Shown piece after piece: positions 1-64,000 of a DNA stretch of 64,000 bases. The position numbers and the translations under genes were made by a program. The stretch is from Nitrospirota bacterium. GTDB lineage: Bacteria > Nitrospirota > Nitrospiria > JACQBW01. The notes below the pieces were generated by a model. It made no database searches, was not told the DNA's origin, and saw only the letters and a list, made by a program, of their open reading frames with translations. How positions within the stretch are numbered: position 1 is the stretch's first letter; each line of letters begins with the position of its first letter. The stretch covers positions 34,442-98,441 of the forward strand of contig JACOTA010000018.1 in the NCBI GenBank assembly GCA_016178585.1, in the 5' to 3' direction.

Positions 1-2
1 TC

Positions 3-1322
3 TTGTTTAGTTATACCGGTTACTTTCGTGAAGAAACAGCCCTTCGGATATATACGCCGGTCGTCTTTACCAAAATCATGTCCATCGTCAGAATTGAAGC
101 GCATTATACTTTTTCTCCAAAGGTTCAGATCACGGTCATCCCCAGGATTTATTATGACCTTGCGCCCGATCTCGAACAGATTGATTCCGTCAGCAGGATT
201 ATCGGCCCGCGCACGGTTTTAACAGACAACCCTTCCGTGAGCCAGATCGCGGGGACGGAGATCGGAAACTTAAGAGGAGTCGATATTGAAAATAAAGCGG
301 CCGAGATCAGAGAAGTTTATCTGGACGCGCATCTTTCTTTTCTCGACCTCCGCGTCGGAAAACAGATCGTCCGGTGGGGAGTGGTCGAGGGAGCGAGAAT
401 CCTGGATGAAATCAATCCCCTTGATTTTAAAGAGTTTATCTTCCGTGAAGTTGCCGACCGCTATATTCCACGCTGGATGGTTAAATCCGATCTTTACCTG
501 GGTGATTATGCCGTGGAAGGGCTTTATATCCCTGATTTACAATTTCATAAGCCGGCGCCGCGGACGAGTCAGTTTGAACAGTTCCAGATTTTATCCGGGA
601 CGGTCGTTCCCGAAAGCACCCCGCAGAATGCCGACTGGGGAGTCCGGGTTTCAAAAACGGTGTTCGGCGTTGATTTATCCGCCAGCTATTATTATATGTG
701 GGATCCTTTTCCCGCCTCCTACCGGTCTGTTTTCGGATTGGGCGGTTTTGGTGTTTCTCCGACGGTCGATTTCCAGCCCCGATATACCAAAGTGCGGGTG
801 TTTGGAGGGACATTTTCAAAATCGTTGGGTTCTATTATTTTAAACGCGGAGGGGGCTTTAGTCCGGGACAAATATTTCGGGACGCGTGAGGGAACAGACC
901 CGTCGAATCCCGGTCAATTTATTTTTGGAGAACTTAAAAGGAATTATTTCAAATATGCCGCGGGAATCGATTTTACGTTTTATTCCGCCGATCTCTCTGT
1001 CCAGATGCAGCAACAGAAAATTCTCCGGTACGATTCGACGATTATTCAGAGAGAATACGATACGGTTTTGAGCTTTTTTGGAAGAAAACCTTTTTTAAAC
1101 GACCGGCTCGTTCCTTCTTTATTGGCCCTTTATTTTATGGTGGATAATGACACCCTTCTCCGGCCGAAAGTGGAATATAATCTGACGGACCATTTAAAGC
1201 TTTCTACGGGACTCGACCTGATGATCGGGGACATCGGAGGGCCCCTTCCGGGAGAATTTCATTTTGTCGGATTTTTCAAGAATGAGAGCCGTTTTGAATT
1301 TGACGTCACTTACAGTTTTTAA
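3..1322 (+). CDS. Partial (5' end off-window) probable outer-membrane beta-barrel protein, DUF1302-like; ends ...VTYSF with terminal Phe
   Basis: Long open frame running in from the window edge; C-terminal aromatic-x-Phe beta-signal; alternating hydrophobic pattern; no catalytic motifs recognised. Confidence 0.5.
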   Translation: MFSYTGYFREETALRIYTPVVFTKIMSIVRIEAHYTFSPKVQITVIPRIYYDLAPDLEQIDSVSRIIGPRTVLTDNPSVSQIAGTEIGNLRGVDIENKAAEIREVYLDAHLSFLDLRVGKQIVRWGVVEGARILDEINPLDFKEFIFREVADRYIPRWMVKSDLYLGDYAVEGLYIPDLQFHKPAPRTSQFEQFQILSGTVVPESTPQNADWGVRVSKTVFGVDLSASYYYMWDPFPASYRSVFGLGGFGVSPTVDFQPRYTKVRVFGGTFSKSLGSIILNAEGALVRDKYFGTREGTDPSNPGQFIFGELKRNYFKYAAGIDFTFYSADLSVQMQQQKILRYDSTIIQREYDTVLSFFGRKPFLNDRLVPSLLALYFMVDNDTLLRPKVEYNLTDHLKLSTGLDLMIGDIGGPLPGEFHFVGFFKNESRFEFDVTYSF

Positions 1323-1340
1323 CCGGCGGGAAACATGGGG

Positions 1341-1450
1341 TGTCATTGCGAGGAGGTTTTTTTCGACGAAGCAATCTTTTTTTCCATGCGGATGTTGTGA
1401 GATTGCTTCGCTTTGCTCGCAATGACACATTTTATCGCTGTGCTTGGAAA
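1341..1450. mobile_element. MITE-like palindromic element, family A (TGTCATTGCGAG...GAAGCAATCT / AGATTGCTTC...CTCGCAATGACA), right TIR-like end retained
   Basis: Long imperfect hairpin seen directly; near-perfect reverse complement of the copy at 5515-5603. Confidence 0.8.
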
Positions 1451-1528
1451 TCCCAATTTTCTTTGAGATTGATGGGATTTATTATAAAATGAATAAGTGA
1501 AGCCGCACGGGCCCCTGAGTATAAAAGA

Positions 1529-4500
1529 GTGACGATGAGAAGGATTTTACTGTTCATTTCTATTTTTCTGGCGGGTTGCGCCAATTCCGATTTCCCTTTT
1601 TGCTGTGGACAGGCCGGCGACAAGAACGTCCCCTATTCCACGACCTATTTGTTTAGTTTCGGCACCGGATTTACCCCGATTGTCGGGGCGAATACCTTTT
1701 TAGGGATTGTTTCACAGGGGGATCTGAATAATCTCTTTAACGCCGCTAACATTTCCAGGATCCCGGGAACCGGCACGATAAACGGAAGCGTGGTTTCCTT
1801 TTCCGGCGGTACGATCAGCAATGTCGTCCTTGAAGTCACCGACTTAAATGGGAATAAAATAGGGGATCTTTTTTACAATAGTCTGGGAGGAATTCCTGAT
1901 TTTTCAAGCACGGCAGGGACAAGTGACAACGGCGGATTTACGGTCCTGAATACGCCGCCGGGAGAAGTTTATATCAGGGCGGTGAAAGGGGGCCGGGGCA
2001 ATACGGTGGCGACCTCATTTCTGGATTCCGTTTCAACCATTTCCCTCCCGGTTCGTCCCATTGTCCCGCCCTTTTTCGGAATAACGGGCGACGTGTCAGG
2101 TTACCCGGGAAATGAAAAGATCAGCGGAGCGATTCTTTCTCCCGTCGGTTTAAAAGGCCTCTCAGTAGTTTCTTCCGGAGGGAGGTATCGATTTCCCCGG
2201 TTGGGGTCTGACAGCCAATTTTTAATTCAGGGAACGGCGTCGGGCTACCTTCCGACGTACCAGGAGATAGCAACGGACCTCAATAGTTGTATTGTTCCTC
2301 CGCCGACTTTTTGTACCGGCGCGAATTGCGCTCCGCCGTCTATTAACCTCGGTCCCTGTAATAGCGGCGGCGTCGATTTAACCCAAAATCTCTATTTTCT
2401 TTCCCGGTCTGTTTTAACCGATTATTTAGGGAATACGCGATTTCTAAAACAGACGGGCTATTCCGGTCTCGATCCCTCAGCCGGAATTCTGGTGGGATCT
2501 ATGATCGATCAGGATGACACGATCAGACAGTATCCCTATCTTCTTTTGACCAACGATTCGGGCGATCTGTTAAATTTTGATCCTGTGACCCGGGTATCGA
2601 GAATTTACTATCCGGGGACCTCTCACGATGTATCGACCGGAATCAATACCCCTACCTTTTTCTTTTTTGATTCCGATGGGACTCACGTGAGCTGGTTTGA
2701 CGCCCAGTTTAATATTCAGACCTTGCCCTGTGATCCGGCGGATACCTGTCCTTCTATTTATAGGGGAAAGACGGATGGCACCTTTGTGGTCTTTAATCTT
2801 CCCCCCGGGGTGGTTCATCTTTCTGCCACGGCAAAAGAAAAACTGGAAGATGGCCTGGATTATTTTACAGGACGGGAAACCGTTGAAATTTTCCCGGGAG
2901 GCGCGACGAAAAAAAATATTAAAATGAATAAAATAACATTAGGACAAAATTATTTTTATCAATCTGTCAGCGGAAAGGTGGTTGCCTCGGACAGTAATAT
3001 ACCCGTGAGTTTTGCGCGGACTTATGCGCTTGGCCAGTCTAACTCTTACGGGGTGGCTGATATTTCAGGGAATTTTAATTTTCCTTTGAATTCGAATGTT
3101 TTCCTGGATCAAACCCATTATACGTTGAAGGTCAGCCGGGATTTTTTTATCGATACCTACCAGAATATCAAAGTGGATTCTTCTTTTAAAAACCTGGTTC
3201 TTTTTCCGGTCACCCTTATGAGTCAATATTTGAGCGCGGCAGGCCTCCCCTCTGCCTTTGATTCCACGAGAGGGATTTTAACGGGGATTATTTATGACAA
3301 TGTCAGCCACCGCGGAACGGAGGGAATCACTCTGGAAGCAACCGATCTTTCCGGTAATGTGGTGGGGGATGTCCGTTATTTTGATTCTTTGGGTCTTCCA
3401 ACCCTCTCCCGGTTTTCATCAAAAAACGGGAGGTATATGATATTTAATCTCCCGCCGGGGTTGACTCAGATTCGAGTGGTCTCCCCGGATGATTCGGGTA
3501 ATATCTTAATGGATATGTATGCCAACGGCGTTGTTCTGTCTGACCTTCAGGTCAATAATAGCCCCCCTCCATTCATTCAGGTTTCAGGGATAACGGAAGA
3601 ACTGGACAAAACCCCGGTGGGTGGTGTGACTTTGACTGTCAGGGGAGAAAAAACCCGATTTAAGTCTGCGACGGACGGAACGTTTTCTCAGCCTTTCGAG
3701 ACGTTTAGCCGTTTTGTTGTAAAAGCAAAATCGTCACAGCCCGACGGGATTGATACGTATAGTTCAATTGAAACCATCGACGCCAATCGTTCGGATTTAC
3801 GATTAAAAACTGTTCATGCGGCGACCCTTCAGGCCCAGGCGTCAAAAGGAATTCCCCCCCTTCTCTGGGATTCGACCAATGGCACGTTGGGAGGAAAAGT
3901 CATCACTTCAGGGTTCAAACCTCCCGTTCAACTCTCCGGGTATCCCGTGTCAGGGTTTAATTCGGCTCCTCTATTGAATCTCTCTCAGCAAAGGGTGTCA
4001 ACCGGTTTATTTGACGATGATAACGAAGTGGATTTGGCTGTTATCAATAGTACCGATCAGACTTTGACCCTTCTCCTGGGAAACGGAGATGGAACATTCA
4101 CTTCGACCCCCGGATCTCCTTACTGCATGCCGACTGGCATCCGCTTACTGCCGGGGCAAAGCTGTAATACTCGCGCGACCCCTGTTTCGGTTAAGAGCGC
4201 CGATTTCAATCAAGACGGGATCCTGGATTTTGCCGTGGCGAATTTCGATGATGATTCCATTACCATCTTATTTGGGACAAAAAGGGGGGATGTTGTTCCA
4301 GGAGGCGTTATCCACCTTCTTCCGGGATCTCGTCCTGTGGCGATCTCCGTCGCGGATTTCAATAAAGACCAACAAACCGATCTGGTTGTGCTCAATTCCG
4401 GAAACCGTTTGTTGACCTGGATTCAAGGGGCAGGAACCGGGGGATTTAATCCTCCCATCTATCTTTCATTGGGGGGAATTTCACCCGGGACCATGTTGAG

Positions 4501-5494
4501 CCGGGATTTCAATGGAGATGGCAACCCTGATCTGGCCATTATCGATACGGGCGCCAATTTAGTCTCCATTTTCTTGGGATTGGGAAACGGGGGCTTTACA
4601 CCGGCTCCCAACAGCCCCATCTTTATCGGAAAATCACCCATTGCCATCGCGTCGAACGATATCAATAATGACGGAAAAGATGATCTGATTATCGCAAACC
4701 AGGGATCGAATTCTTTAAATATCCTTTTAAATAAAGGGGGAGGGATTTTTACGCCCGCGAAGAATTCTCCCATAACTTTATCCGGTTCTCCTCAATTTAT
4801 CGCGTTGAATGACATTGACTTTGACGGAAGATTAGACCTTGTCGTTTCGATCATTCCTTCCGGAATTCCCTCCGGGACAATTTCACTCCTGTCGGGCCTG
4901 GGAGACGGAACGTTTACTTCCGAAACCCCTTATTCGGCAGGACCGGGTGAAAACGCGGCGAATTTTGTACTGGCGGATTACAACGATGATCTGTATACGG
5001 ATTTGGTTGTTTTTCAAACCTCCGGAAAACTGGCGTTTTTGGCGGGGATTGAAGTTCCTTTGCCGGGGGTTCGACTGGCCGCCTCGGATTTAAACGGAAA
5101 CGGTGTGGGAGGCGTTCGATATCTGAACAGCGCCGGGAACGTGGATCCTTCCCTGTCAGTCACAGGGCCGTCGGGGGAATTTTTGGTTTTTAATGTGCCT
5201 CCGGGATTTACCAATGTTCACGCGACAGGGGGGGCTTCAGGAAACCGGTTCATGACTTCTTACGCGGGAAGCGCCACTTTTGGGAATATCTCCGCCGTTC
5301 CGCCCGATTTTCGAAAAATTCAATTTTCCGGAAAGACGATCAATCCCGTGGGAAACCAGATCGGAAGATTTGTGGAAGGGGTTTCTATTTCATTTTTGGG
5401 AACAGGCATCGGGACGTTTTCTGATCCTGTCAATGCCGGTTTTAACGTTGATATTGATGCAAAAAGCTCATTTTTGATTAAACTTCAAAAATAG
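1529..5494 (+). CDS. Very large lipoprotein (1321 aa) with FG-GAP/VCBS beta-propeller repeats and three internal carboxypeptidase-regulatory-like beta-sandwich repeats
   Basis: Lipobox LFISIFLAGCANS; repeated D-x-N/D-x-D-G-x-x-D motifs (DFNQDGILDF, DFNGDGNPDLAI, DINNDGKDDLII, DIDFDGRLDLVV); three copies of the '...GN.VGD.RY.NS.G...F.NVPPG...' module; alternative ATG at 1535. Confidence 0.8.
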   Translation: MTMRRILLFISIFLAGCANSDFPFCCGQAGDKNVPYSTTYLFSFGTGFTPIVGANTFLGIVSQGDLNNLFNAANISRIPGTGTINGSVVSFSGGTISNVVLEVTDLNGNKIGDLFYNSLGGIPDFSSTAGTSDNGGFTVLNTPPGEVYIRAVKGGRGNTVATSFLDSVSTISLPVRPIVPPFFGITGDVSGYPGNEKISGAILSPVGLKGLSVVSSGGRYRFPRLGSDSQFLIQGTASGYLPTYQEIATDLNSCIVPPPTFCTGANCAPPSINLGPCNSGGVDLTQNLYFLSRSVLTDYLGNTRFLKQTGYSGLDPSAGILVGSMIDQDDTIRQYPYLLLTNDSGDLLNFDPVTRVSRIYYPGTSHDVSTGINTPTFFFFDSDGTHVSWFDAQFNIQTLPCDPADTCPSIYRGKTDGTFVVFNLPPGVVHLSATAKEKLEDGLDYFTGRETVEIFPGGATKKNIKMNKITLGQNYFYQSVSGKVVASDSNIPVSFARTYALGQSNSYGVADISGNFNFPLNSNVFLDQTHYTLKVSRDFFIDTYQNIKVDSSFKNLVLFPVTLMSQYLSAAGLPSAFDSTRGILTGIIYDNVSHRGTEGITLEATDLSGNVVGDVRYFDSLGLPTLSRFSSKNGRYMIFNLPPGLTQIRVVSPDDSGNILMDMYANGVVLSDLQVNNSPPPFIQVSGITEELDKTPVGGVTLTVRGEKTRFKSATDGTFSQPFETFSRFVVKAKSSQPDGIDTYSSIETIDANRSDLRLKTVHAATLQAQASKGIPPLLWDSTNGTLGGKVITSGFKPPVQLSGYPVSGFNSAPLLNLSQQRVSTGLFDDDNEVDLAVINSTDQTLTLLLGNGDGTFTSTPGSPYCMPTGIRLLPGQSCNTRATPVSVKSADFNQDGILDFAVANFDDDSITILFGTKRGDVVPGGVIHLLPGSRPVAISVADFNKDQQTDLVVLNSGNRLLTWIQGAGTGGFNPPIYLSLGGISPGTMLSRDFNGDGNPDLAIIDTGANLVSIFLGLGNGGFTPAPNSPIFIGKSPIAIASNDINNDGKDDLIIANQGSNSLNILLNKGGGIFTPAKNSPITLSGSPQFIALNDIDFDGRLDLVVSIIPSGIPSGTISLLSGLGDGTFTSETPYSAGPGENAANFVLADYNDDLYTDLVVFQTSGKLAFLAGIEVPLPGVRLAASDLNGNGVGGVRYLNSAGNVDPSLSVTGPSGEFLVFNVPPGFTNVHATGGASGNRFMTSYAGSATFGNISAVPPDFRKIQFSGKTINPVGNQIGRFVEGVSISFLGTGIGTFSDPVNAGFNVDIDAKSSFLIKLQK

Positions 5495-5495
5495 C

Positions 5496-5750
5496 CCCAA
5501 GAACAACGATAAATGTGTCATTGCGAGCAAAGCGAAGCAATCTCACAACATCCGCATGGAAAAAAAGATTGCTTCGTCGAAAAAAACCTTCTCGCAATGA
5601 CACCATAGTTTGTCATTGCGAGCCGAAGGCGAAGCAATCTAGCCGTTTTGAACCGAGATCGCCACGCACCCTGCGGGTGCTCGCGATGACAGGCAAAACA
5701 AGGGATTGTAAATCCTATCTCTCTCTTGGAATAGCTTAAAACATGGAAAT
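5496..5750. mobile_element. Composite MITE locus: TIR CCCAAGAACAACGATA + element A (inverse of the 1341 copy) + a second element of the 'GCCACGCACCCTGCGGGTGCTCGCGATGACAGGCAAAACAAGG' variant + degenerate TIR
   Basis: Two abutting hairpin elements bounded by TIR-like ends; spurious 74/81-aa ORFs lie inside. Confidence 0.8.
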
Positions 5751-5765
5751 AGTTAGGAGTCATTA

Positions 5766-7283
5766 ATGCCTTCTGGTCAAAACCGCGCTGATTTTGTTTT
5801 ATTGCTGCTGACTATCTTTATTTGCGGGATGATCGTGCTTGTCCTTGAAGTGCTGGGATCACGAATCCTGAGCCCCTATTTTGGGATCTCCTTATTCATC
5901 TGGACCTCGCTCATTACGGTTACCTTGATTTCGCTCTCTCTGGGGTACTGGATTGGGGGAATTCTCTCAGACCGTTATCAAAACCGGGATCTTTTTTATC
6001 TTCTGATCCTGGTTTCGGGATTTTTTGTCATGGTGATTCCGTTGATTCAAAAGCCGGTTTCTCTCGCGATGACCTCGTTCGGCCCGCGGTTGGGATGTTT
6101 AACGACCGCTTTTACCCTTTTCACCGTTCCCCTGACCTTATTGGGAATGGTGGCCCCGTTTTCCTTAAAACTTTCTCTCAGGGAAATAGATCGGGCGGGA
6201 AAGATTGCCGGAAATTTGTATGCGCTTTCCACCCTTGGCGGGATCATGGGAACATTGTTGGTGGGTTTCTGGCTGATTCCCAATCTGGGGCTGAAAAATA
6301 TTTTATTTGTTATTTCTATTTCCCTTTCTATTTTGCCGGCAATTCACTTTATGAAAACCAAAAACTGGATGCCGGCGCTGGGCTGTCTTTCGGTCATTTT
6401 CATCAGCGGAGTCTTGATGATTTATTTTTCTCAAAGAACTCAGGCCGGGAAAATTATTTTTAAATCAGAAAGTTATTACGGCCAGTTAAAGGTTCTCAAT
6501 GATCTAAACACGCATCTGTTGATGGTCGACGGGGCGATTCAGACCGCCTATCAGATAGACCTCCATCAATCCAAAGCTCCTTACACAGCGATGATTGAAG
6601 AGGTTCTAAAAGCTTACCGGGAGCAATCGACCACCAGGTTTCTCAATGGAGCCGTCATCGGATTGGGAGGGGGGATCATTCCGGAATCGGGGTATCATTC
6701 GGGTGATTCGATTGATATTGTCGAAATCGATCCCCGAATGCCGGTCGTCGCTCAAAAATTTTTTGAATTTCATCCCGAACGGTTTAATCTCATTCTCGAA
6801 GATGCCCGTCATTTTTTAAATGGGAACAAAAAAAAATATGACTACATTGTTCTGGACGTTTTCGCGGGAGAATCGTCTCCTTTTTATTTATTGAGTCAGG
6901 AGTGTTTTGAACAGGTAAGGAACAGTTTGACGGACGACGGCATTCTGGTGATGAACACCATCGGACTTTTTACCGGCGAGGGTTCGGAGTTTACCCAATC
7001 GATTTATAAAACCCTGCAACAAAAATTTCCCCACAGAGCGCTTTTAACTGTTTCTTCCAGAGATAATTTCACGAATTATATCATGCTGGCTTCGAACCGG
7101 CCTCTGGACCCTTTGATTGCTTCCTCCGGAAAACTTTTTTCCGGAGAAGTCCATTTAAAAGATGAAGCGGGGTTAGTCCTTACCGATGATTATAATCCGG
7201 CGGATTATCTGGAACAAAAGGTTGCCCTGGAATGGCGGTTGGCGATCTGGAGGGGAACCGTCTCCGAGATTCTGCTGGATTGA
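5766..7283 (+). CDS. Fused polytopic membrane domain + spermidine/spermine synthase-like (aminopropyltransferase-fold) protein
   Basis: N-terminal ~200 aa with multiple TM helices; C-terminal methyltransferase/spermidine-synthase-like fold (VIGLGGGII..DIVEIDP...VLDVFAGE). Confidence 0.7.
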   Translation: MPSGQNRADFVLLLLTIFICGMIVLVLEVLGSRILSPYFGISLFIWTSLITVTLISLSLGYWIGGILSDRYQNRDLFYLLILVSGFFVMVIPLIQKPVSLAMTSFGPRLGCLTTAFTLFTVPLTLLGMVAPFSLKLSLREIDRAGKIAGNLYALSTLGGIMGTLLVGFWLIPNLGLKNILFVISISLSILPAIHFMKTKNWMPALGCLSVIFISGVLMIYFSQRTQAGKIIFKSESYYGQLKVLNDLNTHLLMVDGAIQTAYQIDLHQSKAPYTAMIEEVLKAYREQSTTRFLNGAVIGLGGGIIPESGYHSGDSIDIVEIDPRMPVVAQKFFEFHPERFNLILEDARHFLNGNKKKYDYIVLDVFAGESSPFYLLSQECFEQVRNSLTDDGILVMNTIGLFTGEGSEFTQSIYKTLQQKFPHRALLTVSSRDNFTNYIMLASNRPLDPLIASSGKLFSGEVHLKDEAGLVLTDDYNPADYLEQKVALEWRLAIWRGTVSEILLD

Positions 7284-7308
7284 CTCCGAAAGGCCGGGAG
7301 CGGCGCGA

Positions 7309-8019
7309 ATGATAAAATTGCCGGTTAAAGTCATATTTTTTGACGCGGCTGAAACCCTTTTTAAAACAAGGGGTTCGGTTGGAGACATCTATTTAAAGAT
7401 TGCCAGGAAATATGGGTCGCGAGCTTCAAAAGAGGCGATTGACGAGGCTTTTTTTAACGGTTTTAAAAAATCTCCTCCTGCTGTGATTTCTCAGGATATT
7501 TCCCCGTCCGAGCGAATAAAAATTGAAAAGAATTGGTGGCGCACGGTGGTCAAACAGGTCTTCACGGAAGTCGGGATGATCCCTTCTTTTGACTCTTATT
7601 TTCAGGAGGTTTACACTGTTTTTAAAGGGAGTCAGGGGTGGGAGCTTTTTCCCGAAACGATTGAAGTTTTGTCCAGTTTAAAAAAGAAAGGGTATTCGCT
7701 TGGGTTGATTACCAATTTTGACACACGGGTTTACGAAGTGACCAAAGCGTTGGGTATCGCTCATCTCCTCGATTCAATGACCCTTTCGAGTGAAACGGGC
7801 GCTCCGAAACCCCATCCGGTTATTTTTAAAAGAGCGGTAGACGCGCACCAGATCAGACCCTCTGAAGCCCTTCATGTCGGAGACAGTCTTTCGGATGACG
7901 TTGAAGGGGCATTGAAAGCAGGCCTCCAGGCCGTCCTGATTGACCGCCACCACCTCTTTAAGCCGGGAAAAGATTATATTAAAATTGAATCTCTCACCGA
8001 ATTGCTTTATGATCTGTAA
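7309..8019 (+). CDS. HAD-superfamily hydrolase (subfamily IA)
   Basis: Motif I FFDAAETL (DxD-type variant), motif III/IV K....GDSLSDDVEGA; start moved to the ATG at 7309 to clear the upstream gene. Confidence 0.75.
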   Translation: MIKLPVKVIFFDAAETLFKTRGSVGDIYLKIARKYGSRASKEAIDEAFFNGFKKSPPAVISQDISPSERIKIEKNWWRTVVKQVFTEVGMIPSFDSYFQEVYTVFKGSQGWELFPETIEVLSSLKKKGYSLGLITNFDTRVYEVTKALGIAHLLDSMTLSSETGAPKPHPVIFKRAVDAHQIRPSEALHVGDSLSDDVEGALKAGLQAVLIDRHHLFKPGKDYIKIESLTELLYDL

Positions 8020-8030
8020 AAGTGAGGGGG

Positions 8031-8143
8031 TGTCATTGCGAGGAGGATTTTTCGACGAAGTGCTGTCATTGCGAGCAAAGCGAAGCAATCTATTTTCCAT
8101 ACGGGTGTTATGAGATTGCTTCGCTGGCGCTCGCAATGACAGG
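8031..8143. mobile_element. MITE family A locus (partial left arm + complete element)
   Basis: TGTCATTGCGAGGAGGATTTTTCGACGAAG then TGTCATTGCGAGCAAAGCGAAGCAATCT...AGATTGCTTCGCTGGCGCTCGCAATGACA. Confidence 0.8.
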
Positions 8144-8179
8144 CAACGAGATTAAATACGGTTGGGGTAGTCTGCACCT

Positions 8180-8686
8180 ATGATTATTCCTTATCAGGGG
8201 ATTTGTCCAATAGTACCTTCGTCCGTTTTTATTGCCCCCGGAGCGGTTATCATCGGGGATGTGGAAATCGGAGAGAGTTCCAGCGTCTGGTTTAATACGG
8301 TGGTTCGTGGAGATGTTCATTTTATTCGTATCGGCTCCAACACCAATATCCAGGACCTGTCGATGCTCCACGTTACCCGGAAAACCCATCCTTTGAAAAT
8401 CGGAAACAATGTCACTGTTGGCCACAGGGTGATTCTTCATGGTTGTACCATCGGGAATTTATGCCTGATCGGCATGGGGGCGGTGGTGATGGATGGCGCG
8501 GTGGTGGAAGATGGCGCTTTTATCGGAGCCGGCTCTCTGGTTTCAGAGGGGAGTGTGATTCCGGCGGGGATGCTTGCATTCGGCGTGCCGGCAAAGCCGA
8601 AACGTCCGTTAACGCCGGAAGAAAAGGCCTTTCTGACCCTCTCCGCCAAAAATTATGTCGAAGACGCCCGGACATATATTACGTAG
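8180..8686 (+). CDS. Gamma-carbonic-anhydrase / left-handed beta-helix hexapeptide-repeat family protein (PaaY/CaiE/YrdA-like)
   Basis: Hexapeptide repeats (IGDVEIGESSSVWFNTVVRGD, IGNNVTVGHRVILHGCTIGN); conserved His ligands. Confidence 0.8.
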   Translation: MIIPYQGICPIVPSSVFIAPGAVIIGDVEIGESSSVWFNTVVRGDVHFIRIGSNTNIQDLSMLHVTRKTHPLKIGNNVTVGHRVILHGCTIGNLCLIGMGAVVMDGAVVEDGAFIGAGSLVSEGSVIPAGMLAFGVPAKPKRPLTPEEKAFLTLSAKNYVEDARTYIT

Positions 8687-8710
8687 GGGCAGGTCCCCGT
8701 GCCTGCCCTG
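8684..8710 (+). repeat. REP element (GTAGGGGCAGGTCCCCGTGCCTGCCCTG), immediately 5' of the RAYT gene
   Basis: Hairpin GGGCAGG-N8-CCTGCCC; identical copies elsewhere in the window. Confidence 0.85.
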
Positions 8711-8725
8711 AATACATGATTCGAT

Positions 8726-9319
8726 ATGACATATAATCCAGATATCCACAAACGCCATTCCTTAAGGTTAAAGGGATTTGATTATGCTCAAACGGGCGCT
8801 TATTTCATTACAATATGCACCCAAAATCGGGAATGTTTGTTTGGTAAGGTGGTAAATGATCAAAGACACCTTAATGATGCGGGAGAAATGATTCTGACTT
8901 CCTGGAACGAATTGCCACGGCATTATCCGGGGGTTGATGTTGACCAATTTGTGGTAATGCCCAATCACGTTCATGGCATTATTATTTTAACTGTAGGGGC
9001 AGGTCCCCGTGCCTGCCCTGAATTGCATATTAAAAAAAGGCAACCAGAGGAAATTTCTCCTGCATTATCCTTGTTATCTTTGTCGGATATAATACAACGG
9101 TTTAAATCATTGACAACGACTCATTATCTCCAGGGTGTCATACAAACCGGCTGGCCCCCTTTTCATAAAAAATTATGGCAACGAAATTACTATGAACATG
9201 TTATCCGAAATGAAGAGAGTTTAAATCGCATCCGGCAATATATCCATGATAATCCTTTAAATTGGAATATAGATGAAGAAAATCCGGAAGGGCAGGCACG
9301 GGGACCTGCCCCTACATAA
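8726..9319 (+). CDS. REP-associated tyrosine transposase (RAYT; IS200/Y1 HuH family, COG1943) carrying an in-frame internal REP and a REP-derived C-terminus
   Basis: N-terminal ...YFITICTQNRECLFG...; HuH motif VMPNHVHGIII; C-terminal helix LSDIIQRFKS...LWQRNYYEHVIRNEESLNRIRQYIHDNPLNW with catalytic Tyr; REP copies at 8993-9020 (translated TVGAGPRACPE) and 9290-9316 (translated EGQARGPAPT-stop). Confidence 0.8.
   Translation: MTYNPDIHKRHSLRLKGFDYAQTGAYFITICTQNRECLFGKVVNDQRHLNDAGEMILTSWNELPRHYPGVDVDQFVVMPNHVHGIIILTVGAGPRACPELHIKKRQPEEISPALSLLSLSDIIQRFKSLTTTHYLQGVIQTGWPPFHKKLWQRNYYEHVIRNEESLNRIRQYIHDNPLNWNIDEENPEGQARGPAPT
8993..9020 (+). repeat. REP element inside the RAYT ORF
   Basis: Same 27-mer as 8684. 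Confidence 0.85.
9290..9316 (-). repeat. REP element (inverse orientation) forming the 3' end of the RAYT ORF
   Basis: GGGCAGGCACGGGGACCTGCCCCTACA. Confidence 0.85.
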
Positions 9320-9343
9320 TATATTTTCTTTTTGATTCATTCG

Positions 9344-9370
9344 TAGGGGCAGGTCCCCGTGCCTGCCCTT
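9344..9370 (+). repeat. REP element downstream of RAYT
   Basis: GTAGGGGCAGGTCCCCGTGCCTGCCCT. Confidence 0.85.
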
Positions 9371-9386
9371 ACACGAGGGAGTCTCC

Positions 9387-10277
9387 ATGGACCTGGCACA
9401 TAAAGAATATCTGGAGGTTTCCGTCGAAGTTGACCTTAATTTTCAGGAAACCCTTTCTTCATATCTTATTGAAAGAGGTGCCTCGGGAACCTGGGTCGAT
9501 GAGAGGAAGGTCAAGGCATATTTTAATCCTTTGGTTTTTTCTCTCTCACAGGTGGAAAAACAAATCGCCATATTTTTCCTCGAATTCCGTCGGGAAGGGG
9601 TTAAGGTTGAGTCTGGAGCTGTTGTCGTCCAAACACATCCCTATGAAGACTGGAACGCCGAATGGAAAAAGTTTTTTAAACCGATCAATGTCACTCCCCG
9701 TTTAACCATTTCCCCCCCCTGGGAGTCATATACCCCAAAAACGAATGAGGAAAAGGTTATTCTCATCGATCCCGGCCTGGGTTTTGGAACCGGGACCCAT
9801 CCGACCACCCGGAACTGCCTGGTCTTTCTCGACCGGATTCTCTCCGCGCATCCTGATCCTGTTCAACTGAAAGTGTTGGACCTGGGATCCGGTTCGGGTA
9901 TTCTGGCAATTGCCGCCGCTCGTTTAGGAGCCGGCTATATTGTGGCGGCGGATATCGACGGCGACGCCGTAGAGTCGATGCGGAATTCTTTCCTTTTAAA
10001 TCAGGTCCATCGCCATATCCGAATAAGGCTGGGGTCTATTTTTCAGGCAGATCGAAACGCGTATGACTTAATCCTGGCCAATTTAACGGCGGAAGATTTA
10101 ATCCTCGTAAGCCGTGAGCTTCAGGGCGCGCTTCTTCCGGAGGGCGGGCTCATTCTTTCGGGTATTCTGGCGGAAAAAAAAGAAAAGCTTGAAAAAACCC
10201 TGCACGAGTTGATGCTTAAAAAGAGGGACGAAATTGTGGAAGGACCCTGGGTAACCCAGATGTGGCAGAACGCTTGA
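9387..10277 (+). CDS. prmA: Ribosomal protein L11 methyltransferase
   Basis: LIDPGLGFGTGTHPTTRNCL...VLDLGSGSGILAIAA...AADIDGDAV; typical PrmA length. Confidence 0.85.
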   Translation: MDLAHKEYLEVSVEVDLNFQETLSSYLIERGASGTWVDERKVKAYFNPLVFSLSQVEKQIAIFFLEFRREGVKVESGAVVVQTHPYEDWNAEWKKFFKPINVTPRLTISPPWESYTPKTNEEKVILIDPGLGFGTGTHPTTRNCLVFLDRILSAHPDPVQLKVLDLGSGSGILAIAAARLGAGYIVAADIDGDAVESMRNSFLLNQVHRHIRIRLGSIFQADRNAYDLILANLTAEDLILVSRELQGALLPEGGLILSGILAEKKEKLEKTLHELMLKKRDEIVEGPWVTQMWQNA

Positions 10278-10302
10278 GTATCATATACAATGAAATATAT
10301 TA

Positions 10303-10330
10303 CGTAGGGGCAGGTCTCCGTGCCTGCCCT
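10303..10330 (+). repeat. REP element (one mismatch: GGTCTCCG)
   Basis: TACGTAGGGGCAGGTCTCCGTGCCTGCCCT. Confidence 0.8.
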
Positions 10331-10365
10331 GCAATAGAAAGGAATGTTGTAATGAATCAAAAAGG

Positions 10366-10887
10366 ATGGATATGACTAAAAAAAAGCCGTTGGTTGCGAT
10401 TTTAATGGGAAGTCCCAATGACCTGCCCGTTATGGAAGAGGCCGCTAAAATGTTGAGCCAGTTTAACGTTCCCTATGATCTGATGGTCACCTCCGCCCAC
10501 CGTTCTCCCGAACGGACGCATCACGTTGTAAAATCAGCAAACGAGAACGGAGTCGAAGTCTTTATCGTCGGGGCGGGCGGGGCGGCCCATCTGGCCGGCG
10601 TCGTCGCTTCTTTGACCACGTTACCCGTGGTCGGTGTTCCAATCGATTCTTCCTCCCTTCAGGGAATGGATGCCCTCTTATCGACCGTCCAGATGCCGGG
10701 AGGGGTTCCGGTGGCGGCCATGGCGATTGGAAAAGCGGGAGCTAAAAACGCGGGAATTTTTGCCGCGCAAGTTCTGGCCAGAAAATATCCGGAGCTGGAA
10801 AAAAAACTGGCTCAATATAAAGAGGATATGGCCAGGGAAGTGGAACAAAAAGCCAAAATTCTTCATGACAGAAATCGTAAAAATTAA
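10366..10887 (+). CDS. purE: N5-carboxyaminoimidazole ribonucleotide mutase
   Basis: VAILMGS.ND...SAHR.P......GVEVFIVGAGGAAHLAG...T..PVVGVP; ~170 aa. Confidence 0.9.
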   Translation: MDMTKKKPLVAILMGSPNDLPVMEEAAKMLSQFNVPYDLMVTSAHRSPERTHHVVKSANENGVEVFIVGAGGAAHLAGVVASLTTLPVVGVPIDSSSLQGMDALLSTVQMPGGVPVAAMAIGKAGAKNAGIFAAQVLARKYPELEKKLAQYKEDMAREVEQKAKILHDRNRKN

Positions 10888-11479
10888 TCGGGAGGACCCC
10901 GATCCTGTTTTAAAGGAGGCCGCGCTCCGGGTCAAGGAAGGCAAAATAATCGTTTTTCCAACTGACACGCTTTACGGGATCGGCGTGGACATTTACAATG
11001 ATAGAGCAATCGATAGGGTTTTCTTGATCAAAAAAAGGGACAGCGGGAGCCCCATTTTAATACTGATCGAAAAGCCTTCTGATCTATTTCCTCTTGTTAA
11101 AAAGGTTCCCCCCGCGGGGCGAGAGCTTATCGACCGGTTCTGGCCGGGACCGCTGACGTTAATCTTCGACGCTTCGGAAAGTCTTTCCCCGCGACTGACC
11201 GGAAATACCGGAAAAATAGGAATCCGATGCCCCGATTCCAGGCTTGTCCAGCGTCTCCTCTCTTTTTTAAAAAGCCCGATTACCGCCACCAGCGCCAATC
11301 GGTCTCATGAACCTCCCTGTCAAAACGCTTCGGAAGCCGAAAAATATTTTGGGAACCAGGTCGATTTAATCCTGGATGGAGGAACTCTGGTTTCCGAACC
11401 CTCTACCGTGGCCGACGTGACCGGAGGGACCATCAAGATCATCAGGCAGGGCAAGATAAAAATAGAAAATCATACGTAG
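10865..11479 (+). CDS. tsaC: L-threonylcarbamoyladenylate synthase (Sua5/YrdC/TsaC family)
   Basis: GKIIVFPTDTLYGIGVD...ILILIE...GPLTLIF; the 281-aa track ORF begins inside purE, so the start is trimmed to ATG 10865. Confidence 0.8.
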   Translation: MTEIVKINREDPDPVLKEAALRVKEGKIIVFPTDTLYGIGVDIYNDRAIDRVFLIKKRDSGSPILILIEKPSDLFPLVKKVPPAGRELIDRFWPGPLTLIFDASESLSPRLTGNTGKIGIRCPDSRLVQRLLSFLKSPITATSANRSHEPPCQNASEAEKYFGNQVDLILDGGTLVSEPSTVADVTGGTIKIIRQGKIKIENHT

Positions 11480-11502
11480 GGGCAGGTCCCCGTGCCTGCC
11501 CT
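11474..11502 (+). repeat. REP element
   Basis: ACGTAGGGGCAGGTCCCCGTGCCTGCCCTTG. Confidence 0.85.
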
Positions 11503-11541
11503 TGTGTCGAAGCAGGATGTGCCTGCCCGATAAGGATAAAT

Positions 11542-13044
11542 TTGAAAATCAGGTTAACTTTAACGTCAAAATTAGTTCTCATCATGCTGTTTTTATCCTT
11601 TTTATCGCTGGGAGCGTCGTTTTATCTTTATGCCCGCACGGAACAGGCGCTGGTAAAAGAAATGGAAGATCATATCAACGAGTTGTCAAACGCCATTTCA
11701 GTGAGCGTGGAAGAACTGACCAGCCCGGAACGGACGACGGAGAAGCGGCTGCAGGATTACGTCAAGCGGCTCGAAAAAAGGGGTGTAAAGGAAATATCGA
11801 TTGTCAGCAACGAAAAAGAGGTCATTGCCAGTTCAAATCCAAAACGGGTGGGGGCAAAAATTGATCCCAAACGAAAGGATTTGTTGATTACCGCGAAACT
11901 GGGAGATCAGCTTCCTTCTCCCACTCAGAAGGCCTATAATCTTCTTGTCCCGATCGTGGTTGAAGGCGAACAGCTGGGGTACGCTCATATCAGCATGGTT
12001 TTTGACGATTATGAAAAGCTGATTGAATCCCACTATTTGGACCGTCTGGTGGCAACCCTGATCGTCTTTTCAGTCGGGATCATGGTTTCGATTTTTCTCT
12101 CGTGGCGCTACACCCGGCCTATTTATCAAATCATGGGAGCCGCGAAAAAAGTCGCCAGGGGCGATTTAAGCCAGACGATCCCTGTCAGAAAAGGGGATGA
12201 CGAAATCAACCAGTTAACGCACAGTTTTAACGAAATGATTGAAAAATTACGGCAGAACAGGGTCCTCGAAGAGAGGCTTCGTGAAACCGAACATTTGACG
12301 GCGCTGGGGCAATTCGCATCGGGGATCGCGCATGAGATTCGGAATCCGCTTAACTTTATTTCCCTGAGTATTGATCATCTCAAAGAAAAAATCGGTCATG
12401 CCTCTCCGGAAGAACAAAAAAAAATGGGCGACCTGATGACCAGCATCAAATCCGAAACCTTTCGTCTCAACCATATGGTCGAAAACTTTTTAAAATACGG
12501 CCGTCCATTAAAACTCGATATCAAACAGGTGAATCTGAACCTTTTGTTGAAAGAGGTGCTCAATTTAGCCAATCAAAAAGCGATTGAACAGGGAATCGAG
12601 ATCAGCTATGTTCCGGAGGACACCCCTTTGATTGACGGTGATGAAGAAAAAATTAAAACCTGCCTGATGAACGTCGTCGCGAATGGCCTTCAGGCAATGC
12701 CAACAGGTGGAACCCTGTCGATACGAATGACCGAACGACCTGAAGAGGTGATCCTCGAAATTACCGATACCGGTCAGGGGATTAGCCCGGAGAATTTAAA
12801 GAAAGTTTTCCAGCCCTATTTTACCACCAAACAACTTGGAATCGGCCTCGGGCTGGCCCTCACCAGACGCATTATTGAAGAACACCACGGCACAATAGAG
12901 ATCAGCTCAAGCCCTGAAAAAGGCACAAAAGTTTTAATGACGTTGCCATTGAATTACGAGATGGTTCCTGAAGCGGGAAGCGAGGAACTGGCTTGGCCAG
13001 GCCGAGCGAGGGGTTCGGGGGCATCGGAGGATTTTACGAAGTGA
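11542..13044 (+). CDS. Sensor histidine kinase (two TM helices flanking a periplasmic domain, HAMP, HisKA, HATPase_c)
   Basis: TM1 LVLIMLFLSFLSLG, TM2 LIVFSVGIMVSIFL; H-box SGIAHEIRNPLNFI; N/G-boxes NVVANGLQAM...DTGQGI...GLGL. Confidence 0.85.
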   Translation: MKIRLTLTSKLVLIMLFLSFLSLGASFYLYARTEQALVKEMEDHINELSNAISVSVEELTSPERTTEKRLQDYVKRLEKRGVKEISIVSNEKEVIASSNPKRVGAKIDPKRKDLLITAKLGDQLPSPTQKAYNLLVPIVVEGEQLGYAHISMVFDDYEKLIESHYLDRLVATLIVFSVGIMVSIFLSWRYTRPIYQIMGAAKKVARGDLSQTIPVRKGDDEINQLTHSFNEMIEKLRQNRVLEERLRETEHLTALGQFASGIAHEIRNPLNFISLSIDHLKEKIGHASPEEQKKMGDLMTSIKSETFRLNHMVENFLKYGRPLKLDIKQVNLNLLLKEVLNLANQKAIEQGIEISYVPEDTPLIDGDEEKIKTCLMNVVANGLQAMPTGGTLSIRMTERPEEVILEITDTGQGISPENLKKVFQPYFTTKQLGIGLGLALTRRIIEEHHGTIEISSSPEKGTKVLMTLPLNYEMVPEAGSEELAWPGRARGSGASEDFTK

Positions 13045-13067
13045 AACCGCACGGGTCCCTGAGTCGA

Positions 13068-14450
13068 ATGGCGAAAGGTGAGACGATTCTGGTCATCGAC
13101 GATGAAAAGCCTCAACGGGATATCCTGAAAATTATCCTGGAACAGGAAGGGTATAAGGTCGAGACGGCATCACACAGCCAGGAGGGTTTAAGAATTTATA
13201 AGAACGGAGAGGCCGATCTTGTTTTGACCGATTTAAAATTGCCCGATACGACGGAGTTAAGCGGCGTCGATGCTCTGTTCCGGATGAATCCGAATGCCTC
13301 CGTCATCATCATGACCGCGCACGGGACGATTGATTCCGCCGTAGAAGCGATGAAAAAAGGGGCGTTTGACTATCTGACTAAACCGCTCGATAAGACGGAG
13401 CTTCTCATTTCCATTCAAAGGGCGTTTGAGCGGATCCGTTTGTTAAGGGAAAACAAAAACCTCCGCCAGCAGTTGGGAGAAAAGTTTACGCTCCAGAATA
13501 TCATCGGAACGCACCCCGCCATGCAGGAGATATTCAAGATCGTTCAAAAGATCGCGGCCAGCAGCAGCACGATATTAATTTATGGGGAAAGCGGCACAGG
13601 CAAGGAATTGATCGCGAGGGCCATCCATTTTAACAGTACCCGGAAAAACGGGCCGTTCCGGGCCATTAATTGCGCGGCGATTCCCGAAAGCTTGATTGAA
13701 AATGAGCTGTTCGGCCACGAAAAGGGCTCTTTTACCGGCGCGGTCGGAAAAGAGATTGGTCTTTTTGAAGCGGCCGGCAAAGGGACCCTTTTCCTCGATG
13801 AAATCGGAGATTTGGGCCATCCGATCCAGGCCAAACTGCTTCGAGCTTTGCAGGAAAAGGAGATTAAGCGGATCGGTGGAAAAGAGGATGTCAAAATCGA
13901 TGTTCGCGTGATTGCCGCGACCAACAAGAATCTCCCCCAGGAAATTAAAAAAGGGGCCTTCCGGGAGGATCTTTTTTACCGGCTCAATATTATTTCGATC
14001 CATCTGCCCCCCTTAAGAGAGCGGGGTTCGGATATTCCAAAACTGGTCGAACATTTCCTCAAAAAGTTCAACAAGCAGACGGGAAAGAATATTAAAAGCC
14101 TCTCGAAGGAAGCGTTTCAAACGCTCCTGAATTATTCATGGCCCGGAAATGTAAGACAGCTGGAGGGTGTCATGGAAAGAACCATTCTCTTATGTGATTC
14201 GGAAGTCATCGGGCTCGAAGACCTTCCCCTTGAAATCAGAAGGGCCGGCCATCCCTTAAGTGAAATTGATTTTGATCTTCCTCCGGAAGGGTTTTCAATG
14301 GAAGCGTTTGAAAAACAGCTCCTGATTAAAGCGATGGAGAAAAGTGACTGGGTTATCGCGAAAGCCGCAAAAATGCTCGGACTTTCGTATAAGACCCTGC
14401 AGTACCGGCTGGACAAGTTCGATCTTAAGAAAAACGGTCGTGAGGAGTGA
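13068..14450 (+). CDS. Sigma-54-dependent response regulator (REC + AAA+ sigma54-interaction + Fis-type HTH; NtrC/ZraR/AtoC class)
   Basis: REC: ILVIDDE...DLVLTDLKLP; Walker A GESGTGKE, GAFTGA motif (SFTGA), ELFGHEKGSFTGA; C-terminal HTH AAKMLGLSYKTLQYRL. Confidence 0.9.
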   Translation: MAKGETILVIDDEKPQRDILKIILEQEGYKVETASHSQEGLRIYKNGEADLVLTDLKLPDTTELSGVDALFRMNPNASVIIMTAHGTIDSAVEAMKKGAFDYLTKPLDKTELLISIQRAFERIRLLRENKNLRQQLGEKFTLQNIIGTHPAMQEIFKIVQKIAASSSTILIYGESGTGKELIARAIHFNSTRKNGPFRAINCAAIPESLIENELFGHEKGSFTGAVGKEIGLFEAAGKGTLFLDEIGDLGHPIQAKLLRALQEKEIKRIGGKEDVKIDVRVIAATNKNLPQEIKKGAFREDLFYRLNIISIHLPPLRERGSDIPKLVEHFLKKFNKQTGKNIKSLSKEAFQTLLNYSWPGNVRQLEGVMERTILLCDSEVIGLEDLPLEIRRAGHPLSEIDFDLPPEGFSMEAFEKQLLIKAMEKSDWVIAKAAKMLGLSYKTLQYRLDKFDLKKNGREE

Positions 14451-14451
14451 C

Positions 14452-14578
14452 TCAAGAGAGATAGACGGCGCATTCATTTATTGATCATGTCATTGCGAGC
14501 ACCGAAGGGTGCGTGGCAATCTTACCGTAAAGTTTTGAGATTGCTTCACTTTGTTCGCAATGACAACTTTCTATCTCT
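14452..14578. mobile_element. MITE (variant with GCACCGAAGGGTGCGTGGCAATCTTACCG core), degenerate left TIR, right TIR CTATCTCTTGGG
   Basis: Near-identical to the copies at 33113 and (inverse) 19145/54107. Confidence 0.8.
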
Positions 14579-14729
14579 TGGGTGTGATTCCTTACAATTT
14601 TTTAAACATACCTTATTTAGGGTATAAACTACCTTATAACAGGTGTTCATAAGGACATGGCTAAGGGTTTTATTTTTATAACTATTTGAAAAATATAATA
14701 AAATTATTTTTACGATCTATTTTTTTTAA

Positions 14730-14745
14730 TGGTATTATTATTGCA
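14730..14745 (+). promoter_or_regulatory. Sigma-54 (-24/-12) promoter TGGTATTATTATTGCA, upstream of the 14801 gene
   Basis: GG at 14731-32 and GC at 14743-44 with exact 10-nt spacing (consensus TGGCAC-N5-TTGCA); AT-rich context; CCTTAT / CCTTAT / ATAAGG half-sites at 14611, 14632, 14649, about 80-120 bp upstream. Confidence 0.6.
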
Positions 14746-14800
14746 CTCATACTACTTCGAGTTTAACTAATAAAATAAACCTGGAAGGGGGTGAAAATAA

Positions 14801-15031
14801 ATGAAAAAAATCTACTCTTTGGTTATTGCCATGATGATGTTGGTTGCTTTCGGTACAGTGACCTTTGCCGCTGACGCCGCTGCTCCAGCTGCTCCGGCCG
14901 CATCAGAAACTCCTAAGGCTGAAGCTTCTTCAAAAACTGTAAAGAAAATGAAGAAGAAAAAAGCCCAAAAAAAAGCTAAAAAAGAAGAAAAGAAAGAAGA
15001 AATGAAAGAAGCTGCGCCAGCGGCGAAATAG
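14801..15031 (+). CDS. Small secreted protein (76 aa): signal peptide + Ala/Pro linker + highly lysine-rich C-terminal tail
   Basis: Strong RBS GGAAGGGGGTGAAAATAAATG; signal peptide MKKIYSLVIAMMMLVAFGTVTFA; tail KKMKKKKAQKKAKKEEKKEEMKE; sigma54 promoter upstream; terminator downstream. Confidence 0.55.
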   Translation: MKKIYSLVIAMMMLVAFGTVTFAADAAAPAAPAASETPKAEASSKTVKKMKKKKAQKKAKKEEKKEEMKEAAPAAK

Positions 15032-15039
15032 TTTTTTTG

Positions 15040-15133
15040 ACGGACTTTGGAATGGTCGTCCTTAGACCGTGACGGACTTTGGAATGGTCGTCCTTAGACC
15101 GTGACGGACTTTGGAATGGTCGTCCTTAGACCG
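15040..15133 (+). repeat. Three tandem direct copies of a 32-bp unit GACGGACTTTGGAATGGTCGTCCTTAGACCGT
   Basis: Read directly; copies abut with no spacers. Confidence 0.9.
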
Positions 15134-15160
15134 GAATGATCAAAATACAGCTTACAGCAA

Positions 15161-15193
15161 AAAAGCACGGTATCTTTACCGTGCTTTTTTTTT
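15161..15193 (+). terminator. Rho-independent terminator (GCACGGTA-TCTTT-ACCGTGC + T9)
   Basis: Perfect 8-bp stem followed by a T-run. Confidence 0.8.
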
Positions 15194-15243
15194 GACGTTG
15201 ATAAATAAATTTCTTTATGACAAAATCTAAAATAAATTATTTT

Positions 15244-15285
15244 ATGGTCTCGTAAAAAGTCGTCATTCCCGCGAAAGCGGGAATC
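15244..15285. repeat. Small repeat family D (ATGGTCTCGTAAAAAGTCGTCATTCCCGC-GAAA-GCGGGAAT hairpin)
   Basis: Second copy at 58321-58390. Confidence 0.7.
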
Positions 15286-15307
15286 TATAGCAAACGTAAT
15301 AAGTAAT

Positions 15308-15394
15308 GTGTCATTGCGAGGAGCGGAGCGACGAAGCAATCCCTTTTTTATGTCAGCTAAGCAACGAGATTGCTTCACTTCGTTCGCAATGACG
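15308..15394. mobile_element. MITE family A element
   Basis: TGTCATTGCGAGGAGCGGAGCGACGAAGCAATCC ... GAGATTGCTTCACTTCGTTCGCAATGACGA. Confidence 0.8.
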
Positions 15395-15426
15395 ACCTTT
15401 AACATGATAAGCTGTCCCTTTTTTCG

Positions 15427-15488
15427 GTCTAACTACGACCATTCCAAAGTCCGTCACGGTCTAAGGACGACCATTCCAAAGTCCGTCA
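15427..15488 (-). repeat. Two inverted copies (one degenerate) of the 32-bp unit found at 15040-15133
   Basis: ACGGTCTAAGGACGACCATTCCAAAGTCCGTC is the reverse complement of the unit. Confidence 0.85.
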
Positions 15489-15546
15489 CAGACTTTTTAA
15501 GAGACCATCATTTAAGAATCGAATATAAATAAGAAAGGTCATTTAA

Positions 15547-15876
15547 ATGAGAAAATCATCGTTCTTTTTAGTTTTATTGTTAGTCGTATTTCTTCCCTTA
15601 ATATCGGGTTGTGAATCGAAAAAGTTAAAAGAAGAAAATACAAAGCTCAAACAGCAGTTTGAAAAAATGACCGAAGAAAACAAGTCGCTTCTCAATGAAG
15701 TGGATCAATTTAAAAAAGAAAACGAACAAATCAAGGAGAAAACCGCTTCTCTTCAGAATGAAAATAGTTCTCTTAAAAAGCAGATTGAATCTCTTAAGAA
15801 AAAACCTGTAAAAAAACCGGTAAAAAAGGCGCCGGCAAAGAAGAAGAAAACAAAAAAAGGAAAACACCCGGCTTAG
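15547..15876 (+). CDS. Coiled-coil lipoprotein (109 aa) with a Lys/Pro-rich C-terminal tail
   Basis: Lipobox LPLISGCES; heptad-like KLKQQFEKMTEENKSLLNEVDQFKKENEQIKEK; tail KKKPVKKPVKKAPAKKKKTKKGK. Confidence 0.55.
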   Translation: MRKSSFFLVLLLVVFLPLISGCESKKLKEENTKLKQQFEKMTEENKSLLNEVDQFKKENEQIKEKTASLQNENSSLKKQIESLKKKPVKKPVKKAPAKKKKTKKGKHPA

Positions 15877-15886
15877 GACCCTGCGC

Positions 15887-16753
15887 GTGATTAACCTTTT
15901 TCTTTCACTCATCCTGTTTTCAGCCGTTTCCTCTGGAGCTTTTTTTTTCTGCATTAAAGCTCTCCCTTTTTATCAAAAATACCGAATGAAAGTTATAACC
16001 GAAACGGTTTCTTCTCTAGATGAACAGTTTTTGTTTCTTACCGAAAGTCAGGCGGCGGTTATTTATACCCTTTCTACCATTGGGTTTCTTTTTTTAGGTT
16101 TTTTTTTGGGAGTGAGTCTTTCATGGAGAGCCGGATTACTGGGCGCCCTCTTTTTTGGGATAGGGGGCTATCACCTGCCTAAAAAAGTCATTCGCGCTAT
16201 TTCCCAAAAAAGATTAAAGGAAATAGAACGGCAAATTCCAGATTTTCTTAAAATGATTTTGGGTGCGCTTCGCGCCGGGTTAAGCGTATCGGAGGCGATG
16301 AAAAAGGCTGTGCAGGAGATTCCGCCGCCTCTTTCGCAGGAGCTTGGTCTGGTATTAAAGAAAATTAAAATGGGAGAGAGTTTTGAAGAGAGTTTTAAAT
16401 ATTTGGACCGCCGGCTGAATTTGGAAGAGATCAGCCTGGTGGTGTCAGCTATTATTCTTTCAAATGAAGCGGGAGGATCATTAACCTCTGTTTTGGAACG
16501 GTTGGAGCGGACTATCGAGGAAAGAAAACGGTTAAAAGGAAAAATTGACGCCTTGACCGCGCAGGGGAAAATGCAGGGGTGGGTGGTCGGATGTCTCCCG
16601 TTTTTGTTAGGGGTTGTCCTGTTTCTCATTGACCCCGGGCTAATGACCCCCTTTTGGACCAGCCTGTCCGGAGGGATCGGACTTTTTGCGATTCTTCTGC
16701 TGGAAATGTCCGGATTTTTCCTGATAAAAAGAATTGTTCAGGGGGAGGCTTAA
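15887..16753 (+). CDS. tadB: Tad/Flp-pilus-type secretion platform protein TadB (T2SS-F domain)
   Basis: LRAGLSVSEAM...GGSLTSVLERLERTIEERKRLKGKIDALTAQGKMQGWVVGCLP; three or more TM segments. Confidence 0.7.
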   Translation: MINLFLSLILFSAVSSGAFFFCIKALPFYQKYRMKVITETVSSLDEQFLFLTESQAAVIYTLSTIGFLFLGFFLGVSLSWRAGLLGALFFGIGGYHLPKKVIRAISQKRLKEIERQIPDFLKMILGALRAGLSVSEAMKKAVQEIPPPLSQELGLVLKKIKMGESFEESFKYLDRRLNLEEISLVVSAIILSNEAGGSLTSVLERLERTIEERKRLKGKIDALTAQGKMQGWVVGCLPFLLGVVLFLIDPGLMTPFWTSLSGGIGLFAILLLEMSGFFLIKRIVQGEA

Positions 16754-16756
16754 ATC

Positions 16757-17590
16757 GTGTTGCCCCTTCTCCTTGATTTTTTAATTTTTATCTCCGTCGC
16801 CTGGCTGACCAATCATTTGTTTCAAGCTCAATTCAAATTTAACCTGGAGCGGATTAAAACATCCCGATTTTATTCATGGGATCCTTTTCCTCAAGTCACC
16901 CCTTATCTCGCCTATCTCCGGCGAAAGATGACGACCGCCCGATGGCGATTTGAGCCGCGGGAGTTTATATGGATTCAAGTCATCAGCGGGACTGGATTGA
17001 TAATGGCGGGAAATTTAAGCCTGGTTCTTTTATCCGGGAGCTGGCCTGATTGGAGCGGGGTTTTGTTTTACGTTTTAATCTTTTTTGGTCTGGGATTCAT
17101 TTTTCCTGTTGTGAAGTTAAACACCGCCGTTCGGTCCCGGCAAAAAAACATGGTCAGGGATTTTTCCTTTTATCTCGATTTGATGGTGCTGGGGGTGGAA
17201 GCAGGGCTCGATTATTCAGCTGTTTTACAGAAAATTCTTCAAAACTCAAAACAAGGCCCTTTAAAGGAAGAGTTGGAAACGATGCTTCAACAGGTTCAGA
17301 TGGGTAAAAGCCGTTCTGAAGCGTGGAGGGAATTTTCCGGCCGAATCGACCTTCCGGAGATTCATTCGGTGATCCTGGCATTTATTCAAACCGATCAAAC
17401 CGGAAGCCCGTTGACCAAAACCCTCCGTCAATTGTCGGATGAAATGAAAACCACCCGGTTTCAACTGGCTGAAAAACGGGCCTACCAGATGCCGGTGAAA
17501 ATGTTAATCCCTCTTCTCGGTTGTATCTTTCCCGCGGTTTTTATCCTCCTGTTTGAACCGTTGGTCTTGCGCTTTCTGCGGCTCTTGTAA
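16757..17590 (+). CDS. tadC: Tad/Flp-pilus-type secretion platform protein TadC (T2SS-F domain)
   Basis: GLDYSAVLQKI...QTGSPLTKTLRQLSDEMKTTRFQLAEKRAYQMPVKMLIPL; follows tadB with a 4-nt gap. Confidence 0.7.
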   Translation: MLPLLLDFLIFISVAWLTNHLFQAQFKFNLERIKTSRFYSWDPFPQVTPYLAYLRRKMTTARWRFEPREFIWIQVISGTGLIMAGNLSLVLLSGSWPDWSGVLFYVLIFFGLGFIFPVVKLNTAVRSRQKNMVRDFSFYLDLMVLGVEAGLDYSAVLQKILQNSKQGPLKEELETMLQQVQMGKSRSEAWREFSGRIDLPEIHSVILAFIQTDQTGSPLTKTLRQLSDEMKTTRFQLAEKRAYQMPVKMLIPLLGCIFPAVFILLFEPLVLRFLRLL

Positions 17591-19041
17591 TGCAATATCT
17601 TCAGGTGGAAGAAATCGGAAGAGGGGGTATGGGCATTGTCTATAAAGCCTATTGCCCCGATCTGAAACGGTGCGTCGTTTTAAAGAAAGTCCACCCTGCC
17701 TTGGCCGTCGATCCGGCCTATCAAAGCCAGATCAAAAAAGAGGCTCAACTCCTCTCCCGGTTGAAACATCCCAATATTGTTTCGTATATCGGCTGCGATT
17801 TAATCGAATCCAATCATCAAAAAGAATTCTGCTTAATCATGGAGTATATCGAGGGGGTAAATTTAAAAGAGTGGTTAAAACTCAGGGGTTCGCTTCCTTT
17901 TGAAAAACTTGTTCCGATGTTTTTAGATTTGTGCGGGGCCCTGGCCTACCTTCACCAGAACCGGATTTTCCATTTTGATTTAAAGCCTGAAAATATCCTC
18001 ATGACGAAAGGGGAAAAGCTTTTTTTGACCGATTTCGGGATTTCGGCAATTGAGAGCGCAAACGGGAACACCGCGCCCCTGGGTGACCCGATCGGAAGCC
18101 TTGAATATAGCGCTCCGGAACAGTTGAAGGGAGAAAAGCCAGGCGGGAGGAGCGATCTTTATTCTCTGGGAATGGTTCTCTACGCGCTTTTAAACGGTAA
18201 GGGTTTTTTTGAAGGGGCTGAAAAACAGGTCATCTGGGGAAAGCTGGTTTATGAGGCCGCTCCTTTTAACTTAACCTTTCCTGAAGAGACGCCTGGTTTT
18301 TTTCAAAACATCATTCGAAAATTAGTCAATAAAGCCGCCGGCGACCGTTATCCGGATGTGAAAACCCTCCTGCTTGAATTTCACCGGCGCTTTTCGGCCC
18401 CCGAAGCTAAAGCTCCCCCTCGCCTTTCCGATTTAAAAGCAGATCTCCCCAACCGGAAAATTTCAGAAAAATGGGTGATTCTGGCAGCGGGTGCGGTCCT
18501 GGTGTTGATTCTTTACTTGAGCGCCGGTTTCGGGCCGGAATTAGTTTCTTCTCCCTCCGCCTTCCTTCCGCCCGCAGGAAATTCAAGCAACAATGAAACT
18601 CGCGTGGACAAGCCGGAGCCTCGGACATTAAACGAATCTGTAAGCCATAACCTCGATCCCGTCATTGAAATACCTCATCTGAAAAAAGAGAAAAAAAGGG
18701 TGGAGCCGCTGAGCAATAACGCCTCGTTACGGGTGCCTGATGATGATGAACTTGAGAGTTTTTTAAATCATTTTAAGTCAAACGCTGAAATCAAGAACCT
18801 CAAAACCCTTGAGGAAACCATTCAGTTTTCGCCGGACAAACTTTCCCATTTCCAAAAGATTTTTGAGACCAATCCAAAACTCGAGGTGGCGTTCCTGCAA
18901 ATCCAACGCGAAGGGCCGACGATTACCGTTCATTATCATCTTCTTTTAAACAAGGTGAGCGGGGAATTTCCGGTTAAATCCGCGGCCATTGAAAACGAGG
19001 AAATCCTTGTATTCCAGAATGGGACCTGGCAACTCAATTGA
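17590..19041 (+). CDS. Ser/Thr protein kinase (Hanks type) with one TM helix and a C-terminal extracytoplasmic domain of unknown function
   Basis: GRGGMGIVYKA...VLKKV; HFDLKPENILM; DFGIS; APE; TM WVILAAGAVLVLILYL; start overlaps the tadC stop (TAATG). Confidence 0.85.
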   Translation: MQYLQVEEIGRGGMGIVYKAYCPDLKRCVVLKKVHPALAVDPAYQSQIKKEAQLLSRLKHPNIVSYIGCDLIESNHQKEFCLIMEYIEGVNLKEWLKLRGSLPFEKLVPMFLDLCGALAYLHQNRIFHFDLKPENILMTKGEKLFLTDFGISAIESANGNTAPLGDPIGSLEYSAPEQLKGEKPGGRSDLYSLGMVLYALLNGKGFFEGAEKQVIWGKLVYEAAPFNLTFPEETPGFFQNIIRKLVNKAAGDRYPDVKTLLLEFHRRFSAPEAKAPPRLSDLKADLPNRKISEKWVILAAGAVLVLILYLSAGFGPELVSSPSAFLPPAGNSSNNETRVDKPEPRTLNESVSHNLDPVIEIPHLKKEKKRVEPLSNNASLRVPDDDELESFLNHFKSNAEIKNLKTLEETIQFSPDKLSHFQKIFETNPKLEVAFLQIQREGPTITVHYHLLLNKVSGEFPVKSAAIENEEILVFQNGTWQLN

Positions 19042-19144
19042 TTGCAAAAAATTCTGATCATCAATGCAAACGCAGACCCCTTTTCTTTTTATTCTTCTCG
19101 CAGTGTTGTGCCAAAACGGCCAGGTCTTTACTTTTCATTCTTGA

Positions 19145-19284
19145 CCCAAGAACAGAGTTAGAAAGCTGTCATTGCGAACAAAGTGAAGCAATCTCAAGAC
19201 TTTACGATAAGATTGCCACGCACCCTTCGGTGCTCGCAATGACATGATTAATAAGTGGGTGCGAAGTCTATCGCTGATCTTGGG
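19145..19284. mobile_element. Complete MITE with 17-bp TIRs (CCCAAGAACAGAGTTAG ... CTATCGCTGATCTTGGG)
   Basis: Near-identical to 54107-54251. Confidence 0.85.
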
Positions 19285-19340
19285 CTTGACAATGACTTAG
19301 TATATTGAGTAAAATTACTTAATTTATTGAGTAAAATGTT

Positions 19341-20543
19341 ATGAAAGTTTTTAAACGCCGGGTTTACCAAACCCTTCTTTCCCGTCTTCAGGAGCCGCGC
19401 CGCTTCATTCAAATCCTGTCCGGCCCCCGGCAGACAGGGAAAACCATACTATCCCGTCAGGCGATGGAAGATCTGGCGATTTCCACACATTATGCATCGG
19501 CAGACGAGCCGACCCTGCGCGACCGGGCCTGGATCGAACAGCAATGGAATATCGGAAGATTACAGGCAAGAGAAGACCGAAAGCGCAAGGGCGCATTGAT
19601 CGTATTAGATGAGATTCAGAAGATCCCCGGCTGGTCCGGGTTGATCAAGCATTTGTGGGATCAGGATACAGCCAACAAGGTTTCTCTTAAGGTGGTTCTC
19701 CTCGGCTCCGCGCCATGGCTGATCCAAAGAGGTTTAACAGAGAGTCTGGCAGGACGTTTTGAGTTGATTCATGTGACCCACTGGTCTTTTTCGGAGATGC
19801 AAAAAGCCTTCGGGTGGAACATTGATCAATTTCTATTCTATGGGGGTTACCCCGGAGGAGTGGATTTGATAAAGGACCCCGAACGCTGGTCGCGCTATAT
19901 CGTGGATTCGCTCGTAGAAACGACCATTTCCCGGGATATTCTCCTCCTGACACGGGTTGACAAACCGGCTCTTTTTCGCCGTCTCTTTCAACTGGGGTGC
20001 GACTATTCCGGTCAAGTTCTCTCCTATCAAAAAATGATCGGGCAAATGCAGGATGCGGGAAACACGACCACGTTGGCCCATTACCTGGAACTCCTTTCAG
20101 GGGCCGGAATGTTAACCGGCCTCTCCAAGTTTGCAGGCCAGCGAGTTCGCCAACGAGGTTCTAGCCCAAAGCTTCTGGTCCTTGATACCGCTCTCCTGAC
20201 AGCCTCTTCTTCCTATACGCTTGTTCAGGCCAGGAAGGAGAGTGCCTTCTGGGGAAGAGTGGTGGAATCTGCGGTGGGGGCACATCTGGTGAATAGTGCA
20301 ATGGGAACAAAAGTCGAGGTATTCTATTGGCGAGAGCGGGGAAAGGAAGTGGATTTCATCCTCCGTTTAGGCAAGACCGTGGTGGCGATTGAAGTCAAAA
20401 GTGGCCTGAAAAAAGAGAGCCATCCCGGAATGGAATCTTTTTTACACCTTTTCAAACCGGCAAAAGCGCTTTTAGTTGGCGAACAGGGGATACCTCTTGA
20501 AGAATTCCTGTCAGCCCCCGCGGCTCATTGGGCCAGCCTGTAG
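19341..20543 (+). CDS. AAA+ ATPase of the COG1373 / DUF4143 family
   Basis: Walker A GPRQTGKT; Walker B LIVLDEIQ; C-terminal DUF4143-like region. Confidence 0.8.
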   Translation: MKVFKRRVYQTLLSRLQEPRRFIQILSGPRQTGKTILSRQAMEDLAISTHYASADEPTLRDRAWIEQQWNIGRLQAREDRKRKGALIVLDEIQKIPGWSGLIKHLWDQDTANKVSLKVVLLGSAPWLIQRGLTESLAGRFELIHVTHWSFSEMQKAFGWNIDQFLFYGGYPGGVDLIKDPERWSRYIVDSLVETTISRDILLLTRVDKPALFRRLFQLGCDYSGQVLSYQKMIGQMQDAGNTTTLAHYLELLSGAGMLTGLSKFAGQRVRQRGSSPKLLVLDTALLTASSSYTLVQARKESAFWGRVVESAVGAHLVNSAMGTKVEVFYWRERGKEVDFILRLGKTVVAIEVKSGLKKESHPGMESFLHLFKPAKALLVGEQGIPLEEFLSAPAAHWASL

Positions 20544-20638
20544 TGTTTTTCGTTTTTTAAAAATCCAATTCAACAAGACGGTTTTTTCTCTTGCATTCCG
20601 CTCTAACAAATTTATAGCAAATTTATATCAGTTCTTGA

Positions 20639-21460
20639 GTGCGGCCGGGCAAGGTCGCATCATCCAGCGGGTGAGAATCCCGTCCCGGAAGGCAGGCAAG
20701 CCACCGGGTAGCAAGTCCTTGGAGGGAGGAGGGTAACCTCTGACTTTAAGCGTAGGATAGCAAGCAAACAGGCCGGAGCCTCGAAAGTGACGCGATGGGA
20801 AGGACGACGCTGTTCAAGAAGCGGAAGTCAAAATGGATTTCTCTTCGTAACGGCCAAGAAGAGGCCACTTCCCCGGGGTCGGAGACCATGGCATGTTTGA
20901 CATCAGGATAAGGAAGCCACAAAGTGAACAGCGACATGAGGAGACACTCACCGTTCACAGAAGCGGGGAAGGGGTGGGAACGAAATTGTGTCGCATCGCG
21001 GAGAAAGCTCGAAGGGAACCGGCTTTTCGGTTCACCAGTTTATATCATCTGATGAACCGGGAATTATTACGGGAATGTTTTGAGGCGTTGCGAAAAGATG
21101 CGGCCTCAGGCATTGACGGGGTGACCAAGGAGCAGTACGGCTATAAACTGGAGGAACATCTGGAAGAGCTTGTAGAACGGCTCCACCGGATGGCTTACAG
21201 ACCGCAAGGGGTAAGAAGGGTCTATATCCCCAAGCCGGGAAGTCATAAACAACGGCCAATAGGGATACCCAGCCTTGAAGATAAACTGGTACAGGCGGGA
21301 CTGGTTTCAGCTTTTGCTCAAACGGTATCCTCATCCCCAACCTAGAATTCAGGTTAGGCTATTTTGACCTGCGAAGTGACATTTTGAGGAGCCGTGTGCG
21401 TTAATTGCGCAAGCACGGTTCTGTGAGGGGCCGGGGCCAACGGGTGTAGGGTTGAAATAC
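20639..21460 (+). mobile_element. Compact group II intron (about 0.8 kb) with internally deleted IEP: 5' GUGCG start, truncated RT ORF in domain IV, canonical domain V, short domain VI
   Basis: 5' GTGCGGCC at 20639; RT0-RT2 protein motifs; domain V 21388-21421 AGCCGTGTGCG-TTAATT-GCGCAAGCACGGTTC with AGC triad and 2-nt bulge. Confidence 0.65.
20893..21345 (+). pseudogene. Truncated group II intron-encoded reverse transcriptase (only RT0-RT2; RT3-7, X and En regions absent)
   Basis: FTSLYHLMNRELLRECFEALRKDAASGIDGVTKEQY...VRRVYIPKPGSHKQRPIGIPSLEDKLVQ; ORF stops 45 nt before domain V. Confidence 0.7.
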
Positions 21461-21509
21461 TGTGGCACCGCCGGGAAACCAGGCGGCAACGGAGAAGACG
21501 AATCTCAAC

Positions 21510-22472
21510 CTATAACACCTGAAGAAACCGGTCTACTCGACCTTTATACAACCTCATCAACTTTTGTAAAGACTGATCAGGATTTCTTCTTTCTGCCTGA
21601 CGTTGAAGGTGAGATACCCGTGAGGAAGAAATACCAAACATCTTCGCCACCTCCTTTAACCTTAAATTAACCACCTGTCTGAAGAGATACACCGTAGCAT
21701 GATACGCTTCCTGATGGTGACGTTTAAAAATATCCTTTTGACCAACCCCGTATACCTGACATATTTTGTTTAAAACTTCTTCTTTTTGGGGCCTCATGGG
21801 CTGACTCTGCTCTTTTGGTACCTCACTTAAGGAATAATGCTCAATCTGTTTTTCGCTTTCCTTTAAAAATTCTTCTTTCCCCAACCAGATTTGCCCCCGT
21901 AAATTCTCCCATGGAGAACTCATCCTTATTCCTTCTTTCACAAATCTCTGATAAGCCACTCTGGCTGATCCTTCTCCTCTTCCAAATTGACTCAATACCC
22001 ATTTTGTTTCTAACCATTCCGGTGGTTTTTCTAAACCCATTGTTGGAAGAAGACTGCTCCAGGGCCATTCTTCTATTTTCGCAACGATTCCCGCTCGAAT
22101 TGGATTGAGCACAATATACCGGCATAACTCAAGAAGATAGTTCTCTCGATCAACAATGATGCTTTTGTATCGCCCCTGGAATACATGCCCAACCATCCCA
22201 TGACGGCGGTTAAACGCTTGTGTGTAGACCCCATTGAGTCTGCGCATTCCATCCACTAAATTGCCTTCCGGAGTTTCAATCAGTATGTGATAATGATTGG
22301 TCATGAGGCAATAAGCATAGCACTTCCAGCCCTGTTGTTGAATCTCACGGCCCAGGAATTTTAAAAAAAACTCCCGATCTTGATCATCAAGATAGATGTC
22401 CTGCTGACGGTTCCCACGCGCAGTCAGATGATAGAGCGCTCCCGGATATTCTATGCGTAATGGTCTTGCCAT
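21510..22472 (-). CDS. IS200/Y1-type HuH transposase-like protein (COG1943, long form) with C-terminal DnaA-C-like HTH
   Basis: PGALYHLTARGN...CYAYCLMTNHYHILIE...GHVFQGRYKS; C-terminal QVYGVGQKDIFKRHHQEAYHATVYLFRQVVNLRLKEVAKMFGISSSRVSH. Confidence 0.8.
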   Translation of the reverse strand: MARPLRIEYPGALYHLTARGNRQQDIYLDDQDREFFLKFLGREIQQQGWKCYAYCLMTNHYHILIETPEGNLVDGMRRLNGVYTQAFNRRHGMVGHVFQGRYKSIIVDRENYLLELCRYIVLNPIRAGIVAKIEEWPWSSLLPTMGLEKPPEWLETKWVLSQFGRGEGSARVAYQRFVKEGIRMSSPWENLRGQIWLGKEEFLKESEKQIEHYSLSEVPKEQSQPMRPQKEEVLNKICQVYGVGQKDIFKRHHQEAYHATVYLFRQVVNLRLKEVAKMFGISSSRVSHLQRQAERRNPDQSLQKLMRLYKGRVDRFLQVL

Positions 22473-22670
22473 GAAGAGACTTTATATCACTAGAAGAGGA
22501 AAGTCAAGAACTGACCCTTTCTTTAGTTATCATGTAACTTATGATTAAGTAAGGAGAAATATATAAAGAAGGGGGTGACAAAAATTGACAATTGACACCC
22601 TTCGATAACTTCGCTAGGATCATCGAAATTTTTCATTCAATCCATTTTTAAACCATCACCTTAATTTTTA

Positions 22671-25358
22671 ATGATGTTGCGTTCTTTTTTTATTTTTCTA
22701 CCTCTGACTTTTTTATTATTGGCCGGATGCGCTAAAAACAACAGTAGCAGCGCACCTGATTTCTCTGTTCAAATACGGGGGAATGTGATTGACTCCCTCG
22801 TTCAGGGAGGGAATGTCACCGCTTACTCTTTTAATACAGGCCAAATAGGAGAGGTCCTGGGGTCAGCGCAAACCGACACTCAGGGGTTATACTCCTTAAC
22901 GATTAAAAGTTATTCCGGTCCGGTTTATCTTGAACTTCGGGGCGGAACTTACGTAGATGAAGCGACCGGAGCGGTCACTTCTTTGACCCGCGATCAGTTT
23001 CTTTCGGCCATTAAATATATTGAGGGGGGGAAAGATATCGGATCTTTGATGATTACCCCGCTCACCACAATCGCCGCGAAACTGGCCGGAGCCAGGATCA
23101 ATTCAGGGAAATCTATTTTTACCGCCATCGATGAAGCCAATAACGATGTCACCCATCTTTTCGGCATCAATATTTTGACAACCTACCCCCTTAATTTAAC
23201 CGGAGGGCTCACCTCTTTTTCTGATTCTGCCCATTATGGCTTAATTCTGGCAGGGTTATCTCAAATGGCCGCGCAAATTTCCGAGTTCAATGGCGTTCAG
23301 CCAGGGAATATCTACCCGTCGATTAAAGTTGCCGACGCGATGGCGATTGACGCTTCGGACGGTATCCTGGATGGAAAAGAAAATGGCCAGCAGATTTTTC
23401 TGGGGAGCTATCCGTTGGACTCTTACAGCTACCGGTCGAAATTGGGACAGGCCGCTATTCTCTTTTTATCAAACCCCAATAACCGTTCCGGATTAGGATG
23501 GAATGACGTGATTACCGCGTTAAATACGACCGCGTCGGTCACGAACATATTCCCGGCGGGTGATCTGCCGAAACCGGTCGATGAAACACCTCCAACGATT
23601 ACTCTTATCCCGCAGAACAACACAGCGGTCAATAAAACGGTTACAGTGACCGCCCATGCCGCCGACCTGTCAGGAATTGCGAGTTTAACGCTTACTCCGG
23701 GAATTTTGATCACCCCGCAATCTGAAGGCCAAAAGGGAGACATTTCAACCTATGTCTATATCTTTGACTCAACCAAGATTCCTGACGGAGACGTCACTTT
23801 CACCGCCACAGCGGCAGACCGGGCAGGGAATCAGGCACAGGCTTCAATGACGCTTCGGGTTTTTAACACTCCTCCAGTTTTAAATATGACCCTCCTGACA
23901 GGGAGCTGGGTGAATCAACCGATGTTCAATATCACCGGAACCGTGAAGGATAACTCCAATCTGGGAATGGCATCAGTCGTGGTGGGCCCCGTTACCGCGA
24001 CAGTGACCACCTCGACCCTCTCCGGTACGGCGCCGGCAACGTTTACCGCTTCTGTTCCCCTTATCCCCGGGAATAATCCGGTGGATATTGTCGCAACCGA
24101 TAAGTTAGGAAACACCACGACCATTAAAGGTTATACCCTGATCTTGGACAACACTCCGCCGACAGTATCAGTCAATCCAACTCTATATTTCGATGAAACT
24201 CAGATGACCTTTTCTTTTCAACCTCCGCAAATTAATTATTCTACAGCCGGCGCTATCCGAACAACGGTTGACGCCGCGAATGCCGTCATCAACAAAAATC
24301 AGGCACGGCTCTCCATTGGAACCGGAGGGATAAATACACTTAACTTAAATAGTATGAATCTTCCTTACTACAGTATCTCCGTCAACGATTCCGGATATCC
24401 CTCGACCCCTTTTAGCCAACTCCAGGTCTTTTATTCTTTCTCACAAAAGAAAACAAACGATTCGGCTTATGTCGTCATTAAAGATTTTTCACCGGCTGTT
24501 ATTGATTCTTCAAACACTGCCGGAAACGGCTATTTAATCCCGATTGCGGAAGAAACCCTTGATCCGATCCTGACTCAGACAGACCCTTCGACCTTAAACA
24601 GGATTCAGATTAAAGCCATTGATGGGGGAGGGAACGTCACCTATCAGGATTTAATCTTCTCAATTAATCTCTTTCCACCCCCGCTCTATCTGGCAGAAGA
24701 CCCTGCTTTTCCATCCGCCTCTGCGCAGGATAGGACATCGCTTTATTTTTATCACTTTGGTGTTCGATCTTCTCTTTATATCGCGGGGAATGTCAATGTC
24801 GGAAAAATCAACATTTCTAACTTCAGTCCGGTCAAGCTTTATCTCTCCACCTCTTTTACACAAAATACCAGTGCCTTGACTGTTGGGGTCAGCGCTATCG
24901 GAACCGGGTCTTTTAGTTGTTACCTTGGATGTTACAACATTCCGGTTAACAAATCTTACGTCTATCCTCATGCTTTAACTGTCAATAATCAGTTCTTATT
25001 CAACAGCCAGACGAATAATCCTCTTCCTCTTCAACCCAACGGATTTTACCAGATCAACCCCGGGGAAACGGTTTATTATTGGGTTCAATCGAGTTATTCG
25101 GGACCCCCTGTTTATAACGATATTCCACCTTATAATTATCCGCCGCTCAATACCTGTTACAGGACCGACACCTCTCTTAATTTCTCACATGGGGCTTTTT
25201 TAAGTATCTCTTCCATGCCGGCGCTTTTAAATAATGTCATGGGTAACAATAAAACGCTCTACAGTTTTATATTTAATCAATATCTATACTGGCCGGGGAA
25301 CCCTGATTTTTCTTCAATTCAAAACAACGGAACATACTTCACAAACTGTCTCCCTTAA
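22671..25358 (+). CDS. Large lipoprotein (895 aa) with Ig-like/Big-type beta-sandwich domains; function unknown
   Basis: Lipobox LLAGCAKNNSS; repeated TPPTIT/TPPTVS-led beta-sandwich segments; Thr/Ser/Asn-rich. Confidence 0.65.
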   Translation: MMLRSFFIFLPLTFLLLAGCAKNNSSSAPDFSVQIRGNVIDSLVQGGNVTAYSFNTGQIGEVLGSAQTDTQGLYSLTIKSYSGPVYLELRGGTYVDEATGAVTSLTRDQFLSAIKYIEGGKDIGSLMITPLTTIAAKLAGARINSGKSIFTAIDEANNDVTHLFGINILTTYPLNLTGGLTSFSDSAHYGLILAGLSQMAAQISEFNGVQPGNIYPSIKVADAMAIDASDGILDGKENGQQIFLGSYPLDSYSYRSKLGQAAILFLSNPNNRSGLGWNDVITALNTTASVTNIFPAGDLPKPVDETPPTITLIPQNNTAVNKTVTVTAHAADLSGIASLTLTPGILITPQSEGQKGDISTYVYIFDSTKIPDGDVTFTATAADRAGNQAQASMTLRVFNTPPVLNMTLLTGSWVNQPMFNITGTVKDNSNLGMASVVVGPVTATVTTSTLSGTAPATFTASVPLIPGNNPVDIVATDKLGNTTTIKGYTLILDNTPPTVSVNPTLYFDETQMTFSFQPPQINYSTAGAIRTTVDAANAVINKNQARLSIGTGGINTLNLNSMNLPYYSISVNDSGYPSTPFSQLQVFYSFSQKKTNDSAYVVIKDFSPAVIDSSNTAGNGYLIPIAEETLDPILTQTDPSTLNRIQIKAIDGGGNVTYQDLIFSINLFPPPLYLAEDPAFPSASAQDRTSLYFYHFGVRSSLYIAGNVNVGKINISNFSPVKLYLSTSFTQNTSALTVGVSAIGTGSFSCYLGCYNIPVNKSYVYPHALTVNNQFLFNSQTNNPLPLQPNGFYQINPGETVYYWVQSSYSGPPVYNDIPPYNYPPLNTCYRTDTSLNFSHGAFLSISSMPALLNNVMGNNKTLYSFIFNQYLYWPGNPDFSSIQNNGTYFTNCLP

Positions 25359-25373
25359 CCTTTAGGAACCTAT

Positions 25374-25961
25374 ATGCGAAAAGTAACGCTATTTTTATGC
25401 GGGTTTATTTCTGGGATCGTTTTTTTAGCCGGTTGCGGCAAAACCGATGTGGCTCAGAGTTTTGCCCAAGCGGTGATTAAAGCGATTGATGTTGTTTTCG
25501 ATAACCGGGGAACCCATCTCGCCTCAACAAACGTTCAAGACGTCCTGAATGAAATTAATACCAAACTCCCTAATTATGTAAAACCTGCTGATCTAAAAAA
25601 ACTCTTAGACACCAATGTCGTCTGGTATGGATCTATTCGGGATTTAACTGAAACAGGAACAGGAAGCATTCCCTTTTCCATTCAATTTTCAAACGCTACA
25701 GTCTCAAATGCAACTATCAATAATATCCTCTACGCTATGTCTTTAGATATCCCTGATGATGGAATTATCTCTTTCCTCGGTTCTGTCCCAAGTAGATTGG
25801 GAAGTTTAATTAATGTAAAACTCATTCAACGGAATGGAACAAATTACTTAACCGGCGTCACTCTTTTGAATAATACGACTCCCAATACAGCAGGTAATAT
25901 CAACCTCACCCACAACTATTTTGAATTGAAGCAATGCCCTCCAGGTCAAACGATCTGCTGA
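25374..25961 (+). CDS. Lipoprotein (195 aa), function unknown
   Basis: Lipobox FLAGCGKT; 15 nt downstream of the preceding gene; C-terminal CPPGQTIC. Confidence 0.55.
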   Translation: MRKVTLFLCGFISGIVFLAGCGKTDVAQSFAQAVIKAIDVVFDNRGTHLASTNVQDVLNEINTKLPNYVKPADLKKLLDTNVVWYGSIRDLTETGTGSIPFSIQFSNATVSNATINNILYAMSLDIPDDGIISFLGSVPSRLGSLINVKLIQRNGTNYLTGVTLLNNTTPNTAGNINLTHNYFELKQCPPGQTIC

Positions 25962-25984
25962 GTTCCCGTTGATTTTTCCCCACC

Positions 25985-26124
25985 CCCAAGAACAGCGATA
26001 GGATTTGTAACTCCTTGTTTTGCCTGTCATCGCGAGCGCCCGCAGGGTGCGTGGCGATCTCGGTTCACGATGGCGAGATTGCTTCGCTTCGCTCGCAATG
26101 ACAACTTTCTATCGCTGTTCTTGG
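25985..26124. mobile_element. Complete MITE with TIRs (CCCAAGAACAGCGATAG ... CTATCGCTGTTCTTGG), in the trpE leader
   Basis: Near-identical (about 95%) to 39935-40076. Confidence 0.85.
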
Positions 26125-27591
26125 TATTTCCCAAACTTTAAAGAATTTAAGCAAAAGGCGAAAGAGGGGAATTTAATTCCGGTTTACAAGGAAATTCTGG
26201 CCGATTTTGAAACGCCGGTAACCGCATTCCTGAAAATTGACCGGGGGGATTATTCTTTTCTGCTGGAAAGTGTCGAGCAGGGGGAGAAAATCGGCCGGTA
26301 TACCTTTATGGGGAGCCGTCCATTTTTGGTTTTTCAGAGTAAAGGTCAAACGGTGACGATCCTCCGGGAGGGGAAAAAAGAGGTCCTTCAGAATGTGCTT
26401 GACCCTTTAAAAAAACTTCAGGAGGTCATGTCCGCGTTTAAGCCGGTTGGGATTGAAGGGGTTCCTCCCTTTCATGGCGGAGCCGTCGGATATCTCAGTT
26501 ACGACGCCGTCCGTTTCATGGAAAAAATTCCGAACCGGCTCCCGGACCCCTTAAACCTTCCCGATCTTTATTTTTTAATGACCGACACGATTCTGGTCTT
26601 TGATCATATCAATCACCGGATCAAAATTATTTCCAACGCACGGGTTGAAACCAACGTCAAAAAGGCCTATGACGCGGCGGTAAAAAAGATTGATCAGATT
26701 ATTAAAATGATCAGCTCCCCTTTGAAGGCGCCAGAAAAGCTTAAGAAGAAAAGCTCTTCGAAGCTGGTTTACGAAACCTCAAAAGCGGAGTTTTTAAAGT
26801 CGGTTCATACTGCTAAAGAACATATTAAAGCGGGGGATATTTTTCAAATTCAAATCGGCCAGAGGCTCTCGAAAACGCTTGCCGTTGATCCTTTTGATCT
26901 CTATCGCGCGCTAAGGCAGGTTAACCCATCCCCTTATATGTTTTATTTGAAATTGAAAGAATTAAAAATTGTGGGTTCTTCCCCTGAACTTTTGGTTCGC
27001 TCTGTCGATGGAAAGGTCCAGACTCGTCCCATTGCCGGCACCTATAGACGGGGTAAAAACGAAGAGGAAGATCAGCAGTTGGAAAAGAAGCTTTTGGCAG
27101 ATCCCAAAGAGAGGGCCGAGCATGTCATGCTGGTCGATTTGGGGAGAAACGACCTGGGCCGGGTTTGTGATTTTAACTCGGTTCATGTCAATGAGTTTAT
27201 GATCATTGAACGGTATTCCCATGTGATGCATCTGGTCTCCAACGTTATGGGAACTTTGAAAAAAGACCAAAACGCGTTTGATGTCTTAAAGGCCTGCTTT
27301 CCGGCCGGAACGCTTACGGGGGCTCCAAAAATCAGGGCCATGGAAATAATTGAGGAGTTGGAGAAAAGCCGGCGGGGGATTTACGGCGGGGCGGTCGGAT
27401 ATTTTTCATTCTCCGGGAATTTAGATACCGCCATTGCCATTCGAACGATGGTGGTTCATCAAAATAAAGTCTATTTTCAGGCGGCGGCCGGCATTGTGGC
27501 CGATTCGGTGCCTGAAAGTGAATACGAAGAAACGATCAATAAGATGAAAGCCTTAATGAGAGCCTTAGAGCTGGCTGAAGAAGGATTATAA
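26098..27591 (+). CDS. trpE: Anthranilate synthase component I
   Basis: NLIPVY...ETP..A; LLESVE...GRYTF; C-terminal chorismate-binding GAVGYFSFSGNLDTAIAIRTMV; the first in-frame ATG is supplied by the MITE terminus (CAATGACA), so the start is uncertain. Confidence 0.85.
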   Translation: MTTFYRCSWYFPNFKEFKQKAKEGNLIPVYKEILADFETPVTAFLKIDRGDYSFLLESVEQGEKIGRYTFMGSRPFLVFQSKGQTVTILREGKKEVLQNVLDPLKKLQEVMSAFKPVGIEGVPPFHGGAVGYLSYDAVRFMEKIPNRLPDPLNLPDLYFLMTDTILVFDHINHRIKIISNARVETNVKKAYDAAVKKIDQIIKMISSPLKAPEKLKKKSSSKLVYETSKAEFLKSVHTAKEHIKAGDIFQIQIGQRLSKTLAVDPFDLYRALRQVNPSPYMFYLKLKELKIVGSSPELLVRSVDGKVQTRPIAGTYRRGKNEEEDQQLEKKLLADPKERAEHVMLVDLGRNDLGRVCDFNSVHVNEFMIIERYSHVMHLVSNVMGTLKKDQNAFDVLKACFPAGTLTGAPKIRAMEIIEELEKSRRGIYGGAVGYFSFSGNLDTAIAIRTMVVHQNKVYFQAAAGIVADSVPESEYEETINKMKALMRALELAEEGL

Positions 27592-27756
27592 AATGAGTTC
27601 AGAGTTTCGGACTGATCTGCCGGGGGACAACCCTCTCTTCGACGCCGACAAAGTTTACCCTCGATCTCTATATTTTTACATTGTGGTAGGGTATCAAACT
27701 TCGCCGAAGTCTCCGTTCGGGCAATCCCCCGACAGATCAATACACGGTCTATAAAC

Positions 27757-28338
27757 ATGATTCTAGTCATTGATAATTACGATTCCTTTACCTATAATCT
27801 CGTTCAATATCTTGGCGAACTGGGACAGGTTATGGAAGTCCGCCGAAACGACGAAATTACCCTTGCCGGGATTGAAAAGCTGAACCCTGGGCGGATTGTC
27901 ATCTCTCCGGGACCGGGCGCGCCCAAAGATGCCGGTATCTCGATCGGCCTGATCCGGCGTTTTGCGGGAAAAATTCCAATTTTAGGGGTTTGCCTGGGAC
28001 ATCAGGCGATTGGAGAGGCTTTTGGGGGGGAGGTTGTTCGTGCGAGCCGGATGATGCATGGAAAAACATCGCCAATTCTCCATGACAACAAAACCATTTT
28101 TAAAGGACTTCCGAACCCTTTCGAAGCGACCCGCTATCATTCTCTGATTATTAAGCGGGAGACCCTTCCGGACTGTCTTGAAATATCAGCCTATACCGCT
28201 GAAGACGAAATTATGGGGGTCAGGCACAAAGAATACCTGGTTGAGGGGGTTCAGTTTCATCCGGAATCGATTCTAACCCCTCATGGAAAAAAGATTTTAG
28301 ATCATTTTATTCATCTCCATCTGGAAAAAACGAAGTGA
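27757..28338 (+). CDS. trpG: Anthranilate synthase component II (glutamine amidotransferase)
   Basis: [18 protein letters not shown]; catalytic [10 protein letters not shown]; HSLI...FHPES. Confidence 0.9.
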
Positions 28339-28345
28339 ATTTAAC

Positions 28346-29356
28346 ATGATCAAGCGATCTCTGGCCAAGCTGGTCGAGAAAACCCATCTTTCAGAGGAAG
28401 AGGCTTATTCCGTTATGAAGCTGATCATGGAAGGGGGGGCAACCGAATCTCAGATTGCCGCTTATATGACCGCCCTGCGGATGAAAGGGGAAACGGTTGC
28501 TGAAATCGTCGGTTCGGCAAAGGCGATGCGGGAAAAAGCCATACGGATTACCTCAAAAGACCGGCTGATTGTCGACACCTGCGGTACCGGCGGAGATCAA
28601 AAAGGAACCTTTAATATTTCAACCACGTCGGCTTTTGTGATTGCCGGAGCCGGTCTGACGGTGGCGAAGCATGGGAATCGTTCTGTGTCATCTTCCTGCG
28701 GGAGCGCGGATGTCTTAAAATCGCTCGGGGTTAATATCGATTTGTCCCCCGAAAAGGTGGAGACACTGGTCAATACTATTGGAATCGGTTTTCTGTTTGC
28801 CCCTCTCTATCATGAATCGATGAAGCATGCGAAAAAACCGAGACAGGAGGTCGGGATCCGAACGATCTTCAACATTCTGGGACCCTTAACCAACCCGGCC
28901 TCGGCCACGATTCAGGTGCTGGGGGTCTATCAGGCGGAGTTAACGGAGCTGGCGGCGAAAGTGTTAATCAGCCTCGGAACGGAGCATTGTTTTGTCGTTC
29001 ACGGAATGGATGGGCTCGACGAGATCACCTTAACCGATAAAACTTTAATTGCGGAGGGATATCAGGGTAAGGTAAAAACGTACACGATTGCTCCGGAAGA
29101 TTTTGGTTTTAAAAGGTGCAAATTGTCAGATTTAGAAGGAGGTTCGGCTGAACTCAACGCAAAATTTTTGCTGGAGGTTTTAAAAGGGGTCAAAGGGCCA
29201 AAAAGGGATATCGTGTTGTTAAATGCCGCCCCGGCTCTGGTGGCCGCCGGAAAAGCCGGGACCTTTCAAGAGGCGATCTCTGTGGCGGCAGAATCGATCG
29301 ACTCGGGGAAAGCGTTACAGAAATTACAAAAGCTAATAGAGTGTTCAAATCAATAA
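28346..29356 (+). CDS. trpD: Anthranilate phosphoribosyltransferase
   Basis: DTCGTGGDQKGTFNISTTSAFVIAGAG..VAKHGNRS. Confidence 0.9.
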   Translation: MIKRSLAKLVEKTHLSEEEAYSVMKLIMEGGATESQIAAYMTALRMKGETVAEIVGSAKAMREKAIRITSKDRLIVDTCGTGGDQKGTFNISTTSAFVIAGAGLTVAKHGNRSVSSSCGSADVLKSLGVNIDLSPEKVETLVNTIGIGFLFAPLYHESMKHAKKPRQEVGIRTIFNILGPLTNPASATIQVLGVYQAELTELAAKVLISLGTEHCFVVHGMDGLDEITLTDKTLIAEGYQGKVKTYTIAPEDFGFKRCKLSDLEGGSAELNAKFLLEVLKGVKGPKRDIVLLNAAPALVAAGKAGTFQEAISVAAESIDSGKALQKLQKLIECSNQ

Positions 29357-29378
29357 TACAAATATGCCGTCCCTTTTT

Positions 29379-29484
29379 GTAGGGGCAGGCCCCCGTGCCT
29401 GCCCTGATTTAAAAAACATTTTTTGGTTCTCAACCTGGTGTTTTGTCAGGATTTTCTGGGCAGGCACGGGGACGTGCCCCTACA
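29379..29484. repeat. Inverted REP pair (REPIN-like doublet) between trpD and trpC
   Basis: TGTAGGGGCAGGCCCCCGTGCCTGCCCTG at 29379-29406 and GGGCAGGCACGGGGACGTGCCCCTACA at 29458-29484. Confidence 0.85.
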
Positions 29485-29508
29485 ATTGTTTACATTGATT
29501 AGGAAACG

Positions 29509-30351
29509 ATGTTTTTAAAAGAAATTGTTGACCGCAAAAAAGATGAGGTCAGAGCTAAAAAAAACAAAAAGTATCTGTCCGAGATGATTTCAAAAACTTC
29601 GCAAATGAAAAATAGATCGGCAGGGGCGTTAAAACTCTCGCCGGCTAGTTCGTTTCAGGAGACGTTATCCCGAACCGATTTTTTCCCTACTCAGACGCGA
29701 CTTCATTTAATTGCTGAAATTAAGAAAGCCTCTCCTTCAAAAGGGGTTATCCGGGAAGATTTTAACCCGGTGGAAATCGGCCAAATTTACGAAGCCTCCG
29801 GAGCTTCCGCCATTTCTGTTTTAACCGAGGAATGTTTTTTCATGGGGAGCCTCTCCATTTTAGAAGAGGTTCGGAAAAAAGTGAGCCTCCCCTTATTAAG
29901 AAAAGACTTTATCATTGACGAAATTCAGCTTATGGAATCAAGGGCTTACGGAGCGGATGCTGTTCTTTTTATTGCGGCGATTCTCGATCCCAATCAGATG
30001 ATTGAATATTTTCATCAGGCTCAGGAGATCGGGCTTGATGTTTTGACGGAAGTTCATTCCGAAAAAGAGCTTGAAAAGGTGATTGAATGGGCCCCGATCA
30101 TTGGAATTAATAATCGGGATTTGGGGACCTTTGAGGTCGATCTCAAGACGACGCGCCGGTTGAGAAGGTATATTCCTTCCAATCGAGTGATCGTGAGTGA
30201 AAGCGGGTTCAGCCGGAAAGAAGATTTATCCCCTCTCATTGAAGAGGGGATAAACGCGGTTTTAATCGGGGAGGCGTTTATGAAGGAGAAAGATATTCAG
30301 GCTTCTGTTCAAAAGCTCTTTTCGAAACTTTCTACGACTGAGGGGAAATAG
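29509..30351 (+). CDS. trpC: Indole-3-glycerol-phosphate synthase
   Basis: IAEIKKASPSKG; GADAVL; VLTEVH; IGINNRDL. Confidence 0.9.
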   Translation: MFLKEIVDRKKDEVRAKKNKKYLSEMISKTSQMKNRSAGALKLSPASSFQETLSRTDFFPTQTRLHLIAEIKKASPSKGVIREDFNPVEIGQIYEASGASAISVLTEECFFMGSLSILEEVRKKVSLPLLRKDFIIDEIQLMESRAYGADAVLFIAAILDPNQMIEYFHQAQEIGLDVLTEVHSEKELEKVIEWAPIIGINNRDLGTFEVDLKTTRRLRRYIPSNRVIVSESGFSRKEDLSPLIEEGINAVLIGEAFMKEKDIQASVQKLFSKLSTTEGK

Positions 30352-30368
30352 ACGTATCCTAAGTTCTG

Positions 30369-30440
30369 TTGTCATTGCGAGGAGGCATTTCCGACGAAGC
30401 AATCTACGGAAGAGATTGCTTCGCTATGCTCGCAATGACA
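30369..30440. mobile_element. MITE family A element between trpC and trpF
   Basis: TGTCATTGCGAGGAGGCATTTCCGACGAAGCAATCTACGGAAGAGATTGCTTCGCTATGCTCGCAATGACA. Confidence 0.85.
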
Positions 30441-30455
30441 AGATTGGATCGAAAT

Positions 30456-31070
30456 ATGGTTAGAGTTAAAATATGCGGTATGACCAGCCTGGCGGACGCC
30501 CAAACGGCGGTTTTATATGGAGCCGATGCGCTCGGCTTCATTTTTTATCAAAAGAGCCCGAGGGGTGTGTCGGTTCAGAAAGTAAAGGAAATCATTCAGG
30601 CCCTTCCTCCCTTTGTGCTGACCGTTGGGGTTTTTGTAAATGAAACCGCAGAGACGATCCGTGAAACGGTGCGGCAATGCGGGTTGTCCCTGGTTCAGCT
30701 TCACGGGGATGAATCACCTGAGTTTTGCGGCAAGCTGGATCTCAGGATCATTAAAGCCATCCGGGTTTCCCGGCTTGAAGATTTAAAACGGATAGAGGAA
30801 TATGACGTACAGGGCATCCTTTTGGATGCCTATCATCCCGATTTTTACGGGGGGACCGGGAGGACGATGGATTGGAAAGTTTTGCAGGGTATCGGGAAAG
30901 AAAAACCGATCATTTTATCCGGCGGACTGACCCCTGAAAATGTCCGGCAGGCGATTCAGACCGTTTCTCCTTACGGCCTGGATGTCTGCACCGGAGTTGA
31001 AGAAAAGCCGGGCAAAAAAGACCCGGAAAAAATTCGCCTGTTTATCAAAAAGGCAAAGGAAAAGGAATGA
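30456..31070 (+). CDS. trpF: Phosphoribosylanthranilate isomerase
   Basis: [10 protein letters not shown]; GADALGFIF; VQLHGDES; start trimmed to clear the MITE. Confidence 0.85.
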
Positions 31071-32263
31071 CGCTCCCGGATTCAAAGGGCTATTTTGGAA
31101 ATTATGGCGGCAGGTTTGTGCCTGAAACGTTAATGCCGGCCCTTGAAGAGCTGGACAAGGCCTACCGGATTGCCAAAAAAGATCGGCTCTTTCAAAAGGA
31201 AGTGAACCATTATCTGCGCCACTATGTGGGGCGTCCGACCCCTCTTTATTATGCACAACGGCTGAGCGAGGTTCTGGGTGGGGCGAAAATCTATTTAAAA
31301 CGGGAAGACCTCTGTCATACCGGAGCGCACAAGATCAACAACACCATCGGGCAGATTCTCCTGGCCAGAAAAATGGGGAAAAAAAGAATTATAGCCGAAA
31401 CGGGCGCCGGCCAGCATGGCGTCGCGACCGCCACGGTTTCAGCCCTGATGGGGTTGGAATGCGAAATTTACATGGGTGTGGAAGATATGGAACGGCAGTC
31501 TCTCAATGTCTTCCGGATGAACTTAACAGGAGCCAAAGTCGTGCCGGTCCGGATGGGGAGTAAAACTTTAAAAGACGCCATTAGCGAGGCGATGCGGGAC
31601 TGGACGACGAATGTCCGGACAACCCATTATGTCCTGGGTTCTGTGTTGGGGGCTCATCCCTATCCCATGATGATCAGAGATTTTCAATCGGTCATTGGAA
31701 AAGAGGCCAGAAAGCAGATTTTAAAAATGGAAGGGAGGTTTCCAGACTATTTAATCGCCTGTGTCGGGGGAGGGAGCAATTCCATTGGCCTTTTTTACCC
31801 TTTTATCAAAGAAAAAACGGTTAAGATGGTTGGCGTTGAAGCCGGCGGAACAGGGATTTCTGAGGGACATCACGCGGCCCGGTTTTCTGGAGGGGAAATC
31901 GGCGTGCTTCAGGGAACGAAGACCTACCTCCTTCAGGATCAAAACGGGCAGATCCAATTGACCCATTCGGTCTCAGCCGGTCTCGATTACGCGGCGGTTG
32001 GACCCGAACATAGTTTTTACCGTGATTTAAAACGGATCGAATATACCTATGTAAAAGATCATGAAGCCCTTGAGGCATTTGATTTATTAAGCCGTACGGA
32101 AGGGATTATCCCGGCGCTCGAGAGCGCCCACGCCATTGCCTGCGCGGTCAGGCTGGCTCCGAAACTTTCCAGAAAAAAGGTGATGATGGTCAACCTTTCA
32201 GGGCGGGGGGATAAGGATGTCATGCACGTGGCAAAAATGAGAGGAATTTCCCTGGATCTATGA
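31067..32263 (+). CDS. trpB: Tryptophan synthase beta chain
   Basis: HTGAHKINN (PLP lysine); [10 protein letters not shown]; [10 protein letters not shown]. Confidence 0.95.
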
Positions 32264-33069
32264 CACTTTTAACTGAAAACCGGATTGATCGTACTTTTCA
32301 ACGGTTAAGAAATAAGAAAGAAAAAGCGTTGATACCCTATATCATGGCAGGAGATCCTTCGCTGGAAATGACCGAAAAGTTCGTTTTGGCGCTTGAAACG
32401 GGGGGGGCCGACCTGGTCGAAATCGGGGTTCCTTTTACCGATCCCCTGGCGGATGGGCCTGTCATTCAAAAGGCCGCGGGCCGTGGTTTAAAAAATAAAA
32501 CAACCCTCAGCGGTATCTTTCAAACGGTAAAGCGGTTAAGGGAGCAAACCGAAATTCCAATTATTTTAATGAGTTATTATAATCCGATTTTCCGGTACGG
32601 TGAAGAAAGATTTTTGGCGCACGCGAGACAGAGCGGGGTTGATGGGGTGATTATCCCGGACCTCCCCGCGGGAGAATCGCATTCATGGGAGAGTTTCGCG
32701 AAAAAGGAAAACATCAAAACTATTTTTCTTTTAGCCCCGACAAGTTCTGAAAGCCGGATTAAAAAAGTCGCCGGGGCTTCTTCCGGGTTTATTTATTATG
32801 TCGCCCTGACAGGAATTACCGGAGCGAAGCTCACGATCGGCAAAGAGATCGAAAAAAGGATAAAAAAAATCCGAAAGCATTCCTCCCTTCCTGTCGCCGT
32901 TGGATTTGGCATTTCAAACCCCAGGGAGGCCCGCGAAATTTCCCGAAACGCCGATGGAATTATCGTCGGCTCGGCGATTGTTAAAAGGATTGAAGAGGAT
33001 ACCCACCCATCGGTCTGCTCCTCACTGACAAACTTTATCCGATCCTTAAAGAAGTCTCTCCTCAAATAA
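32260..33069 (+). CDS. trpA: Tryptophan synthase alpha chain
   Basis: [11 protein letters not shown]; [19 protein letters not shown]; GFIYYV..TGITG. Confidence 0.9.
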
Positions 33070-33112
33070 AAAAGAAAAAAACTGAAATTTACCTTTCAAT
33101 AGCCAGGTATCT

Positions 33113-33312
33113 CCCAAGACCAGCGATAGACTTCGCACTCACTTATTAATCATGTCATTGCGAGCACCGAACGGTGCGTGGCAATCTTATCGTAAAGTCT
33201 TGAGATTGCTTCACTTTGTTCGCAATGACAGCTTTCTAACTCTGTTCTTGGGTATCTCTCAAGAGAGATAAAAAGTGTCATTGCGAGCCGAAGGCGAAAC
33301 AGTCTCATAACA
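33113..33312. mobile_element. Complete MITE (TIRs CCCAAGACCAGCGATAG ... CTAACTCTGTTCTTGGG) abutting a 5' fragment of a second element
   Basis: The junction creates TATCTCTCAAGAGAGATA near-palindrome at 33252-33269. Confidence 0.8.
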
Positions 33313-33319
33313 CCTGATT

Positions 33320-36148
33320 TTATCCGGTATTCCGCATGCCCGTCGCAATGCAATTAATCGACAATAAAATCGCGTGGGTTAATTTTTCTTTTTCGACATG
33401 GGGACTCCCGGACCGAAGGAGTCTGATCAGCCTCACCTGAAGATAGTGGATGGGGTCGATGAAAGGATTTCTCAATTGAATGGAGTGCTGAAGCGCCGGG
33501 TCGTTGTCAAGAATGGACTGACTTTGGGTAATGGCCAGAATGACCCTGATCAGGCTCTCATACTCTTCGGTGAGTTTTTTAAAAATGGCGTCCCGGATGG
33601 AATCGTCAGTGACCAGGCTGGAATAAAGCCTGGCAATATGCATGTCCGTTTTGGCCAGCGTCATCTGGACATTATCGATGAGGTTGGAAAAAAAAGGCCA
33701 ACTCTGGTACATCTCTATCAATAATTCGGTGTTTTCTTTTTTATTTTTCTGAATAAACGCCGCCAGCGCCGATCCAATCGGGTACCAGGCCTGAATCAGG
33801 TGCCGGCTCTGCGTCCAGCTGAACACCCAGGGGATCGCCCGGAGGTCTTCTATCCGATGGCCCTTTCGCCGATAGGAGGGTCTTGACCCGATATTTAAGA
33901 GGCCGATTTCGTTAATCGGAGTCCCCTCGGTGAAATATTGAACCAGGGCCGGACTTTCCACCAGTTCCCGGTACCGGTGATAGGCGATCTCCGAGATGAG
34001 ATTAAAGGCCTTTTCATAAACCCTTTCCCGGGTTTGCTTTCGCCTGGACTTTAAGCTGGCCGTTATGACCCCCGCGGCCAGGAGTCCAAGGTGATGAAGC
34101 GCGGTGCCCCGATTGGCATATTTGGAGGAGATGACCTCGCCCTGTTCGGTTATTTTTGCCTGACCGTTCACGGTTCCTTCCGGCTGAGCTAAAATGGCCT
34201 TATGGGTAGGCCCCCCCCCTCTTGCGACGGTTCCCCCCCTCCCGTGAAAGAGCCTTAATTTGATTTTATATTTCCCGGACAGGGCGGTTAATTTTTTCTG
34301 GGTGAGGTAAAGCTCCCACGCGGAGGTTAAAATTCCGCCGTCTTTACTGCTGTCCGAATACCCCAGCATGATTTCCTGAATATGATGTCTCCCTTTTAAG
34401 TAAATTTTGTACGAAGGGTGCTGATAAGCCTCTTCCATAATCGAAACCGATTTTTTCAAGTCGTCAATGGTTTCAAAGAGCGGAACAATGTCTATTCGCG
34501 CCATCGGAAAATCCTGATCCCAGTTGCCGTATAATCCCGCCTCTTTGCAAAAGACCTGAACAATCAGAAGATCGCTCAGAGAAGAGGTCATGCTGGTAAT
34601 ATAACTTCCAATGGCTTCCGGCCCCAGCGTCGCCTGCGCTTTATTAATGAGATGAAACATATTCAAGACTTCTTCCGTCTCTCTTGAAAAGGTCATCCCC
34701 GCGGGAATCAAGGGGCGGACGGTTAACAACTCCTGGGAAAGAAGCGAGACCTTTTCCGTTTCAGGCAGGGTTTCAAAGGAGGGATGAAGCCGGGTTTTTA
34801 ACAAAACTTCGTGAAGCGCCTTTCGATGCTGGTCTGCTTCCTGGCGAATATCGAGATTGGCCAAATGAAATCCAAAGACCTGCACCTGGCGCATAAAGGG
34901 TTCGACCAGGCGGGTTGAAATAATTTCCCCCTTATTTTCCCGCAATGATTTTCGAAGGATCTCCAGATCGCCTAAAAGAGTTTGAGGGTTAAAATACCCC
35001 TTGAAGTTCGAAAGTTTTTCTTCGTCGAGAGGCTTTCCCTCCAAAAACCAGCGGTTATATTTTTGGGTTTCCTCCAGTTTTAATTTAATAAAAGTTAATT
35101 TTTGACGGTAGGGCTCATGGACATTCCGGTAATGCAGCGCTTCCGAAGAGATTCCGAAAAGAATTTTATCCTCTTCGAAACTTTTCGCGAGTTCCGGGGA
35201 GATCGGCACCAGATGTTTTGATTGGCTGACGCTTTCAATTAAGGCTTGGATCGACTGGAGATAAAGGGAAAGGATGAAATCTTTGTGGGTTCTTAACGTC
35301 CATTCCGTAATCTTCGACGTCACTTTAGGGTTTCCGTCCCGGTCTCCGCCGACCCAGGATCCGAATTTCAGAAAAGGAGGGATTTCAGGAAACGGGGTGG
35401 AAGGGGCAGGGGAAAATCCTTTTTTAAGATAATATTCGACTTCCTGATAAAATTGAGGAATGATCGTAAAAAAGGATTCTTTAAAATAAAAAAGAATTCC
35501 TTTGACCTCTTCATAAACCGTCGGACGCTCAAGAAAAATATCGCCGGTCTGCCAGAGGAGGGTGATTTCGGTCACGATTTCTTTTTCTAAAATTTCAAGC
35601 TCTCTCGGCGTCCAGATCGGGTTCAGTTTTTTTAAGATTAAAAGGTATATTTTCCTGTATTTTTCGAGAATCGTCTGACGCTTGGCTTCGGTTGGATGAG
35701 CGGTCATGACCGGTTCGATCCACATTTGGTTAAAAAGCTTTAAAAAGGCGGAATAGAGATGACTTTCACGGCCTAAAAGGGCGAAACTTTCCTCCAGGGG
35801 ATGGGGTTTGTATTGGGCGTCATTTCGATGCTGGTCTCGTCTTGCCTGCATGGCGAAATTTTCTTCCGCAACGTTCAACAGGTGGAACGAAATGTCAAAG
35901 GCGCGAATGACCTTCGCGGCCTCTGTCAAATCGAGTTCCTCGATCATCTGGATCAGTTTTTTTTCCTTCGGGGCCTCATACTTTAACCGGAGTTCCTTGC
36001 ACAGCTTTCTAAATTGTTCGATTTGGCGCAGAAGGTCTTTTCCCTCTTGCTGTTCGATGACCTGAGACAGCAGATTTTCAAGGTAATCAATATCCTTTTG
36101 AAGCCGTGTATCCATCAAAAAAGAATTTTTATCTGGCGCTTTCATCAT
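33320..36148 (-). CDS. ppc: Phosphoenolpyruvate carboxylase
   Basis: VPLFETIDDL; GYSDSSKDGG; FHGRGGTVARGGGP; canonical C-terminus ...MRNTG. Confidence 0.9.
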   Translation of the reverse strand: MMKAPDKNSFLMDTRLQKDIDYLENLLSQVIEQQEGKDLLRQIEQFRKLCKELRLKYEAPKEKKLIQMIEELDLTEAAKVIRAFDISFHLLNVAEENFAMQARRDQHRNDAQYKPHPLEESFALLGRESHLYSAFLKLFNQMWIEPVMTAHPTEAKRQTILEKYRKIYLLILKKLNPIWTPRELEILEKEIVTEITLLWQTGDIFLERPTVYEEVKGILFYFKESFFTIIPQFYQEVEYYLKKGFSPAPSTPFPEIPPFLKFGSWVGGDRDGNPKVTSKITEWTLRTHKDFILSLYLQSIQALIESVSQSKHLVPISPELAKSFEEDKILFGISSEALHYRNVHEPYRQKLTFIKLKLEETQKYNRWFLEGKPLDEEKLSNFKGYFNPQTLLGDLEILRKSLRENKGEIISTRLVEPFMRQVQVFGFHLANLDIRQEADQHRKALHEVLLKTRLHPSFETLPETEKVSLLSQELLTVRPLIPAGMTFSRETEEVLNMFHLINKAQATLGPEAIGSYITSMTSSLSDLLIVQVFCKEAGLYGNWDQDFPMARIDIVPLFETIDDLKKSVSIMEEAYQHPSYKIYLKGRHHIQEIMLGYSDSSKDGGILTSAWELYLTQKKLTALSGKYKIKLRLFHGRGGTVARGGGPTHKAILAQPEGTVNGQAKITEQGEVISSKYANRGTALHHLGLLAAGVITASLKSRRKQTRERVYEKAFNLISEIAYHRYRELVESPALVQYFTEGTPINEIGLLNIGSRPSYRRKGHRIEDLRAIPWVFSWTQSRHLIQAWYPIGSALAAFIQKNKKENTELLIEMYQSWPFFSNLIDNVQMTLAKTDMHIARLYSSLVTDDSIRDAIFKKLTEEYESLIRVILAITQSQSILDNDPALQHSIQLRNPFIDPIHYLQVRLIRLLRSGSPHVEKEKLTHAILLSINCIATGMRNTG

Positions 36149-36194
36149 GTCGTATTATAAGGGATTTTGGCGGATTGAGCAACATCAGATCAAC

Positions 36195-36250
36195 GTGTAG
36201 GGGCAACCCCCTGTGGTTGCCCAGGACAGGCACGGGGGCCTGCCCCTACA
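36195..36250. repeat. Composite REP doublet (variant GTAGGGGCAACCCCCTGTGGTTGCCC + AGGACAGGCACGGGGGCCTGCCCCTACA)
   Basis: Same composite at 46642-46696. Confidence 0.8.
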
Positions 36251-36328
36251 GTTGATAAACTATCATCTTATGGTACACTTTATCAAAGTACCTAAATCCC
36301 GATATTTTTTAAGTTATAGGAGTTTAAA

Positions 36329-36754
36329 ATGGAATTTCAGGGGGACAAAACGATTCTTTTAACCGGGGCAAAACAACCTGACGAAAATCAGGTCATTTGG
36401 TCAAAAGCCGATGTTGTCCGGGCCCTTTCAGGAAAAATAAAAATCATCCCGCCCGAAAAGGTCTATTCCTTTAAGATCGTGGAAGGCGCGGACAGGGGAA
36501 AGGTTTATCCCCTGGAGGAGAAAAACAGGTTTAGTCTGGGACGAAGCGGGGCCGATATTATTCTGAAAGACCCGCGGGTCTCAAAAACCCATTGCGTGGT
36601 GGAATTCTACGACGAAATCGTTGTCATCAAAGATATGAACAGCACCAACGGGAGTTTGCTCAATCAGTTTGTTCTGGCCGAAGATTTTTTAAAAAATGGC
36701 GATAAACTTCGGATTGGAAACACGGTTTTGGAATTTCAAATCAGGGCATCATGA
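36329..36754 (+). CDS. FHA-domain protein (141 aa)
   Basis: FSLGRSGADIILKDPRVSKTHCVVEF...IKDMNSTNGSLLN. Confidence 0.8.
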   Translation: MEFQGDKTILLTGAKQPDENQVIWSKADVVRALSGKIKIIPPEKVYSFKIVEGADRGKVYPLEEKNRFSLGRSGADIILKDPRVSKTHCVVEFYDEIVVIKDMNSTNGSLLNQFVLAEDFLKNGDKLRIGNTVLEFQIRAS

Positions 36755-38832
36755 ATTATTTTCACGGCCTCCTTCTTAAGGCGGCGGCTATTTATCACAC
36801 CTATCTTAACGATCATCCGGATTTTCATGATTTCATGGAGGATTTTACCCGTCAGGCCCAATTTTACTGGAATGAAATTATTCAAAACACGCCGAATTGG
36901 TTAAAACTTTCTTTGGCGGTCTTGATTGCCGGTGAAACAGTTCTGATTTTCGTGAGGATATTTATTGATTCTTCTTTGGTCGGGTGGGTTTTGAAAATTT
37001 TGCCCCGGGCGTTTTACCGAAAAACAATCATTAAGAGAGCGGAGCGTTTCGCAAAAAATCAGAAATATCTCCAGGCCGGCAAACTTTATGAAACGGTTGA
37101 AGAATATTCCCGCGCGGTTGCCATGTTTGTAAAAGGGGAAAATTACCACCGGCCGGCGTTAATCTATGTTAAATTAGGGAAATACCGTGAGGCGGCCCGG
37201 GTTTGTGAGGAGGGGAAGGAATATCGCGAAGCCGCCAGGTATTACGAAAAGGAAGGGCTTTATCTGAAGGCCGGAGAAATGTATCGCCATTTAAAGGAAT
37301 TTCTGCAGGCGGCTGAAAATTTTGAAAAGGTCGTTTCGGCTCTGGAGAACGAAACGCCTTCGGAGGAAAATACAAGGAAAATTCAGGAAATTTCAGCAAG
37401 CGCGGGAGACCTTTTCTTTAAAGCAAAGGAATACCGGAAGGCCGGATTTTTTCTGGAAAAGGCCGGCCTTTTTGAGCAGTCGGCTTTGGCCTTTTCAAAA
37501 GCAAAGAAGCCTCTTTTAACGGCAAGGTCGCTTGAGTCCGGCGGTAAATTTAAAGAGGCGGCAAAACTCTACCTGGCGGAAGGGGAGCGGGAAAACGCCG
37601 CGCTTTGTTTTGAAAAAGGGGGGGCATTTTTTGAAGCCGGGGATATTTTTAATCAAATGGGAAATACGGATCGGGCAATCAGTCTTTATCAAAAAATAAC
37701 CTCAAATTCAAAGAATTATGAACAGGCGTCTCTTCTCCTGGGCGGCTTATTCCAGAAAAAAGGGATGCTGGGCCCGGCGAGAGAAAAATATCAAAGATTA
37801 ATCGAAAGGAAATCGGTTGCCCGGGAAAACCTTGAAACCTTTTATAATTTGGCGCTGTTAACCGAAAAAATCGGAGATTTGCATGAAGCGGTTTCTCTGT
37901 ATGAAAAAATTTTAGCTGAAGATCTAAGCTATAAAGATGTTCCCGCGAGGCTTGAACAACTAGGGGAGAAAGTCAAACAGGCCTCCGCTCTAACCCCGGA
38001 GGAGACTGAGGCCCACACGGTTACCAGCCGGTATAAAATCCTCAATGAGCTGGGGAGGGGTGGAATGGGAATTGTTTACCGCGCGGAGGATACCGTCTTA
38101 AAGAGAATTGTGGCCTACAAGATTTTACCCGATTCCTTTAAGAATAACCCCCAGTTTTTGGAAAGCTTTATGCTTGAGGCGCGAACCGCGGCCGCTTTGA
38201 ATCACCCGAATATTGTGACAATTTATGATACCGGCAAAGTGGGAAGCGATTATTACATTACCATGGAATGTGTCGACGGAATGACCTTGAAAGACCTTTT
38301 GGTCAAAACCAGGGGGGGAGTTCCGATCCGCATCGTGATGGCAATTGCCAGACAGCTTTGCCTTGGGTTAGAATACGCTCACGATAAAAATGTGATTCAT
38401 CGGGACATTAAACCGGCTAATTTAATGCTCACGAAGGATAAAATGGTTAAAATTATGGATTTCGGTTTGGCGAAGCTCGTTCATGAAGGGTTGAGCGAGA
38501 AAACCACCGTAAAGGGGACTCCCTACTACATGTCGCCTGAACAGATTTTGGGAAAAAACGTGGATGCCCAAACCGATTTGTATGCCCTGGGATGCACGCT
38601 TTATCATTTATTAGCCGGCCGGCCTCCCTTTACCGAAGGGGATATTTATTATCACCATCTCCATTCGATCCCCGAGTCTCCCAAAAGATATAATGAAAAA
38701 ATCCCGGACGCCCTGGCAAATATCATTTTAAAAAGTTTGGAAAAAGATAAAACAGCCCGTTATCGTCATCCCGGGGAATTGTTGAATGCCCTGGCCCTTA
38801 TCAATGAAAATGAACCGGTAAAGGCCGTTTGA
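36751..38832 (+). CDS. Ser/Thr protein kinase with N-terminal TM helix and multiple TPR-like repeats preceding a C-terminal Hanks kinase domain
   Basis: TPR-like repeats (AGKLYE..EEYSRAVAMF, AARYYEKEGLYLKAGEMY, AAKLYLAEGERENAALCF); kinase GRGGMGIVYRA, AYKIL, HRDIKPANLML, DFGLAKL, GTPYYMSPE. Confidence 0.85.
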   Translation: MNYFHGLLLKAAAIYHTYLNDHPDFHDFMEDFTRQAQFYWNEIIQNTPNWLKLSLAVLIAGETVLIFVRIFIDSSLVGWVLKILPRAFYRKTIIKRAERFAKNQKYLQAGKLYETVEEYSRAVAMFVKGENYHRPALIYVKLGKYREAARVCEEGKEYREAARYYEKEGLYLKAGEMYRHLKEFLQAAENFEKVVSALENETPSEENTRKIQEISASAGDLFFKAKEYRKAGFFLEKAGLFEQSALAFSKAKKPLLTARSLESGGKFKEAAKLYLAEGERENAALCFEKGGAFFEAGDIFNQMGNTDRAISLYQKITSNSKNYEQASLLLGGLFQKKGMLGPAREKYQRLIERKSVARENLETFYNLALLTEKIGDLHEAVSLYEKILAEDLSYKDVPARLEQLGEKVKQASALTPEETEAHTVTSRYKILNELGRGGMGIVYRAEDTVLKRIVAYKILPDSFKNNPQFLESFMLEARTAAALNHPNIVTIYDTGKVGSDYYITMECVDGMTLKDLLVKTRGGVPIRIVMAIARQLCLGLEYAHDKNVIHRDIKPANLMLTKDKMVKIMDFGLAKLVHEGLSEKTTVKGTPYYMSPEQILGKNVDAQTDLYALGCTLYHLLAGRPPFTEGDIYYHHLHSIPESPKRYNEKIPDALANIILKSLEKDKTARYRHPGELLNALALINENEPVKAV

Positions 38833-39914
38833 TGCCGGAAATAAGCATCCCCTCCCTTAAAACATTTTTTGAAAAAAAAACCTATTCGGCGTCGTTCGTG
38901 AACACGCTCTTTCGGAAATTAAAAGAAAAAAAAGAAGAGCGTATTGATGTGATGTTCGGAGAGTCTCCCAGGAAAAAACTTTATCTGGTTGCGATGGAGG
39001 GAGAGCCTCTGGGAGCTTTTTATCTTGAAAAAAACGCTTTCCATGCCATCAGTGGCAAAGATTACTTCAATTTACTGGGGTCCCTTCCGGAAGTGAGCCT
39101 GTCTTATTACGCGGTCGATCCTGTTTTTGCGAAATGTCTTCTGATTCCGTCGCAAAATAAGCCAGCCTACCGTGGAGGGATCAATGGACAGGAGCTTAAA
39201 AAAAAGATTGATATTCTCAAGAACGATCAAAATGAAAATATGATTCTTTTAAGAAATCAAAACGAAGTCAGTTTTTTTTATTTTAAATACGGGAAAGGCG
39301 TCGAATCTTATTTTCATCACCCCGATAAAAGACCTGCCGAAAAAGAGATCGGAGATCAGTTTTTAGTCTATGTGTTAAGTCATGATCTTTCCCTCCTGAC
39401 GATGGAAATTTACCATAACGCCCGGGTGATCCCCTTGTTGGAACATCCTCTCACAAAGGATGATGTCGCGGGAGGAATTATTGAACATTTCCTGAACCAA
39501 AAGCCAAAACCGACCTCGGCCGACAAGATGGATTTCGAACCGGATTCTGCGCTTTTTTTATTTGACTCTTCACCTCCCGTGTCAGGGCAAAATAGCGCCG
39601 GGGAGTCTTTCTCCCCGAAAGGGAAAGGAAAATGGTATTTGGAGCTGGTGGGCGGCGAACAGATGGGCAGGCGGGTCGTGTTGAACAAACCCCGGCTCAC
39701 CATTGGAAGAATGAAAGCCGATCTGATGTTGGGAGACGTGAAGATTTCAAGACAGCATGCCATCATTGAATTAACCGATCAGGGATATCGTTTAACCGAT
39801 TTGGGAAGCAGTAACGGGAGTTTTGTCAATGGCCAATCGATTAAAACCCAGCTCCTCAAACCGGCTGATATCATTCGGGTGGGGGGGACACTGATTAAGA
39901 TCCTCGTTGAGTAG
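38829..39914 (+). CDS. Protein with N-terminal domain of unknown function and C-terminal FHA domain
   Basis: LTIGRMKADLMLGDVKISRQHAIIELTDQGYRLTDLGSSNGSFVNGQ; overlaps the kinase stop by 4 nt. Confidence 0.75.
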   Translation: MMPEISIPSLKTFFEKKTYSASFVNTLFRKLKEKKEERIDVMFGESPRKKLYLVAMEGEPLGAFYLEKNAFHAISGKDYFNLLGSLPEVSLSYYAVDPVFAKCLLIPSQNKPAYRGGINGQELKKKIDILKNDQNENMILLRNQNEVSFFYFKYGKGVESYFHHPDKRPAEKEIGDQFLVYVLSHDLSLLTMEIYHNARVIPLLEHPLTKDDVAGGIIEHFLNQKPKPTSADKMDFEPDSALFLFDSSPPVSGQNSAGESFSPKGKGKWYLELVGGEQMGRRVVLNKPRLTIGRMKADLMLGDVKISRQHAIIELTDQGYRLTDLGSSNGSFVNGQSIKTQLLKPADIIRVGGTLIKILVE

Positions 39915-39934
39915 TTCCTGGCCGTTGATAAGAG

Positions 39935-40076
39935 CCCAGGAACAGAGATAGGATTTGCAACTCCTTGTTTTGCCTGTCATCGCGAGCGCCCGCAGGGTGC
40001 GTGGCGATCTCGGTTCACGATGGCGAGATTGCTTCGCTTCGCTCGCAATGACAACTTTCTATTTCTGTTCTTGGGT
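39935..40076. mobile_element. Complete MITE with TIRs (CCCAGGAACAGAGATAG ... CTATTTCTGTTCTTGGG)
   Basis: About 95% identical to 25985-26124. Confidence 0.85.
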
Positions 40077-40236
40077 AAGAGGCCATCTGTTGCGTTCTCG
40101 CCTTTCGGCCTCTTCGACGCACCCAACCACGTACGCCTGCGTCGTCCTCAAGGCTGCGGCCTTACAGCTGACCTCTTCTGAACGGCCAGTGTGTTTATCC
40201 GTTGTTTTTCCCCATTTTTTATTTCTATAATAAACC

Positions 40237-42357
40237 ATGATCAATGATTCAAATACCAGGACTCTTCAGGTTGCCATTGGCAAGATGGATTGTCCGGATT
40301 GCGGCTTGAAAATTGAAAAACGGCTGCACCGGGTCAAAGGCGTCGAATCCGCCGAGGTTAATTTTTTAACCGCGCGGCTCACCGTTAAATACCAGCCCAT
40401 ACAGATCAATCCCCGTGCCATCTCGCGCGAGGTCGAAAAATTGGGCTATACCGTTAAAGACCCGGAATCCCCCGAAAAACCGGGGCCAGGGTCTTTTTTC
40501 CAAAAGCCTGTCTTTTCTACCTTCCTTTCAGGGGGGTTGACCGTCGGAGGAGTCATCTCATCTTTTTTATTTTCCTCCCAAATTTCTACGGTTTTTTATT
40601 TAATGGCGGTTTTTTTAGGCGGCTATCCTATCGCGCGAAAGGGCCTGCTTTCGCTGAAACAGCGGATCACCGACATGAACGTTCTCATGACTCTGGCTGT
40701 TTTTGGGGCGGTCCTTCTTCGCGATTATTTGGAAGGGGCATCGGTGGTTTTTCTATTTTCCCTTGCCCAGTGGCTTGAAACCCGCAGTGTTGACCGGAGT
40801 CGAAAAGCGATTGGCCGTTTGATTGACTATACGCCCGTCCGGGTAACGGTTTCCCGGGAAGGCGCGGACCAACGGGTCGATGGCGAACAGGTTAAAGCGG
40901 GGGAACGGGTCATTGTTCGTCCCGGGGAAATCCTTCCGTTTGATGGAAAAATTGTAAAAGGGATTTCAAGCGTCAATCAGGCTTCTATGACGGGAGAATC
41001 TCTGCCGGTCGATAAAAAAGAAAGAGACGAAGTTTATGCCGGGACTCTGAACCTCACCGGTGTCCTTGAAATCGAGGTGACTCATCTCTGGAAAGAAAGC
41101 CGGATGGCCCGGATTATCCACCTCGTAGAGGAATCGTCGGGGAGGAAAGCCTCCTCTCAGCGGTTCGTCGACCTCTTTTCAAAATATTACACGCCATGGG
41201 TCATTTCTTTTGCGGTTTTTATTGCTGTGGCGCCCCCTCTTTTTTTTCATGAAAACTTAAATACCTGGTTTTACAGGGCGCTGGTGCTTGTCGTCATCGC
41301 CTGTCCGTGCGCGCTCGTCATTTCAACGCCGGTGACAATTATTTCGGGTTTGTCCGCAGCCGCAAGGAAAGGGATCCTCATTAAGGGAGGTTTGTTTCTC
41401 GAAGAGTTGGGAAGGATTAAAACTTTTGTTTTTGATAAGACCGGAACCCTGACGACCGGTATTGCCGGGGTCAAAGAGGTGATTCCATTTTCCGGAACTG
41501 CCGAATCTCTGATCCGGATAGCGGCTTCACTTGAAAAACACGCAAAGCACCCCGTCGCCGGGGCCATCGTTGAATATGCCAATCGGATGGGGACGCCGGA
41601 ATTGCCGCTTAAGGATTTTCAATCTTTTCCCGGATTGGGCGCGAAGGGGGTATTGGCCGGCGAGACGTATTTTATTGGCAATCATCGGTTTTTTGAAGAA
41701 CAGGGGTTTTGTTCCGAAAAAATAGAATCTTCTCTTTTTCCTTTAGAGGCTCAGGGGAAAACCACTGTTTTAATTGGAAATGAAAGAGAGGTCCTGGGAA
41801 TCATTGCGGTTTCAGACTCCCTTAGGCCCGAGACCGCGCAAAGTTTGAGGGAACTAAGAACGGAAGGTGTAGAAAATATTTCCATGATGACAGGAGATAA
41901 TGCCGTTAATGCTTCTCTGGTCGCTTCTCGGATCGGACTGGATGAAGTTTACGCCGAAATGATGCCGGATGAAAAAGCAAATACGATCGGACAGTTAAGA
42001 AAAAAATTCGAAAAAGTAGCCATGGTAGGGGATGGGATTAATGATGCCCCGGCCCTGGCCGCCGCGACGGTTGGGATTGCCATGGGGGAGAAGGGAACGG
42101 AGGTTTCCATGGAAACGGCTGATGTGGTTTTAATGTCTGATAATCTGTTAAAACTTCCGTTTGCCGTTCGATTGGGAAAACAAACGCTTCGTCTGATCAA
42201 ACAGAATGTTGCGCTGGCCATTGGCATTAAAGCGGTTTTTCTTATTCTGGCGATAGCGGGACTTTCAACGCTCTGGATGGCGGTCGCCGCGGATATGGGC
42301 GTGTCTTTGCTGGTGATTGCGAATGGCATGAGAATCACCTTCCTCCGCCCGTCTTAG
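40237..42357 (+). CDS. Heavy-metal-translocating P1B-type ATPase (Zn/Cd/Pb-type, CPC motif)
   Basis: HMA domain GKMDCPDCGLKIE; TM CPC: IACPCALVISTP; DKTGTLT; GDGINDAPAL. Confidence 0.9.
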   Translation: MINDSNTRTLQVAIGKMDCPDCGLKIEKRLHRVKGVESAEVNFLTARLTVKYQPIQINPRAISREVEKLGYTVKDPESPEKPGPGSFFQKPVFSTFLSGGLTVGGVISSFLFSSQISTVFYLMAVFLGGYPIARKGLLSLKQRITDMNVLMTLAVFGAVLLRDYLEGASVVFLFSLAQWLETRSVDRSRKAIGRLIDYTPVRVTVSREGADQRVDGEQVKAGERVIVRPGEILPFDGKIVKGISSVNQASMTGESLPVDKKERDEVYAGTLNLTGVLEIEVTHLWKESRMARIIHLVEESSGRKASSQRFVDLFSKYYTPWVISFAVFIAVAPPLFFHENLNTWFYRALVLVVIACPCALVISTPVTIISGLSAAARKGILIKGGLFLEELGRIKTFVFDKTGTLTTGIAGVKEVIPFSGTAESLIRIAASLEKHAKHPVAGAIVEYANRMGTPELPLKDFQSFPGLGAKGVLAGETYFIGNHRFFEEQGFCSEKIESSLFPLEAQGKTTVLIGNEREVLGIIAVSDSLRPETAQSLRELRTEGVENISMMTGDNAVNASLVASRIGLDEVYAEMMPDEKANTIGQLRKKFEKVAMVGDGINDAPALAAATVGIAMGEKGTEVSMETADVVLMSDNLLKLPFAVRLGKQTLRLIKQNVALAIGIKAVFLILAIAGLSTLWMAVAADMGVSLLVIANGMRITFLRPS

Positions 42358-42380
42358 GCTGTTGAAAAAGTCCTTAAAAC

Positions 42381-42472
42381 GTCATTCTGAGTCCTCGCTT
42401 GTCATTGCGAACGAAGTGAAGCAATCTCAGTAGTGGATTACTTCGTCGCAGAAAACGCTTCTCGTAATGACA
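42381..42472. mobile_element. Diverged MITE family A element
   Basis: GTCATTCTGAGTCCTCGC + TGTCATTGCGAACGAAGTGAAGCAATCTCAG...CTTCTCGTAATGACA. Confidence 0.7.
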
Positions 42473-42519
42473 GCTCTAAGGTTTTTTCATGTTATCTGCT
42501 GATTTTTGATTGGGTTTGT

Positions 42520-43323
42520 TTACCGATTAGATTGAAGTTTTTTCTGAATAAGATCGGCTCCCTTTTTACCCGACAGAAGCATTGACCCAAACGCGGGGCC
42601 CATTCTGGGAGTTCCGAAAACAGCGGCGACAGAAAGCCCAACCAAAAAGAGGTTGGGATAAACTTCCCCTGTCTTTTCCATGATACATTCTTCTGATTTT
42701 GCGACCCACATCGGACCATTGCCGGGTACATTTTTATACAGGCCACGTTTAGCCAATAACTGAACGGCGATGGCATCGTGGCCGGTGGCATCAACCACAA
42801 TCTTGCCTTCAAGGCCTATCGGGTCGACATGAGCCGTCCCTTTTGGCATTTCATAGATCGGGGCGTAGTTGACGACGACCCCTTCCACGTTATTATTTTC
42901 TCCCCGGATGATTAAATCGCGAAGAACCGTTAAATTAAGGACTTTAATTCCGGCATCAAAGGCGCTTCCAATGAGTTTGGAGCAGGCATGAGGCGCATCG
43001 ACGATATACATCTCTTTCGTCATTTTTTTGCAGGGAACGCCGATTTTTTCAAGGATTTCCTGGGCGGGGGCGGCAATGGTTGTTTTGTTCATCAGATAGC
43101 CACCCGACCAGAACCCTCCGCCAAGATGATTGGTCTGCTCGATGATCAGGACTTTTACTCCGGAAGAAGCCAGTTCCTTTCCGCAAACCAGACCTGAAGG
43201 TCCCGCACCGATAATGATGACATCCGATTCCACCAGAGAGTCAAATTGCTGATAAAACTCTCTGGCAATAGCCCGGGTAATCTCTTTTTCATAGGTGGGT
43301 GCAATTTTGTAGGGATCAAGCAT
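42520..43323 (-). CDS. thi4: Thiazole synthase, Thi4/THI1 family
   Basis: Dinucleotide-binding fold DVIIIGAGPSGLVCGKEL; ...VVDATGHDA; length 267 aa. Confidence 0.8.
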   Translation of the reverse strand: MLDPYKIAPTYEKEITRAIAREFYQQFDSLVESDVIIIGAGPSGLVCGKELASSGVKVLIIEQTNHLGGGFWSGGYLMNKTTIAAPAQEILEKIGVPCKKMTKEMYIVDAPHACSKLIGSAFDAGIKVLNLTVLRDLIIRGENNNVEGVVVNYAPIYEMPKGTAHVDPIGLEGKIVVDATGHDAIAVQLLAKRGLYKNVPGNGPMWVAKSEECIMEKTGEVYPNLFLVGLSVAAVFGTPRMGPAFGSMLLSGKKGADLIQKKLQSNR

Positions 43324-44004
43324 GGTTTAATCCTAGCTTAGAGTCACCCGCCAAGTCAAGATTCTTGCCCACCCCCAGTTTTATCCCAAAGAACCGAGAC
43401 CAAGGCCGGGGGAGGGGGTTGGAGGAATGGGGCGTACGCCAAACAACCCTTTAAGAGACAAACGTGCCTGCCTGAAGTGCGTCTCATGAGCATTTCAGGC
43501 CATTGCAATCACGACAGAGGAGACACTAACGGGAGACGTTTTGACCCGTGACGGAAACTCCCTCCCCTGGCCTGAAAAAACGAATATTTTAAAAAACTGG
43601 GGGTGGCAAGAGCGGAGATTTATTCTTTCCCTGTTTTTTGGATTTATGGGAAACAATTTGCCACTTTCTTATCAATTTCATTAAAAAAATCAATTGATTG
43701 ACTAAAATTCTGCTCCTACTGCAATATTTTTAAATAAAATTATTAAATTTCAATGGGTTATAGGTTTGGCAAAGAAATTGCTATATACTCTCATGATAGT
43801 CTTGTGGTAATATCATTTTTATTTTTAGGGAGAGGTCATTTTGGGAGAATTATTGATTGTTTTGTCATTTTGCTTGGTTGTAACTTTACACAAATATCTT
43901 TAAGTTTTTTTAATTCACTTCCCCCCATCAATCCAGTCCAAAATAAAGACGACTGTTTTTATTTGACTTCCATTCAAACAGCATATTAAGATAAAAACCT
44001 AAAC

Positions 44005-44147
44005 ATTTCGCAAGGGGTGCCGGCGGCTGAGAGTCTTTCAAAAGAGAGGACAACCCTTTGAACCTGATCTGGATAATGCCAGCGAAGGGAAGCGGTTAAA
44101 AGAATAACGAAAACCGTGTCTCCGATGGCTGACGCGGTTTTTTTTTG
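44005..44147 (+). promoter_or_regulatory. TPP (THI-box) riboswitch with intrinsic-terminator expression platform, upstream of thiC
   Basis: GGGGTGCC...GCTGAGAG...AACCCTTTGAACCTGATCTGGATAATGCCAGCGAAGGGAA (44014-44094), then ACCGTGTC...GACGCGGT + T9 (44112-44147). Confidence 0.85.
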
Positions 44148-44242
44148 TCCTTTTGTTTATCAGGTCGCTTTAATGATTAGGTTAGGATGCGAAGATTCGG
44201 CTTTGCCGATCTGAGCGCGGGGTTCGGGGGCAGAAAAAAGAT

Positions 44243-44280
44243 AGCTTCGCTGCGGAATCGCTCGCGAGCAAGCTTTGTGG
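44243..44280. repeat. Repeat family C (AGCTTCGCTGCGGAATCGCTCGCGAGCAAGCTTTGTG) between the thiC riboswitch terminator and the thiC start
   Basis: Other copies at 61748-61785 (same orientation) and 58398-58437 (inverse). Confidence 0.75.
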
Positions 44281-44303
44281 CACAGGCCCCCGAGTAGAAT
44301 TAG

Positions 44304-46211
<1,908 letters not shown>

Positions 46212-46216
46212 TCTTT

Positions 46217-46567
46217 CTAGTTCTTCGTGTGAGACGCGGTAACGACAGTGTGGATGCCCCCTCTGACGAAAAAGTCTCCTGCCACTTTCATAAAACGGGG
46301 CTGGATCGCCTGAACGAGATCATCCAGTATTTTGTTGGTCACGGCTTCGTGAAAAGCCCCTTCATTTCGGTAAGACCATAAATAAAGTTTCAGCGATTTT
46401 AACTCGACACAAAACTGGTCTGGAATATAATTGATCCGAATGACGGCAAAGTCCGGCTGGCCGGTTCTGGGACAAAGGCAGGTAAATTCCGGGCATTCAA
46501 ATTGGATTTCATAATCCCTTTTCGGCTGAGGATTGGGGAAAACCTCGAGTTTTCCTAAATTCTTCAT
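46217..46567 (-). CDS. queF: NADPH-dependent 7-cyano-7-deazaguanine reductase
   Basis: [14 protein letters not shown]; ...ELKSLKLY; 116 aa unimodular type. Confidence 0.85.
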
Positions 46568-46641
46568 TGATTAGTTCTCCTTAAATGATGTGATTTCCCT
46601 GCAAATGAATACAAACGTAAAAATAATTGTGACATGTTTCT

Positions 46642-46696
46642 TGTAGGGGCAATCCCCCGTGGTTGCCCAGGGCAGGCACAGGGGCCTGCCCCTACG
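46642..46696. repeat. Composite REP doublet (same variant as 36195)
   Basis: TTGTAGGGGCAATCCCCCGTGGTTGCCCAGGGCAGGCACAGGGGCCTGCCCCTACGA. Confidence 0.8.
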
Positions 46697-46727
46697 ATGA
46701 AACGTAACAACATTTAATACGTTTGTA

Positions 46728-47519
46728 TTAATTTCGGTTTAAGTCAAAAATAATGCTCAGGCCTCCAAGAGTCAGGTGAGGGTGGACCTTGTCAATGGCC
46801 CTGGTTTCCGAAGCAATCAATCCGGAAAGTCCTCCCGTGGCAATGACCGTTCCGTTTTCTTTCGTTTCCTTTTTTATTTGCTGGATTAATTTTTCGACCA
46901 ATCCGACATATCCAAAAATAATTCCAGACTGCATGCTGGTGATGGTGTCCGTTCCAATCACCCGATCAGGTTTGACCAGTTCGATCCTGGGAAGTTTGGC
47001 CGCTCGCTGAAACAGCGCTTCCGCCGAGATATTTAACCCGGGAGCAATGGCCCCTCCCCGGTAGACCCCTTTTTTTGAAAGACTGCAAAAGGTGGTGGCC
47101 GTACCAAAGTCGACAATAATCAAAGGCCCCCCGTAAAAATGGAATCCGGCAACAGCGTTGACAATCCGATCAGCGCCGATCTCAGCCGGATTCTCATATT
47201 GGAAGGTCAACCCCAGTTTGATCTGCGTGGTGACAACCTTTGGATCTGTATTGAAATATTTGACGGAAATTTCTTTAAAGATCGGGGTGAGGGGCGGGAC
47301 GACCGAGGAAATGATCGCCCCTCGAATTTCTTCTGGAAGAATTTTTTTTAATGAAAAGAGGTCTTCCATCAAGATGGCGTATTCGTCAACGGTTTTATGG
47401 GGATGGGTGGAAATTCGCCACTCCCCGATTAAATGTTTTTTTTGAAACAGGCCTAAAACAATGTTGGAGTTGCCGATGTCGATGGTGAGGAGCATGCTAA
47501 TTCCTTTAGATCCGGTCAT
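46728..47519 (-). CDS. coaX: Type III pantothenate kinase
   Basis: LLTIDIGNSNIVLGLF; GADRIVN; IIVDFGTATT. Confidence 0.85.
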   Translation of the reverse strand: MTGSKGISMLLTIDIGNSNIVLGLFQKKHLIGEWRISTHPHKTVDEYAILMEDLFSLKKILPEEIRGAIISSVVPPLTPIFKEISVKYFNTDPKVVTTQIKLGLTFQYENPAEIGADRIVNAVAGFHFYGGPLIIVDFGTATTFCSLSKKGVYRGGAIAPGLNISAEALFQRAAKLPRIELVKPDRVIGTDTITSMQSGIIFGYVGLVEKLIQQIKKETKENGTVIATGGLSGLIASETRAIDKVHPHLTLGGLSIIFDLNRN

Positions 47520-48313
47520 GGGGCAATATCGCCCGCCATAATGGTCATTCTGGTGAAATCTTTTTTTTCTAAAATTAAGCCGCCGTGAGGGTCCAGATCA
47601 ATAGCCGTACCTTCTAAAATCTGACCTCCCTGGCTGATCCTGACCTTTTTTCCCAGCGTATCGGAAAGCTTTTTCCATTCTGATGAAATCATTTGATGGC
47701 CTTTTTGATAAAATTGTTCAAGTTCCTTTTCGATTTCCTGAAGAAGGTCAGTCAAAAACAGCTCCCGGCAAACAGGGTGGCCTGTCTCTTTTTTCAAAGA
47801 CGTGGCGGTCTGAGAAATGGGGGAGGGAAATCGGCTCATATTGACATTGACGCCAATCCCCAAAATGAGATATTGAACCTGATTCCCTTCGGCATGAAGT
47901 TCGGTTAAGATTCCGGCAACCTTTTTGTCGTTGATCAGAATGTCATTGGGCCATTTTATTTTAGGCAAAAGCCCTGTGTAACCCTGAATGCTTTTTGCGG
48001 TTGCGACGCCTCCCAGGAGACTCATCCAGCTTGCCGTTTGCGGCGAAATGGGAGGTCTCAGGAGAAGTGAAAAATAAAGGTTGGCAAATGCGGGAGAGAT
48101 CCAGGTTCGGCCAAGCCGTCCTTTTCCAGCGGTCTGTTTGTCTGCAATGACCAGGGTGCCGTTAGGATTCCCCTTTTTACCGAGTTGTGCGGCCTGCAAA
48201 TTGGTCGAGTCGGTCGATTCCAGGTAAATCAGGGTTTTCCCGATTTCCTTCGTCCTCAGGGACTTAATAATCTGATCGATCTGAAGATGTTTTTTTAATT
48301 TTACGTCATCCAT
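47516..48313 (-). CDS. birA: Biotin--[acetyl-CoA-carboxylase] ligase
   Basis: GKGRLGRTWISP; KWPNDILI..KKVAGILTE. Confidence 0.8.
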   Translation of the reverse strand: MDDVKLKKHLQIDQIIKSLRTKEIGKTLIYLESTDSTNLQAAQLGKKGNPNGTLVIADKQTAGKGRLGRTWISPAFANLYFSLLLRPPISPQTASWMSLLGGVATAKSIQGYTGLLPKIKWPNDILINDKKVAGILTELHAEGNQVQYLILGIGVNVNMSRFPSPISQTATSLKKETGHPVCRELFLTDLLQEIEKELEQFYQKGHQMISSEWKKLSDTLGKKVRISQGGQILEGTAIDLDPHGGLILEKKDFTRMTIMAGDIAP

Positions 48314-49151
48314 TGGGAACGATATCCATGCTCAGATCCACCGCCGGAGCCGAATGGGTTAAAGCGCCGATTGAAATGTAGTCGACGCCTGCTTCGGCGA
48401 TGTCTTTAACATTATTGAGATTGACCCCCCCGGAAGCCTCAACCAGAGCCCGGTTTCCGATTAACGATACGGCCTCTTTAATTTTGGACGGGGTCATATT
48501 ATCCAGAAGAATGATGTCGGCGCCCTCTTCTATTGCGATTCTCGCTTCTTCTTTATTTTTAACCTCCACCTCAACCGGAGAATAAGGATTAGCCCCTGAT
48601 TTGAGGGCCCTCAGCGTCTTTTTTAATCCCCCTTTTAACGTAATATGGTTATCTTTAATCAAGATGGCGTCACCGAGGTGAAAACGGTGATTCATGCCTC
48701 CCCCTTGAGACACCGCGTATCGCTCCAGCAATCGGAGGCCGGGGGTGGTTTTTCGCGTATCGAGAATTTTTGCTTTGGTCCCTTTGACCTGTTTTACAAA
48801 TTTTGCGGTTAAAGTTGCGATTCCGGATAATCTTTGCAGAAAATTAAGCGCGACCCGTTCGCCCTTCAACAAAGTTCTTCCGTCTCCCAGAAGGGTGATA
48901 AAGATCTCTCCTTTTTTAACGCTGTTTCCATCCTGGTGGTGTATCGTGATTTGAATGCCGGGGTCTAAAAGAGTAAAGAGTTCCCTTGCAACCAGGGTCC
49001 CGGCCAGGACAACTTCTTCTCTTGGAAAAATCGTCCCTTTCGCCGGGAGAAATTCCGGGAACAAAGTCTGGGTCGTCACATCTCCCCATCCCAGGTCTTC
49101 TTTGAGGGCTTCTTTAAGGAGGTCTTGAATTTGAAGAGGGGATAAAATCAT
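48306..49151 (-). CDS. nadC: Nicotinate-nucleotide pyrophosphorylase (quinolinate phosphoribosyltransferase)
   Basis: Type II PRTase signature; ILDTRKTTPGLR; LLDNM. Confidence 0.85.
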   Translation of the reverse strand: MILSPLQIQDLLKEALKEDLGWGDVTTQTLFPEFLPAKGTIFPREEVVLAGTLVARELFTLLDPGIQITIHHQDGNSVKKGEIFITLLGDGRTLLKGERVALNFLQRLSGIATLTAKFVKQVKGTKAKILDTRKTTPGLRLLERYAVSQGGGMNHRFHLGDAILIKDNHITLKGGLKKTLRALKSGANPYSPVEVEVKNKEEARIAIEEGADIILLDNMTPSKIKEAVSLIGNRALVEASGGVNLNNVKDIAEAGVDYISIGALTHSAPAVDLSMDIVPNG

Positions 49152-49176
49152 TGAATGAGACCCAGGCGGTTCGGAT

Positions 49177-51864
49177 TTAGAAAAAGGATTTCAGTTTATG
49201 AATTTCTTCTGCAAGAAAAGTTTTTTTCTCTTCGAGCGCTTTTTTTCTGATTTCTTCTTCCTTAACCACTTTTTCAGGCGCGTTTTTAGCGAAATTCGGG
49301 TTGTCGAATTTTTTCGCTATTAGCGAAAGATCCAGTTGAATTTTTTCAATTTGTTTTTCCAACCGTTTGATTTCATCTTTCGGGTCAGAAATTCCGGTCA
49401 AATCGACATAAAGGGTTCCCAGATTGCATACGTACGTCGCGCAGTAAGCCGGCTTTTCAAGTTGAGAACTGATGAAAAGATGGGAAAGCCTGGCCAGTCT
49501 CTTGATGTAGGCTTCCTGCTCAGTCAATAGGGAAACCGCCTCCTCTTTTAGAACGAGGTAAGCGTTTAATTCCTTACCCGGAGGGATATTATTCTCTCCC
49601 CGGATGCTCCTTAGCCCTTTGATAATTTCCTTGAGATTTTCCATCAGTTTGTCGATCCCTTTGTCATCAGAAAGGGGCTCGGTTTGAGGATAGGAAAGGG
49701 TTAAAATACTTCTTTTCCCGGGAGAAAGAGAGGGCCAGATGGCTTCAGAAATAAAGGGCATAAAAGGGTGAAGTAAAAGGAGAATTTCTCGAAAGGCGCT
49801 GGCCATGATGTGCCGGGTTGATTCCGCTTCTGAATCAAATAAAATCGGTTTGATAAATTCGAGGTACCAGTCGCAGTATTCATGCCAGATGAAATGATAA
49901 AGGGCGTTTGCGGCTTCATCGAAACGAAATGTCTCAAGGGACTGATTGACTTGGCGAACACACTCGTTTAATTTGATTAAAATCCATTGATCCGGGAGGG
50001 TTTCAGGGGCCGGTTTTGAACCCGGAAGATCTTCTTCATTTTTTAAATTGAGTAAAATAAAGCGGGCGGCGTTCCAGATCTTGTTACAAAAGTTTCGGTA
50101 ACCGGCAAAACGCTCTTCATCGAGCAGGATGTCCCTTCCAGGGGCGGCCATTGAGGCGAGGGTGAACCTCAGGGCATCGGTCCCATACCGGTCCATTAAA
50201 GCGATCGGATCGATCACGTTGCCTTTGGATTTGCTCATTTTTTGCCCTTCCGCGTCCCGGACCAGGGCGTGAAAATAGACCGTTTTAAACGGGACTTCTC
50301 CCCTGAATTTAAGTCCCATCATGATCATTCGGGAAACCCAGAAAAAAATGATATCGAACCCCGTTGATAAGACAGAGGTCGGATAAAATTTTTTCAAATC
50401 CTCCGTCTGGTCTGGCCATCCTAAAGTTGAAAAGGGCCAGAGCGCGGATGAAAACCAGGTATCCAGCACATCAGGGTCCTGGATAAACGCCTTGCCCCGG
50501 CATTTTTTACAGGATTCCGGTTTTGCCGCGCTGACCACAGGATCAAGGGTTTTAAAAAGAAACGGGTTCCCCTTCTTTAATTCAGGATGGCACGCCAGGC
50601 AGTACCAGGCCGGAATTTGATGTCCCCACCAGAGCTGTCGGGAAATACACCAATCTTTAATGTTCTCCATCCAGGCAAAATAGGTGTTCTCCCAAAATTC
50701 GGGAATAAATTTAATGTCTCCCTTTCGAACGGCCTCAATGGCTGGGAGGGCGAGAGGCGAGATCCGGACAAACCATTGGCTGGAAAGATAAGGTTCTACA
50801 ACGGTGTGGCAACGCTGGCACTTTCCCACCGCGTGAAGATGTTTTTTGATGTCGATTAAATATCCATCCTCTTTTAATTTCTCAACCACTTTTTGTCGTG
50901 CCGTTGGGAAATCCATTCCGGCAAATTCACCGGTTCGCGCGTTCGAAATAATTTTTCCGGCGGGGGTAAGGATGTTTTCAAGAGGGAGGTGATGCTTAAC
51001 ACCCATTTCATAGTCGTTAAAATCATGGCCAGGCGTGACCTTTACGGCCCCGGATCCAAATTCCCGGTCAACGGCGGAGTCCGAGATGACAGGAATAGGG
51101 ATGTTGGCCAGGGGGAGGAGAACTTTTTTCCCGATAAAGGTTTGATAACGCGGGTCCTCCGGATGAACGGCCACGGCGGTGTCTCCCAGCAAGGTTTCTG
51201 GCCGGGTGGTTGCGACGGGAAGGCCCTGTGCCGGATCATCTGCTAACGGGTAATGAATGTAATAAAGGGCCCCCTCAGCCTCTTCATGAATCACTTCGAT
51301 ATCTGAAAGCGCCGTCTGGCACCGGATGCACCAATTAATAAGCCGCTCACTTCTGTAGATTAACCCTTCCTGAAACAGCCGGATAAATACCTCTTCGACC
51401 GACCGGGAAAGCCCTTCATCCATCGTAAACCGCTCCCGCGTCCAATCACAGGAACTGCCCAGTCTCTGGAGTTGTTGAATGATCGTTCTGCCGGAGTGTT
51501 CTTTCCATTCCCAGACTTTTCGAATAAACGCTTCCCGTCCGATATCCTCTTTTTTCTTTTTTTCTTTAGCCAATTGTTTTTCGACGATATTTTGGGTGGC
51601 GATCCCCGCATGGTCGGTCCCTGGGACCCATAAAACATTAAAACCCCGCATCCGCTTCCACCGGGCCAGGATATCCTGCAGGGTGTTGTTTAACGCATGC
51701 CCCATATGGAGAACGCCGGTAATGTTGGGGGGAGGGATCACCATGGAAAACGGGGGAGCCGAAGAGCGGACATCGGCATGAAATAAATCTTCGTCGAGCC
51801 ATTTCTGGTATTGCAGAGGTTCGATCTCTTTGAATTCGTAAGTTTTTGAAAGTTCTTTAAACAT
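49177..51864 (-). CDS. valS: Valine--tRNA ligase
   Basis: PPNITGVLHMGHAL; KMSKSKGN; C-terminal coiled coil. Confidence 0.95.
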   Translation of the reverse strand: MFKELSKTYEFKEIEPLQYQKWLDEDLFHADVRSSAPPFSMVIPPPNITGVLHMGHALNNTLQDILARWKRMRGFNVLWVPGTDHAGIATQNIVEKQLAKEKKKKEDIGREAFIRKVWEWKEHSGRTIIQQLQRLGSSCDWTRERFTMDEGLSRSVEEVFIRLFQEGLIYRSERLINWCIRCQTALSDIEVIHEEAEGALYYIHYPLADDPAQGLPVATTRPETLLGDTAVAVHPEDPRYQTFIGKKVLLPLANIPIPVISDSAVDREFGSGAVKVTPGHDFNDYEMGVKHHLPLENILTPAGKIISNARTGEFAGMDFPTARQKVVEKLKEDGYLIDIKKHLHAVGKCQRCHTVVEPYLSSQWFVRISPLALPAIEAVRKGDIKFIPEFWENTYFAWMENIKDWCISRQLWWGHQIPAWYCLACHPELKKGNPFLFKTLDPVVSAAKPESCKKCRGKAFIQDPDVLDTWFSSALWPFSTLGWPDQTEDLKKFYPTSVLSTGFDIIFFWVSRMIMMGLKFRGEVPFKTVYFHALVRDAEGQKMSKSKGNVIDPIALMDRYGTDALRFTLASMAAPGRDILLDEERFAGYRNFCNKIWNAARFILLNLKNEEDLPGSKPAPETLPDQWILIKLNECVRQVNQSLETFRFDEAANALYHFIWHEYCDWYLEFIKPILFDSEAESTRHIMASAFREILLLLHPFMPFISEAIWPSLSPGKRSILTLSYPQTEPLSDDKGIDKLMENLKEIIKGLRSIRGENNIPPGKELNAYLVLKEEAVSLLTEQEAYIKRLARLSHLFISSQLEKPAYCATYVCNLGTLYVDLTGISDPKDEIKRLEKQIEKIQLDLSLIAKKFDNPNFAKNAPEKVVKEEEIRKKALEEKKTFLAEEIHKLKSFF

Positions 51865-51938
51865 AAGAGAAAAATAGTAACAAAAACTCAGTCTGCCTGT
51901 AAAGAACGGAATTAAGCCCTAAAACATATATGGAAAGG

Positions 51939-52103
51939 TGTCATTGCGAGCCCTTCACCTGTCATTCTGAGGCGAAGCCGAAGAATCTCAGGTTTGTTCA
52001 GGACAGGCTCCGCGAAGCAATCTTGCCATCTTGAACCGAGATCGCCACGCACCCTACGGGTGCTCGCGATGACGGGCAAAACAAGGAGTTGCTGTTCACG
52101 GGT
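51939..52103. mobile_element. MITE locus (two overlapping family-A variants, including the GCCACGCACCCTACGGGTGCTCGCGATGAC type)
   Basis: TGTCATTGCGAGCCC...GTCATTCTGAGGCGAAGCCGAAGAATCT...CGAGATCGCCACGCACCCTACGGGTGCTCGCGATGACGGGCAAAACAAGG. Confidence 0.8.
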
Positions 52104-53866
52104 TAAGCCAAAAAAGGTAAAGGAGGGGAAATATGGCTGATTTTAGACTGGTTTTTGTACCACCTGAGCCATTTTTTTTCTTCCCGGGATAAAAGGGAGT
52201 GATCGATTAACCTTTCGTCGAGGGGAGAAAAGGTGAGCGGAGTCACCGTAAGCCAGTCGGGGTATTTTGGGTGATCAATGACGGTACAAAGGTTTTCTAT
52301 TCTGACGCCTCCAAACTCGGATAAATAAATTCCCGGTTCAATTGAAAAAACATGACCTTTTTCGAGGATAGAGTCGCCCTGGGAGCTGATTCTCGGCGGA
52401 GATTCATGGACATTGATTCCTACGCCATGTCCCGTTCCGTGATTGTAATTGTAACCCGCTTTCCATAAAGGAGCCCTGACAATGGCATCTAAAGCGGCAC
52501 CCGAGGTTCCTTTAGGAAAACCCGCGTCCATTCCGGCAATGGCTCCTTTTAAGACCGTGGTGAATATTTTTTTCTGTTCTTCCGTTCCCTTTGTTTTGGA
52601 ATCTCCGACCAAAAAAGTTCTGGTCAAATCGGTCGCGTATCCCCCTTCATAATAGGCTCCGGTATCAAGAAGCATGAGCTCTCCGTTGGAGATCATACGA
52701 TCCGGATCCGGATTGGAGTAGTGAATCACGGCCCCGTTTTTTCCGGCCGCGCTGATAATATGAAAAGAAAGAGAGAAGGCGCCGGATTGTTTAAAAAGTT
52801 TGGCGACTTTTTCAGCAAACCGGGTTTCGCTTATTTTCTCACCTGAAGAAGTTTTCCTGCAAAGCCAATGTTTTGCTTTATTGACCACCTGATCGGCCTT
52901 GGCGAAGGCCTTGATCATATGGGTCAATTCTTCAGGAGTTTTGTTGGCCTTCATCGTGGCAATGGGTGACGGAAGGGGAATCGTTTTAAAGGAGTGGGAA
53001 ACCAGGATCATCCGGATGGCTTCAGTGGTGGTAGAGGGATCGTACCCGACGGTGCGGTTTTTTTCACTGTTTTTAAGAATATTTTTCCAATCGTCGATGT
53101 CAATAAGGGTTAATTCTTTTAGTTCCGGATTTTCAGCCCGTTCAGGTTCAGGAAGGGCGACGTAACAACGATCGGAAGTCACCAGAACCAGGCTTTTAAA
53201 AGTTGCCTGGTAAGGTATTTCATTTCCCCGAAGGTTTGTCATATAGGCAATTTCATCGAGTGTTTGAACAAACCAGAGATCGATGCCGTTGAATGACATA
53301 AACTCCCGGAGCCGGGCAAGTTTTTGGGCCGCCGGGAATCCGGTTAAAGAAGGGGAAATTTTCCAAATCTTGCCGGTTTTTTCTTTGATGGGACCCCGTA
53401 CCTCTTCCACCAGAGACGGGGTCAACGGAACGGTTTCAATTTTTAATTTCTCAGCGCTCTTTTTGAGTCGATCAAAAGTTTCAATGCTGAAGCGATCCGG
53501 TTCGAATCCAATGCGGGCGGGTGTAGCCGGAAAAAGATCTTTAATTTTCTGGATAAGAGCCTTTTCAAGGGAGGTTCCTAACGGAACTTTTTCGATTTTA
53601 AAAATTTTTGGGTCCACCTGGTGTTCTGCCTGGAGATGATAACGCCCATCCACGAATAAGAAAGCGTCCCGCAAGGTGATGAAAAGGTCTCCCGCGCTTC
53701 CGGAAAATCCGGAAACCCAGACTCTTGTGCTTTCGCTCTCAGGAACATATTCATTCAGGAACCTGTCGGTGCCCCGAACAATCAAACCTGACAGGTTTTT
53801 TTCAGTCATTTTGTTTCGCACGAGGCGGACTCTGAGAGAATAGTCTGGTTTTTGATCTGTTTCCAA
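52103..53866 (-). CDS. pepP: Xaa-Pro aminopeptidase (M24B, aminopeptidase P family)
   Basis: M24 metal ligands ...DTGAYYEGGYATDLTRTF...HGTGHGVGINVHE...E..; N-terminal creatinase-like domain. Confidence 0.8.
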   Translation of the reverse strand: METDQKPDYSLRVRLVRNKMTEKNLSGLIVRGTDRFLNEYVPESESTRVWVSGFSGSAGDLFITLRDAFLFVDGRYHLQAEHQVDPKIFKIEKVPLGTSLEKALIQKIKDLFPATPARIGFEPDRFSIETFDRLKKSAEKLKIETVPLTPSLVEEVRGPIKEKTGKIWKISPSLTGFPAAQKLARLREFMSFNGIDLWFVQTLDEIAYMTNLRGNEIPYQATFKSLVLVTSDRCYVALPEPERAENPELKELTLIDIDDWKNILKNSEKNRTVGYDPSTTTEAIRMILVSHSFKTIPLPSPIATMKANKTPEELTHMIKAFAKADQVVNKAKHWLCRKTSSGEKISETRFAEKVAKLFKQSGAFSLSFHIISAAGKNGAVIHYSNPDPDRMISNGELMLLDTGAYYEGGYATDLTRTFLVGDSKTKGTEEQKKIFTTVLKGAIAGMDAGFPKGTSGAALDAIVRAPLWKAGYNYNHGTGHGVGINVHESPPRISSQGDSILEKGHVFSIEPGIYLSEFGGVRIENLCTVIDHPKYPDWLTVTPLTFSPLDERLIDHSLLSREEKKWLRWYKNQSKISHISPPLPFLA

Positions 53867-53960
53867 GAATACCCCTGTCTGGTATTTTTCGGTGATGGGT
53901 TTGAATCTATAGAATTTAAAGTTTAGAGTTTTAAGCCATAAAAATCAACTCACTTAAAAC

Positions 53961-54093
53961 GCCCAAGAGATAGAATGTGTCTTTGCGAGCCGAAGGCGAA
54001 GCAATCTCGTCTTTTAAACCCGAGATCGCCACGCACCCTACGGGTGCTCGCGATGACAGGAAAAAAATTATAAACTCTATCTCTGTCCTTGGC
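53961..54093. mobile_element. Complete MITE (variant CCCAAGAGATAG TIR; GCCACGCACCCTACGGGTGCTCGCGATGACAGG core)
   Basis: TIRs CCCAAGAGATAGA ... CTATCTCTGTCCTTGG. Confidence 0.8.
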
Positions 54094-54106
54094 AAACGAA
54101 TAACTT

Positions 54107-54251
54107 TACCCAAGAACAGCGATAGAAAGTTGTCATTGCGAGCGAAGCGAAGCAATCTCAAGATTTTACGATAAGATTGCCACGCACCCTTCGGTGCTCG
54201 CAATGACATGATTAATAAGTGGGTGCGAAGTCTATCGCTGTTCTTGGGCTT
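54107..54251. mobile_element. Complete MITE with TIRs (CCCAAGAACAGCGATAG ... CTATCGCTGTTCTTGGG)
   Basis: About 97% identical to 19145-19284. Confidence 0.85.
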
Positions 54252-54277
54252 TAAATGGAGATCGTTAAGGCGGGAAT

Positions 54278-55321
54278 TTACTCAAGTTCTTCCGTGATTT
54301 TTTTGATGGCTTCTTTAACCGACTTTTCCGCAATGAAAGGGACGACCTCCCAGATCACTTTTTCGACCATCGCGGCAATGGCTTCCTTTTTTAAGGCCTG
54401 TTCCGTTAGATGCGGGACCACTTCCCAGGCGACTTTTTCGATAATCTCCTGGGTTATTTTCGTCATGTCCGCCTCTTTTCCCCCGGAAGGGATGGAAATC
54501 GGGGAGACTTCTTCAAAATTTTTAACGGGTTCCTCGATAAAGGCAGACGTCTCAAAATTTGTTGTCGTTGCTTCGAAGTCGGTTGTTATCCCCGAGGTTT
54601 CCTGCAAAGTGTCCAATTGGGTATCGGCAGAAAATGGATTCACGGTGGTATCGGAAGGAGCGGATTCTTCCATAAGTTTGGTCAAACCTGTCCCTTCGGT
54701 TTCTTCGGGAGCAGGAGAGGAAATGACCTCGGAAAACGGAGAAACCTCATCAGCCGACCATCCCAAAAGATCCTCGATATTGACTGTTTCTTCTACAGAA
54801 GCCCGTTCGGTTTTTGCTTTACCAGAGTCCATAACCGTCTTTTCAAATACGGTTTGATCGAGATTAAAGGCTTCCTCAGGTTTTTCGATCATTTCGGATC
54901 TGACGGGACTCTCCAGGGGGGGAGATAAAACGGTGTCAGAAAAATTATCTGAAAATCTCGCGAGATAGGGTTTTAAGGATTCTTTGAGTTCTTTTTCATC
55001 GAAAGGCTTTTTAAGGAAGCCGACAACGCCGGATTGCCGAAGTTTTGCTTCGTCGTAACCGTCGTTTTGCTGGACTAACAAGAATATTGGAATATGAGAC
55101 AGGAAAGTCTTCTGCCTGATTCTGGCGCAAAAGCTGTATATCATCAACCCTTCCATTCGCATATCCGCGATAATCAAATCAGGTTTTATTTTATAGGCGA
55201 GATCCAGCCCGGAAAGCGCGTCTCTGACACAGGTCACTTCAAAATTTTGGGCGATGAGTGTATTTTCAATCGTTGTTTGGATGATAGGGTTTTGATCGAC
55301 GACCAAAATTTGAGCTGGCAT
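54278..55321 (-). CDS. Single-domain response regulator (REC) with long acidic linker and duplicated C-terminal amphipathic motif
   Basis: REC: ILVVDQNPII...DLIIADMRMEG...FLLV...KLRQSGVVGFLKKPF; C-terminal EKVAWEVVPHLTEQALKKEAIAAMVEKVIWEVVPFIAEKSVKEAIKKITEE; start trimmed to ATG 55321. Confidence 0.7.
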   Translation of the reverse strand: MPAQILVVDQNPIIQTTIENTLIAQNFEVTCVRDALSGLDLAYKIKPDLIIADMRMEGLMIYSFCARIRQKTFLSHIPIFLLVQQNDGYDEAKLRQSGVVGFLKKPFDEKELKESLKPYLARFSDNFSDTVLSPPLESPVRSEMIEKPEEAFNLDQTVFEKTVMDSGKAKTERASVEETVNIEDLLGWSADEVSPFSEVISSPAPEETEGTGLTKLMEESAPSDTTVNPFSADTQLDTLQETSGITTDFEATTTNFETSAFIEEPVKNFEEVSPISIPSGGKEADMTKITQEIIEKVAWEVVPHLTEQALKKEAIAAMVEKVIWEVVPFIAEKSVKEAIKKITEELE

Positions 55322-55478
55322 AACGAAAATTCTCCAATACAATACAAAAAAGCTACCACACAAAACACCCTTTGTCAATGCAGGTTTTCTGCATTTGAAG
55401 CGCAAAAAAAACCGGGAATTGAGTCATTCAATTCCCGGAATATCGCTGTCTGTATTTTTCTGGAGGTAAATAAAAACC

Positions 55479-58196
55479 TTATGGCAAAGCAAAAATACCC
55501 GCGGTGGCTAATGTATTATTGCTTTCATTGGTCTCCGCAATTACATTTCCTGAGTCAGCAACTCCAACGATATAATAATTTCCTGCGGGAACTCCCGCAG
55601 GGATGGTAAAGATCGTTGTGGCACTGTTCGTCGCCGAAGCTCCGGCCAGAACCGGGATGGTTCTGCTTCCCAGGAGAATTTTACTTGGACCGGGCGCCGG
55701 GGTTGTGGATAAATAAAACGAAGCTGTGAATGCTCCTGCCGCGATGTTTCCGATATTCTGTTCTGTGTCGCTTATATAGAATGAATTTCCAGAACGAATC
55801 GCAGATATTTGAAATCCGGTTAAATCTGGCCCAATGGTGTAAGTTGTCGTTGTGCAAAGGATATTGTTCGCTTCGTTTGTTTCGATCACGGTGTTTGCTG
55901 AATCACTAACTGCGCAGACATAATAAACCCCGACGGGTGTATTGGAGGGAATTGGGAATACGGTTGTCGCCGAGTTTGTCGCACTTCCGCCAGCCAGATT
56001 GGTTACATTACGTGTGCCTGTTGAATATCCGGATGCAGGGGAAGAGATCGTTTGAGTAAAGTAATAAGTCACTACAAACGTCCCGGACCCTTTATTTCCC
56101 AAATTCTGTTGAGTGTCGCTGATGTAGATGCTGGTTCCTGAAAGTGAGCCAGAAATCTGATAGGTAATCAGATCCGGTCCGATTGTGTAAGTGGTTGACG
56201 TGCAAAGATTATTATTAGTTTCATGGGTCTCCGTTAAGGCACCGCCTGAATCGGTCATTGCGCAGACATGGTAGGTTCCGGCCGGCGCGGTGATGGGGAT
56301 GGCGAAGATCGTTGTTGCGGAATTGGTCGCGCTTCCGCCTGCAAGACCGGACAGACTGCGGCTGCCTATCAAGGTATCAGTTGACGGGTTGGGCGTTGTT
56401 CCCGCCGTAAAGTAAAAAGAGACGGTGAAGGGGCCCGCCGATTCGTTTCCAATGTTTTGCTGGGTATCGCTGAGATAAATGTTCGTTCCTGAAATAGTTC
56501 CTGAGATCTGGTAATTAATCAGATCGGGACCAACCAAATAGGTTCCTGTTGTTACACCCGTATTGTTAGTTTCGTCGGTTTCGATAATTTTGTGTTGATA
56601 ATCAGCCAACGTTCCAACGTAATAATTTCCTGTTGGAATGTTGCTTAAAGTGATCACCGTTGTCGCAGAACTTGATCCATTGACCGCCAGATTAGAAGCA
56701 ATCCTTTTTCCAATGAGAATATCATTGCCTGATCCTGTAATAATCGCATCGGGAGAAAGGTACAAGCCCACATCCACTGATGGGAGGTTCACCTGGCCCG
56801 AATTAAATATCGTATCACTGACAAACATGCTGCTTCCGCTTAAAGTGGCAGACAGGAAATAAGCCTTGACATCGGCGTTGATCGGGCCGACCGTGCAATT
56901 CGCTGTTCCACTAATTGTCCCTGAGGAGGCCGTAATGGCGATCGGTCCGCCTACAGATATGCCCGTTGCAAGTCCAGTCGAATCGACGGCGCAAATGGCC
57001 GGATCACTCGACGTCCAGGTAAAGGTTACTCCGGTCATCAAGGACCCCAATTGGTCGATTCCGGTTGCCGTGTACTGCCGGGGCGGCCCCGTAATGGTGG
57101 CGCTGGCCGGACTCACCGTTATCGAGGTCAACACAGGACTCGCGATATAGAGTGTGGTGTTTGTAAAGGTGCCATCGCCATTTCCCAAAAGGATCTTGGG
57201 AGTCGGATTACCTCCCGGTGTCGAAGGCGCAATCGTGACAATCAAATCCGTTCTTCCGTCACCATTCACATCCCTTGCGGTTACGGAGGTCAGCGTTTCG
57301 GAGCCTCCGCCTGTTTTGGGTACGATGAACTGTTTCGCCGCTAATCCGTTACCCCCGGTTGTTGTGGCGAAACTTCCTGCCCTGTTTCCGTAGTAAACGG
57401 ACAAATAAGTTGACCCATTCGCCGCTTTATCAAGCACAACGATATCATCAAAGGCATCTGTATTGTTGTTAAAGTTTCCTGCCGCCACTCCTTGCGGGGC
57501 GTCAGGATCACTCATTGAAAATGCGGGAACGGGTGGGGCGCCTCCGACGAAACTTCCTCCGGCAGTCATGGGGTAAAGTTGAATTTTCTTTATAGCAGCT
57601 GAAGCGATGACAAGATCGGGCACAGCGTCGGCATCAAAAAGACCGGTGGTTTCAAAATCACCTCCGCCCGTTCCACCGCCTGCAGGGGTTGTGCCAACTC
57701 CCCCTCCGCTGGTAGCGTTGATGGTAATATGCCCGATCATGCCACTTGTTGAACCTGGATTAGCATGAAGCTGGCAGTAAAATTTACAGGGATTCCCTGC
57801 CGGAGTGGCGGCAGTGAAAGCGGGGCTGGTAAAAGTACCTGAAGATACAAAACCGGAATCAAAGTTTGCTCCACTTGAACATGGGCTGGCAGAAGAAATC
57901 CCATCCGTTGTGGTGACTGTGTGAGTAGTTCCCCCGTCATTCCATGTCCAGGCAATCGTGTCTCCTTGATTAATCGTGAGGTTATTTGTTCCGATATCAG
58001 AGGCATTTAGACTGCTCTGGGTAAAATATTGGGCACCTGGACCGATATTTACGTTCCAGTTTGCTCCCTTCACAGGGGGAGGAAGAATTCCAAAAACGAT
58101 GAGCAAAATTCCCAAACAGACCGTCCATTTCGTCACGGAGTTATTAGATTGGGAAATTAATCCGGTTAAACATCTTTTTTCTTTTTTCATTTTCAT
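55479..58196 (-). CDS. Large secreted protein (905 aa): N-terminal cupredoxin-like domain, FG-GAP repeats, Big_2-like domain, four tandem CARDB-like domains
   Basis: Signal/TM LGILLIVFGILPPPVKGA; putative T1Cu ligands H(TTHTV)...C-x2-H-x8-M (CQLHANPGSTSGM); DVNGDGRTDLIV; four repeats of 'GPDL..YQISG..SG.S.Y.SDTQQN.GN...G.F......'. Confidence 0.7.
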   Translation of the reverse strand: MKMKKEKRCLTGLISQSNNSVTKWTVCLGILLIVFGILPPPVKGANWNVNIGPGAQYFTQSSLNASDIGTNNLTINQGDTIAWTWNDGGTTHTVTTTDGISSASPCSSGANFDSGFVSSGTFTSPAFTAATPAGNPCKFYCQLHANPGSTSGMIGHITINATSGGGVGTTPAGGGTGGGDFETTGLFDADAVPDLVIASAAIKKIQLYPMTAGGSFVGGAPPVPAFSMSDPDAPQGVAAGNFNNNTDAFDDIVVLDKAANGSTYLSVYYGNRAGSFATTTGGNGLAAKQFIVPKTGGGSETLTSVTARDVNGDGRTDLIVTIAPSTPGGNPTPKILLGNGDGTFTNTTLYIASPVLTSITVSPASATITGPPRQYTATGIDQLGSLMTGVTFTWTSSDPAICAVDSTGLATGISVGGPIAITASSGTISGTANCTVGPINADVKAYFLSATLSGSSMFVSDTIFNSGQVNLPSVDVGLYLSPDAIITGSGNDILIGKRIASNLAVNGSSSATTVITLSNIPTGNYYVGTLADYQHKIIETDETNNTGVTTGTYLVGPDLINYQISGTISGTNIYLSDTQQNIGNESAGPFTVSFYFTAGTTPNPSTDTLIGSRSLSGLAGGSATNSATTIFAIPITAPAGTYHVCAMTDSGGALTETHETNNNLCTSTTYTIGPDLITYQISGSLSGTSIYISDTQQNLGNKGSGTFVVTYYFTQTISSPASGYSTGTRNVTNLAGGSATNSATTVFPIPSNTPVGVYYVCAVSDSANTVIETNEANNILCTTTTYTIGPDLTGFQISAIRSGNSFYISDTEQNIGNIAAGAFTASFYLSTTPAPGPSKILLGSRTIPVLAGASATNSATTIFTIPAGVPAGNYYIVGVADSGNVIAETNESNNTLATAGIFALP

Positions 58197-58320
58197 CTAC
58201 CCCCCTGGTGAGTGTTTCCCTGAGTAATCGTTCCGGGTGTCACGTTTAAACCTTCAATAGAGTGTATTTATTCCATACTTTTCCTTTAAACCTAAAAACG
58301 GCAGTTGAATATTATATTTG

Positions 58321-58390
58321 ATGGTCTCGTTAAAAAGGCGTCATTCCCGCTAAACTTGTCCCCGTATGCTTTTAGCGGGGAGCGGGAATC
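58321..58390. repeat. Repeat family D copy (ATGGTCTCGTTAAAAAGGCGTCATTCCCGC...GCGGGGAGCGGGAATC)
   Basis: Matches 15244-15285. Confidence 0.7.
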
Positions 58391-58397
58391 CAAAGGG

Positions 58398-58437
58398 AAT
58401 CACAAAGCTTGCTCGCGAGCGGGTCCGTAGCGAGACG
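58398..58437 (-). repeat. Repeat family C copy (inverse)
   Basis: CACAAAGCTTGCTCGCGAGCGGGTCCGTAGCGAGACG. Confidence 0.7.
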
Positions 58438-58789
58438 AATCATTTATCCCGTTTACATAAAGTTTACATGTGAATGACAGAAATGTATTTTTTCAGACTG
58501 CTTACGACTGCATTAAAGGTGACAACGATTAAAAATAATGACTTTTTACAATAAAAAAATGGAATGACTCATTCTTCTAAACGGTTTAATCATATGATTG
58601 GCAGTGAATTAAGGTTGAGGATCATCAAATTTTTTAATAAGCTATATTAAAATATGTGTGTTTATTCGTTTTCTGAAAAGGGAAAACCATGGTATACTTT
58701 AAAAAAAGTATGAAAAACCAACGGGCGCTTCTTTTACAAAAACTTTAAAGGTTTGTGAAACGCTAACTCTCCTGGAGCATTTTTAAAAA

Positions 58790-59620
58790 ATGTATGATTG
58801 CAGTACGATCCTTAATATTATGCATCCTTATCTGGATGGTGAACTACCTACAAAAGAAGCGATATTGATTCAGGAGCATCTCGACACCTGTTCCAGCTGC
58901 CGGATTAAATTTCAAAAAGAAAAAGAGCTGTTAACGTTCTATAAAAGCAATTTACCCAGGGAACAGGCGCCTCATGATCTGAAAGTACGTCTAAATGAAT
59001 TGATAAAAGATAAAAGCCCTGTCTCAACAGTTCAAAAAAAGTGGTTTAAGATTTTTTATCCGGCAACGATAGGCGTTACGGTCGTTTTGCTGGGTTTAAT
59101 TTTGTTTAATCTCAAGCCTTCTGAGGTCAAATTGTCTCACCTGGTTGAAGAAGCGCTGGAATATCATGTTTCGTATCAAAATAAACCCTTTAAGCTTCAA
59201 TTTGAGAACTCAAATCCAGAAAAATTGAGGCAACTGATTAAAAGCAGAGGGGGATTTGACATTCATCTCTCTGATCCGGAAGTTTCAAAGTTAAATTTGA
59301 TTGGAGCCAATCTTCAGATGATTGAGGGGATTCCTACCGTATTGATTTTTTATAAGGATTCTGAGGGAAAAATGATAACCCTGATGGTGTCTGACTACGA
59401 CTCTTTTGTTCCATTCAAAGGGAACCCGGAGGAAATTCAGAGTCTTAAATTTTACAATTTAAACTTTCAGGGAAATCATATTACCACCTGGCAGAATAAA
59501 CCCCGGAGTTATGTCTTGATTTCAGAATCAAGAAAAGATGTCGGAAACGGATGCCATATTTGTCATGGCGGAAATAAGGAGATGGAACCTAAGATACAAT
59601 CATTTATTGATCGTATTTAA
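58790..59620 (+). CDS. Putative zinc-finger (ZAS-type) anti-sigma factor-like membrane protein, orphan (no adjacent sigma factor)
   Basis: N-terminal H-x3-C-x2-C (HLDTCSSCR); TM IFYPATIGVTVVLLGLILF; about 170-aa periplasmic domain. Confidence 0.5.
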   Translation: MYDCSTILNIMHPYLDGELPTKEAILIQEHLDTCSSCRIKFQKEKELLTFYKSNLPREQAPHDLKVRLNELIKDKSPVSTVQKKWFKIFYPATIGVTVVLLGLILFNLKPSEVKLSHLVEEALEYHVSYQNKPFKLQFENSNPEKLRQLIKSRGGFDIHLSDPEVSKLNLIGANLQMIEGIPTVLIFYKDSEGKMITLMVSDYDSFVPFKGNPEEIQSLKFYNLNFQGNHITTWQNKPRSYVLISESRKDVGNGCHICHGGNKEMEPKIQSFIDRI

Positions 59621-59653
59621 CGCATTGATATTCCAACGATAAAGAATTTAGAG

Positions 59654-59692
59654 TAAAAAAACGCGGTTTTTGTTAAAACCGCGTTTTTTTTT
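59654..59692. terminator. Bidirectional rho-independent terminator (A8-CGCGGTTTT-TGTT-AAAACCGCG-T10)
   Basis: Perfect 9-bp stem flanked by A- and T-runs. Confidence 0.8.
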
Positions 59693-59753
59693 GGAATAAT
59701 TTCACTCATTTCATGGTTTAGATTAGGAGGTTCTCTATTTTTTCATGATATGA

Positions 59754-60797
59754 ATGAAACAGTTATTTTTGATCGGTTTTTTCTTCATCTTGTTTGGGTG
59801 GTTGTATCCCTCTGCCTCCCCTTCCCCCTCTTTTGCCCAAACCATCCCAACTCAGCCCCCTCAAGATCCGGCGCCTAAGCTCAAACACTCTCGCTGGGGA
59901 GTGGAGGTCTTCTCCGGCTTTTACCGGCCTCGCTTGAAGACTTTGAACACGGTCATTTCTAATCCCCGGCTGGGTATTCTTCAAGACCCTAATTTTCTCC
60001 TCCCCGGCAATGAGCAGTTTCAATCGAATAAAAAAAATATAGTGATGGATGATTTATCCGGCAATGTCGAGTTTGGGGTTGAACTCAACTATGATCTTTC
60101 TCAAAAATCGGCATTATTTCTTTCCACCAGTTTATGGCATGGCCAGACCATTAATGGAGATATTATTCCGATCCCTATTTTTGCCAGACCCACCCCTGCG
60201 CATTTTGTTTCCTGTGTTTCCGTTCCGGTGGAATTTGATTACCGGTGTGCCTCCCGGAGCGCCCGGTATAACCTGGTTTTAGAACAGTTCTGGGCAGGCT
60301 GGCGCTATCTTCTCTATGAGGATTCAAGGCAAAGCCGGATTTATGCCGACCTCGGACTTTTTGGAATCTCCCTGGCTTTTTTAACCATGGACAGCAGTGT
60401 TAGGCTCGTCAGTGACAACCTCAATTTCGCGTCAGTGAGCTCGACGGAGGCGATGGGCTGGGGATATAGCAGCCGGGTGGGGGTTAAGGGAGAATATTTT
60501 TTATCCAAAAATTTTTCTTTCGGGGGTGGAATCCGTTATATTGTGGGAGATATTAAAAATTTAGCCGTTACCCGCTATTTTCCAGCTGGATTTCAGGAGT
60601 TTCTTTCTCCACAGGCCGGAGTTCCTAATGCCAACACGGCCCAATTTCCTCCTCCGCCTCCCAAAATCGGTGACGATATTATTTTCGGACAGGTCACCAC
60701 CACCTCCACGAATAATGATGTGACATCAAATATTGAAAAACTGGCCATTGAGGTCGATGGTTTTAGTCTGGATCTGTTTTTTAAAATCTACTTTTAG
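59754..60797 (+). CDS. Probable outer-membrane beta-barrel protein (347 aa)
   Basis: Signal peptide; Pro-rich linker; alternating amphipathic beta pattern; C-terminal ...FFKIYF. Confidence 0.5.
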   Translation: MKQLFLIGFFFILFGWLYPSASPSPSFAQTIPTQPPQDPAPKLKHSRWGVEVFSGFYRPRLKTLNTVISNPRLGILQDPNFLLPGNEQFQSNKKNIVMDDLSGNVEFGVELNYDLSQKSALFLSTSLWHGQTINGDIIPIPIFARPTPAHFVSCVSVPVEFDYRCASRSARYNLVLEQFWAGWRYLLYEDSRQSRIYADLGLFGISLAFLTMDSSVRLVSDNLNFASVSSTEAMGWGYSSRVGVKGEYFLSKNFSFGGGIRYIVGDIKNLAVTRYFPAGFQEFLSPQAGVPNANTAQFPPPPPKIGDDIIFGQVTTTSTNNDVTSNIEKLAIEVDGFSLDLFFKIYF

Positions 60798-60995
60798 GAA
60801 ATGAGGATCAGGTTTTGCCTGTCCGAGCTTGGGGTATGGGGGCATCTGGAGGCTCCGAGCTAGCTTTGGGAGCGATTCCCCAGCGTACATAAGGTTTTAA
60901 TCATTTCTCCGCACGGGTCCCCATTAAAATTAGGGAATAAATATCATCTTCCGGAGGTTTAATATGAAAGTCCTATAAAAGGGATGTAAACAAAG

Positions 60996-61676
60996 ATGAA
61001 TTCATTTAAATATTTAATAGTATTAACTTTTTCTATCGTGTTGGCTCTTTTTTCTCCCCATTGGGTGAAAGCGGGTGAAACTTTAACCTTTCATAACACC
61101 AATTTTAAAACAACCAACGATGCCGGTTTCAGGGGATTTTCACTTCCCGAAACCCCCGGGCCAATTCCCTTTCCAAACACTTCCATTCCCTGCTGTCTCC
61201 AAAATAGCACCCAATTCGGTTTTGGCGCTCCCGGTGGAAGCAGTTCAAGAGTCATTAACCAAAATTGTGATCAACTCCTGTTTGAGGCCACCAACCGGTG
61301 TGTTCCGTCGGTCTCCAGTCAAGTTTCTCAGGACGGTGTGGTTCTTCAATCGACTGCGCATGGACTGTTATCGCGGCTGCAGCTGGATGCGCCCGGTTGT
61401 AACGGCTTGGGAACGGGGTTCCGGTGCAATCAAATCGAAACTCAGTTGACCCAGACCGTTCCGGAAAACAGCCAGTCTTTTTCGTTAAAGTTTAGCGTGA
61501 TCTCATTAACCGATCCTAATGGAAATTTAACGGGGAGCGCAAAGGGAACTTTTGAACAAACGATTAATGATCCGCAAGCCACTGGCGGATTAACAAGATC
61601 CTGCCAGGGAGCCTTTACGTATGATTCTGTTAACGGATATGCGTTGACGGCGGGGCCATCAGCCGGCTGTCCCTAA
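60996..61676 (+). CDS. Secreted Cys-rich protein (226 aa), unknown function
   Basis: Signal peptide LTFSIVLALFSPHWVKA; 12 Cys. Confidence 0.5.
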   Translation: MNSFKYLIVLTFSIVLALFSPHWVKAGETLTFHNTNFKTTNDAGFRGFSLPETPGPIPFPNTSIPCCLQNSTQFGFGAPGGSSSRVINQNCDQLLFEATNRCVPSVSSQVSQDGVVLQSTAHGLLSRLQLDAPGCNGLGTGFRCNQIETQLTQTVPENSQSFSLKFSVISLTDPNGNLTGSAKGTFEQTINDPQATGGLTRSCQGAFTYDSVNGYALTAGPSAGCP

Positions 61677-61747
61677 CAGGCTGTTGAAAAAGCCTCATTT
61701 GCTTTGTTCTCGTCGCTCGGCAATCCTCACTAAAGAGGATAAAAGCA

Positions 61748-61785
61748 TAGCTTCGCTGCGGGACCGCTCGCGAGCAAGCTTTGTG
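61748..61785. repeat. Repeat family C copy
   Basis: AGCTTCGCTGCGGGACCGCTCGCGAGCAAGCTTTGTG. Confidence 0.75.
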
Positions 61786-61895
61786 TCTCCATGCGGCCTC
61801 GCGACCTACCTCCAAAAATTAAAATGGAGGAAGTCCCCGAAGGGGGCAACTAAAGCTTTTTGAACAGCCTTAATTAGCATGATCCGTTATTAAAG

Positions 61896-61928
61896 GTTTC
61901 AAAAAAAGGGAGACACCTTTTTTTGAAA
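61896..61928. terminator. Perfect 13-bp hairpin TTTCAAAAAAAGG-GAGACA-CCTTTTTTTGAAA (bidirectional terminator-like)
   Basis: Seen directly. Confidence 0.6.
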
Positions 61929-61960
61929 AATAAAAAGAGGAAGGGGGTGAAAAAATAAAA

Positions 61961-63433
61961 ATGAATAAAACGAAACAATCATTAATAACAGCAGCAGTAA
62001 CAACAATAAAGAAAGGAAAAAAAACTATGAAAATCACAAAAATGAGCCTTTTCACGCTCATCTGCGTGGTTTGTCTCACTTCAGGGCTAGCCTTTGCTGT
62101 TGACGTTAATAATGTCAACAACACGGCAAGCGCGGGGCTTCAGGGAGATACTTTTGTTCCCGGGCTTCTGAATCCTGCAAATGGTCGTTGCAATGGGACT
62201 GATTGCGCCGGTCAGGCAAATCTCGCGTTGAATGGGTGGAGAACGGGAGGATATTTCGAGCCCAGAAATGGGACCGAATTCATGCCGCCAACGGGCGACC
62301 ATCATCGCACGGGATACAGGATGATGTCGACCCTGTCGTTTGGCGCGGGACTCTGGCTAACCGGGTTTGCTCCCCTGCTTCAAGAGGGGCAGTTTACTCC
62401 CGATCTGGGGACGCCGGGTGCGTCGGAAAACGCGATTTCCATGGCGGTTTTTCTCGATCATCCCACGGCCCCCATTACGGCGGGTAAATTTCCACGGTAT
62501 ATTCCTCACGAAAGACAACGGACACCCGATGTCCTAGTGGCGAGAAATATAGCCTCCGGAACGTTGACCCAGGACTTCACCTCACAGGCCACCTTCGGTC
62601 GGGCCACAACATCGTGGACGTCCTTCACGGACCAAAACGCTGCCGACTGCGCTGGCGGACTCTGTAGCTGGACCTGGACGCCAGGTGGAAACCTGACGAT
62701 GACAGACAGTGCCGGAACACACGTCATTGGTCCCGCCACATTGGCCAATGCGCCGTTTCTCGTCGACGATCGGCTTTCTCAACAAGAGCTTTCCAGCAAC
62801 CAAAGTTTGAAAATAAACTTTACGGGTGGAAGCGGACCGAATGTTGAGGAAGAGACCTACGCGGATCCAGGCGAGTTTATTCAGTGTACGGCTACGTCTC
62901 CTTGCGGATCGAGCAATGCGCTTGATACCTATGGGAATGTCGTCATTGATCCAGCGACAGGCCTGCCCAGAAGGGTTCCGACCTATGCTCTGAATCGGAA
63001 CCTCGCCGGTCCTTCCGGAATTGCAGGTGCCTCGGATTCCCCCGCTCTAAACCCGGCAACCCGGGCTGGAGCAGATGGAGTCCTCGGGCATATCGTCAGA
63101 GGAAGTGATCCTTGCGTAGCGGCTGGAACCTGTAAGCCGGGGGATATCGTTCCCGGGGCGGACGACGTCGGCATTATCACCTGCACCGACGCGGCGCCCT
63201 GTAACGGAGGTCAATTCAAGACCCTCAGAGAGACCAACAATCCGCAGAACGAGACATTTTTGCGCATTCCGATTCTTCATAGTTTCGGAAACGCGAAGGT
63301 GATCAACCAGCTTGTTCAGCAGAATGAAGGAGGTTATCTCTATTCGTGCCTGGGTTGTGGTGTTCCTCCAGCGACACCGCATCCGCTTCCTCCGCTTTAT
63401 TATTCGGGTGGGTTAACAACACCCCTTCAATAA
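61961..63433 (+). CDS. Secreted Cys-containing protein (490 aa), unknown function
   Basis: RBS GGAAGGGGGTGAAAAAATAAAAATG nearly identical to that of the 14801 gene; signal peptide MKITKMSLFTLICVVCLTSGLAFA (alternative start 62027). Confidence 0.6.
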   Translation: MNKTKQSLITAAVTTIKKGKKTMKITKMSLFTLICVVCLTSGLAFAVDVNNVNNTASAGLQGDTFVPGLLNPANGRCNGTDCAGQANLALNGWRTGGYFEPRNGTEFMPPTGDHHRTGYRMMSTLSFGAGLWLTGFAPLLQEGQFTPDLGTPGASENAISMAVFLDHPTAPITAGKFPRYIPHERQRTPDVLVARNIASGTLTQDFTSQATFGRATTSWTSFTDQNAADCAGGLCSWTWTPGGNLTMTDSAGTHVIGPATLANAPFLVDDRLSQQELSSNQSLKINFTGGSGPNVEEETYADPGEFIQCTATSPCGSSNALDTYGNVVIDPATGLPRRVPTYALNRNLAGPSGIAGASDSPALNPATRAGADGVLGHIVRGSDPCVAAGTCKPGDIVPGADDVGIITCTDAAPCNGGQFKTLRETNNPQNETFLRIPILHSFGNAKVINQLVQQNEGGYLYSCLGCGVPPATPHPLPPLYYSGGLTTPLQ

Positions 63434-63712
63434 TTTAGCGGGAAGTCTGTGAGACCACCAGGATGAGGGGGATACATTCTTTCTCCGCCGGGTTCTGGAA
63501 TCTCAGGATGGCAGGTCGTGATGTCATTTGGAGAAGGCCCAGAGGGTCTGAGGCCTTCTCCATTTTTTTAAAAAAAAGGATAAAGGTAGACAAAAATTGT
63601 GAGCGTGAGCAGAACTCTAATTGAAGGATTTCTCATTTTATTCATTGGGTTAAGCGTGATCAATGCGCACAGGGTTTTAGGAGAAAGCTTGAATCAGTCT
63701 GATCTTCAAATC

Positions 63713-64000
63713 ATGAAAAGTTTATACCAGACAGCGGCTGAAGCCTTTCGGAAAGGGAATCTCGAAGAGAGCGAGAAAAATATTTTGTCTCTTTTAAAGA
63801 TCAACCCCAAACAGCCCTCCGGATTGTATTTATATGGGTTGATTTTAATGCAAAAGAAAGAGCGTCGCCAGGCTTTGGAAACGTTTAAAGAAATTATTGA
63901 GGTGGAGCCCTTGTTTTTCCTGGCCTATTATCAGGCCGGTCAGATTTATGAAGAGCAGGGGGAAATCGAGAAAGCGGTGAATATTTACAACACCGGTCTA
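63713..64000 (+). CDS. Partial (3' end off-window) TPR-repeat protein; possible upstream GTG start at 63599 adding a signal/TM segment
   Basis: TPR-like helices AAEAFRKGNLEESEKNILSLLKINPKQPSGLYLYGLILMQKKERRQALETFKEIIEVEP...AYYQAGQIYEEQGEIEKAVNIY. Confidence 0.5.
   Translation, partial: MKSLYQTAAEAFRKGNLEESEKNILSLLKINPKQPSGLYLYGLILMQKKERRQALETFKEIIEVEPLFFLAYYQAGQIYEEQGEIEKAVNIYNTGL

Follow-up and report, generated by a model that had tools for sequence, protein, structure and literature searches.

Canonical Tad loci are almost always contiguous (Denise et al. 2019), and consequently a Tad system that is split between loci is an exception. The Kil system of Myxococcus has been found experimentally to be one machine that is built from two gene clusters and has an FHA-fused ATPase; its authors also postulated an upstream phospho-cascade (PMC8460266). 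In the H1 type VI secretion system of Pseudomonas aeruginosa, as cited in the Kil paper (PMC8460266), assembly is gated by the PpkA/PppA-Fha1 threonine-phosphorylation pathway through FHA recognition of phosphothreonine.

The Nitrospirota locus described here, which lies within a 64-kb stretch of DNA (the window), holds a tadB-tadC pair between a lipoprotein gene and a receptor-like Ser/Thr kinase gene (Table 1). These four genes constitute one operon, since they are tightly spaced (a 10-nt gap, a 3-nt gap, and then a 1-nt overlap), are preceded by a conserved promoter-like block, and are separated by a terminator from the gene for a 76-aa protein upstream. The initial annotation had reported these five ORFs, and all are present at the positions given in Table 1, so that its observation holds overall. 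It had also reported, correctly, that the stop codon of tadC overlaps the start codon of the kinase gene within the sequence TAATG and, incorrectly, that tadB and tadC are 4 nt apart; the TAA at 16751-16753 is followed by the GTG at 16757.

Table 1. The cassette and its upstream neighborhood (positions within the window)
Feature	Position	Strand	Basis or remark
Sensor histidine kinase (HAMP-HisKA-HATPase)	11542..13044	+	Pfam; neighboring module
NtrC-type sigma-54 response regulator (REC-AAA+-HTH_8)	13068..14450	+	Pfam Sigma54_activat, E 2e-70
Upstream palindrome, degenerate copy (conserved as TCCTGATATCAGG in relatives)	14632..14643	.	Upstream-region alignment
Sigma-54 (-24/-12) promoter TGGTAT-N5-TTGCA	14730..14745	+	56 nt 5' of the 76-aa gene
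76-aa secreted, disordered Lys/Ala/Pro-rich protein	14801..15031	+	Sec signal peptide; separate transcription unit
32-nt tandem repeat (three perfect copies), 76-aa gene 3' region	15038..15133	+	
Intrinsic terminator GCACGGTA-TCTT-TACCGTGC plus T run, ends the 76-aa unit	15165..15193	+	Sequence
Putative sigma-70-like promoter TTGATA-17-CAAAAT of the cassette operon	15198..15226	+	Conserved block
~280-bp lineage-specific insertion in the operon leader, 25-nt inverted ends	15237..15515	.	
Lipoprotein, 109 aa	15547..15876	+	LISGC lipobox; first cassette gene
TadB-type inner-membrane platform protein, 288 aa	15887..16753	+	Pfam T2SSF, fold matches, clade alignment
TadC-type inner-membrane platform protein, 277 aa	16757..17590	+	Pfam T2SSF
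Receptor-like Ser/Thr kinase, 483 aa	17590..19041	+	Pfam Pkinase; start overlaps tadC stop

As had been proposed, TadB and TadC are platform proteins with a single T2SSF domain each. Pfam matches the domain in TadB with E 5e-21 (profile positions 1-123 of 125) and the full domain in TadC with E 3e-19. The top PDB folds for an AlphaFold model of the 288-aa TadB (pLDDT 73.5) are exclusively cytoplasmic domains of platform proteins (EpsF, OutF, PilC, and TcpE; target TM 0.70-0.77). In the public annotation, TadB (P0001, 255 aa) starts at an ATG farther downstream; the conservation of the N-terminus throughout the clade speaks for the GTG at 15887, the start chosen in the initial annotation. That annotation had also asked whether proper alignment would bear out the conserved T2SS-F residues, and the core T2SSF residues are indeed kept in both proteins: 57 of 89 outgroup-conserved positions are retained in TadB and 55 of 96 in TadC, and the changes are mostly conservative. 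The cytoplasmic T2SSF domain, which faces the ATPase in known systems (PilC/GspF), is the best-conserved part of both. Values of dN/dS of about 0.1-0.16 (TadB 0.11 and TadC 0.16, at dS ~0.9; lipoprotein 0.16) indicate that the cassette is under purifying selection; for the kinase gene the value is 0.36.

The kinase is of the Hanks type (Pkinase, E 1e-44) and non-RD, with an HFD catalytic loop and with both DFG and APE present. Alignment of full-length orthologues gives an N-terminal Hanks domain, one transmembrane segment, a periplasmic linker of low complexity, and, at the C-terminus, a conserved domain of ~95 aa. The lipoprotein has a lipobox, and it also has the lysine tail (KKKPVKKPVKK...) that had been ascribed to it; the tail follows a body of ~60 aa of coiled coil, for which Pfam gives only sub-threshold coiled-coil matches.

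The order lipoprotein-TadB-TadC-kinase is kept in about eight distinct Nitrospirota loci (the window/L001-3, L004, L005/L006, L009, L010/L089, L169, and L170/L171), and this co-conservation bears out a check that had been suggested for the locus. TadB identity among these loci is 51-82%, gene order persists down to 51%, and L010 carries the cassette despite different flanks. The lipoprotein gene lies directly 5' of tadB in every clade locus that spans that position, and the kinase gene takes the slot directly 3' of tadC; each clade locus whose sequence continues beyond tadC has a kinase gene downstream and no FHA gene. The clade itself branches deeply and is small and restricted to its lineage: about 14 protein clusters among 5.8 billion belong to it, a set of 185,579 species genomes yielded two loci, and the JGI metagenomes yielded one.

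The nearest TadBs outside the clade are 30-44% identical and come from Myxococcota Kil-cluster-II-type, Burkholderiales, and Auribacterota loci; the 30-35% identity between the clade and other subgroups reflects a divergence no greater than that among those subgroups. In counts that are drawn mostly from Myxococcota and are not phylogenetically independent, an FHA gene lies immediately 3' of tadC in 96 of 109 relative loci and a kinase in none, so that the FHA slot corresponds to the exact position of the kinase in the Nitrospirota cassette, and a T2SSE ATPase is missing within ~9 kb in 41 of 47 well-flanked relatives. Where an ATPase does adjoin TadBC in relatives, it is an FHA::T2SSE fusion. 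One relative, L044, has secretin-FHA::ATPase-TadB-TadC-FHA-FHA/TPR-Ser/Thr kinase in one string. At the other end of the pair, the Nitrospirota lipoprotein occupies the slot held in relatives by CpaB/RcpC.

The reported lack of Tad partners was confirmed for the whole window. Pfam detects no T2SSE/CpaF, secretin, A24 peptidase, RcpC, or ParA-like TadZ in any window ORF of at least 150 aa, a cleavage motif of the Flp or type IV pilin kind is absent from all six frames of the 64 kb, and neither CpaB nor FHA::ATPase was seen there; the pair is uncoupled from all other Tad genes for no less than 15 kb on its upstream side and 45 kb on its downstream side. The flanks of the other clade loci (at most 10 kb on each side, with several contigs much shorter) likewise contain no ATPase, secretin, pilin, peptidase, CpaB, or FHA::ATPase. 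No Tad partner genes could be linked to clade genomes, and a search for FHA::CpaF gave thousands of matches across phyla, with zero from this Nitrospirota clade. Because relatives within this TadBC subfamily are usually encoded apart from the ATPase, the absence from the window says little in favor of an ATPase-less system.

Taken together, these results lead us to favor, with moderate confidence, the idea that the cassette supplies the platform and the kinase of a Tad-like (type IVc) machine of the Kil/FHA-type branch, one that is phospho-gated and has its genes split between clusters. The TadB/TadC pair would be the inner-membrane platform, and the position of the kinase gene suggests that its product serves as the dedicated phospho-signaling input. 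This receptor kinase would read an envelope or extracellular cue via its periplasmic C-terminal domain and then phosphorylate threonines of the platform or of a partner; the phosphothreonines would recruit or activate an FHA-bearing assembly ATPase, in the manner of PpkA-Fha1 in the type VI secretion system. Genes for this ATPase and for the secretin, pilins, and peptidase would lie at another place in the genome, much as the Kil genes are divided between two clusters, and the coiled-coil lipoprotein, in the CpaB/RcpC position, may act in the periplasm as a connector or an anchor. The putative operon promoter is kept in L004, L005, L009, L170, and also in L010, which has no 76-aa gene upstream. 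In the window, the 280-bp insertion parts this promoter from the operon, which counts against a phospho-gated machine here; the insertion, which is missing from L004, L005, and L170, contains, besides a REP-like element (15310-15393), the 32-nt unit as two inverted copies (15425-15488).

It is possible, but we think unlikely, that the cassette is instead an autonomous module that works with no ATPase and makes no filament, TadB and TadC having been co-opted as a scaffold or signaling partner for the kinase and lipoprotein (in envelope sensing, for example). The local absence of every other Tad gene, both in the window and in the fetched clade flanks, would fit such a module, as would a deep, small branch in which both flanking slots differ from those of relatives (a lipoprotein for CpaB, a kinase for the FHA protein). 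However, the ATPase-facing domain is the part that has been conserved best, with the family core residues kept, and the relatives are routinely encoded far from an ATPase and yet work with it. We know of no ATPase-independent role for any T2SSF protein.

A much less probable reading, put forward in the initial annotation, is that export or display of the two proteins with lysine tails is the task of the platform, controlled by the kinase and sigma-54. It is true that tadBC, the lipoprotein gene, and the gene for the 76-aa protein are neighbors in the window, L004, L005, L009, and L170, with the lipoprotein gene always next to tadB, and both small proteins have polycationic tails and are under purifying selection (dN/dS 0.12-0.18 for the 76-aa protein). 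However, their standard Sec and lipoprotein signals need no dedicated exporter, neither has a prepilin-type leader, the 76-aa gene is missing beside the cassette in L010, and the four to five loci with the adjacency share unrelated housekeeping synteny, so that the adjacency may be inherited. The 76-aa protein is moreover a separate unit, with a sigma-54 promoter, a Sec signal peptide, and a terminator of its own. The promoter, which had been predicted, is the sole match to TGGYAY-N5-TTGCW in 64 kb (0.09 expected), and TGGCAY-N5-TTGCA is kept at three orthologous loci (L004, L005, and L170). The terminator hairpin, missed by a simple scan, has an identical stem in L004, L005, and L009; L004 also has two diverged copies of the 32-nt unit at the place equivalent to the tandem copies. 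The signal peptide is nearly invariant among three orthologues, and the protein resembles the periplasmic stress chaperone Asr, albeit below the family threshold (NCBIfam, E 9e-7, 29.7 bits; cut-off 50). The NtrC-type regulator, whose ATG at 13068 is backed by orthologue lengths of 455-459 aa, likely activates the 76-aa gene, for which the palindrome would be a candidate activator-binding site. The histidine kinase, whose best NCBIfam matches are AtoS/ZraS-like and all below cut-off, is probably outside the Tad cassette: it adjoins in the window, L004, and L005 and not in L010 (the L009 contig covers just the end of the response-regulator gene). On the reading that we favor, the histidine kinase, the NtrC-type regulator, and the Asr-like 76-aa protein would belong to an envelope-stress-type regulon of their own that simply adjoins the cassette.

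Finally, the suggestion that these genes are what is left of a complete tad locus in decay, or a recent copy from one, for which the local absence of other Tad genes and the REP-containing insertion in the leader of this genome might speak, is effectively refuted, since the ORFs are full-length and intact in all lineages, purifying selection and conserved recurrence argue against a remnant, and the identity to any other TadB does not exceed 44%. The earlier interpretation therefore stands as regards the TadB/TadC pair, its uncoupling, and its link to the kinase and lipoprotein, falls as regards decay, and gains no support as regards polycation export.

Among known systems, Asr (the acid-shock repetitive basic periplasmic protein of Enterobacteria) shares with the 76-aa neighbor a Sec signal, a disordered Ala/Pro/Lys-rich basic chain, and, probably, two-component-system-driven expression. 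The similarity is largely compositional, however, and the neighbor is sigma-54 dependent and has 76 aa against the 119 positions of the Asr profile. The PpkA pathway offers a functional analogy only, in that the genes of an envelope machine are accompanied by one for a membrane-bound receptor Ser/Thr kinase whose sensor domain is periplasmic; the machine is a different one, there is no sequence relation beyond the kinase fold, and the Nitrospirota FHA partner is hypothetical. Canonical Tad/Flp systems (type IVc; flp-tadV-rcpCAB-tadZABCDEFG; Caulobacter cpa) likewise have two single-T2SSF proteins in the order tadB-tadC, whereas the Nitrospirota locus is without TadA/CpaF, TadZ/CpaE, Flp, TadV, RcpA, TadD, and TadE-G.

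The single-locus FHA-type Tad systems (RcpC-secretin-FHA::CpaF-TadB-TadC; Pusillimonas, other Burkholderiales, Auribacterota, and many phyla) belong to the same TadB/TadC subfamily, with at most 44% identity over the C-terminal two thirds. Phospho-threonine readers are built into these machines, and in L044 the locus also includes a Ser/Thr kinase; they are complete and contiguous, whereas the Nitrospirota locus has the platform pair only. The nearest non-clade TadB/TadC are of the type of Myxococcus xanthus Kil cluster II (KilB/CpaB-KilG-KilH plus FHA proteins), which acts in contact-dependent killing. Unlike Myxococcus, the cassette-bearing Nitrospirota are not, to our knowledge, predators. 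Sequence identity to Kil is only 30-35%, the 109-aa coiled-coil lipoprotein stands at the KilB/CpaB slot and the receptor Ser/Thr kinase at the FHA slot, no pilin or pseudopilin genes adjoin the cassette, and the partner cluster (peptidase, secretin, and FHA::ATPase) was not found in the window or the fetched clade flanks. Nevertheless, as in Kil, where the genes for the platform pair and the ATPase lie apart, the Nitrospirota pair has no ATPase near it, and in both the pair is tightly linked to parts of phospho-threonine signaling.

The two genes in the middle of the cassette (lipoprotein, tadB, tadC and kinase, in that order) encode genuine platform proteins. Each product contains one full-length T2SSF domain that scores above the Pfam gathering threshold of 25.2 bits. 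Because a sequence search of the PDB with TadB gave zero matches, a fold search was needed. An AlphaFold model of TadB, built from 13 sequences of the clade (the small group of Nitrospirota loci that carry the cassette; pLDDT 73.5), finds platform-protein cytoplasmic domains as all of its top 11 PDB matches (EpsF, OutF, PilC and TcpE; target TM 0.70-0.77), and TadB is thus predicted to have the helical-bundle cytoplasmic fold of EpsF, PilC and TcpE. Hydrophobic N- and C-terminal segments are seen in both sequence and model. On every count, then (domain, fold, and an adjacent pair of ~280-320 aa with terminal transmembrane helices), this is a TadB/TadC pair. The initial annotation had described the pair as tightly linked and coupled to a membrane kinase; all of the open reading frames are real and the start ATG of the kinase gene does overlap the tadC stop (TAATG), but the gap between tadB and tadC is 3 nt, not 4 nt. 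(It should be noted that TadB is identical to P0001, a public annotation from a 'Nitrospirae bacterium' MAG. P0001 is 255 aa long and starts at an internal ATG, 33 codons downstream of the GTG at 15887. Because these 33 codons, 15887-15985, encode a transmembrane helix that is kept across the clade, the deposited start is judged too late, and P0001 is probably truncated at its N-terminus.)

Features of the cassette and its surroundings, in window coordinates
Feature	Position	Strand	Details
FG-GAP/CARDB/CarboxypepD_reg repeat protein	1529-5494		1321 aa, very large, secreted; flank region
FG-GAP/CARDB/CarboxypepD_reg repeat protein	55479-58196	-	905 aa, very large, secreted; flank region
IS200-like Y1 transposase gene	8726-9319	-	
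IS200-like Y1 transposase gene	21510-22472	-	
Predicted sigma-54 promoter of the 76-aa gene	14730-14745	+	TGGTAT-N5-TTGCA; only such motif in the window, 0.09 expected
76-aa gene	14801-15031	+	
32-nt unit TGACGGACTTTGGAATGGTCGTCCTTAGACCG	15038-15133		Three perfect copies in tandem, downstream of the 76-aa gene
Terminator hairpin after the 76-aa gene	15165-15193		A-run, GCACGGTA, 4-nt loop, TACCGTGC, T-run
Sigma-70-like block	15198-15226		TTGATA-17-CAAAAT; after the terminator, before the cassette; conserved
32-nt unit TGACGGACTTTGGAATGGTCGTCCTTAGACCG	15425-15488		Two copies in inverted orientation within the tadBC operon leader
Lipoprotein gene	15547-15876	+	
tadB	15887-16753	+	288 aa; one full-length T2SSF (PF00482), 75.4 bits, profile 1-123/125
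tadC	16757-17590	+	277 aa; one full-length T2SSF (PF00482), 69.9 bits, profile 2-123/125
Receptor kinase gene	17590-19041	+	
Variable island	19042-26000		~7 kb, between the kinase gene and trpE
Second phospho-threonine cluster	36320-36751		Small FHA protein
	36751-38832		TPR-plus-kinase protein
	38829-39914		361-aa protein with C-terminal FHA
REP/MITE-like sites (examples)	1342-1426, 5517-5690, 8032-8140, 14489-14564, 15310-15393, 19168-19243, 33154-33287, 54132-54207		

The rest of a Tad machine is missing from the window, as had been claimed for the ATPase, pilin, peptidase, secretin and TadZ: both the Pfam searches and the six-frame scans of the window came up empty. Among window ORFs of at least 150 aa, Pfam detects no TadA/CpaF (T2SSE) ATPase, secretin RcpA/CpaC, RcpC/CpaB, ParA-like TadZ/CpaE or A24 (TadV/CpaA) prepilin peptidase. 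The ATPase is also missing from every fetched clade locus, and the clade loci have no RcpA/CpaC, RcpC/CpaB or TadZ/CpaE; neither an Flp-type pilin leader (G/XXXXEY) nor a type IV prepilin leader occurs in the six frames of the window. Judged from the window and the clade loci, the cassette is not a complete Tad or Kil system. A search for FHA::CpaF, seeded with the closest outgroup ATPase (that of locus L057), returned at least 8000 matches from many phyla, none attributable to the clade; the only match with a Nitrospira name comes from the unrelated SG8_3 MAG.

What is present has been conserved over a long time. Examination of the relatives, as the initial annotation had proposed, shows that the order lipoprotein-TadB-TadC-kinase is kept in every clade locus recovered, with TadB identities to the window of 82% (L004), 67% (L009), ~61% (L169), 57% (L005/L006 and L170/L171) and 51% (L010/L089); in L005, one acyltransferase gene on the opposite strand lies between tadC and the kinase gene. 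This is a small clade, represented by ~14 protein clusters within a collection of 5.8 billion proteins and, among the matches listed, by two loci in 185,579 species genomes and one in JGI metagenome contigs. Since divergent pairs are saturated (dS undefined), dN/dS is limited to the closest pairs; for the window versus L004 (dS ~0.9) it is 0.11 for TadB, 0.16 for TadC, 0.16 for the lipoprotein, 0.18 for the 76-aa protein and 0.36 for the kinase. At alignment positions where relatives from other phyla show at least 90% conservation, the window TadB keeps the outgroup residue in 57 of 89 and TadC in 55 of 96, and most differences are conservative. The platform values and the retained core T2SSF residues rule against a remnant. 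Nor are tadB and tadC recent duplicates, because no TadB from outside the clade is more than 44% identical to that of the window among the matches listed.

The kinase is a 483-aa Hanks-type enzyme (Pkinase, E 1e-44). It crosses the membrane once, and a periplasmic linker of low complexity leads to a conserved domain of ~95 aa at the C-terminus (aa ~385-483). Its catalytic motifs are complete: in the orthologue alignment GRGGMG (glycine loop), VVLKK (beta-3 lysine), HFDLKPEN (catalytic Asp/Asn), DFG and SAPE are all present, and the kinase is non-RD. The C-terminal domain has no match in Pfam or NCBIfam, the periplasmic region (aa 290-483) gave no matches in a homology search, and a single-sequence AlphaFold model of the domain is unusable (pLDDT 48). 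In one lineage the kinase (L169:2069-3670) has DLNPGN in place of DLKPEN in its catalytic loop and an insertion of ~60 aa in the N-lobe, and may be weakened or a pseudokinase; the L009 kinase likewise has an N-lobe insertion. The PADLOC models for PD-T4-6 and MADS kinases match the cassette kinase (E 1e-57 to 1e-61), but the match is confined to the generic kinase domain and was rejected as a sign of anti-phage defence. The conserved core-genome context with tadBC, as read from the loci, also argues against such a role.

The lipoprotein, of 109 aa, has a lipobox (LISGC), a coiled coil of ~60 aa and a KKKPVKKPVKK... tail, and its gene ends 10 nt before tadB. Pfam and NCBIfam give only sub-threshold coiled-coil noise, and there is no similarity to RcpC. 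It is a member of the cassette; we guess that it works as a connector or anchor in the periplasm.

The initial annotation had suggested that the platform secretes or displays the lysine-tailed proteins, namely this lipoprotein and the 76-aa protein encoded upstream. The latter is a secreted, Lys/Ala/Pro-rich protein with a near-invariant Sec signal peptide and a strong ribosome-binding site. Its predicted sigma-54 promoter is kept as TGGCAY-N5-TTGCA in L004, L005 and L170, downstream of a conserved palindrome, and its gene is followed by a terminator with counterparts in L004 (9534-9567), L005 (9547-9578) and L009 (1493-1526). The terminator stem is identical in all four loci though their proteins are only 57-82% identical, which is unusually strong conservation for a terminator; its A and T runs are symmetric, which suggests activity in both directions. 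Further upstream, Pfam identifies an NtrC-type sigma-54 regulator and a HAMP histidine kinase. The 76-aa protein resembles the Asr family (NF033636) with E 9e-7 and 29.7 bits, which is below the equivalog cut-off of 50 and is a resemblance only, not membership. Asr is a repetitive basic acid-shock protein, a disordered periplasmic chaperone that is induced by a two-component system (PMC10746267). With its own promoter, Sec signal and terminator, the 76-aa gene is a self-contained unit. The L010 locus is informative here because its flanks are unrelated to those of the window: the upstream genes encode an ABC/FtsX permease and a secreted protein, and the histidine kinase, sigma-54 regulator and 76-aa gene are absent from beside the cassette. 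The other clade loci share wide housekeeping synteny with the window (FG-GAP protein, spermidine-synthase-like, HAD, PrmA, PurE and Sua5), so the adjacency of the two modules in them may simply be inherited. We conclude that the histidine kinase, the sigma-54 regulator and the 76-aa protein form a neighbouring regulon of the envelope-stress type and do not supply substrate to the platform.

Signals for co-transcription join the lipoprotein, the platform pair and the receptor kinase. The sigma-70-like block ahead of the cassette also occurs in L010, where the 76-aa gene is absent, so the cassette has a predicted promoter of its own. The arms made by the 32-nt units are 64-73 nt long and 93-97% complementary, and bracket the terminator and this promoter; no further copies of the unit occur within the 64 kb. 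In this genome alone, such complementarity could allow base pairing between the 3' end of the 76-aa transcript and the tadBC operon's 5' leader. L004 has two direct copies at the matching place and no inverted ones, and the 3'UTR/5'UTR complementarity was rejected as a conserved regulatory feature because it is found only in this genome. An Rfam scan of 14.4-19.4 kb found nothing credible.

Elsewhere in the window, the genes of a second phospho-threonine cluster overlap at their stop and start codons. The kinase domain of its TPR-plus-kinase protein is closest, among the fetched loci, to the Ser/Thr kinase encoded in L044, an FHA-type Tad locus of Auribacterota (40%); apart from this, the cluster is similar to Kil-type accessory genes only in the FHA and kinase domains. 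In L004 trpE directly follows the kinase gene, and the 19.1-26 kb segment of the window is consequently an insertion. The genes of this island include one for an AAA_14/DUF4143 ATPase, which PDC-S01, a candidate defence family of PADLOC, matches along its whole length (E 2e-174), and one that is Y1 transposase-like. The island also contains an 895-aa Big_13 protein and a truncated 150-aa ORF, with no Pfam match, that resembles the N-terminal part of group II intron reverse transcriptases. REP/MITE-like palindromes of ~75-85 nt with inverted GTCATTGCGAG ends lie at ~16 intergenic sites of the window (34 matches versus 0.7 expected); the two Y1 transposases, we presume, may be RAYT-type enzymes tied to these elements. 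The gene for the larger of the two FG-GAP repeat proteins is syntenic in L004 and L005.

The relatives place the pair in the FHA/Kil-type branch of Tad platforms. The next-nearest TadBs are 30-44% identical and occur in two architectures. In the first, complete single loci have the order RcpC-secretin-FHA::T2SSE ATPase-TadB-TadC, and one or two FHA proteins often come next (Pusillimonas, other Burkholderiales and Auribacterota; L044 ends with its Ser/Thr kinase). In the second, found in Myxococcota, the order is RcpC/CpaB-TadB-TadC-FHA(-FHA) with no ATPase nearby; these loci correspond to Myxococcus xanthus kil cluster II. All of the ~150 nearest non-clade loci carry FHA::T2SSE or FHA, an assignment made by sequence nearness, and the clade is 30-35% identical to each subgroup, the same as the subgroups are to one another. 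As counted with ad-hoc HMMs built from the sequences already collected, and in samples that are mostly Myxococcota and so not independent, an FHA ORF immediately follows tadC in 96 of the 109 non-clade loci whose sequence continues for at least 1.5 kb beyond tadC, and a kinase in none of them; of the 47 loci that extend at least 9 kb upstream and at least 8 kb downstream, 41 have no T2SSE ATPase. Every clade locus that extends past tadC has the kinase gene downstream, and none has an FHA gene. The pattern in gene order is clear: members of this TadBC subfamily are habitually associated with phospho-threonine signalling, and their genes often lie away from that of the motor.

Such separation has a precedent in M. 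xanthus, where experiments have shown that a single machine contains both the KilG/KilH platform, encoded in cluster II, and the FHA-fused ATPase KilF, encoded in cluster I (PMC8460266). Its authors remark on the excess of FHA proteins and propose an unidentified upstream phosphorylation cascade, analogous to PpkA/Fha1 of type VI secretion, that triggers assembly on contact (PMC8460266). The likeliest reading, about as probable as not, is that the cassette provides the platform and the kinase of a split Tad-like machine that is gated by phosphorylation. In such a machine, the receptor kinase would sense a periplasmic or external cue and phosphorylate the platform or a partner, and an FHA-bearing ATPase encoded elsewhere would thereby be recruited to assemble a Tad-like filament. 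The main alternative, which we think rather unlikely, holds that TadB and TadC have lost every filament-assembly partner and act as an ATPase-independent membrane module that is wired to the receptor kinase and the polycationic coiled-coil lipoprotein and is under strong purifying selection. It would be a non-filament function that is new for T2SSF proteins, far more surprising than a split machine. If the clade genomes truly have no ATPase, T2SSF proteins would here be used independently of an ATPase for the first time.

Taken together, the finding is real, conserved and moderately interesting. The clade is a second lineage, independent of Kil, whose Tad platform genes are separated from that of the motor, and the kinase, in the FHA slot and with its start overlapping the tadC stop, is a concrete, testable candidate both for the 'writer' of a Kil-type signal and for its physical coupling to the platform. 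Automated system detectors would miss the cassette or call it incomplete. A literature search found no published description of a kinase-coupled tadBC. Tad systems are almost exclusively single-locus, scattered ones being very rare (PMC6668835), and the split of Kil has been called unique by its authors (PMC8460266); for these reasons the cassette is counted as a new arrangement within a known type of system. FHA-type Tad machines are widespread across phyla, include the Myxococcus Kil killing apparatus and are rich in phospho-threonine readers. By comparison of gene content, what appears to be new, and confined to a small clade of Nitrospirota, is a sub-cluster for the Tad platform in which both flanking positions have been replaced. 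Kil/FHA-type loci have CpaB/RcpC (KilB) directly upstream of tadB, whereas the Nitrospirota cassette has the mini-lipoprotein in this slot; Kil/FHA-type loci normally have an FHA protein after tadC and/or an FHA-fused CpaF, whereas the cassette has, within the same predicted operon, a receptor Ser/Thr kinase and no FHA gene.

Follow-up and report, generated by a model that had tools for sequence, protein, structure and literature searches.

Repeat regions of bacterial genomes that resemble the one described here fall into several known systems. VNTR-type minisatellites consist of head-to-tail units without spacers, differ in copy number between genomes and are homogenised within a genome; the 32-nt units at our locus share all of these properties, but an inverted pair of units lies 291 bp away, and the last unit and the terminator that follows are under purifying selection here. 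The REP/BIME/REPIN systems (RAYT, Y1) have units some 30-35 nt long that occur in both orientations between stop codons and terminators, and Y1_Tnp genes and GTAG-headed repeats occur in the DNA analysed here as well. Unlike those systems, our unit is undispersed and has no GTAG, no significant hairpin, no RAYT flank and no spacers. Invertible promoters have been surveyed with PhaseFinder and DeepInverton. In invertons (fimS, hin, Bacteroides PSA) inverted repeats enclose a promoter segment, and the present locus likewise has inverted repeats around a promoter segment of ~300 bp that reads into pilus genes; its arms, however, are tandem units spanning 64-73 nt rather than recombinase sites of 10-35 nt, no invertase lies nearby and relatives do not share the arrangement. 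Several direct repeats at one end, inverted repeats at the other and TG...CA-like outer ends resemble MITEs with terminal inverted repeats and the ends of transposons that carry multiple transposase-binding repeats (Tn7, Mu, IS21), whereas the interior of our locus is native and syntenic, the closest relative carries a lone 'end', and neither a target-site duplication nor a second copy was found. Finally, a conserved mRNA 3' end with a terminator and a complementary neighbouring leader are features shared with 3'UTR-derived small RNAs and REP-like 3' stabilisers, from which the locus differs in matching no Rfam family and in having its complementary target in this genome alone.

Here we analysed a stretch of 64 kb (the window) from the metagenome-assembled genome (MAG) of an uncultured Nitrospirota bacterium (class Nitrospiria), in which a 32-nt unit, designated unit B, occurs in two oppositely oriented arrays. 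The feature is of an ordinary kind, a local tandem plus inverted duplication, set in an unusually informative comparative series.

Results

Genomic setting of the repeat region

The genes around the repeats are arranged in the order histidine kinase, sigma54-dependent response regulator, Lys-rich protein, repeat region, lipoprotein, tadB, tadC and Ser/Thr kinase. The features from the Lys-rich gene to the lipoprotein gene, apart from an inserted block listed further below, are as follows.

14730-14745, plus strand: sigma54-type promoter (TGGTAT-N5-TTGCA) of the small Lys-rich gene, read from the sequence
14801-15031, plus strand: gene for a small secreted Lys-rich protein of 76 aa (ORF), whose 3'UTR carries the tandem array
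15038-15133, plus strand: three identical 32-nt units in tandem (unit B, TGACGGACTTTGGAATGGTCGTCCTTAGACCG), located in the 3'UTR between stop codon and terminator
15134-15158, plus strand: native pre-terminator box GAATGATCAAAATACAGCTTACAGC, 25/25 identical to relative L030
15159-15193, no strand: native bidirectional intrinsic terminator (A6, 8-bp stem, 4-nt loop, T9)
15198-15226, plus strand: predicted sigma70-type promoter TTGATA-17-(TG)CAAAAT of the lipoprotein-tadB-tadC operon, from promoter scan and conservation, between the inverted arms
15425-15488, minus strand: two inverted 32-nt units in the predicted 5'UTR of the tad operon
15547-15876, plus strand: coiled-coil lipoprotein gene, first in the lipoprotein-tadB-tadC-Ser/Thr kinase operon

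The genes for the histidine kinase and the sigma54 activator lie directly upstream of the promoter at 14730-14745, and a sigma54-type promoter (TGGCAT-N5-TTGCA) is found at the matching position in L030. Syntenic orthologues of the Lys-rich gene were identified in five relatives (L005, L006, L030, L032 and L036). The Lys-rich protein had no Pfam match, neither it nor a spurious ORF across the right array had an exact database match, and homology searches with the lipoprotein returned distant matches only. Two near-identical strains (L034, L035) are represented by contigs that end within the lipoprotein gene or a short way before it, and do not reach back to the repeat region. The window also contains two Y1_Tnp ORFs (Y1/IS200-like transposases); the one at 8726-9316 is flanked by a different, GTAG-headed repeat, and a profile search found unit B beside neither Y1_Tnp gene in the window.

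Anatomy of the two arrays

Analysis with Tandem Repeats Finder revealed a left array at 15038-15133 (period 32, 3.0 copies, 100% matches) and a right array at 15425-15489 (period 32, 2.0 copies, 93%); the copy numbers of three and two, and the relative orientation, rest on one assembly. A second repeat search recovered both arrays together with inverted arms of 64 nt at 97% identity (15038-15101 and 15425-15488) and of 73 nt at 93%. When up to three mismatches were allowed, unit B was present in exactly five copies in 64 kb, compared with 0.00 expected from 100 shuffles. These results confirm the three direct and two inverted copies described in the initial annotation, the coordinates of which were off by only 1-2 nt. 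The outer right unit (15457-15488) is identical to the left units, and the inner right unit (15425-15456) carries two adjacent substitutions (CC to AG in the sense of the unit), which count as three mismatches in the phase used in that annotation. Both arrays are built of whole units in the same phase (TGAC...GACCG), as would also be expected had a discrete element been inserted. The left array begins 7 nt past the stop codon, and 25 nt separate its end from the A-run of the terminator; it therefore lies in the 3'UTR.

The units abut with zero spacer; the unique spacers of similar length that characterise a CRISPR are absent, in line with the earlier statement that this is not one. The locus has the properties of a minisatellite, with three identical copies here where L030 has two diverged ones at the orthologous position. 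A single unit B folds at -3.7 kcal/mol (z -0.75), no better than shuffled sequences. A hairpin role for the single unit was considered and rejected, given that shuffles fold as well and that the copies in L030 show no compensatory change. The right junction (29 nt of the outer unit plus unique downstream sequence) was identical in Logan contigs L001-L003, which are independent k=31 contigs from at least three SRA runs and run on into the downstream gene; this junction is therefore not peculiar to one assembly. The k=31 Logan contigs break within unit B.

The terminator and promoter between the arrays

The intrinsic terminator consists of an A-run, a stem (GCACGGTA, 15165-15172), the loop TCTT, the second stem (TACCGTGC, 15177-15184) and T9 (15185-15193), and was also recovered in the repeat search as the inverted pair I9. 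It was missed by a consensus terminator scan, probably because the A and T runs lengthen the stem. Comparison of six genomes revealed that the A-run, both stems and the T-run are invariant and that the loop alone varies, and the core of the preceding box, ACAG(C)TTACAGC, is invariant in the same number of genomes. The promoter block at 15198-15226 is conserved in L030, L005, L006, L032 and L036, and the distance from promoter to ATG is 25-60 nt in the relatives without an insertion there (L030, L005 and L006). Because they are kept in five syntenic relatives, the terminator and promoter bracketed by the 32-mers are, by this comparison, native and not insertion cargo.

An AT-rich stretch is also present between the arms, so that all the elements first listed there (a terminator, an AT-rich stretch, a hairpin and a family-A MITE) were recovered. 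The proposal that the 32-mers are the termini of a larger element spanning 15040-15490 did not hold, in view of the native interior and of the left array standing alone in L030. Target-site duplications are short direct repeats flanking an insertion. The arrays here are inverted, and the suggestion that they are such duplications fails accordingly.

Comparison with relatives

The syntenic comparison set comprised five Nitrospiria genomes (L005, L006, L030, L032 and L036). TadB identity was ~70% for L005, L006 and L032 and 84% (aa) for L030, and response regulator identity was 91% (aa) for L030 and 86% for L036. L030, the closest relative, carries two diverged tandem copies of unit B at 9445-9508, between stop codon and box, and has neither inverted copies nor MITEs; its -10 element lies 31 nt from the ATG, compared with 320 nt here. 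No unit B was present at the loci of L005, L006, L032 and L036, all of which have the terminator and promoter block. Since L030 has the left copies alone and the four other relatives none, the tandem array is, on these locus states, an old and local feature of the lineage of the window and L030, and the right arm is new here. We read the comparison as placing a two-copy tandem of unit B already in the common ancestor with L030.

The slot occupied by unit B in the 3'UTR is empty in L005 and L032, and in L006 and L036 it holds an unrelated 24-nt repeat, Q. Repeat Q is present in 11 copies in 15 kb of L005 and in 8 copies in 8 kb of L006, with 0 copies here and 0 in L030, and also occurs as tandem pairs. 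The 3'UTR slot is thus prone to insertion, with a dispersed repeat, Q, at this position in two genomes. L032 has a different insertion of 90 nt directly after the -10 element, and L036 has a MITE within the T-run of the terminator. In other lineages, too, this intergenic region is a hot spot for insertions.

Constraint on the 3'UTR

The segment made up of the last unit, the box and the terminator is identical to L030 at 87/92 positions. Four-fold sites of the two genomes are identical at 304/518 positions (58.7%), coding DNA is 78-86% identical, and the excess identity of the 3'UTR segment is significant (P about 5e-15). Four of the five differences fall in the terminator loop. Judged by this comparison, the last unit, box and terminator are under purifying selection, and identity of 87/92 against 59% at four-fold sites places unit B in a constrained 3'UTR. 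The array is not conserved beyond L030, and the constraint applies to the last copy alone. With a conserved 3' segment that closes with an intrinsic terminator, the region has the form of a 3'UTR-derived small RNA; a search for known RNA families gave no Rfam match at gathering or E<=1 thresholds. Selection on this segment could be acting on a 3'UTR-derived RNA, on an element for stability or termination, or on a DNA site.

An inserted block carries the inverted units

The inverted units lie within a block of ~280 bp, block E, that starts roughly 10 nt past the -10 element in the predicted 5'UTR of the lipoprotein-tad operon. Its components are listed below.

15237-15515, no strand: block E, absent from 5/5 relatives, with ends uncertain by about 10 nt
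15244-15285, plus strand: D-family head ATGGTCTCGTAAAAAGTC followed by hairpin GTCATTCCCGCGAAAGCGGGAATC (hairpin at 15262-15285)
15310-15393, no strand: family-A MITE with two inverted GTCATTGCGAG...GAAGCAATC arms (repeat families D2, D6, D16)
15408-15415, minus strand: TAAGCTGT, reverse-complementary to ACAGCTTA at 15147-15154 of the native box, a possible copied native flank
15491-15508, minus strand: inverted D-family head ATGGTCTCTTAAAAAGTC, right end of block E

The block is bounded by an inverted pair (I5; 25 nt, 84%; 15237-15261 and 15491-15515), the arms of which are D-family heads, and runs in the order head plus D hairpin, MITE A, degenerate head (15394-15403), 21 nt, inverted units and inverted head. 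The hairpin GTCATTCCCGCGAAAGCGGGAATC has matches of 91-97% in unrelated bacteria, the same D head with a GTCATTCCCGC hairpin recurs at 58321, and the family-A MITE has many copies in the window. The candidates for a target-site duplication of block E are AT-rich (AAATAAAT and ATATAAAT) and ambiguous. The nested insertions envisaged in the initial annotation therefore apply to the right half of the region, as block E, and not to the region as a whole, the interior of which is native.

The AG variant of the inner right copy is also found in copy B1 of L030. Three features hint at the left array as the template of the inverted pair, as opposed to a separate insertion: the possible copied flank TAAGCTGT adjoins the pair, the AG variant is shared and the outer copy equals the left units; the match of TAAGCTGT to the native box is weak, with 36/2000 shuffles scoring as well. 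The order of variant and canonical units in the inverted pair does not fit a simple inversion of an L030-like B1-B2 array.

Unit B is absent elsewhere in the searched data

A profile of four unit variants was searched against 451 kb and recovered the five copies in the window, the two copies in L030 and the ends of Logan contigs, with nothing else found. A 23-mer of unit B was absent from 185,579 species-representative genomes, a 21-mer from JGI metagenomes and a degenerate 20-mer from IMG/VR. The sole match to a tandem-core pattern in metagenomes was a chance 14-nt microsatellite (L031), and blastn of the block against plasmids returned the D hairpin and a MITE-A arm and no unit B. Genome coverage of the unit B search comprised 64 kb here and 13.6 kb of L030, a span too short to reveal a dispersed family with fewer than about 190 loci per 4 Mb. 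Two dispersed families, A and GTAG-REP, have about 7 to over 15 copies in the window. Within the data searched, the outcome named initially as speaking against mobility of the 32-mer is essentially what was found, with no copy elsewhere and a local tandem duplication at the site.

Candidate relatives of unit B were also evaluated. Membership of a REP/BIME/REPIN family was rejected (a single locus in 64 kb, no GTAG head and no significant hairpin). Derivation from the neighbouring A hairpin of the relatives was plausible by eye and was rejected at p 0.06-0.4, and derivation from Q, which occupies the same slot in L006 and L036, was rejected since the similarity was not significant. A significant source for unit B was hence found neither in the A hairpin nor in Q, an observation that sits less easily with a purely local account. 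A comparison with the D-family head revealed weak similarity (p 0.005-0.016, after several comparisons).

Discussion

We interpret the locus as a lineage-specific minisatellite in a conserved 3'UTR with a secondary local inverted duplication, and assign this reading a probability of about 0.6. Unit B would be a non-coding module in a variable slot that extends from the stop codon to the pre-terminator box. A two-copy ancestral tandem may have become three perfectly homogenised copies by slipped-strand mispairing or unequal recombination, and the inverted copies would have arisen from the left array by a secondary local inverted duplication or by gene conversion. The inversion could have proceeded through template switching at a quasi-palindrome, or through recombination and gene conversion, with MITE-linked remodelling, and would have left the inverted units in the MITE-rich block E, just past the -10 of the tad-operon promoter. 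Both arrays would be transcribed. In our view the inverted pair most likely arose as a by-product and has no function of its own.

Other origins of the repeats were weighed against this reading. Unit B may be a low-copy mobile mini-repeat (REP-, RPE- or MITE-like) that was inserted twice as multimers by a mobiliser such as a Y1/IS200-like transposase in the window. The construction of both arrays from whole units in one phase, the use of the 3'UTR slot as a hot spot by Q in L006 and L036 (Q itself occurring in tandem pairs), the two Y1_Tnp ORFs, a possible CTTTTT direct repeat flanking the right array and the weak likeness of unit B to the D-family head are all consistent with such a history. 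We nevertheless consider it unlikely: 0 further copies were found in 64 kb plus 13.6 kb, where dispersed families reach 7-15 or more per 64 kb; public genome, metagenome, viral and plasmid collections gave no match; unit B has a hairpin z of -0.75, lacks a GTAG head and is not beside the Y1_Tnp genes; and purifying selection acts on its last copy along with the native flank. The notion that the whole 450-bp block is one non-autonomous element or its scar, with the 32-mers as termini or target-site duplications, could appeal to large terminal inverted repeats with outer ends TGAC...GTCA and to the MITEs inside, but we give it almost no credence in the face of a native terminator and promoter kept in five relatives, a left arm without a right arm in L030, the lack of a second copy in the searched DNA or public collections, and arrays that are inverted and 64-96 nt each, unlike target-site duplications. 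It is very unlikely that the arrays are binding sites for a DNA-binding protein, for example the adjacent sigma54 activator. In its favour are a 32-bp period of approximately three helical turns, the conservation of the last copy, and the CCTTA within the unit, which matches one half of the CCTTA...TAAGG palindromes that precede the sigma54 promoter. Against it, both arrays follow the sigma54-dependent gene, the two L030 copies differ from one another, chance alone would supply a half-site of 5 nt, and no relative has such sites upstream of the tad operon. Of the initial alternative of a recombination or protein-binding array, recombination could occur between the near-identical 64-nt arms, and protein binding is unsupported. 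A collapsed or chimeric repeat would be conceivable in a MAG, all the more with k=31 contigs that break in the unit, yet an assembly artefact is extremely unlikely given that the right junction is repeated in Logan contigs from at least three runs and that the left-array context recurs, with diverged copies, in the independent genome L030.

There is a modest chance that the inverted copies created a regulatory link. As a new regulatory device, the copied and inverted minisatellite would act either through sense/antisense pairing over 64 nt or as a 291-bp invertible terminator-promoter cassette, and the chance that it does so in one of these ways is small. In the former case the 3'UTR, with three units, would pair over 64 nt with the tad leader, which carries the reverse complement of two; the 3'UTR might be processed to a small RNA, and pairing would trigger double-strand cleavage or alter translation. 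Co-folding gains -78.5 kcal/mol over the separate folds, and a read-through transcript of the whole region, the fold of which had been proposed as a check, folds at -225.6 kcal/mol (z -16.6). Transcription is predicted for both arrays, and the strong constraint on the last unit, box and terminator, with box and terminator stems invariant in six genomes, is unusual for a plain terminator. We still regard an RNA-RNA link as improbable, as its target half, the inverted units, is present in this genome alone, within a cluster of MITEs of the kind typical for neutral insertions; Rfam gave no match, and a termination or stability element, or a DNA site, would account for the conservation equally well. 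The cassette would require the arrays to serve as inverton arms, so that a flip of the 291 bp at 15134-15424 toggles the lipoprotein-tadB-tadC operon. The geometry suits this function, with arms of 64-73 nt that are 93-97% complementary, a predicted and conserved promoter (15198-15226) inside the segment that reads across the right arm, a segment length like that of classical invertons and pilus and surface genes downstream; the near-identity of the arms would also suggest ongoing exchange. However, inverted repeats often flank promoters that are not invertons (PMC11602134). The 64-kb window contains no gene for a tyrosine or serine invertase, although an invertase acting in trans, or RecA, could work on the repeats; the arms are built of minisatellite and far longer than typical recombinase sites, the arrangement is present in one genome alone with L030 lacking the right arm, and the single orientation seen is the ancestral one, although k=31 contigs are blind to orientation, since inversion creates no new 31-mers. 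Inversion is therefore quite improbable in our view, below the already low standing of the RNA link.

If the cassette did invert, it would represent a newly born phase switch of a Tad pilus in an uncultured Nitrospirota bacterium, and a functional inverted pair of either kind would mean that one evolutionary step had turned a tandem repeat into a regulatory link. Under the preferred reading of a lineage-specific minisatellite, the value of the locus lies in the series from no unit in four relatives, through two diverged units in L030, to three homogenised units plus an inverted pair here. This series is a well-resolved example of intergenic remodelling in MITE-ridden DNA and corrects the interpretation of the 32-mers as ends of a mobile element. 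The more durable lead may be the invariant box and terminator, which in six Nitrospiria genomes constitute a candidate 3'UTR-derived RNA.

Conserved terminator region of the Lys-rich gene

In an alignment of six Nitrospiria genomes, the intrinsic terminator behind the Lys-rich gene varied only in its loop: its A-run and both stems were invariant, as was the pre-terminator box ACAG(C)TTACAGC. The box and terminator lie at 15134-15193 in the window and at 9509-9570 in L030, its closest syntenic relative, and are also present in relatives L005, L006, L032 and L036. TadB identity among these genomes was only about 70-84%. No Rfam match was found for the box and terminator; their conservation makes them a candidate 3'UTR-derived RNA or another constrained element.

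Other lineages carried independent insertions in the same intergenic region (L032 1970-2060; L036 6020-6190). Directly after the promoter -10, L032 contained a 90-nt insertion related to the repeat Q, and the terminator T-run of L036 was interrupted by a MITE with GTCATTCCCG hairpins and duplicated. Q is a 24-nt repeat (GAAGTGCGGAACGGGTTGTCCGC) that was dense and dispersed in the relatives, frequently as tandem pairs; no copy was found in the window or in L030. In-frame Q insertions were also identified within the tadB and tadC reading frames; L005 TadB, for instance, contains EVQNGLSAEVRNGLSA. Q sites were as follows:
L005: 11 sites (e.g. 9866, 9890)
L006: 8 sites (e.g. 1450, 2994, 3018)
L032: 2011 and 2502
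L036: ~5940

The Lys-rich gene is preceded by a sigma54-type promoter:
14730-14745, window: TGGTAT-N5-TTGCA
~8960-9110, region of the L030 counterpart: TGGCAT-N5-TTGCA
Upstream of the window promoter, CCTTA...TAAGG palindromes (14610-14680) could be sites for the adjoining sigma54 activator. A family-A MITE at 14457-14578 separates the regulator gene from these palindromes.

Other repeats and mobile elements

Small non-autonomous repeats are unusually abundant in the window. Shared GTCATTGCGAG arms make up several longer MITE-like pairs, which span 122-148 nt and are 91-96% identical:
19140-19287 and 54104-54251
25985-26124 and 39935-40074
14457-14578 and 33122-33243

The D hairpin GTCATTCCCGCGAAAGCGGGAATC (15251-15289) and one MITE A arm (15310-15342) gave 91-97% matches in plasmid-collection records of unrelated organisms (Neisseria gonorrhoeae, Sphingopyxis, Photobacterium, Methylosinus and Methylocystis). 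Both are short hairpin repeats common to different phyla.

A 48-nt repeat, GGAAGCGAGGAACTGGCTTGGCCAGGCCGAGCGAGGGGTTCGGGGGCA, was present in three copies (12976-13023, 44185-44232 and 60797-60844). The first copy makes up the junction between kinase and regulator as well as the 3' end of the histidine-kinase ORF, whose C-terminal tail thus seems to be repeat-derived.

Two ORFs with a Y1_Tnp domain and matches to group II intron domains were identified:
8726-9316, +, Y1_Tnp (IS200-like) ORF flanked by GTAG-headed palindromic repeats
20674-21541, +, group II intron domains D1-D4 and D5-D6 (Rfam matches about 870 nt apart)
21510-22469, -, ORF of 319 aa, Y1_Tnp domain at the N-terminus

The first ORF and its palindromic repeats (GTAGGGGCAGGTCCCCGTGCCTGCCC) form a classic RAYT/REP arrangement. 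Copies of the repeat were located at 8671-8710, 8981-9020, 9331-9370, 10292-10331, 11464-11503, 29367-29406 and 46631-46670, some of them elsewhere in the window. No intron ORF was found between the D1-D4 and D5-D6 matches, which the 319-aa ORF abuts on the opposite strand.

Thiamine genes

A TPP riboswitch precedes thiC, and a Thi4-family gene lies on the opposite strand:
42520-43323, -, Thi4-family gene
44003-44107, +, TPP riboswitch
44313-46211, thiC

What the first reader, a model, noticed from the sequence alone, without database searches (positions are those of the whole stretch)
20639..21460. Miniaturised group II intron with maturase gutted to RT0-RT2 but canonical domain V retained, lying 50 bp from an IS200-like gene
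A GUGCG start and a near-consensus domain V (AGC triad, 2-nt bulge, hexaloop) bracket an ORF that stops after the first RT motifs. RT3-7, the X/thumb and En regions are missing. Only about 45 nt separate the ORF end from domain V, so this is an internal deletion derivative (about 0.8 kb) that could still splice in trans-complementation with a full-length copy elsewhere. It sits in an evidently mobile neighbourhood (AAA+ DUF4143 ATPase upstream, Y1 transposase-like gene downstream). The region before the ORF (about 330 nt) is short for DI-DIII, so it may also be 5'-truncated or belong to a compact class.
Basis: partly seen in the sequence, partly recalled or inferred. Interest (0 to 1): 0.55.

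Follow-up and report, generated by a model that had tools for sequence, protein, structure and literature searches.

The report
Deletion-riddled dead group II intron
This is a real but broken copy of a bacterial group II intron: both ends survive, three internal deletions have removed about half of it including parts of the ribozyme core, and such inactivated copies are common in bacteria.

Summary
Rfam finds group II domain I (117 bits) and domains V/VI in the window. Full-length relatives are about 1,980 nt with constant geometry.

The window copy has three internal deletions:
- 22 nt inside domain I.
- 142 nt that remove the closing strands of domain I, all of domain II, J2/3 and most of domain III. 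The adjacent maturase start codon now reads AGT.
- About 908 nt that remove RT3-7 and the X domain, leaving the last 20 codons out of frame.

A covariance model of domains II-III scores 89-177 bits in 14 held-out relatives (122-177 in the 13 not disrupted by an insertion). It finds nothing in the 64-kb window.

The 5' GUGCG, an EBS1 with seven perfect pairs to the 5' exon, domain V and a long branched domain VI are intact. The intron sits antisense in the last three codons of a RayT-like transposase gene. Joining the flanks restores that family's conserved ...YKVKN* end.

No second maturase is in the window, and no protein more than 77% identical exists in 5.8 billion sequences. The best reading is a splicing-dead, immobile relic, probably of class F. 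It is ordinary and of low interest.

The parts
20632..20638 (+). IBS1 in the 5' exon (UUCUUGA)
   Evidence: Seven Watson-Crick pairs with EBS1 at 20814-20820. The same loop pairs with the 5' exon by at least 6 pairs in 62% of relatives, against 4% of mismatched loop/exon combinations.
20639..21541 (+). Whole group II intron relic, 903 nt. It is 925 nt in Logan contigs L001/L002 and 1,973-1,993 nt in typical full-length relatives.
   Evidence: The 5' boundary comes and the 3' boundary. Joining 20638 to 21542 restores the conserved ...YKVKN* end of the target gene.
20639..20908 (+). Domain I remnant. It holds the 5' GUGCG, the 5' strands of the two closing helices (20645-20649 and 20655-20664), the internal subdomains and the EBS2 region (about 20785-20790).
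   Evidence: Rfam RF02005 at 117.3 bits. Alignment A1 and the consensus structure on A2, in which 56 of 124 pairs show compensatory changes.
20775..20776 (+). Site of a 22-nt deletion inside domain I (TAAGCCAAGCGCTGAAGGGATT)
   Evidence: The 22 nt are present in L001/L002, which are otherwise identical, and in all relatives. The Rfam score rises from 117.3 to 125.6 bits when they are present.
20814..20820 (+). EBS1 (UCAAGAA) in a variable hairpin loop of domain I
20907..20910 (+). Junction of the 142-nt deletion. It removes the 3' strands of the domain I closing helices, domain II, J2/3 and most of domain III.
   Evidence: The distance from the 5' end to RT0 is 508 nt in relatives, 366 nt in L001 and 344 nt in the window. 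Pairwise alignment, structure map and no DII-DIII hit with model R1.
20910..20922 (+). Remnant of the 3' strand of domain III (AAGGAAGCCACAA)
   Evidence: It aligns without gaps to AAGGAGGCUACAC of L032.
20923..21306 (+). Maturase remnant, codons 1 to about 128 (RT0, RT1, RT2). The native ATG position reads AGT at 20923-20925.
   Evidence: It is 71% identical to residues 13-137 of the L006 maturase.
20893..21345 (+). The annotated 150-aa ORF. It is a chimera of 10 codons read through domain I/III RNA, the RT0-RT2 remnant and an 11-residue out-of-frame tail.
   Evidence: Pfam finds no domain in it.
21303..21306 (+). Junction of the deletion of about 908 nt (RT3-7 and X/thumb)
   Evidence: The distance from RT0 to domain V is 1,310 nt in relatives and 402 nt here. 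tblastn finds nothing for residues 138-433.
21305..21367 (+). Last 20 codons of the maturase plus its stop, in the +1 frame relative to RT0-RT2 (FQLLLKRYPHPQPRIQVRLF*)
21388..21422 (+). Domain V. It has the AGC triad at 21390-21392, an AG bulge at 21412-21413 and a 5-nt loop at 21402-21406. The loop differs from the family majority (AAAUA) at two positions; only A to U at 21406 hits a position invariant in all relatives, while 21402 also varies (G) in three relatives.
21425..21541 (+). Domain VI. The basal helix pairs 21425-21434 with 21528-21538, the bulged branch A is at 21535 (seventh nucleotide from the 3' end), a branched insert of about 90 nt follows, and the 3' end is ...GAC.
   Evidence: Rfam alignment. 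RNAalifold on 9 sequences gives 15 pairs with compensatory changes. Conserved terminus.
21510..22472 (-). Target gene: a RayT-like Y1 tyrosine transposase with a C-terminal HTH. Its last 9 codons and stop (21510-21541) are antisense intron sequence that replaces the native VKN*.
   Evidence: Pfam Y1_Tnp E 1.5e-11. NCBIfam NF047646 at 85.5 bits against a cutoff of 80. Homologues end in ...YKVKN*.

Best explanation
The element at 20639-21541 is an inactivated copy of a compact bacterial group II intron from a lineage whose maturase has no endonuclease domain, probably class F. A full-length copy inserted by EBS1-IBS1-guided reverse splicing into the antisense strand of the last three codons of a RayT-like transposase gene. 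Because it is antisense and intergenic in effect, the host never needed it to splice.

The copy then lost about 1,070 nt in three internal deletions, or was already deleted when it inserted. These are 22 nt in domain I, 142 nt covering the domain I closing strands, domain II, J2/3 and most of domain III, and about 908 nt covering RT3-7 and X. The ATG position next to the 142-nt deletion now reads AGT.

What remains cannot form the catalytic core and encodes no maturase, so it can neither splice nor move. The 150-aa 'RT' ORF is an annotation artefact of read-through.

Shown: the boundaries, the deletions, the absence of DII-DIII, the intact DV, DVI and EBS1, and the insertion site. Inferred: the loss of catalysis (from the established roles of J2/3, DIII and the domain I scaffold), and the order and timing of events.
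For: - Rfam hits to DI and DV/DVI.
- Constant geometry in about 45 relatives: 508 nt from the 5' end to RT0 and 1,310 nt from RT0 to DV, against 344 and 402 nt here.
- Alignments A1 and A3 place the deletions.
- The consensus structure with covariation maps them onto the DI closing helices, DII, J2/3 and DIII.
- Model R1 of DII-DIII scores 89-177 bits in 14 relatives not used to build it (122-177 in the 13 without a nested insertion) and at most 14 bits, at unrelated sites, in the window. It finds nothing in L001.
- tblastn finds only maturase residues 13-137 and 434-458, and no other maturase in the 64 kb.
- The C-terminal remnant is out of frame.
- The same two large junctions occur in three independent assemblies: the window and the Logan contigs L001 and L002.
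- EBS1-IBS1 form 7 perfect pairs.
- Joining the flanks restores the family-conserved ...YKVKN*.
- The best non-self protein is at most 77% identical among 5.8 billion sequences.
- The review PMC4424553 states that most bacterial intron copies are truncated or inactivated and often lie among mobile DNA.
Against: - The retained parts carry very few point changes at positions invariant in all relatives: 2 in domain I outside the junction and 2 in the 3' part, which is no more than in several intact relatives. The decay is therefore recent, or the remainder is still constrained.
- The RT0-RT2 reading frame is still open.
- Only 64 kb of the genome could be examined, and repeated introns often fail to assemble, so a full-length paralog elsewhere cannot be excluded.
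- Loss of catalysis is inferred, not measured.
Confidence: 0.88

Rival explanations
1. One reading: a non-autonomous mini-intron that still splices, and perhaps moves, when a full-length relative supplies the maturase in trans, like the ORF-less introns of Thermosynechococcus.
For: The 5' GUGCG, EBS1, DV and DVI with its branch A are intact, and EBS1 matches the 5' exon perfectly. There are few substitutions at invariant positions. ORF-less bacterial introns served in trans are documented (PMC4424553).
Against: The documented ORF-less introns keep a complete ribozyme. Here the DI closing strands, DII, J2/3 and most of DIII are missing, along with the DIVa region next to the native start codon. 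There is no maturase elsewhere in the window and no close relative in the protein database, which includes assemblies of the same sequencing runs. The element is seen at one locus only, and the junction 26-mer is absent from JGI metagenome contigs.
Confidence: 0.04
2. Assembly artefact: a full-length intron was collapsed by the assembler because of repeats, so the deletions are not real.
For: Group II introns are repeated and break assemblies. The window and the Logan contigs differ by a 22-nt indel.
Against: The 142-nt and 908-nt junctions are identical in the NCBI MAG and in two Logan contigs from different runs. No other copy exists in the window to recombine with. The ATG position reading AGT and the frame shift are sequence-level features, not joins.
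Confidence: 0.02
3. Exapted remnant: the relic now serves the host. It could provide the new C-terminus, stop and 3' end of the RayT-like gene, act as an antisense or 3'-UTR RNA, or express a 150-aa RT0-RT2 peptide.
For: The last 9 codons and the stop of the RayT-like gene come from the intron. The 150-aa ORF is open and is preceded by GGAG. The retained parts are well conserved.
Against: Homologues function with the native ...YKVKN* end. The ORF start lies in conserved RNA and is fortuitous, and Pfam finds no domain in the ORF. RT0-RT2 alone has no known fold-independent function. With a single locus there is no comparative evidence of selection.
Confidence: 0.05

Closest known systems
Truncated or inactivated bacterial group II intron copies (Dai & Zimmerly surveys; review PMC4424553)
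   Same: A retroelement copy outside an essential gene, next to other mobile DNA, with the ORF and ribozyme damaged. The review describes this as the majority state of bacterial copies.
   Different: Truncation from one end is the form usually described (my recollection, not checked in a paper here). This copy keeps both termini and has three internal deletions.
Bacterial class F (IIF) group II introns, for example Ge.ur.I1, Pe.th.I2 and D.a.I1 (PMC3753933)
   Same: The full-length relatives have about 615 nt of RNA outside the ORF, a 5-nt domain V loop, a long and highly structured domain VI, EBS1 and EBS2 in domain I, and a maturase without an endonuclease domain. They occur in Geobacter- and Desulfo-type hosts.
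   Different: Class membership was not tested by maturase phylogeny. The window copy lacks DII, most of DIII and most of the ORF.
ORF-less but splicing-competent bacterial introns (Thermosynechococcus ORF-less copies, C.te.I1)
   Same: The maturase gene is lost while the intron termini and domain V are retained.
   Different: Those introns keep all six RNA domains and, with one known exception (C.te.I1), live beside closely related maturases. This one lacks core RNA domains and no close maturase is detectable.
Degenerate organellar introns and Euglena group III introns
   Same: Reduced introns that keep the 5' end and a domain VI-like element.
   Different: Those lie in essential genes and are spliced with host factors. 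This one is antisense at a gene's 3' end in a bacterium, so nothing requires it to splice.

Membership tests
Group II intron (ribozyme) | 5' GUGYG and 3' AY termini | tested here: met
   GUGCG at 20639-20643 and ...CUCGAC ending at 21541. Both boundaries are shared with relatives and confirmed by the empty-site reconstruction.
Group II intron (ribozyme) | Domain I with EBS1 complementary to the 5' exon | tested here: met
   UCAAGAA at 20814-20820 pairs with UUCUUGA at 20632-20638, 7 of 7 positions. RF02005 scores 117 bits.
Group II intron (ribozyme) | Domain I closed by its basal helices | tested here: not met
   The 3' strands (A2 columns 309-318 and 322-326) fall within the 142-nt deletion.
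Group II intron (ribozyme) | Domains II and III and the J2/3 linker | tested here: not met
   Model R1 scores 89-177 bits in 14 held-out relatives. Its best window hit is 14 bits at 23395-23495, an unrelated site.
Group II intron (ribozyme) | Domain V with the catalytic AGC triad and a 2-nt bulge | tested here: met
   21388-21422. RF00029 scores 41.8 bits against a gathering score of 40. Structure.
Group II intron (ribozyme) | Domain VI with a bulged branch-point A 7-8 nt from the 3' end | tested here: met
   A21535 is bulged in a helix supported by covariation.
Group II intron (ribozyme) | Self-splicing or maturase-assisted splicing | not testable with these tools
   This needs RT-PCR or in vitro assays.
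Mobile group II intron (retroelement) | Domain IV encodes an intact RT plus X (maturase) protein | tested here: not met
   Only residues 13-137 and 434-458 remain, the latter out of frame, and the start-codon position reads AGT. A full-length relative scores 362 bits on TIGR04416.
Bacterial class F (IIF) | 5-nt domain V loop, long structured domain VI, and 450-700 nt of RNA without the maturase (PMC3753933) | tested here: met
   The loop is AAAUA in most relatives and UAAUU in the window. Domain VI is about 117-170 nt with covariation. Relatives of about 1,980 nt minus an ORF of about 1,365 nt leave about 615 nt.
Bacterial class F (IIF) | Maturase groups with class F in phylogeny, and the alpha' motif lies at a stem-loop terminus in DId3 | not tested
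ORF-less trans-complemented introns | A complete ribozyme plus a closely related maturase in the same genome | tested here: not met
   The ribozyme is incomplete. No maturase is in the window and no protein exceeds 77% identity. The rest of the genome was not available.
REP-associated tyrosine transposase (RayT) - the neighbouring gene | Match to the curated family model, with the HUH motif present | tested here: met
   NF047646 scores 85.5 bits against a cutoff of 80. Pfam Y1_Tnp E 1.5e-11. H60-Y61-H62 is invariant in alignment A6. Flanking REP repeats were not examined.

The most novel reading that the evidence does not exclude
The relic may not be junk. Domain I, DV and DVI are almost free of substitutions at family-invariant positions, and EBS1 still matches its exon. 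A fragmentary group II RNA could therefore be maintained, for example as a non-autonomous element completed in trans by the DII-DIII RNA and maturase of a full-length copy elsewhere in the genome. That would be a bacterial analogue of organellar split introns.
Probability: 0.03. Interest if true: 0.6.

Novelty: already known. Interest (0 to 1): 0.1.

Why it matters
It matters mainly for annotation.
- The 150-aa 'RNA-directed DNA polymerase' is a pseudogene fragment fused to read-through RNA sequence.
- The intron's true extent is 20639-21541.
- The 320-aa 'transposase' has an intron-derived C-terminus in place of the native VKN*.

The locus is also a clean worked example of how an En-less, probably class F intron lands at a site matched only by EBS1 and then decays by internal deletion. 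It opens no new question about group II intron biology.

Tried and rejected
- 5' truncation was rejected. Homology to relatives starts at the same GUGCG in the window and in every relative.
- A 'compact class' explanation for the short 5' part is only partly true. The lineage is compact, with about 450 nt before the ORF, but the window is a further 164 nt shorter because of deletions.
- A short domain VI ending near 21460 was rejected. The conserved 3' terminus lies at 21541, and the long domain VI is lineage-wide and supported by covariation.
- Loss of an En domain was rejected, because full-length relatives have none.
- I looked for other copies of the mini form. An exact 26-mer across the large junction found nothing in JGI metagenome contigs, and the protein look-up found only the same locus in two Logan contigs.
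- I looked for a close full-length parent. The best non-self hit in the protein database was 74-77% identical. The genome-contig scan returned 80 relatives, at most 78% identical, and none from this genome.
- I looked for excess point-mutation decay and found none, so relic status rests on the deletions alone.
- A link between this intron lineage and RayT-like genes or REP-like palindromes showed up in a few loci, but enrichment was not tested and it is not claimed.
- A literature search for the NaphS2 introns found nothing.

Full report
**Is it there?**

Rfam's curated thresholds give two group II hits on the + strand. RF02005 (group-II-D1D4-6) matches 20674-20888 at 117.3 bits, E 1e-32. RF00029 (domains V/VI) matches 21387-21541 at 41.8 bits, with a large insertion inside domain VI. 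The only other Rfam hit in the 64 kb is an unrelated TPP riboswitch.

The 150-aa ORF at 20893-21345 is identical to a protein annotated 'RNA-directed DNA polymerase' in a Nitrospirae MAG. It has hundreds of relatives that are 63-77% identical. Pfam sees no domain in it. The feature is therefore real and far beyond chance.

**Comparison set**

A scan of species-representative genomes returned 80 loci encoding relatives of the RT0-RT2 segment. They come mostly from Desulfobacterota and Geobacteraceae, with some Nitrospirota and Gammaproteobacteria.

In these loci the geometry is nearly constant:
- 508 nt from the 5' GUGCG to the start of RT0.
- 1,310 nt from RT0 to domain V.
- A 454-463-aa maturase with no endonuclease domain, whose stop lies a few bases before domain V.
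- A total length of 1,973-1,993 nt.

A full-length maturase scores 362 bits on NCBIfam TIGR04416, group II RT/maturase.

**Boundaries**

At the 3' side all relatives share ...GAGAAACCGGUCUACUCGAC and then diverge. This places the window's 3' end at 21541.

Domain VI is about 117 nt here. It has a basal helix (21425-21434 with 21528-21538), a bulged A at 21535 that is the seventh base from the end, and a branched distal insert. In 9 sequences, 15 pairs show compensatory changes.

An independent check confirms both boundaries. The minus-strand gene 21510-22472 is a RayT-like Y1 transposase (Pfam Y1_Tnp; NCBIfam NF047646 at 85.5 bits against a cutoff of 80). Its homologues have a modal length of 313 aa and end in ...YKVKN*. 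The window protein ends ...LYKGRVDRFLQVL*. Joining 20638 to 21542 and reading the minus strand gives ...LMRLYKVKN*.

The intron therefore sits antisense inside the last three codons of this gene, and its last 32 nt supply the gene's present C-terminus and stop. It does not lie 50 bp away from the gene.

**What is missing**

The consensus structure of 22 full-length relatives has 124 pairs, 56 of them with compensatory changes. On alignment A2 it maps as follows:
- Domain I, columns 7-326, closed by helices 7-11/322-326 and 17-26/309-318.
- Domain II, columns 327-425.
- J2/3, columns 426-428.
- Domain III, columns 429-481.
- The maturase ATG, right after domain III.

Against this map the window shows three deletions.

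1. A 22-nt loss after 20775 inside domain I. The 22 nt are present in every relative and in two Logan contigs of the same locus that are otherwise identical. With them the Rfam score rises to 125.6 bits.
2. A 142-nt loss with its junction at about 20907-20910. It removes the 3' strands of both closing helices of domain I, all of domain II, J2/3 and domain III except its last 13 nt. The native ATG position reads AGT at 20923-20925. The annotated ATG at 20893 lies in the conserved domain I sequence CCAUGGCAUG and is fortuitous.
3. A loss of about 908 nt with its junction at about 21303-21306. It joins RT2 (...LVQAGLV) to the last 20 codons of the maturase (FQLLLKRYPHPQPRIQVRLF*), which are in the +1 frame.

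Two further tests agree. tblastn with two full-length maturases finds only residues 13-137 and 434-458, and no other maturase anywhere in the window. A covariance model built from domains II-III of 22 relatives scores 89-177 bits in 14 relatives not used to build it, 122-177 in the 13 that carry no nested insertion. Its best window hit is 14 bits (E 0.06) at an unrelated place, and it finds nothing in L001.

**What is intact**

- The 5' GUGCG.
- Most internal subdomains of domain I.
- EBS1 (UCAAGAA, 20814-20820), which forms seven Watson-Crick pairs with the last seven bases of the 5' exon. The same loop pairs with its own exon by at least 6 pairs in 62% of relatives, against 4% for mismatched loop/exon combinations. 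This validates the EBS1 assignment and shows that the copy arrived by a cognate reverse-splicing event.
- Domain V, with the AGC triad, the AG bulge and a 5-nt loop closed by U.G.
- Domain VI.

At positions invariant in all relatives the window differs at only 2 sites in domain I outside the junction and 2 sites in the 3' part, one of them in the domain V loop. This is no more than in several intact relatives.

**Mechanism**

Shown:
- A full-length type intron inserted at a site matched by EBS1. The upstream GGGG(A/T)CA motif seen in many relatives' exons is missing here, so the site looks ectopic for the lineage.
- The present copy lacks core RNA and almost the whole maturase.

Inferred from established knowledge of group II ribozymes:
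- J2/3 and domain III contribute directly to the active site.
- Domain I must be closed to act as the scaffold.
- DIVa is the maturase's main anchor.
- The RNA therefore cannot splice, and a maturase supplied in trans would not rescue it.

Because the intron is antisense to the only gene it touches, its death costs the host nothing. The scarcity of point changes says the deletions are recent, or that the copy was already deleted when it inserted. I cannot distinguish these two.

**Comparison with what is known**

The review PMC4424553 states that most bacterial group II intron copies are truncated or inactivated and often lie among mobile DNA. It also says that ORF-less but functional bacterial introns are rare and live beside related maturases. 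This element belongs to the first group.

The lineage itself fits bacterial class F as described in PMC3753933: a 5-nt domain V loop, long and highly structured domain VI stems, 450-700 nt of RNA without the maturase, and hosts such as Geobacter. Relatives here have about 615 nt of non-ORF RNA. I did not run a maturase phylogeny, so class F is probable, not proven.

**Rivals**

- A trans-complemented mini-intron is unlikely, for the structural reasons above. In addition, no close maturase is seen and the element occurs at one locus only.
- An assembly artefact is unlikely, because the two large junctions recur in three assemblies.
- An exapted role cannot be excluded but has no support.

**Verdict**

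The end coordinate and the functional reading need correcting. The element is an ordinary, known kind of object and of low interest.

Noticed in passing
window 44003-44107 (+): TPP riboswitch aptamer, Rfam RF00059 at 75.8 bits against a gathering score of 54.3.
   Followed up: no
window 20775/20776 versus L001 1521-1542: The NCBI MAG sequence lacks 22 nt of domain I that two Logan assemblies of the same locus carry. This is either strain polymorphism or an assembly difference.
   Followed up: partly
L035 5113-5511 (-), plus L006, L007, L040 and L045: In a Nitrospirota MAG a full-length relative lies antisense inside the 5' part of another RayT-like gene. RayT-like genes lie within 4 kb of the intron in four more loci. 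Enrichment over chance was not tested.
   Followed up: partly
5' exons of L006-L048 (for example L016 3468-3492 and L025 1615-1639): Many relatives have GGGG(A/T)CA 8-14 nt upstream of the splice site, covarying with UUG(U/A)C in the EBS2 region. In L033 the intron splits a perfect 14-nt inverted repeat, and in L025 an imperfect one. The window site lacks the GGGG motif.
   Followed up: partly
L013, L015, L028 and L078: Other rearranged copies exist in this lineage. L013 has about 2 kb inserted in the 5' part, with extra DII-DIII-like hits. L015 has about 2.7 kb inserted before domain V. L028 is about 380 nt longer. L078 is about 314 nt shorter in the ORF.
   Followed up: no
proteins P0015 and P0029: Two different truncated RT proteins share a non-RT tail (VMTPRTQKITS.FS) straight after the RT4 motif GTPQGG. 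This suggests a conserved nested insertion or a recurrent contig join at that point.
   Followed up: no
L032 3493 and L019 3496: L032 has the same EBS1 loop as the window (UUCAAGAAG) but a non-complementary 5' exon. L019 and L032 share 5' flanking sequence, so they may be orthologous insertions with a drifted EBS1.
   Followed up: no
one search hit list: All 120 best protein hits to the RT0-RT2 fragment are at most 262 aa, although full-length maturases of 454-463 aa exist in genomes. Most look like contig-end or frameshifted fragments, which shows how badly these repeats assemble.
   Followed up: partly
L046 3167-3245 (-): A c-di-GMP-I riboswitch (RF01051, 53 bits) lies just upstream of an intron copy in a gammaproteobacterial MAG.
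   Followed up: no

Follow-up and report, generated by a model that had tools for sequence, protein, structure and literature searches.

A predicted type-1 copper domain on a modular FG-GAP and CARDB scaffold in Nitrospirota

Introduction

In textbooks, blue copper proteins appear as small, soluble carriers of electrons. The single-domain members of Pfam family PF00127 (plastocyanin, amicyanin, pseudoazurin and halocyanin) are free carriers of ~100 aa, and other cupredoxin-fold proteins that handle copper, such as CupA and the cupredoxin domain of EfeO, are not known to have the full His/Cys/His/Met type-1 ligand set. Cupredoxins also occur as parts of larger assemblies. An extra cupredoxin is fused to the copper nitrite reductases HdNIR of Hyphomicrobium and NirK of Thermus, in the same chain as a catalytic type-1/type-2 copper core, and the tethered cupredoxins (Neisseria Laz, the Chloroflexus auracyanins, and the plant phytocyanins and early-nodulin-like AGPs) are held by lipid or GPI anchors and by low-complexity or glycosylated linkers. 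Tethering does not imply a place on the outer face of the cell: Laz is described in one report as not surface exposed (PMC6277709). Giant poly-cupredoxins are also encoded in metagenomes, among them a protein of 3670 aa with 12 copper domains (P0121) and P0124, whose 2238 aa include PKD domains and a T9SS sorting domain; we found no characterisation of these giants in the literature.

The protein described here, 905 aa in length, departs from each of these systems. Its single copper domain is fused into a long chain rather than free, and in place of an anchored or low-complexity tether it has folded FG-GAP, Big_2 and CARDB modules spanning ~750 residues, with no recognisable anchor. Unlike HdNIR and NirK, it has no catalytic domain. 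The giant poly-cupredoxins are the nearest relatives of its copper domain outside its own subfamily; they likewise keep the H-C-H-M ligands, carry Ig-like surface modules and have long loops between the second His and the Met (most often x7, and x8 here), but they string many copper domains in series with PKD domains, whereas this protein combines one copper domain with FG-GAP and CARDB repeats.

Results

The window analysed is the whole 64-kb stretch of DNA, and its source organism belongs to an uncultured Nitrospirota lineage. A single open reading frame of 905 codons plus stop occupies positions 55479-58196 of the minus strand exactly and forms a complete gene, the product of which is identical to NCBI entry MBI1820749.1, 'VCBS repeat-containing protein [Nitrospirota bacterium]'; this entry and MBI3351787.1 derive from groundwater communities. 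From the N-terminus, the protein consists of a Sec signal peptide, a cupredoxin domain of ~115 aa that makes up the N-terminal 13% of the chain, a Gly-rich linker, three FG-GAP/VCBS repeats, one Big_2 domain and four CARDB domains. The first-pass annotation had proposed a giant secreted protein with cupredoxin, FG-GAP, Ig-like and four CARDB modules; the modules are borne out by the list of open reading frames, Pfam and AF2, and a Sec signal peptide is predicted, but a length of 905 aa makes the protein large rather than giant.

The cupredoxin (type-1 copper) domain comprises residues 45-161 (57714-58064, minus strand). The plastocyanin/azurin-like ligand pattern noted earlier is present in full: His92, the N-terminal ligand, lies in GGTTHTV (codon 57921-57923, minus strand), and Cys141-Gln-Leu-His144 is followed, nine residues past His144, by Met153 in the C-terminal ligand loop CQLHANPGSTSGM (Cys141-x2-His144-x8-Met153; 57738-57776, minus strand), an assignment also supported by a census of loop lengths. 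The best PDB sequence match of the domain in phmmer was the cyanobacterial plastocyanin 1fa4 (E 2.7e-4). In this alignment all four ligands are in register, with His92 opposite the Anabaena plastocyanin His, and the His-Met loop, which has 8 residues here as against 4 in plastocyanin, carries a 4-residue insertion. His92, Cys141, His144 and Met153 are invariant in 5 of 5 aligned full-length family members, at a domain identity of 37-50%. With 24 of the 120 alignment columns invariant, random placement would include all four ligand positions with a probability of about 0.0013, which places the pattern beyond coincidence. The sole ligand departure among the complete domains of the wider subfamily examined is in P0125, where an axial Gln replaces Met, a substitution familiar from stellacyanin. 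A Thr after the first His ligand, reminiscent of rusticyanin (cf. Ser86), proved uninformative, as Thr or Ser stands there in 452 of 484 related domains.

Profile and structure searches placed this domain among the blue copper proteins. The Pfam Copper-bind profile (PF00127) matched residues 70-160 with 17.4 bits in the full-length context, below its cut-off of 21.2, whereas the domain scored alone reached 22.2 bits and passed marginally; two other family members scored 27.5 (P0129) and 21.8 bits (P0125). The NCBIfam plastocyanin equivalog TIGR02656, which has a cut-off of 87.85 bits, gave 22.1. By sequence, the domain is thus a member of the plastocyanin/azurin family but not a plastocyanin orthologue. 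An AF2 model of the domain (pLDDT 74.6) has the Greek-key beta-sandwich of a cupredoxin, and each of the 27 Foldseek matches in the PDB at E <= 0.001 was either a blue-copper protein or the cupredoxin domain of a copper enzyme. The Pfam search that the first-pass annotation had suggested, and the fold of the model, favour its plastocyanin/azurin-like assignment. An additional conserved Cys pair (Cys106 and Cys137), absent from plastocyanin and specific to the subfamily, probably forms a disulfide. A scan with the family profile located no cupredoxin domain other than this one, either in the protein or in the whole window, and the protein contains no HxH motif; membership of the multicopper oxidases or copper nitrite reductases, which requires at least two cupredoxin domains and HxH motifs, was excluded accordingly. 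We conclude that the N-terminal domain is very probably a real type-1 copper domain, with predicted occupancy by copper.

A flexible Gly-rich linker (residues 162-179; 57660-57713, minus strand), at the position of which two homologues carry an inserted Flg_new_2 domain, leads to the FG-GAP/VCBS repeats (residues about 180-350; 57147-57659, minus strand), which include the calcium-loop-like sequence DVNGDGRTD. FG-GAP_3 (PF13517) matched in 3 stretches with 42.4 bits (cut-off 26.9) and FG-GAP (PF01839) fell slightly under its cut-off (21.5 against 22.1 bits). Three recognisable repeats in ~170 residues appear too few for a closed seven-bladed propeller. The region was poorly modelled (pLDDT below about 50), and the full-length AF2 model left the first 350 residues unresolved.

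The remainder of the protein is a series of beta-sandwiches. The probable Big_2 Ig-like domain (residues 355-436, with Cys402 and Cys434; 56889-57134, minus strand) scored slightly under the cut-off of PF02368 (20.3 against 22.8 bits), but residues ~355-436 form a confident beta-sandwich in the full-length AF2 model, and phmmer matched the segment to many Big_2 proteins at 40-57% identity. The four tandem CARDB units (residues 437-555, 556-672, 673-788 and 789-905; 55482-56888, minus strand) were matched by PF07705 in 4 stretches with 131.9 bits (cut-off 22.7), and residues 440-905 were modelled with a pLDDT of about 80-90. Each unit is 116-119 aa long and closes with the motif E-x-[ND]-E-x-N-N. 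Identity is 48-59% among units 2-4 and 35-38% between unit 1 and the others; a 348-nt period in the DNA agrees with the repeat length.

The protein is very probably exported, judging from a predicted Sec-type signal peptide at residues 1-44 (hydrophobic core WTVCLGILLIVFGIL; 58065-58196, minus strand), which was assigned by sequence reading and homologue alignment. Cleavage is predicted between VKG and A, matched in the homologues by L-x-A before A, and would leave ~861 mature residues. Reading of the sequence revealed no twin-arginine motif or lipobox in the signal peptide and no recognisable anchor or outer-membrane sorting signal in the protein. The mature chain has nine Cys, of which eight form the intradomain pairs 106/137, 402/434, 645/665 and 761/781, probably as four disulfides, and the ninth is the ligand Cys141. 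In the one homologue lacking a Cys of the 402/434 pair (P0003), both are missing. We count the Cys pairing and this joint loss, together with the signal peptide, as support for extracytoplasmic chemistry.

The subfamily that carries this cupredoxin domain is small, with about ten representatives at 50% identity, all of them Nitrospirota wherever the source names an organism. The cupredoxin and FG-GAP head is kept in all relatives (P0002-5, P0125 and P0129), and the number of CARDB domains varies between 3, 4 and 6, with none in P0129, which has another repeat array instead. From these alignments the family evidently comprises a conserved cupredoxin and FG-GAP head on a variable stalk. We found no paper naming a cupredoxin together with FG-GAP. 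The wider relationship is far larger. A word-index search for homologues, run with just the cupredoxin domain, returned zero matches, and the relatives came from an exhaustive profile search, in which the domain profile retrieved 2216 of them, headed by strong PF00127 proteins (P0127, 1.5e-110; P0121, 5.6e-108). Many relatives are giant proteins, and those among the matches listed have a median of 4 cupredoxin domains each, with as many as 12 intact ones. In a domain census, 350 of 552 related domains held the full H-C-H-M set, and some copies had lost ligands (patterns H---, HSH- and HPV-). Thus, the suggestion that such a combination would be unusual holds for the exact architecture, which is rare yet assembled from known parts, but not for the principle, since copper domains tethered within large secreted multidomain proteins are, on the evidence of these matches, common in metagenomes.

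Other collections yielded little. A scan of contigs from species-representative genomes, a set that does not include the source genome, retrieved only CARDB or Big_2 relatives and none with a cupredoxin, and two scans of metagenome contigs gave no further family locus, their sole match (L040) having no copper domain. A protein from the P0123 cluster (P0282), encoded on a 63-kb contig beside Sortilin/BNR and MopE-like genes, was dropped as family context as it has no cupredoxin domain. No homology links the 1321-aa FG-GAP protein elsewhere in the window (1529-5494) to the DHOR-Sortilin protein of 1320 aa encoded next to P0003.

An intrinsic-terminator-like hairpin with an 11-bp stem and a T8 run lies 40 nt past the stop codon (55412-55438, minus strand; consensus scan and pattern match), which suggests that the gene is transcribed alone. 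Upstream, an AT-rich intergenic region of 593 bp (58197-58789) has no open reading frame of at least 42 aa and gave no credible match in Rfam; the promoter presumably lies here. GC content is about 0.385 across 58001-60000. No Rfam element was found around the gene, and the upstream structure is no more stable than that of shuffled controls (z = -0.05). Within the 64 kb we found no gene for a redox partner (cytochrome, oxidase or other cupredoxin). A copper link through a P-type ATPase (40237-42357) was considered and rejected. Its sequence contains CPC and a DCxxC metal-binding domain but lacks YN(x4)P and MxxSS, the motifs that mark Cu(I) pumps, and its gene is part of a conserved housekeeping synteny.

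The first-pass annotation had also linked the gene functionally to a neighbouring anti-sigma-like gene and to genes for Cys-rich secreted proteins. The anti-sigma-like gene (zf-HC2) is divergent from the cupredoxin gene across the 593-bp gap, and no sigma-factor gene lies between or beside the two. By tblastn, the anti-sigma, OMP-like and Cys-rich proteins have no homologue in any locus that bears a family member; those few loci have other neighbours (BNR/Sortilin propellers, IMPDH and DUF5916) and share no conserved operon. In a close relative (ValRS 85% identical), gene order equals that of the window from a protein kinase to a response regulator, but there the response regulator adjoins KsgA, at the place taken in the window by the cupredoxin gene. 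The gene, and possibly the block that follows it, is therefore a variable insertion. A gene that appears monocistronic, is missing from the corresponding site of a relative and has no neighbours common to its homologues leaves the proposed link unsupported.

Discussion

The best overall explanation, to which we assign a probability of about 0.5, is that the gene encodes an exported head-and-stalk protein acting as a tethered one-electron carrier in the envelope or at the surface; copper occupancy, cellular location, the electron-transfer role and its partners are all features that we infer. The head would bind one type-1 (blue) copper through His92, Cys141, His144 and the axial Met153, and this Cu(II)/Cu(I) site, in the periplasm or on the outer face of the cell, would take up electrons and hand them on one at a time. 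With its three repeats of calcium-binding type, the FG-GAP module may be where the protein docks with a partner or a polymer; the stalk of one Big_2 and four CARDB beta-sandwiches would serve as a spacer of adjustable length. A carrier fits better than an oxidase, given the single cupredoxin domain, the absence of HxH motifs and of a catalytic domain, and a total of only six His. The choice of electron carrier over other copper-dependent roles is more tentative, and we put it at slightly under an even chance. Points that weigh against the overall explanation are the marginal PF00127 score, the poorly modelled FG-GAP region, the lack of a redox-partner gene within the 64 kb and of a conserved operon at the few family loci, and the absence of a recognisable anchor or sorting signal.

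One of those roles is that of a copper-dependent adhesin or matrix protein with no electron relay, in which FG-GAP and CARDB perform the real function, binding, and the head senses, sequesters or delivers copper or stabilises the protein, on the model of CupA or the EfeO cupredoxin domain. We regard this as unlikely, although it is the strongest alternative: the type-1 ligand set, which is not known to be complete in these handlers, is complete and invariant here, the closest PDB sequence relatives are plastocyanins and hence electron carriers, and the protein, with 6 His and 8 Met in total, has no His/Met-rich segment for trapping copper.

A different possibility is that the protein works in a local envelope system, for instance a module with ECF-type control that carries out redox chemistry or metal oxidation outside the cell, together with the zf-HC2 anti-sigma-like protein, a putative outer-membrane beta-barrel and two Cys-rich secreted proteins (58790-63433). 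The variable insertion, possibly including the following block, is consistent with such a unit, as are a CXXCH motif in the predicted external part of the anti-sigma-like protein and the hydrophobic N-terminal or internal segments by which all five proteins appear exported or membrane-bound. We nevertheless consider it improbable, because transcription of the cupredoxin gene runs away from the others and meets a terminator-like hairpin of its own, an ECF sigma gene is absent, and the loci that carry family members have different neighbours and lack homologues of the anti-sigma, OMP-like and Cys-rich proteins. That the ligand pattern is a relic in a metal-free beta-sandwich, merely another Ig-like module of a surface protein, would accord with the marginal PF00127 score, the intermediate AF2 confidence and the ligand losses in relatives, but is very improbable given four ligands invariant between divergent members, a ligand Cys that is the only unpaired one in the mature protein, and retention of the full set by most related domains.

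The window protein and the much larger poly-cupredoxin giants related to its head domain might together do with copper what multihaem cytochromes do at the cell surface, a proposal that we offer as speculative and improbable. Blue-copper sites on Ig-like stalks would then move electrons outside the cytoplasmic membrane between the cell and external donors or acceptors, for example minerals, metals or neighbouring cells, and FG-GAP would dock the head to a substrate or partner in this Nitrospirota lineage.

Should there be no electron role, the result is still a useful correction of annotation, as the NCBI name mentions VCBS repeats only and the copper domain was missed because its Pfam score is under the cut-off in the full-length context. 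In an uncultured Nitrospirota lineage, the family places a blue copper site with intact ligands at one end of an extended modular scaffold, and among its nearest relatives as many as twelve such sites are strung along one polypeptide. If these proteins do carry electrons within the envelope or beyond the cell, they would take extracellular or long-range electron transfer further than haem-based wires, and the ~115-residue domain would be a tractable object for testing.

The N-terminal domain is a cupredoxin

The gene at window 55479-58196 (-) is one ORF of 905 codons, with a purine-rich GGGGGG just before its ATG, and its product is identical to NCBI MBI1820749.1, a 'VCBS repeat-containing protein [Nitrospirota bacterium]' from a 114-kb MAG contig. 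The first-pass annotation had described a giant secreted protein joining a copper domain to FG-GAP, Big_2 and CARDB repeats; Pfam bore out this anatomy, and only 'giant' is too strong for 905 aa. Four CARDB stretches (131.9 bits, cut-off 22.7), three FG-GAP_3 stretches (42.4 bits, cut-off 26.9) and one Big_2 match slightly below its cut-off (20.3 versus 22.8 bits) were identified. Copper-bind (PF00127) scored 17.4 bits in the full-length protein, where residues 70-160 match profile positions 16-99 of 99, and 22.2 bits, above the gathering score of 21.2, when the N-terminal domain (residues 45-161; window 57714-58064 (-)) was isolated. In the full-length AF2 model, Big_2 and the four CARDB units were predicted with confidence (pLDDT ~80-90), and residues 1-350, which include the three-repeat FG-GAP module, poorly.

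Four independent lines of evidence agree that the cupredoxin is real, and the proposal passed all tests that were run. First, the top matches of residues 44-170 among all PDB sequences (phmmer) were the cyanobacterial plastocyanins 1fa4 and 2gim (E ~3e-4), with the N-terminal His and the Cys, His and Met of the C-terminal ligand loop all aligned; the one difference within that loop is that the target has four extra residues separating its His from its Met. Second, a full-length search returned four real homologues (42-56% identity), and the alignment of all five proteins keeps His92, Cys141, His144 and Met153 unchanged throughout, together with Cys106 and Cys137; with 24 of 120 domain columns invariant, all four ligands would be covered by chance with p ~0.0013. 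Third, the AF2 model of the isolated domain has eight strands (pLDDT 74.6), and every one of its 27 Foldseek matches in the PDB at E <= 0.001 is a blue-copper protein or a cupredoxin domain. Fourth, a family-domain profile run exhaustively against 1.84 billion representatives recovered 2216 relatives at E <= 0.001, the strongest being unmistakable PF00127 proteins (P0127, 1.5e-110; P0121, 5.6e-108; P0124, 2.2e-59), and two members of the target's own subfamily exceed the Pfam PF00127 cut-off (P0129, 27.5 bits; P0125, 21.8 bits). The domain is not a plastocyanin orthologue (22.1 bits for TIGR02656, whose cut-off is 87.85), and, since the protein has a single copper domain by the family profile, six His in total and no HxH motif, it is not a multicopper oxidase.

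Reading of the sequence and the homologue alignment predicts a Sec-type signal peptide, whose hydrophobic core ends PPPVKG/A where the homologues have L-x-A/A at the corresponding site. Neither a twin-arginine motif nor a lipobox is present at the N-terminus in the sequence and alignment, and neither Pfam nor the alignment revealed a membrane anchor or a recognised sorting domain; the C-terminus reads ...GIFALP, and the homologues keep the terminal Pro. The nine Cys of the mature protein comprise four intradomain pairs (106/137, 402/434, 645/665 and 761/781) and the odd ligand Cys141, and the homologue P0003 has lost both Cys of the 402/434 pair together. This pattern fits an oxidising extracytoplasmic site, at which the pairs would form disulfides and a free thiolate would be kept for copper.

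A conserved head on a variable stalk

The subfamily sharing the extra Cys pair 106/137 (P0001-P0005, P0123, P0125, P0129 and P0267) amounts to about ten 50%-identity representatives in a library standing for ~15 billion proteins. Its named sources are Nitrospirota or Nitrospiria MAGs throughout, and one member is called 'plastocyanin' by JGI. The cupredoxin and FG-GAP are constant, with Flg_new_2 in the linker of some members, whereas the C-terminal array consists of 3, 4 or 6 CARDB units or, in P0129, of another repeat array instead; we read this layout as a conserved head, presumably functional, carried on a spacer whose length can be adjusted. The axial ligand of P0125 is Gln rather than Met, a replacement known from stellacyanins. 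The C-x2-H-x8-M loop of the target is long relative to textbook cupredoxins; since x7 is the commonest His-Met spacing in related metagenomic domains (155 of 355), it is not exceptional, and the Thr or Ser that follows the first His ligand is usual (452 of 484 related domains). That the protein is instead a copper-binding but non-redox adhesin is a reading we regard as unlikely.

Tethering of a copper domain to such a scaffold had been called unusual. This holds for the exact combination, which is rare; tethering itself is commoner than was assumed. In a domain census that took in the best 147 of the 2216 relatives together with the hits of the full-length search, the median number of cupredoxin domains in those 147 was four and the maximum twelve, and the full H-C-H-M set was present in 350 of the 552 domains of the census proteins. 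Metagenomic giants (P0121, P0122, P0124, P0126 and others) combine 7-12 tandem cupredoxin domains that keep His-Cys-His-Met with PKD domains: P0121 (3670 aa) has 12 copper domains, and P0124 has seven as well as a type-IX secretion (T9SS) sorting domain. Their sources name them just 'plastocyanin' or 'cupredoxin domain-containing protein', and several are nameless. Apart from multicopper oxidases and nitrite reductases, our literature search turned up no description of tandem or poly-cupredoxin proteins; it also gave no paper on a cupredoxin-CARDB fusion and none in which cupredoxin and FG-GAP are mentioned jointly.

The gene is isolated in a variable region

A strong terminator-like hairpin (55438-55412; 11-bp stem and T8 run) lies 40 nt past the stop codon, and the 593 bp of AT-rich DNA 5' of the gene yielded no sizeable ORF or credible Rfam match. 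The window's ValRS is 85% identical to its closest match, from a 'Nitrospiria' MAG, and ~55% identical to those of Manganitrophaceae, Nitrospirales and even Geobacter; it points to an uncultured Nitrospirota lineage, to which physiology cannot be transferred from cultured relatives. L036, a locus of the 85% relative, has the gene order of window 36751-55405, from a TPR-protein kinase through a response regulator that belongs to this conserved block (65% identical to its counterpart in L036, 47% to that in locus L037). In L036, KsgA directly abuts the response regulator at the place of the target gene, and by this comparison the target lies in a region that appears variable from 55.5 kb onward.

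Neighbours at the family-member loci are unrelated to those in the window (an oligopeptide ABC transporter, IMPDH, GMP synthase and DUF5916). A BNR/Sortilin-Vps10 propeller protein adjoins the family member at two of these loci (L001, 5207-9169 (-); L033, 4437-5756 (+)); the L001 protein is a fusion with a di-haem peroxidase-like DHOR domain and is a candidate redox partner. No gene of the BNR/Sortilin-Vps10/DHOR type is present in the window.

The anti-sigma-like gene and the Cys-rich proteins near the target had been proposed as functionally linked to it. Because homologues of the window's anti-sigma-like, OMP-like and Cys-rich proteins are absent from the family-member loci, this linkage is unsupported, and it is improbable that the target belongs to a local envelope module with these genes. 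The whole 55.5-63.4 kb block may have been inserted together. The orphan zf-HC2 anti-sigma-like protein (58790-59620 (+)) has one transmembrane segment, no ECF sigma gene beside it and a CXXCH motif (GCHICHGG) close to the C-terminal end of the domain predicted to be external, by which it might be a haem-binding sensor. The Cys-rich proteins (60996-61676 (+), 226 aa; 61961-63433 (+), 490 aa) look secreted from their hydrophobic N-termini; Pfam matched neither of them, and the fetched loci contain no homologue of either.

The remaining genes of the window are housekeeping (PEP carboxylase, ThiC, Thi4, NadC, CoaX, ValRS, an M24 peptidase, Ser/Thr kinases and a sigma-54 two-component pair), and no cytochrome, oxidase or second cupredoxin was found within it. 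Two other large proteins, of 1321 aa (1529-5494 (+); CarboxypepD_reg and several FG-GAP_3 repeats) and 895 aa (22671-25358 (+); weak Big_13 match), lack a cupredoxin domain. A P1B-type ATPase (40237-42357 (+)) carries CPC and a metal-binding domain with DCxxC; YN(x4)P and MxxSS, which mark Cu(I) pumps, are absent, which makes a Zn/Cd-type exporter with no tie to copper supply its probable identity. The 12-mer GCTCGCAATGAC occurs at 32 sites against 0.5 expected (one mismatch allowed), most of them paired as inverted copies ~57-75 nt apart and mainly intergenic (for example 1342/1415, 5517/5590, 14489/14553, 33154/33218 and 54132/54196), and would represent a family of REP/MITE-like palindromic elements scattered over the genome. 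An IS200/Y1-transposase-like gene (320 aa) lies mid-window at 21510-22472 (-).

A proposed tethered one-electron carrier

The best-supported reading is that of an exported protein whose head would carry one type-1 copper centre and which would serve as a tethered one-electron carrier, with the FG-GAP repeats for docking and the Big_2/CARDB array for variable reach. That a head with a complete, invariant ligand set is a metal-free relic is hardly credible. The closest analogues of the proposed carrier are the tethered cupredoxins Laz, the auracyanins and the plant phytocyanin/ENODL proteins, followed by nitrite reductases with a fused cupredoxin; Laz is reported as not surface exposed (PMC6277709), which is a caution for the analogy.

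The protein is assembled from known parts and its class is large. Its phylum-level lineage is poorly known, and the genomic context gives no functional clue. The poly-cupredoxin giants could be copper-based electron conduits, and we conclude that the target is a rare, undescribed domain combination inside a broad, uncharacterised class of multidomain cupredoxin proteins.
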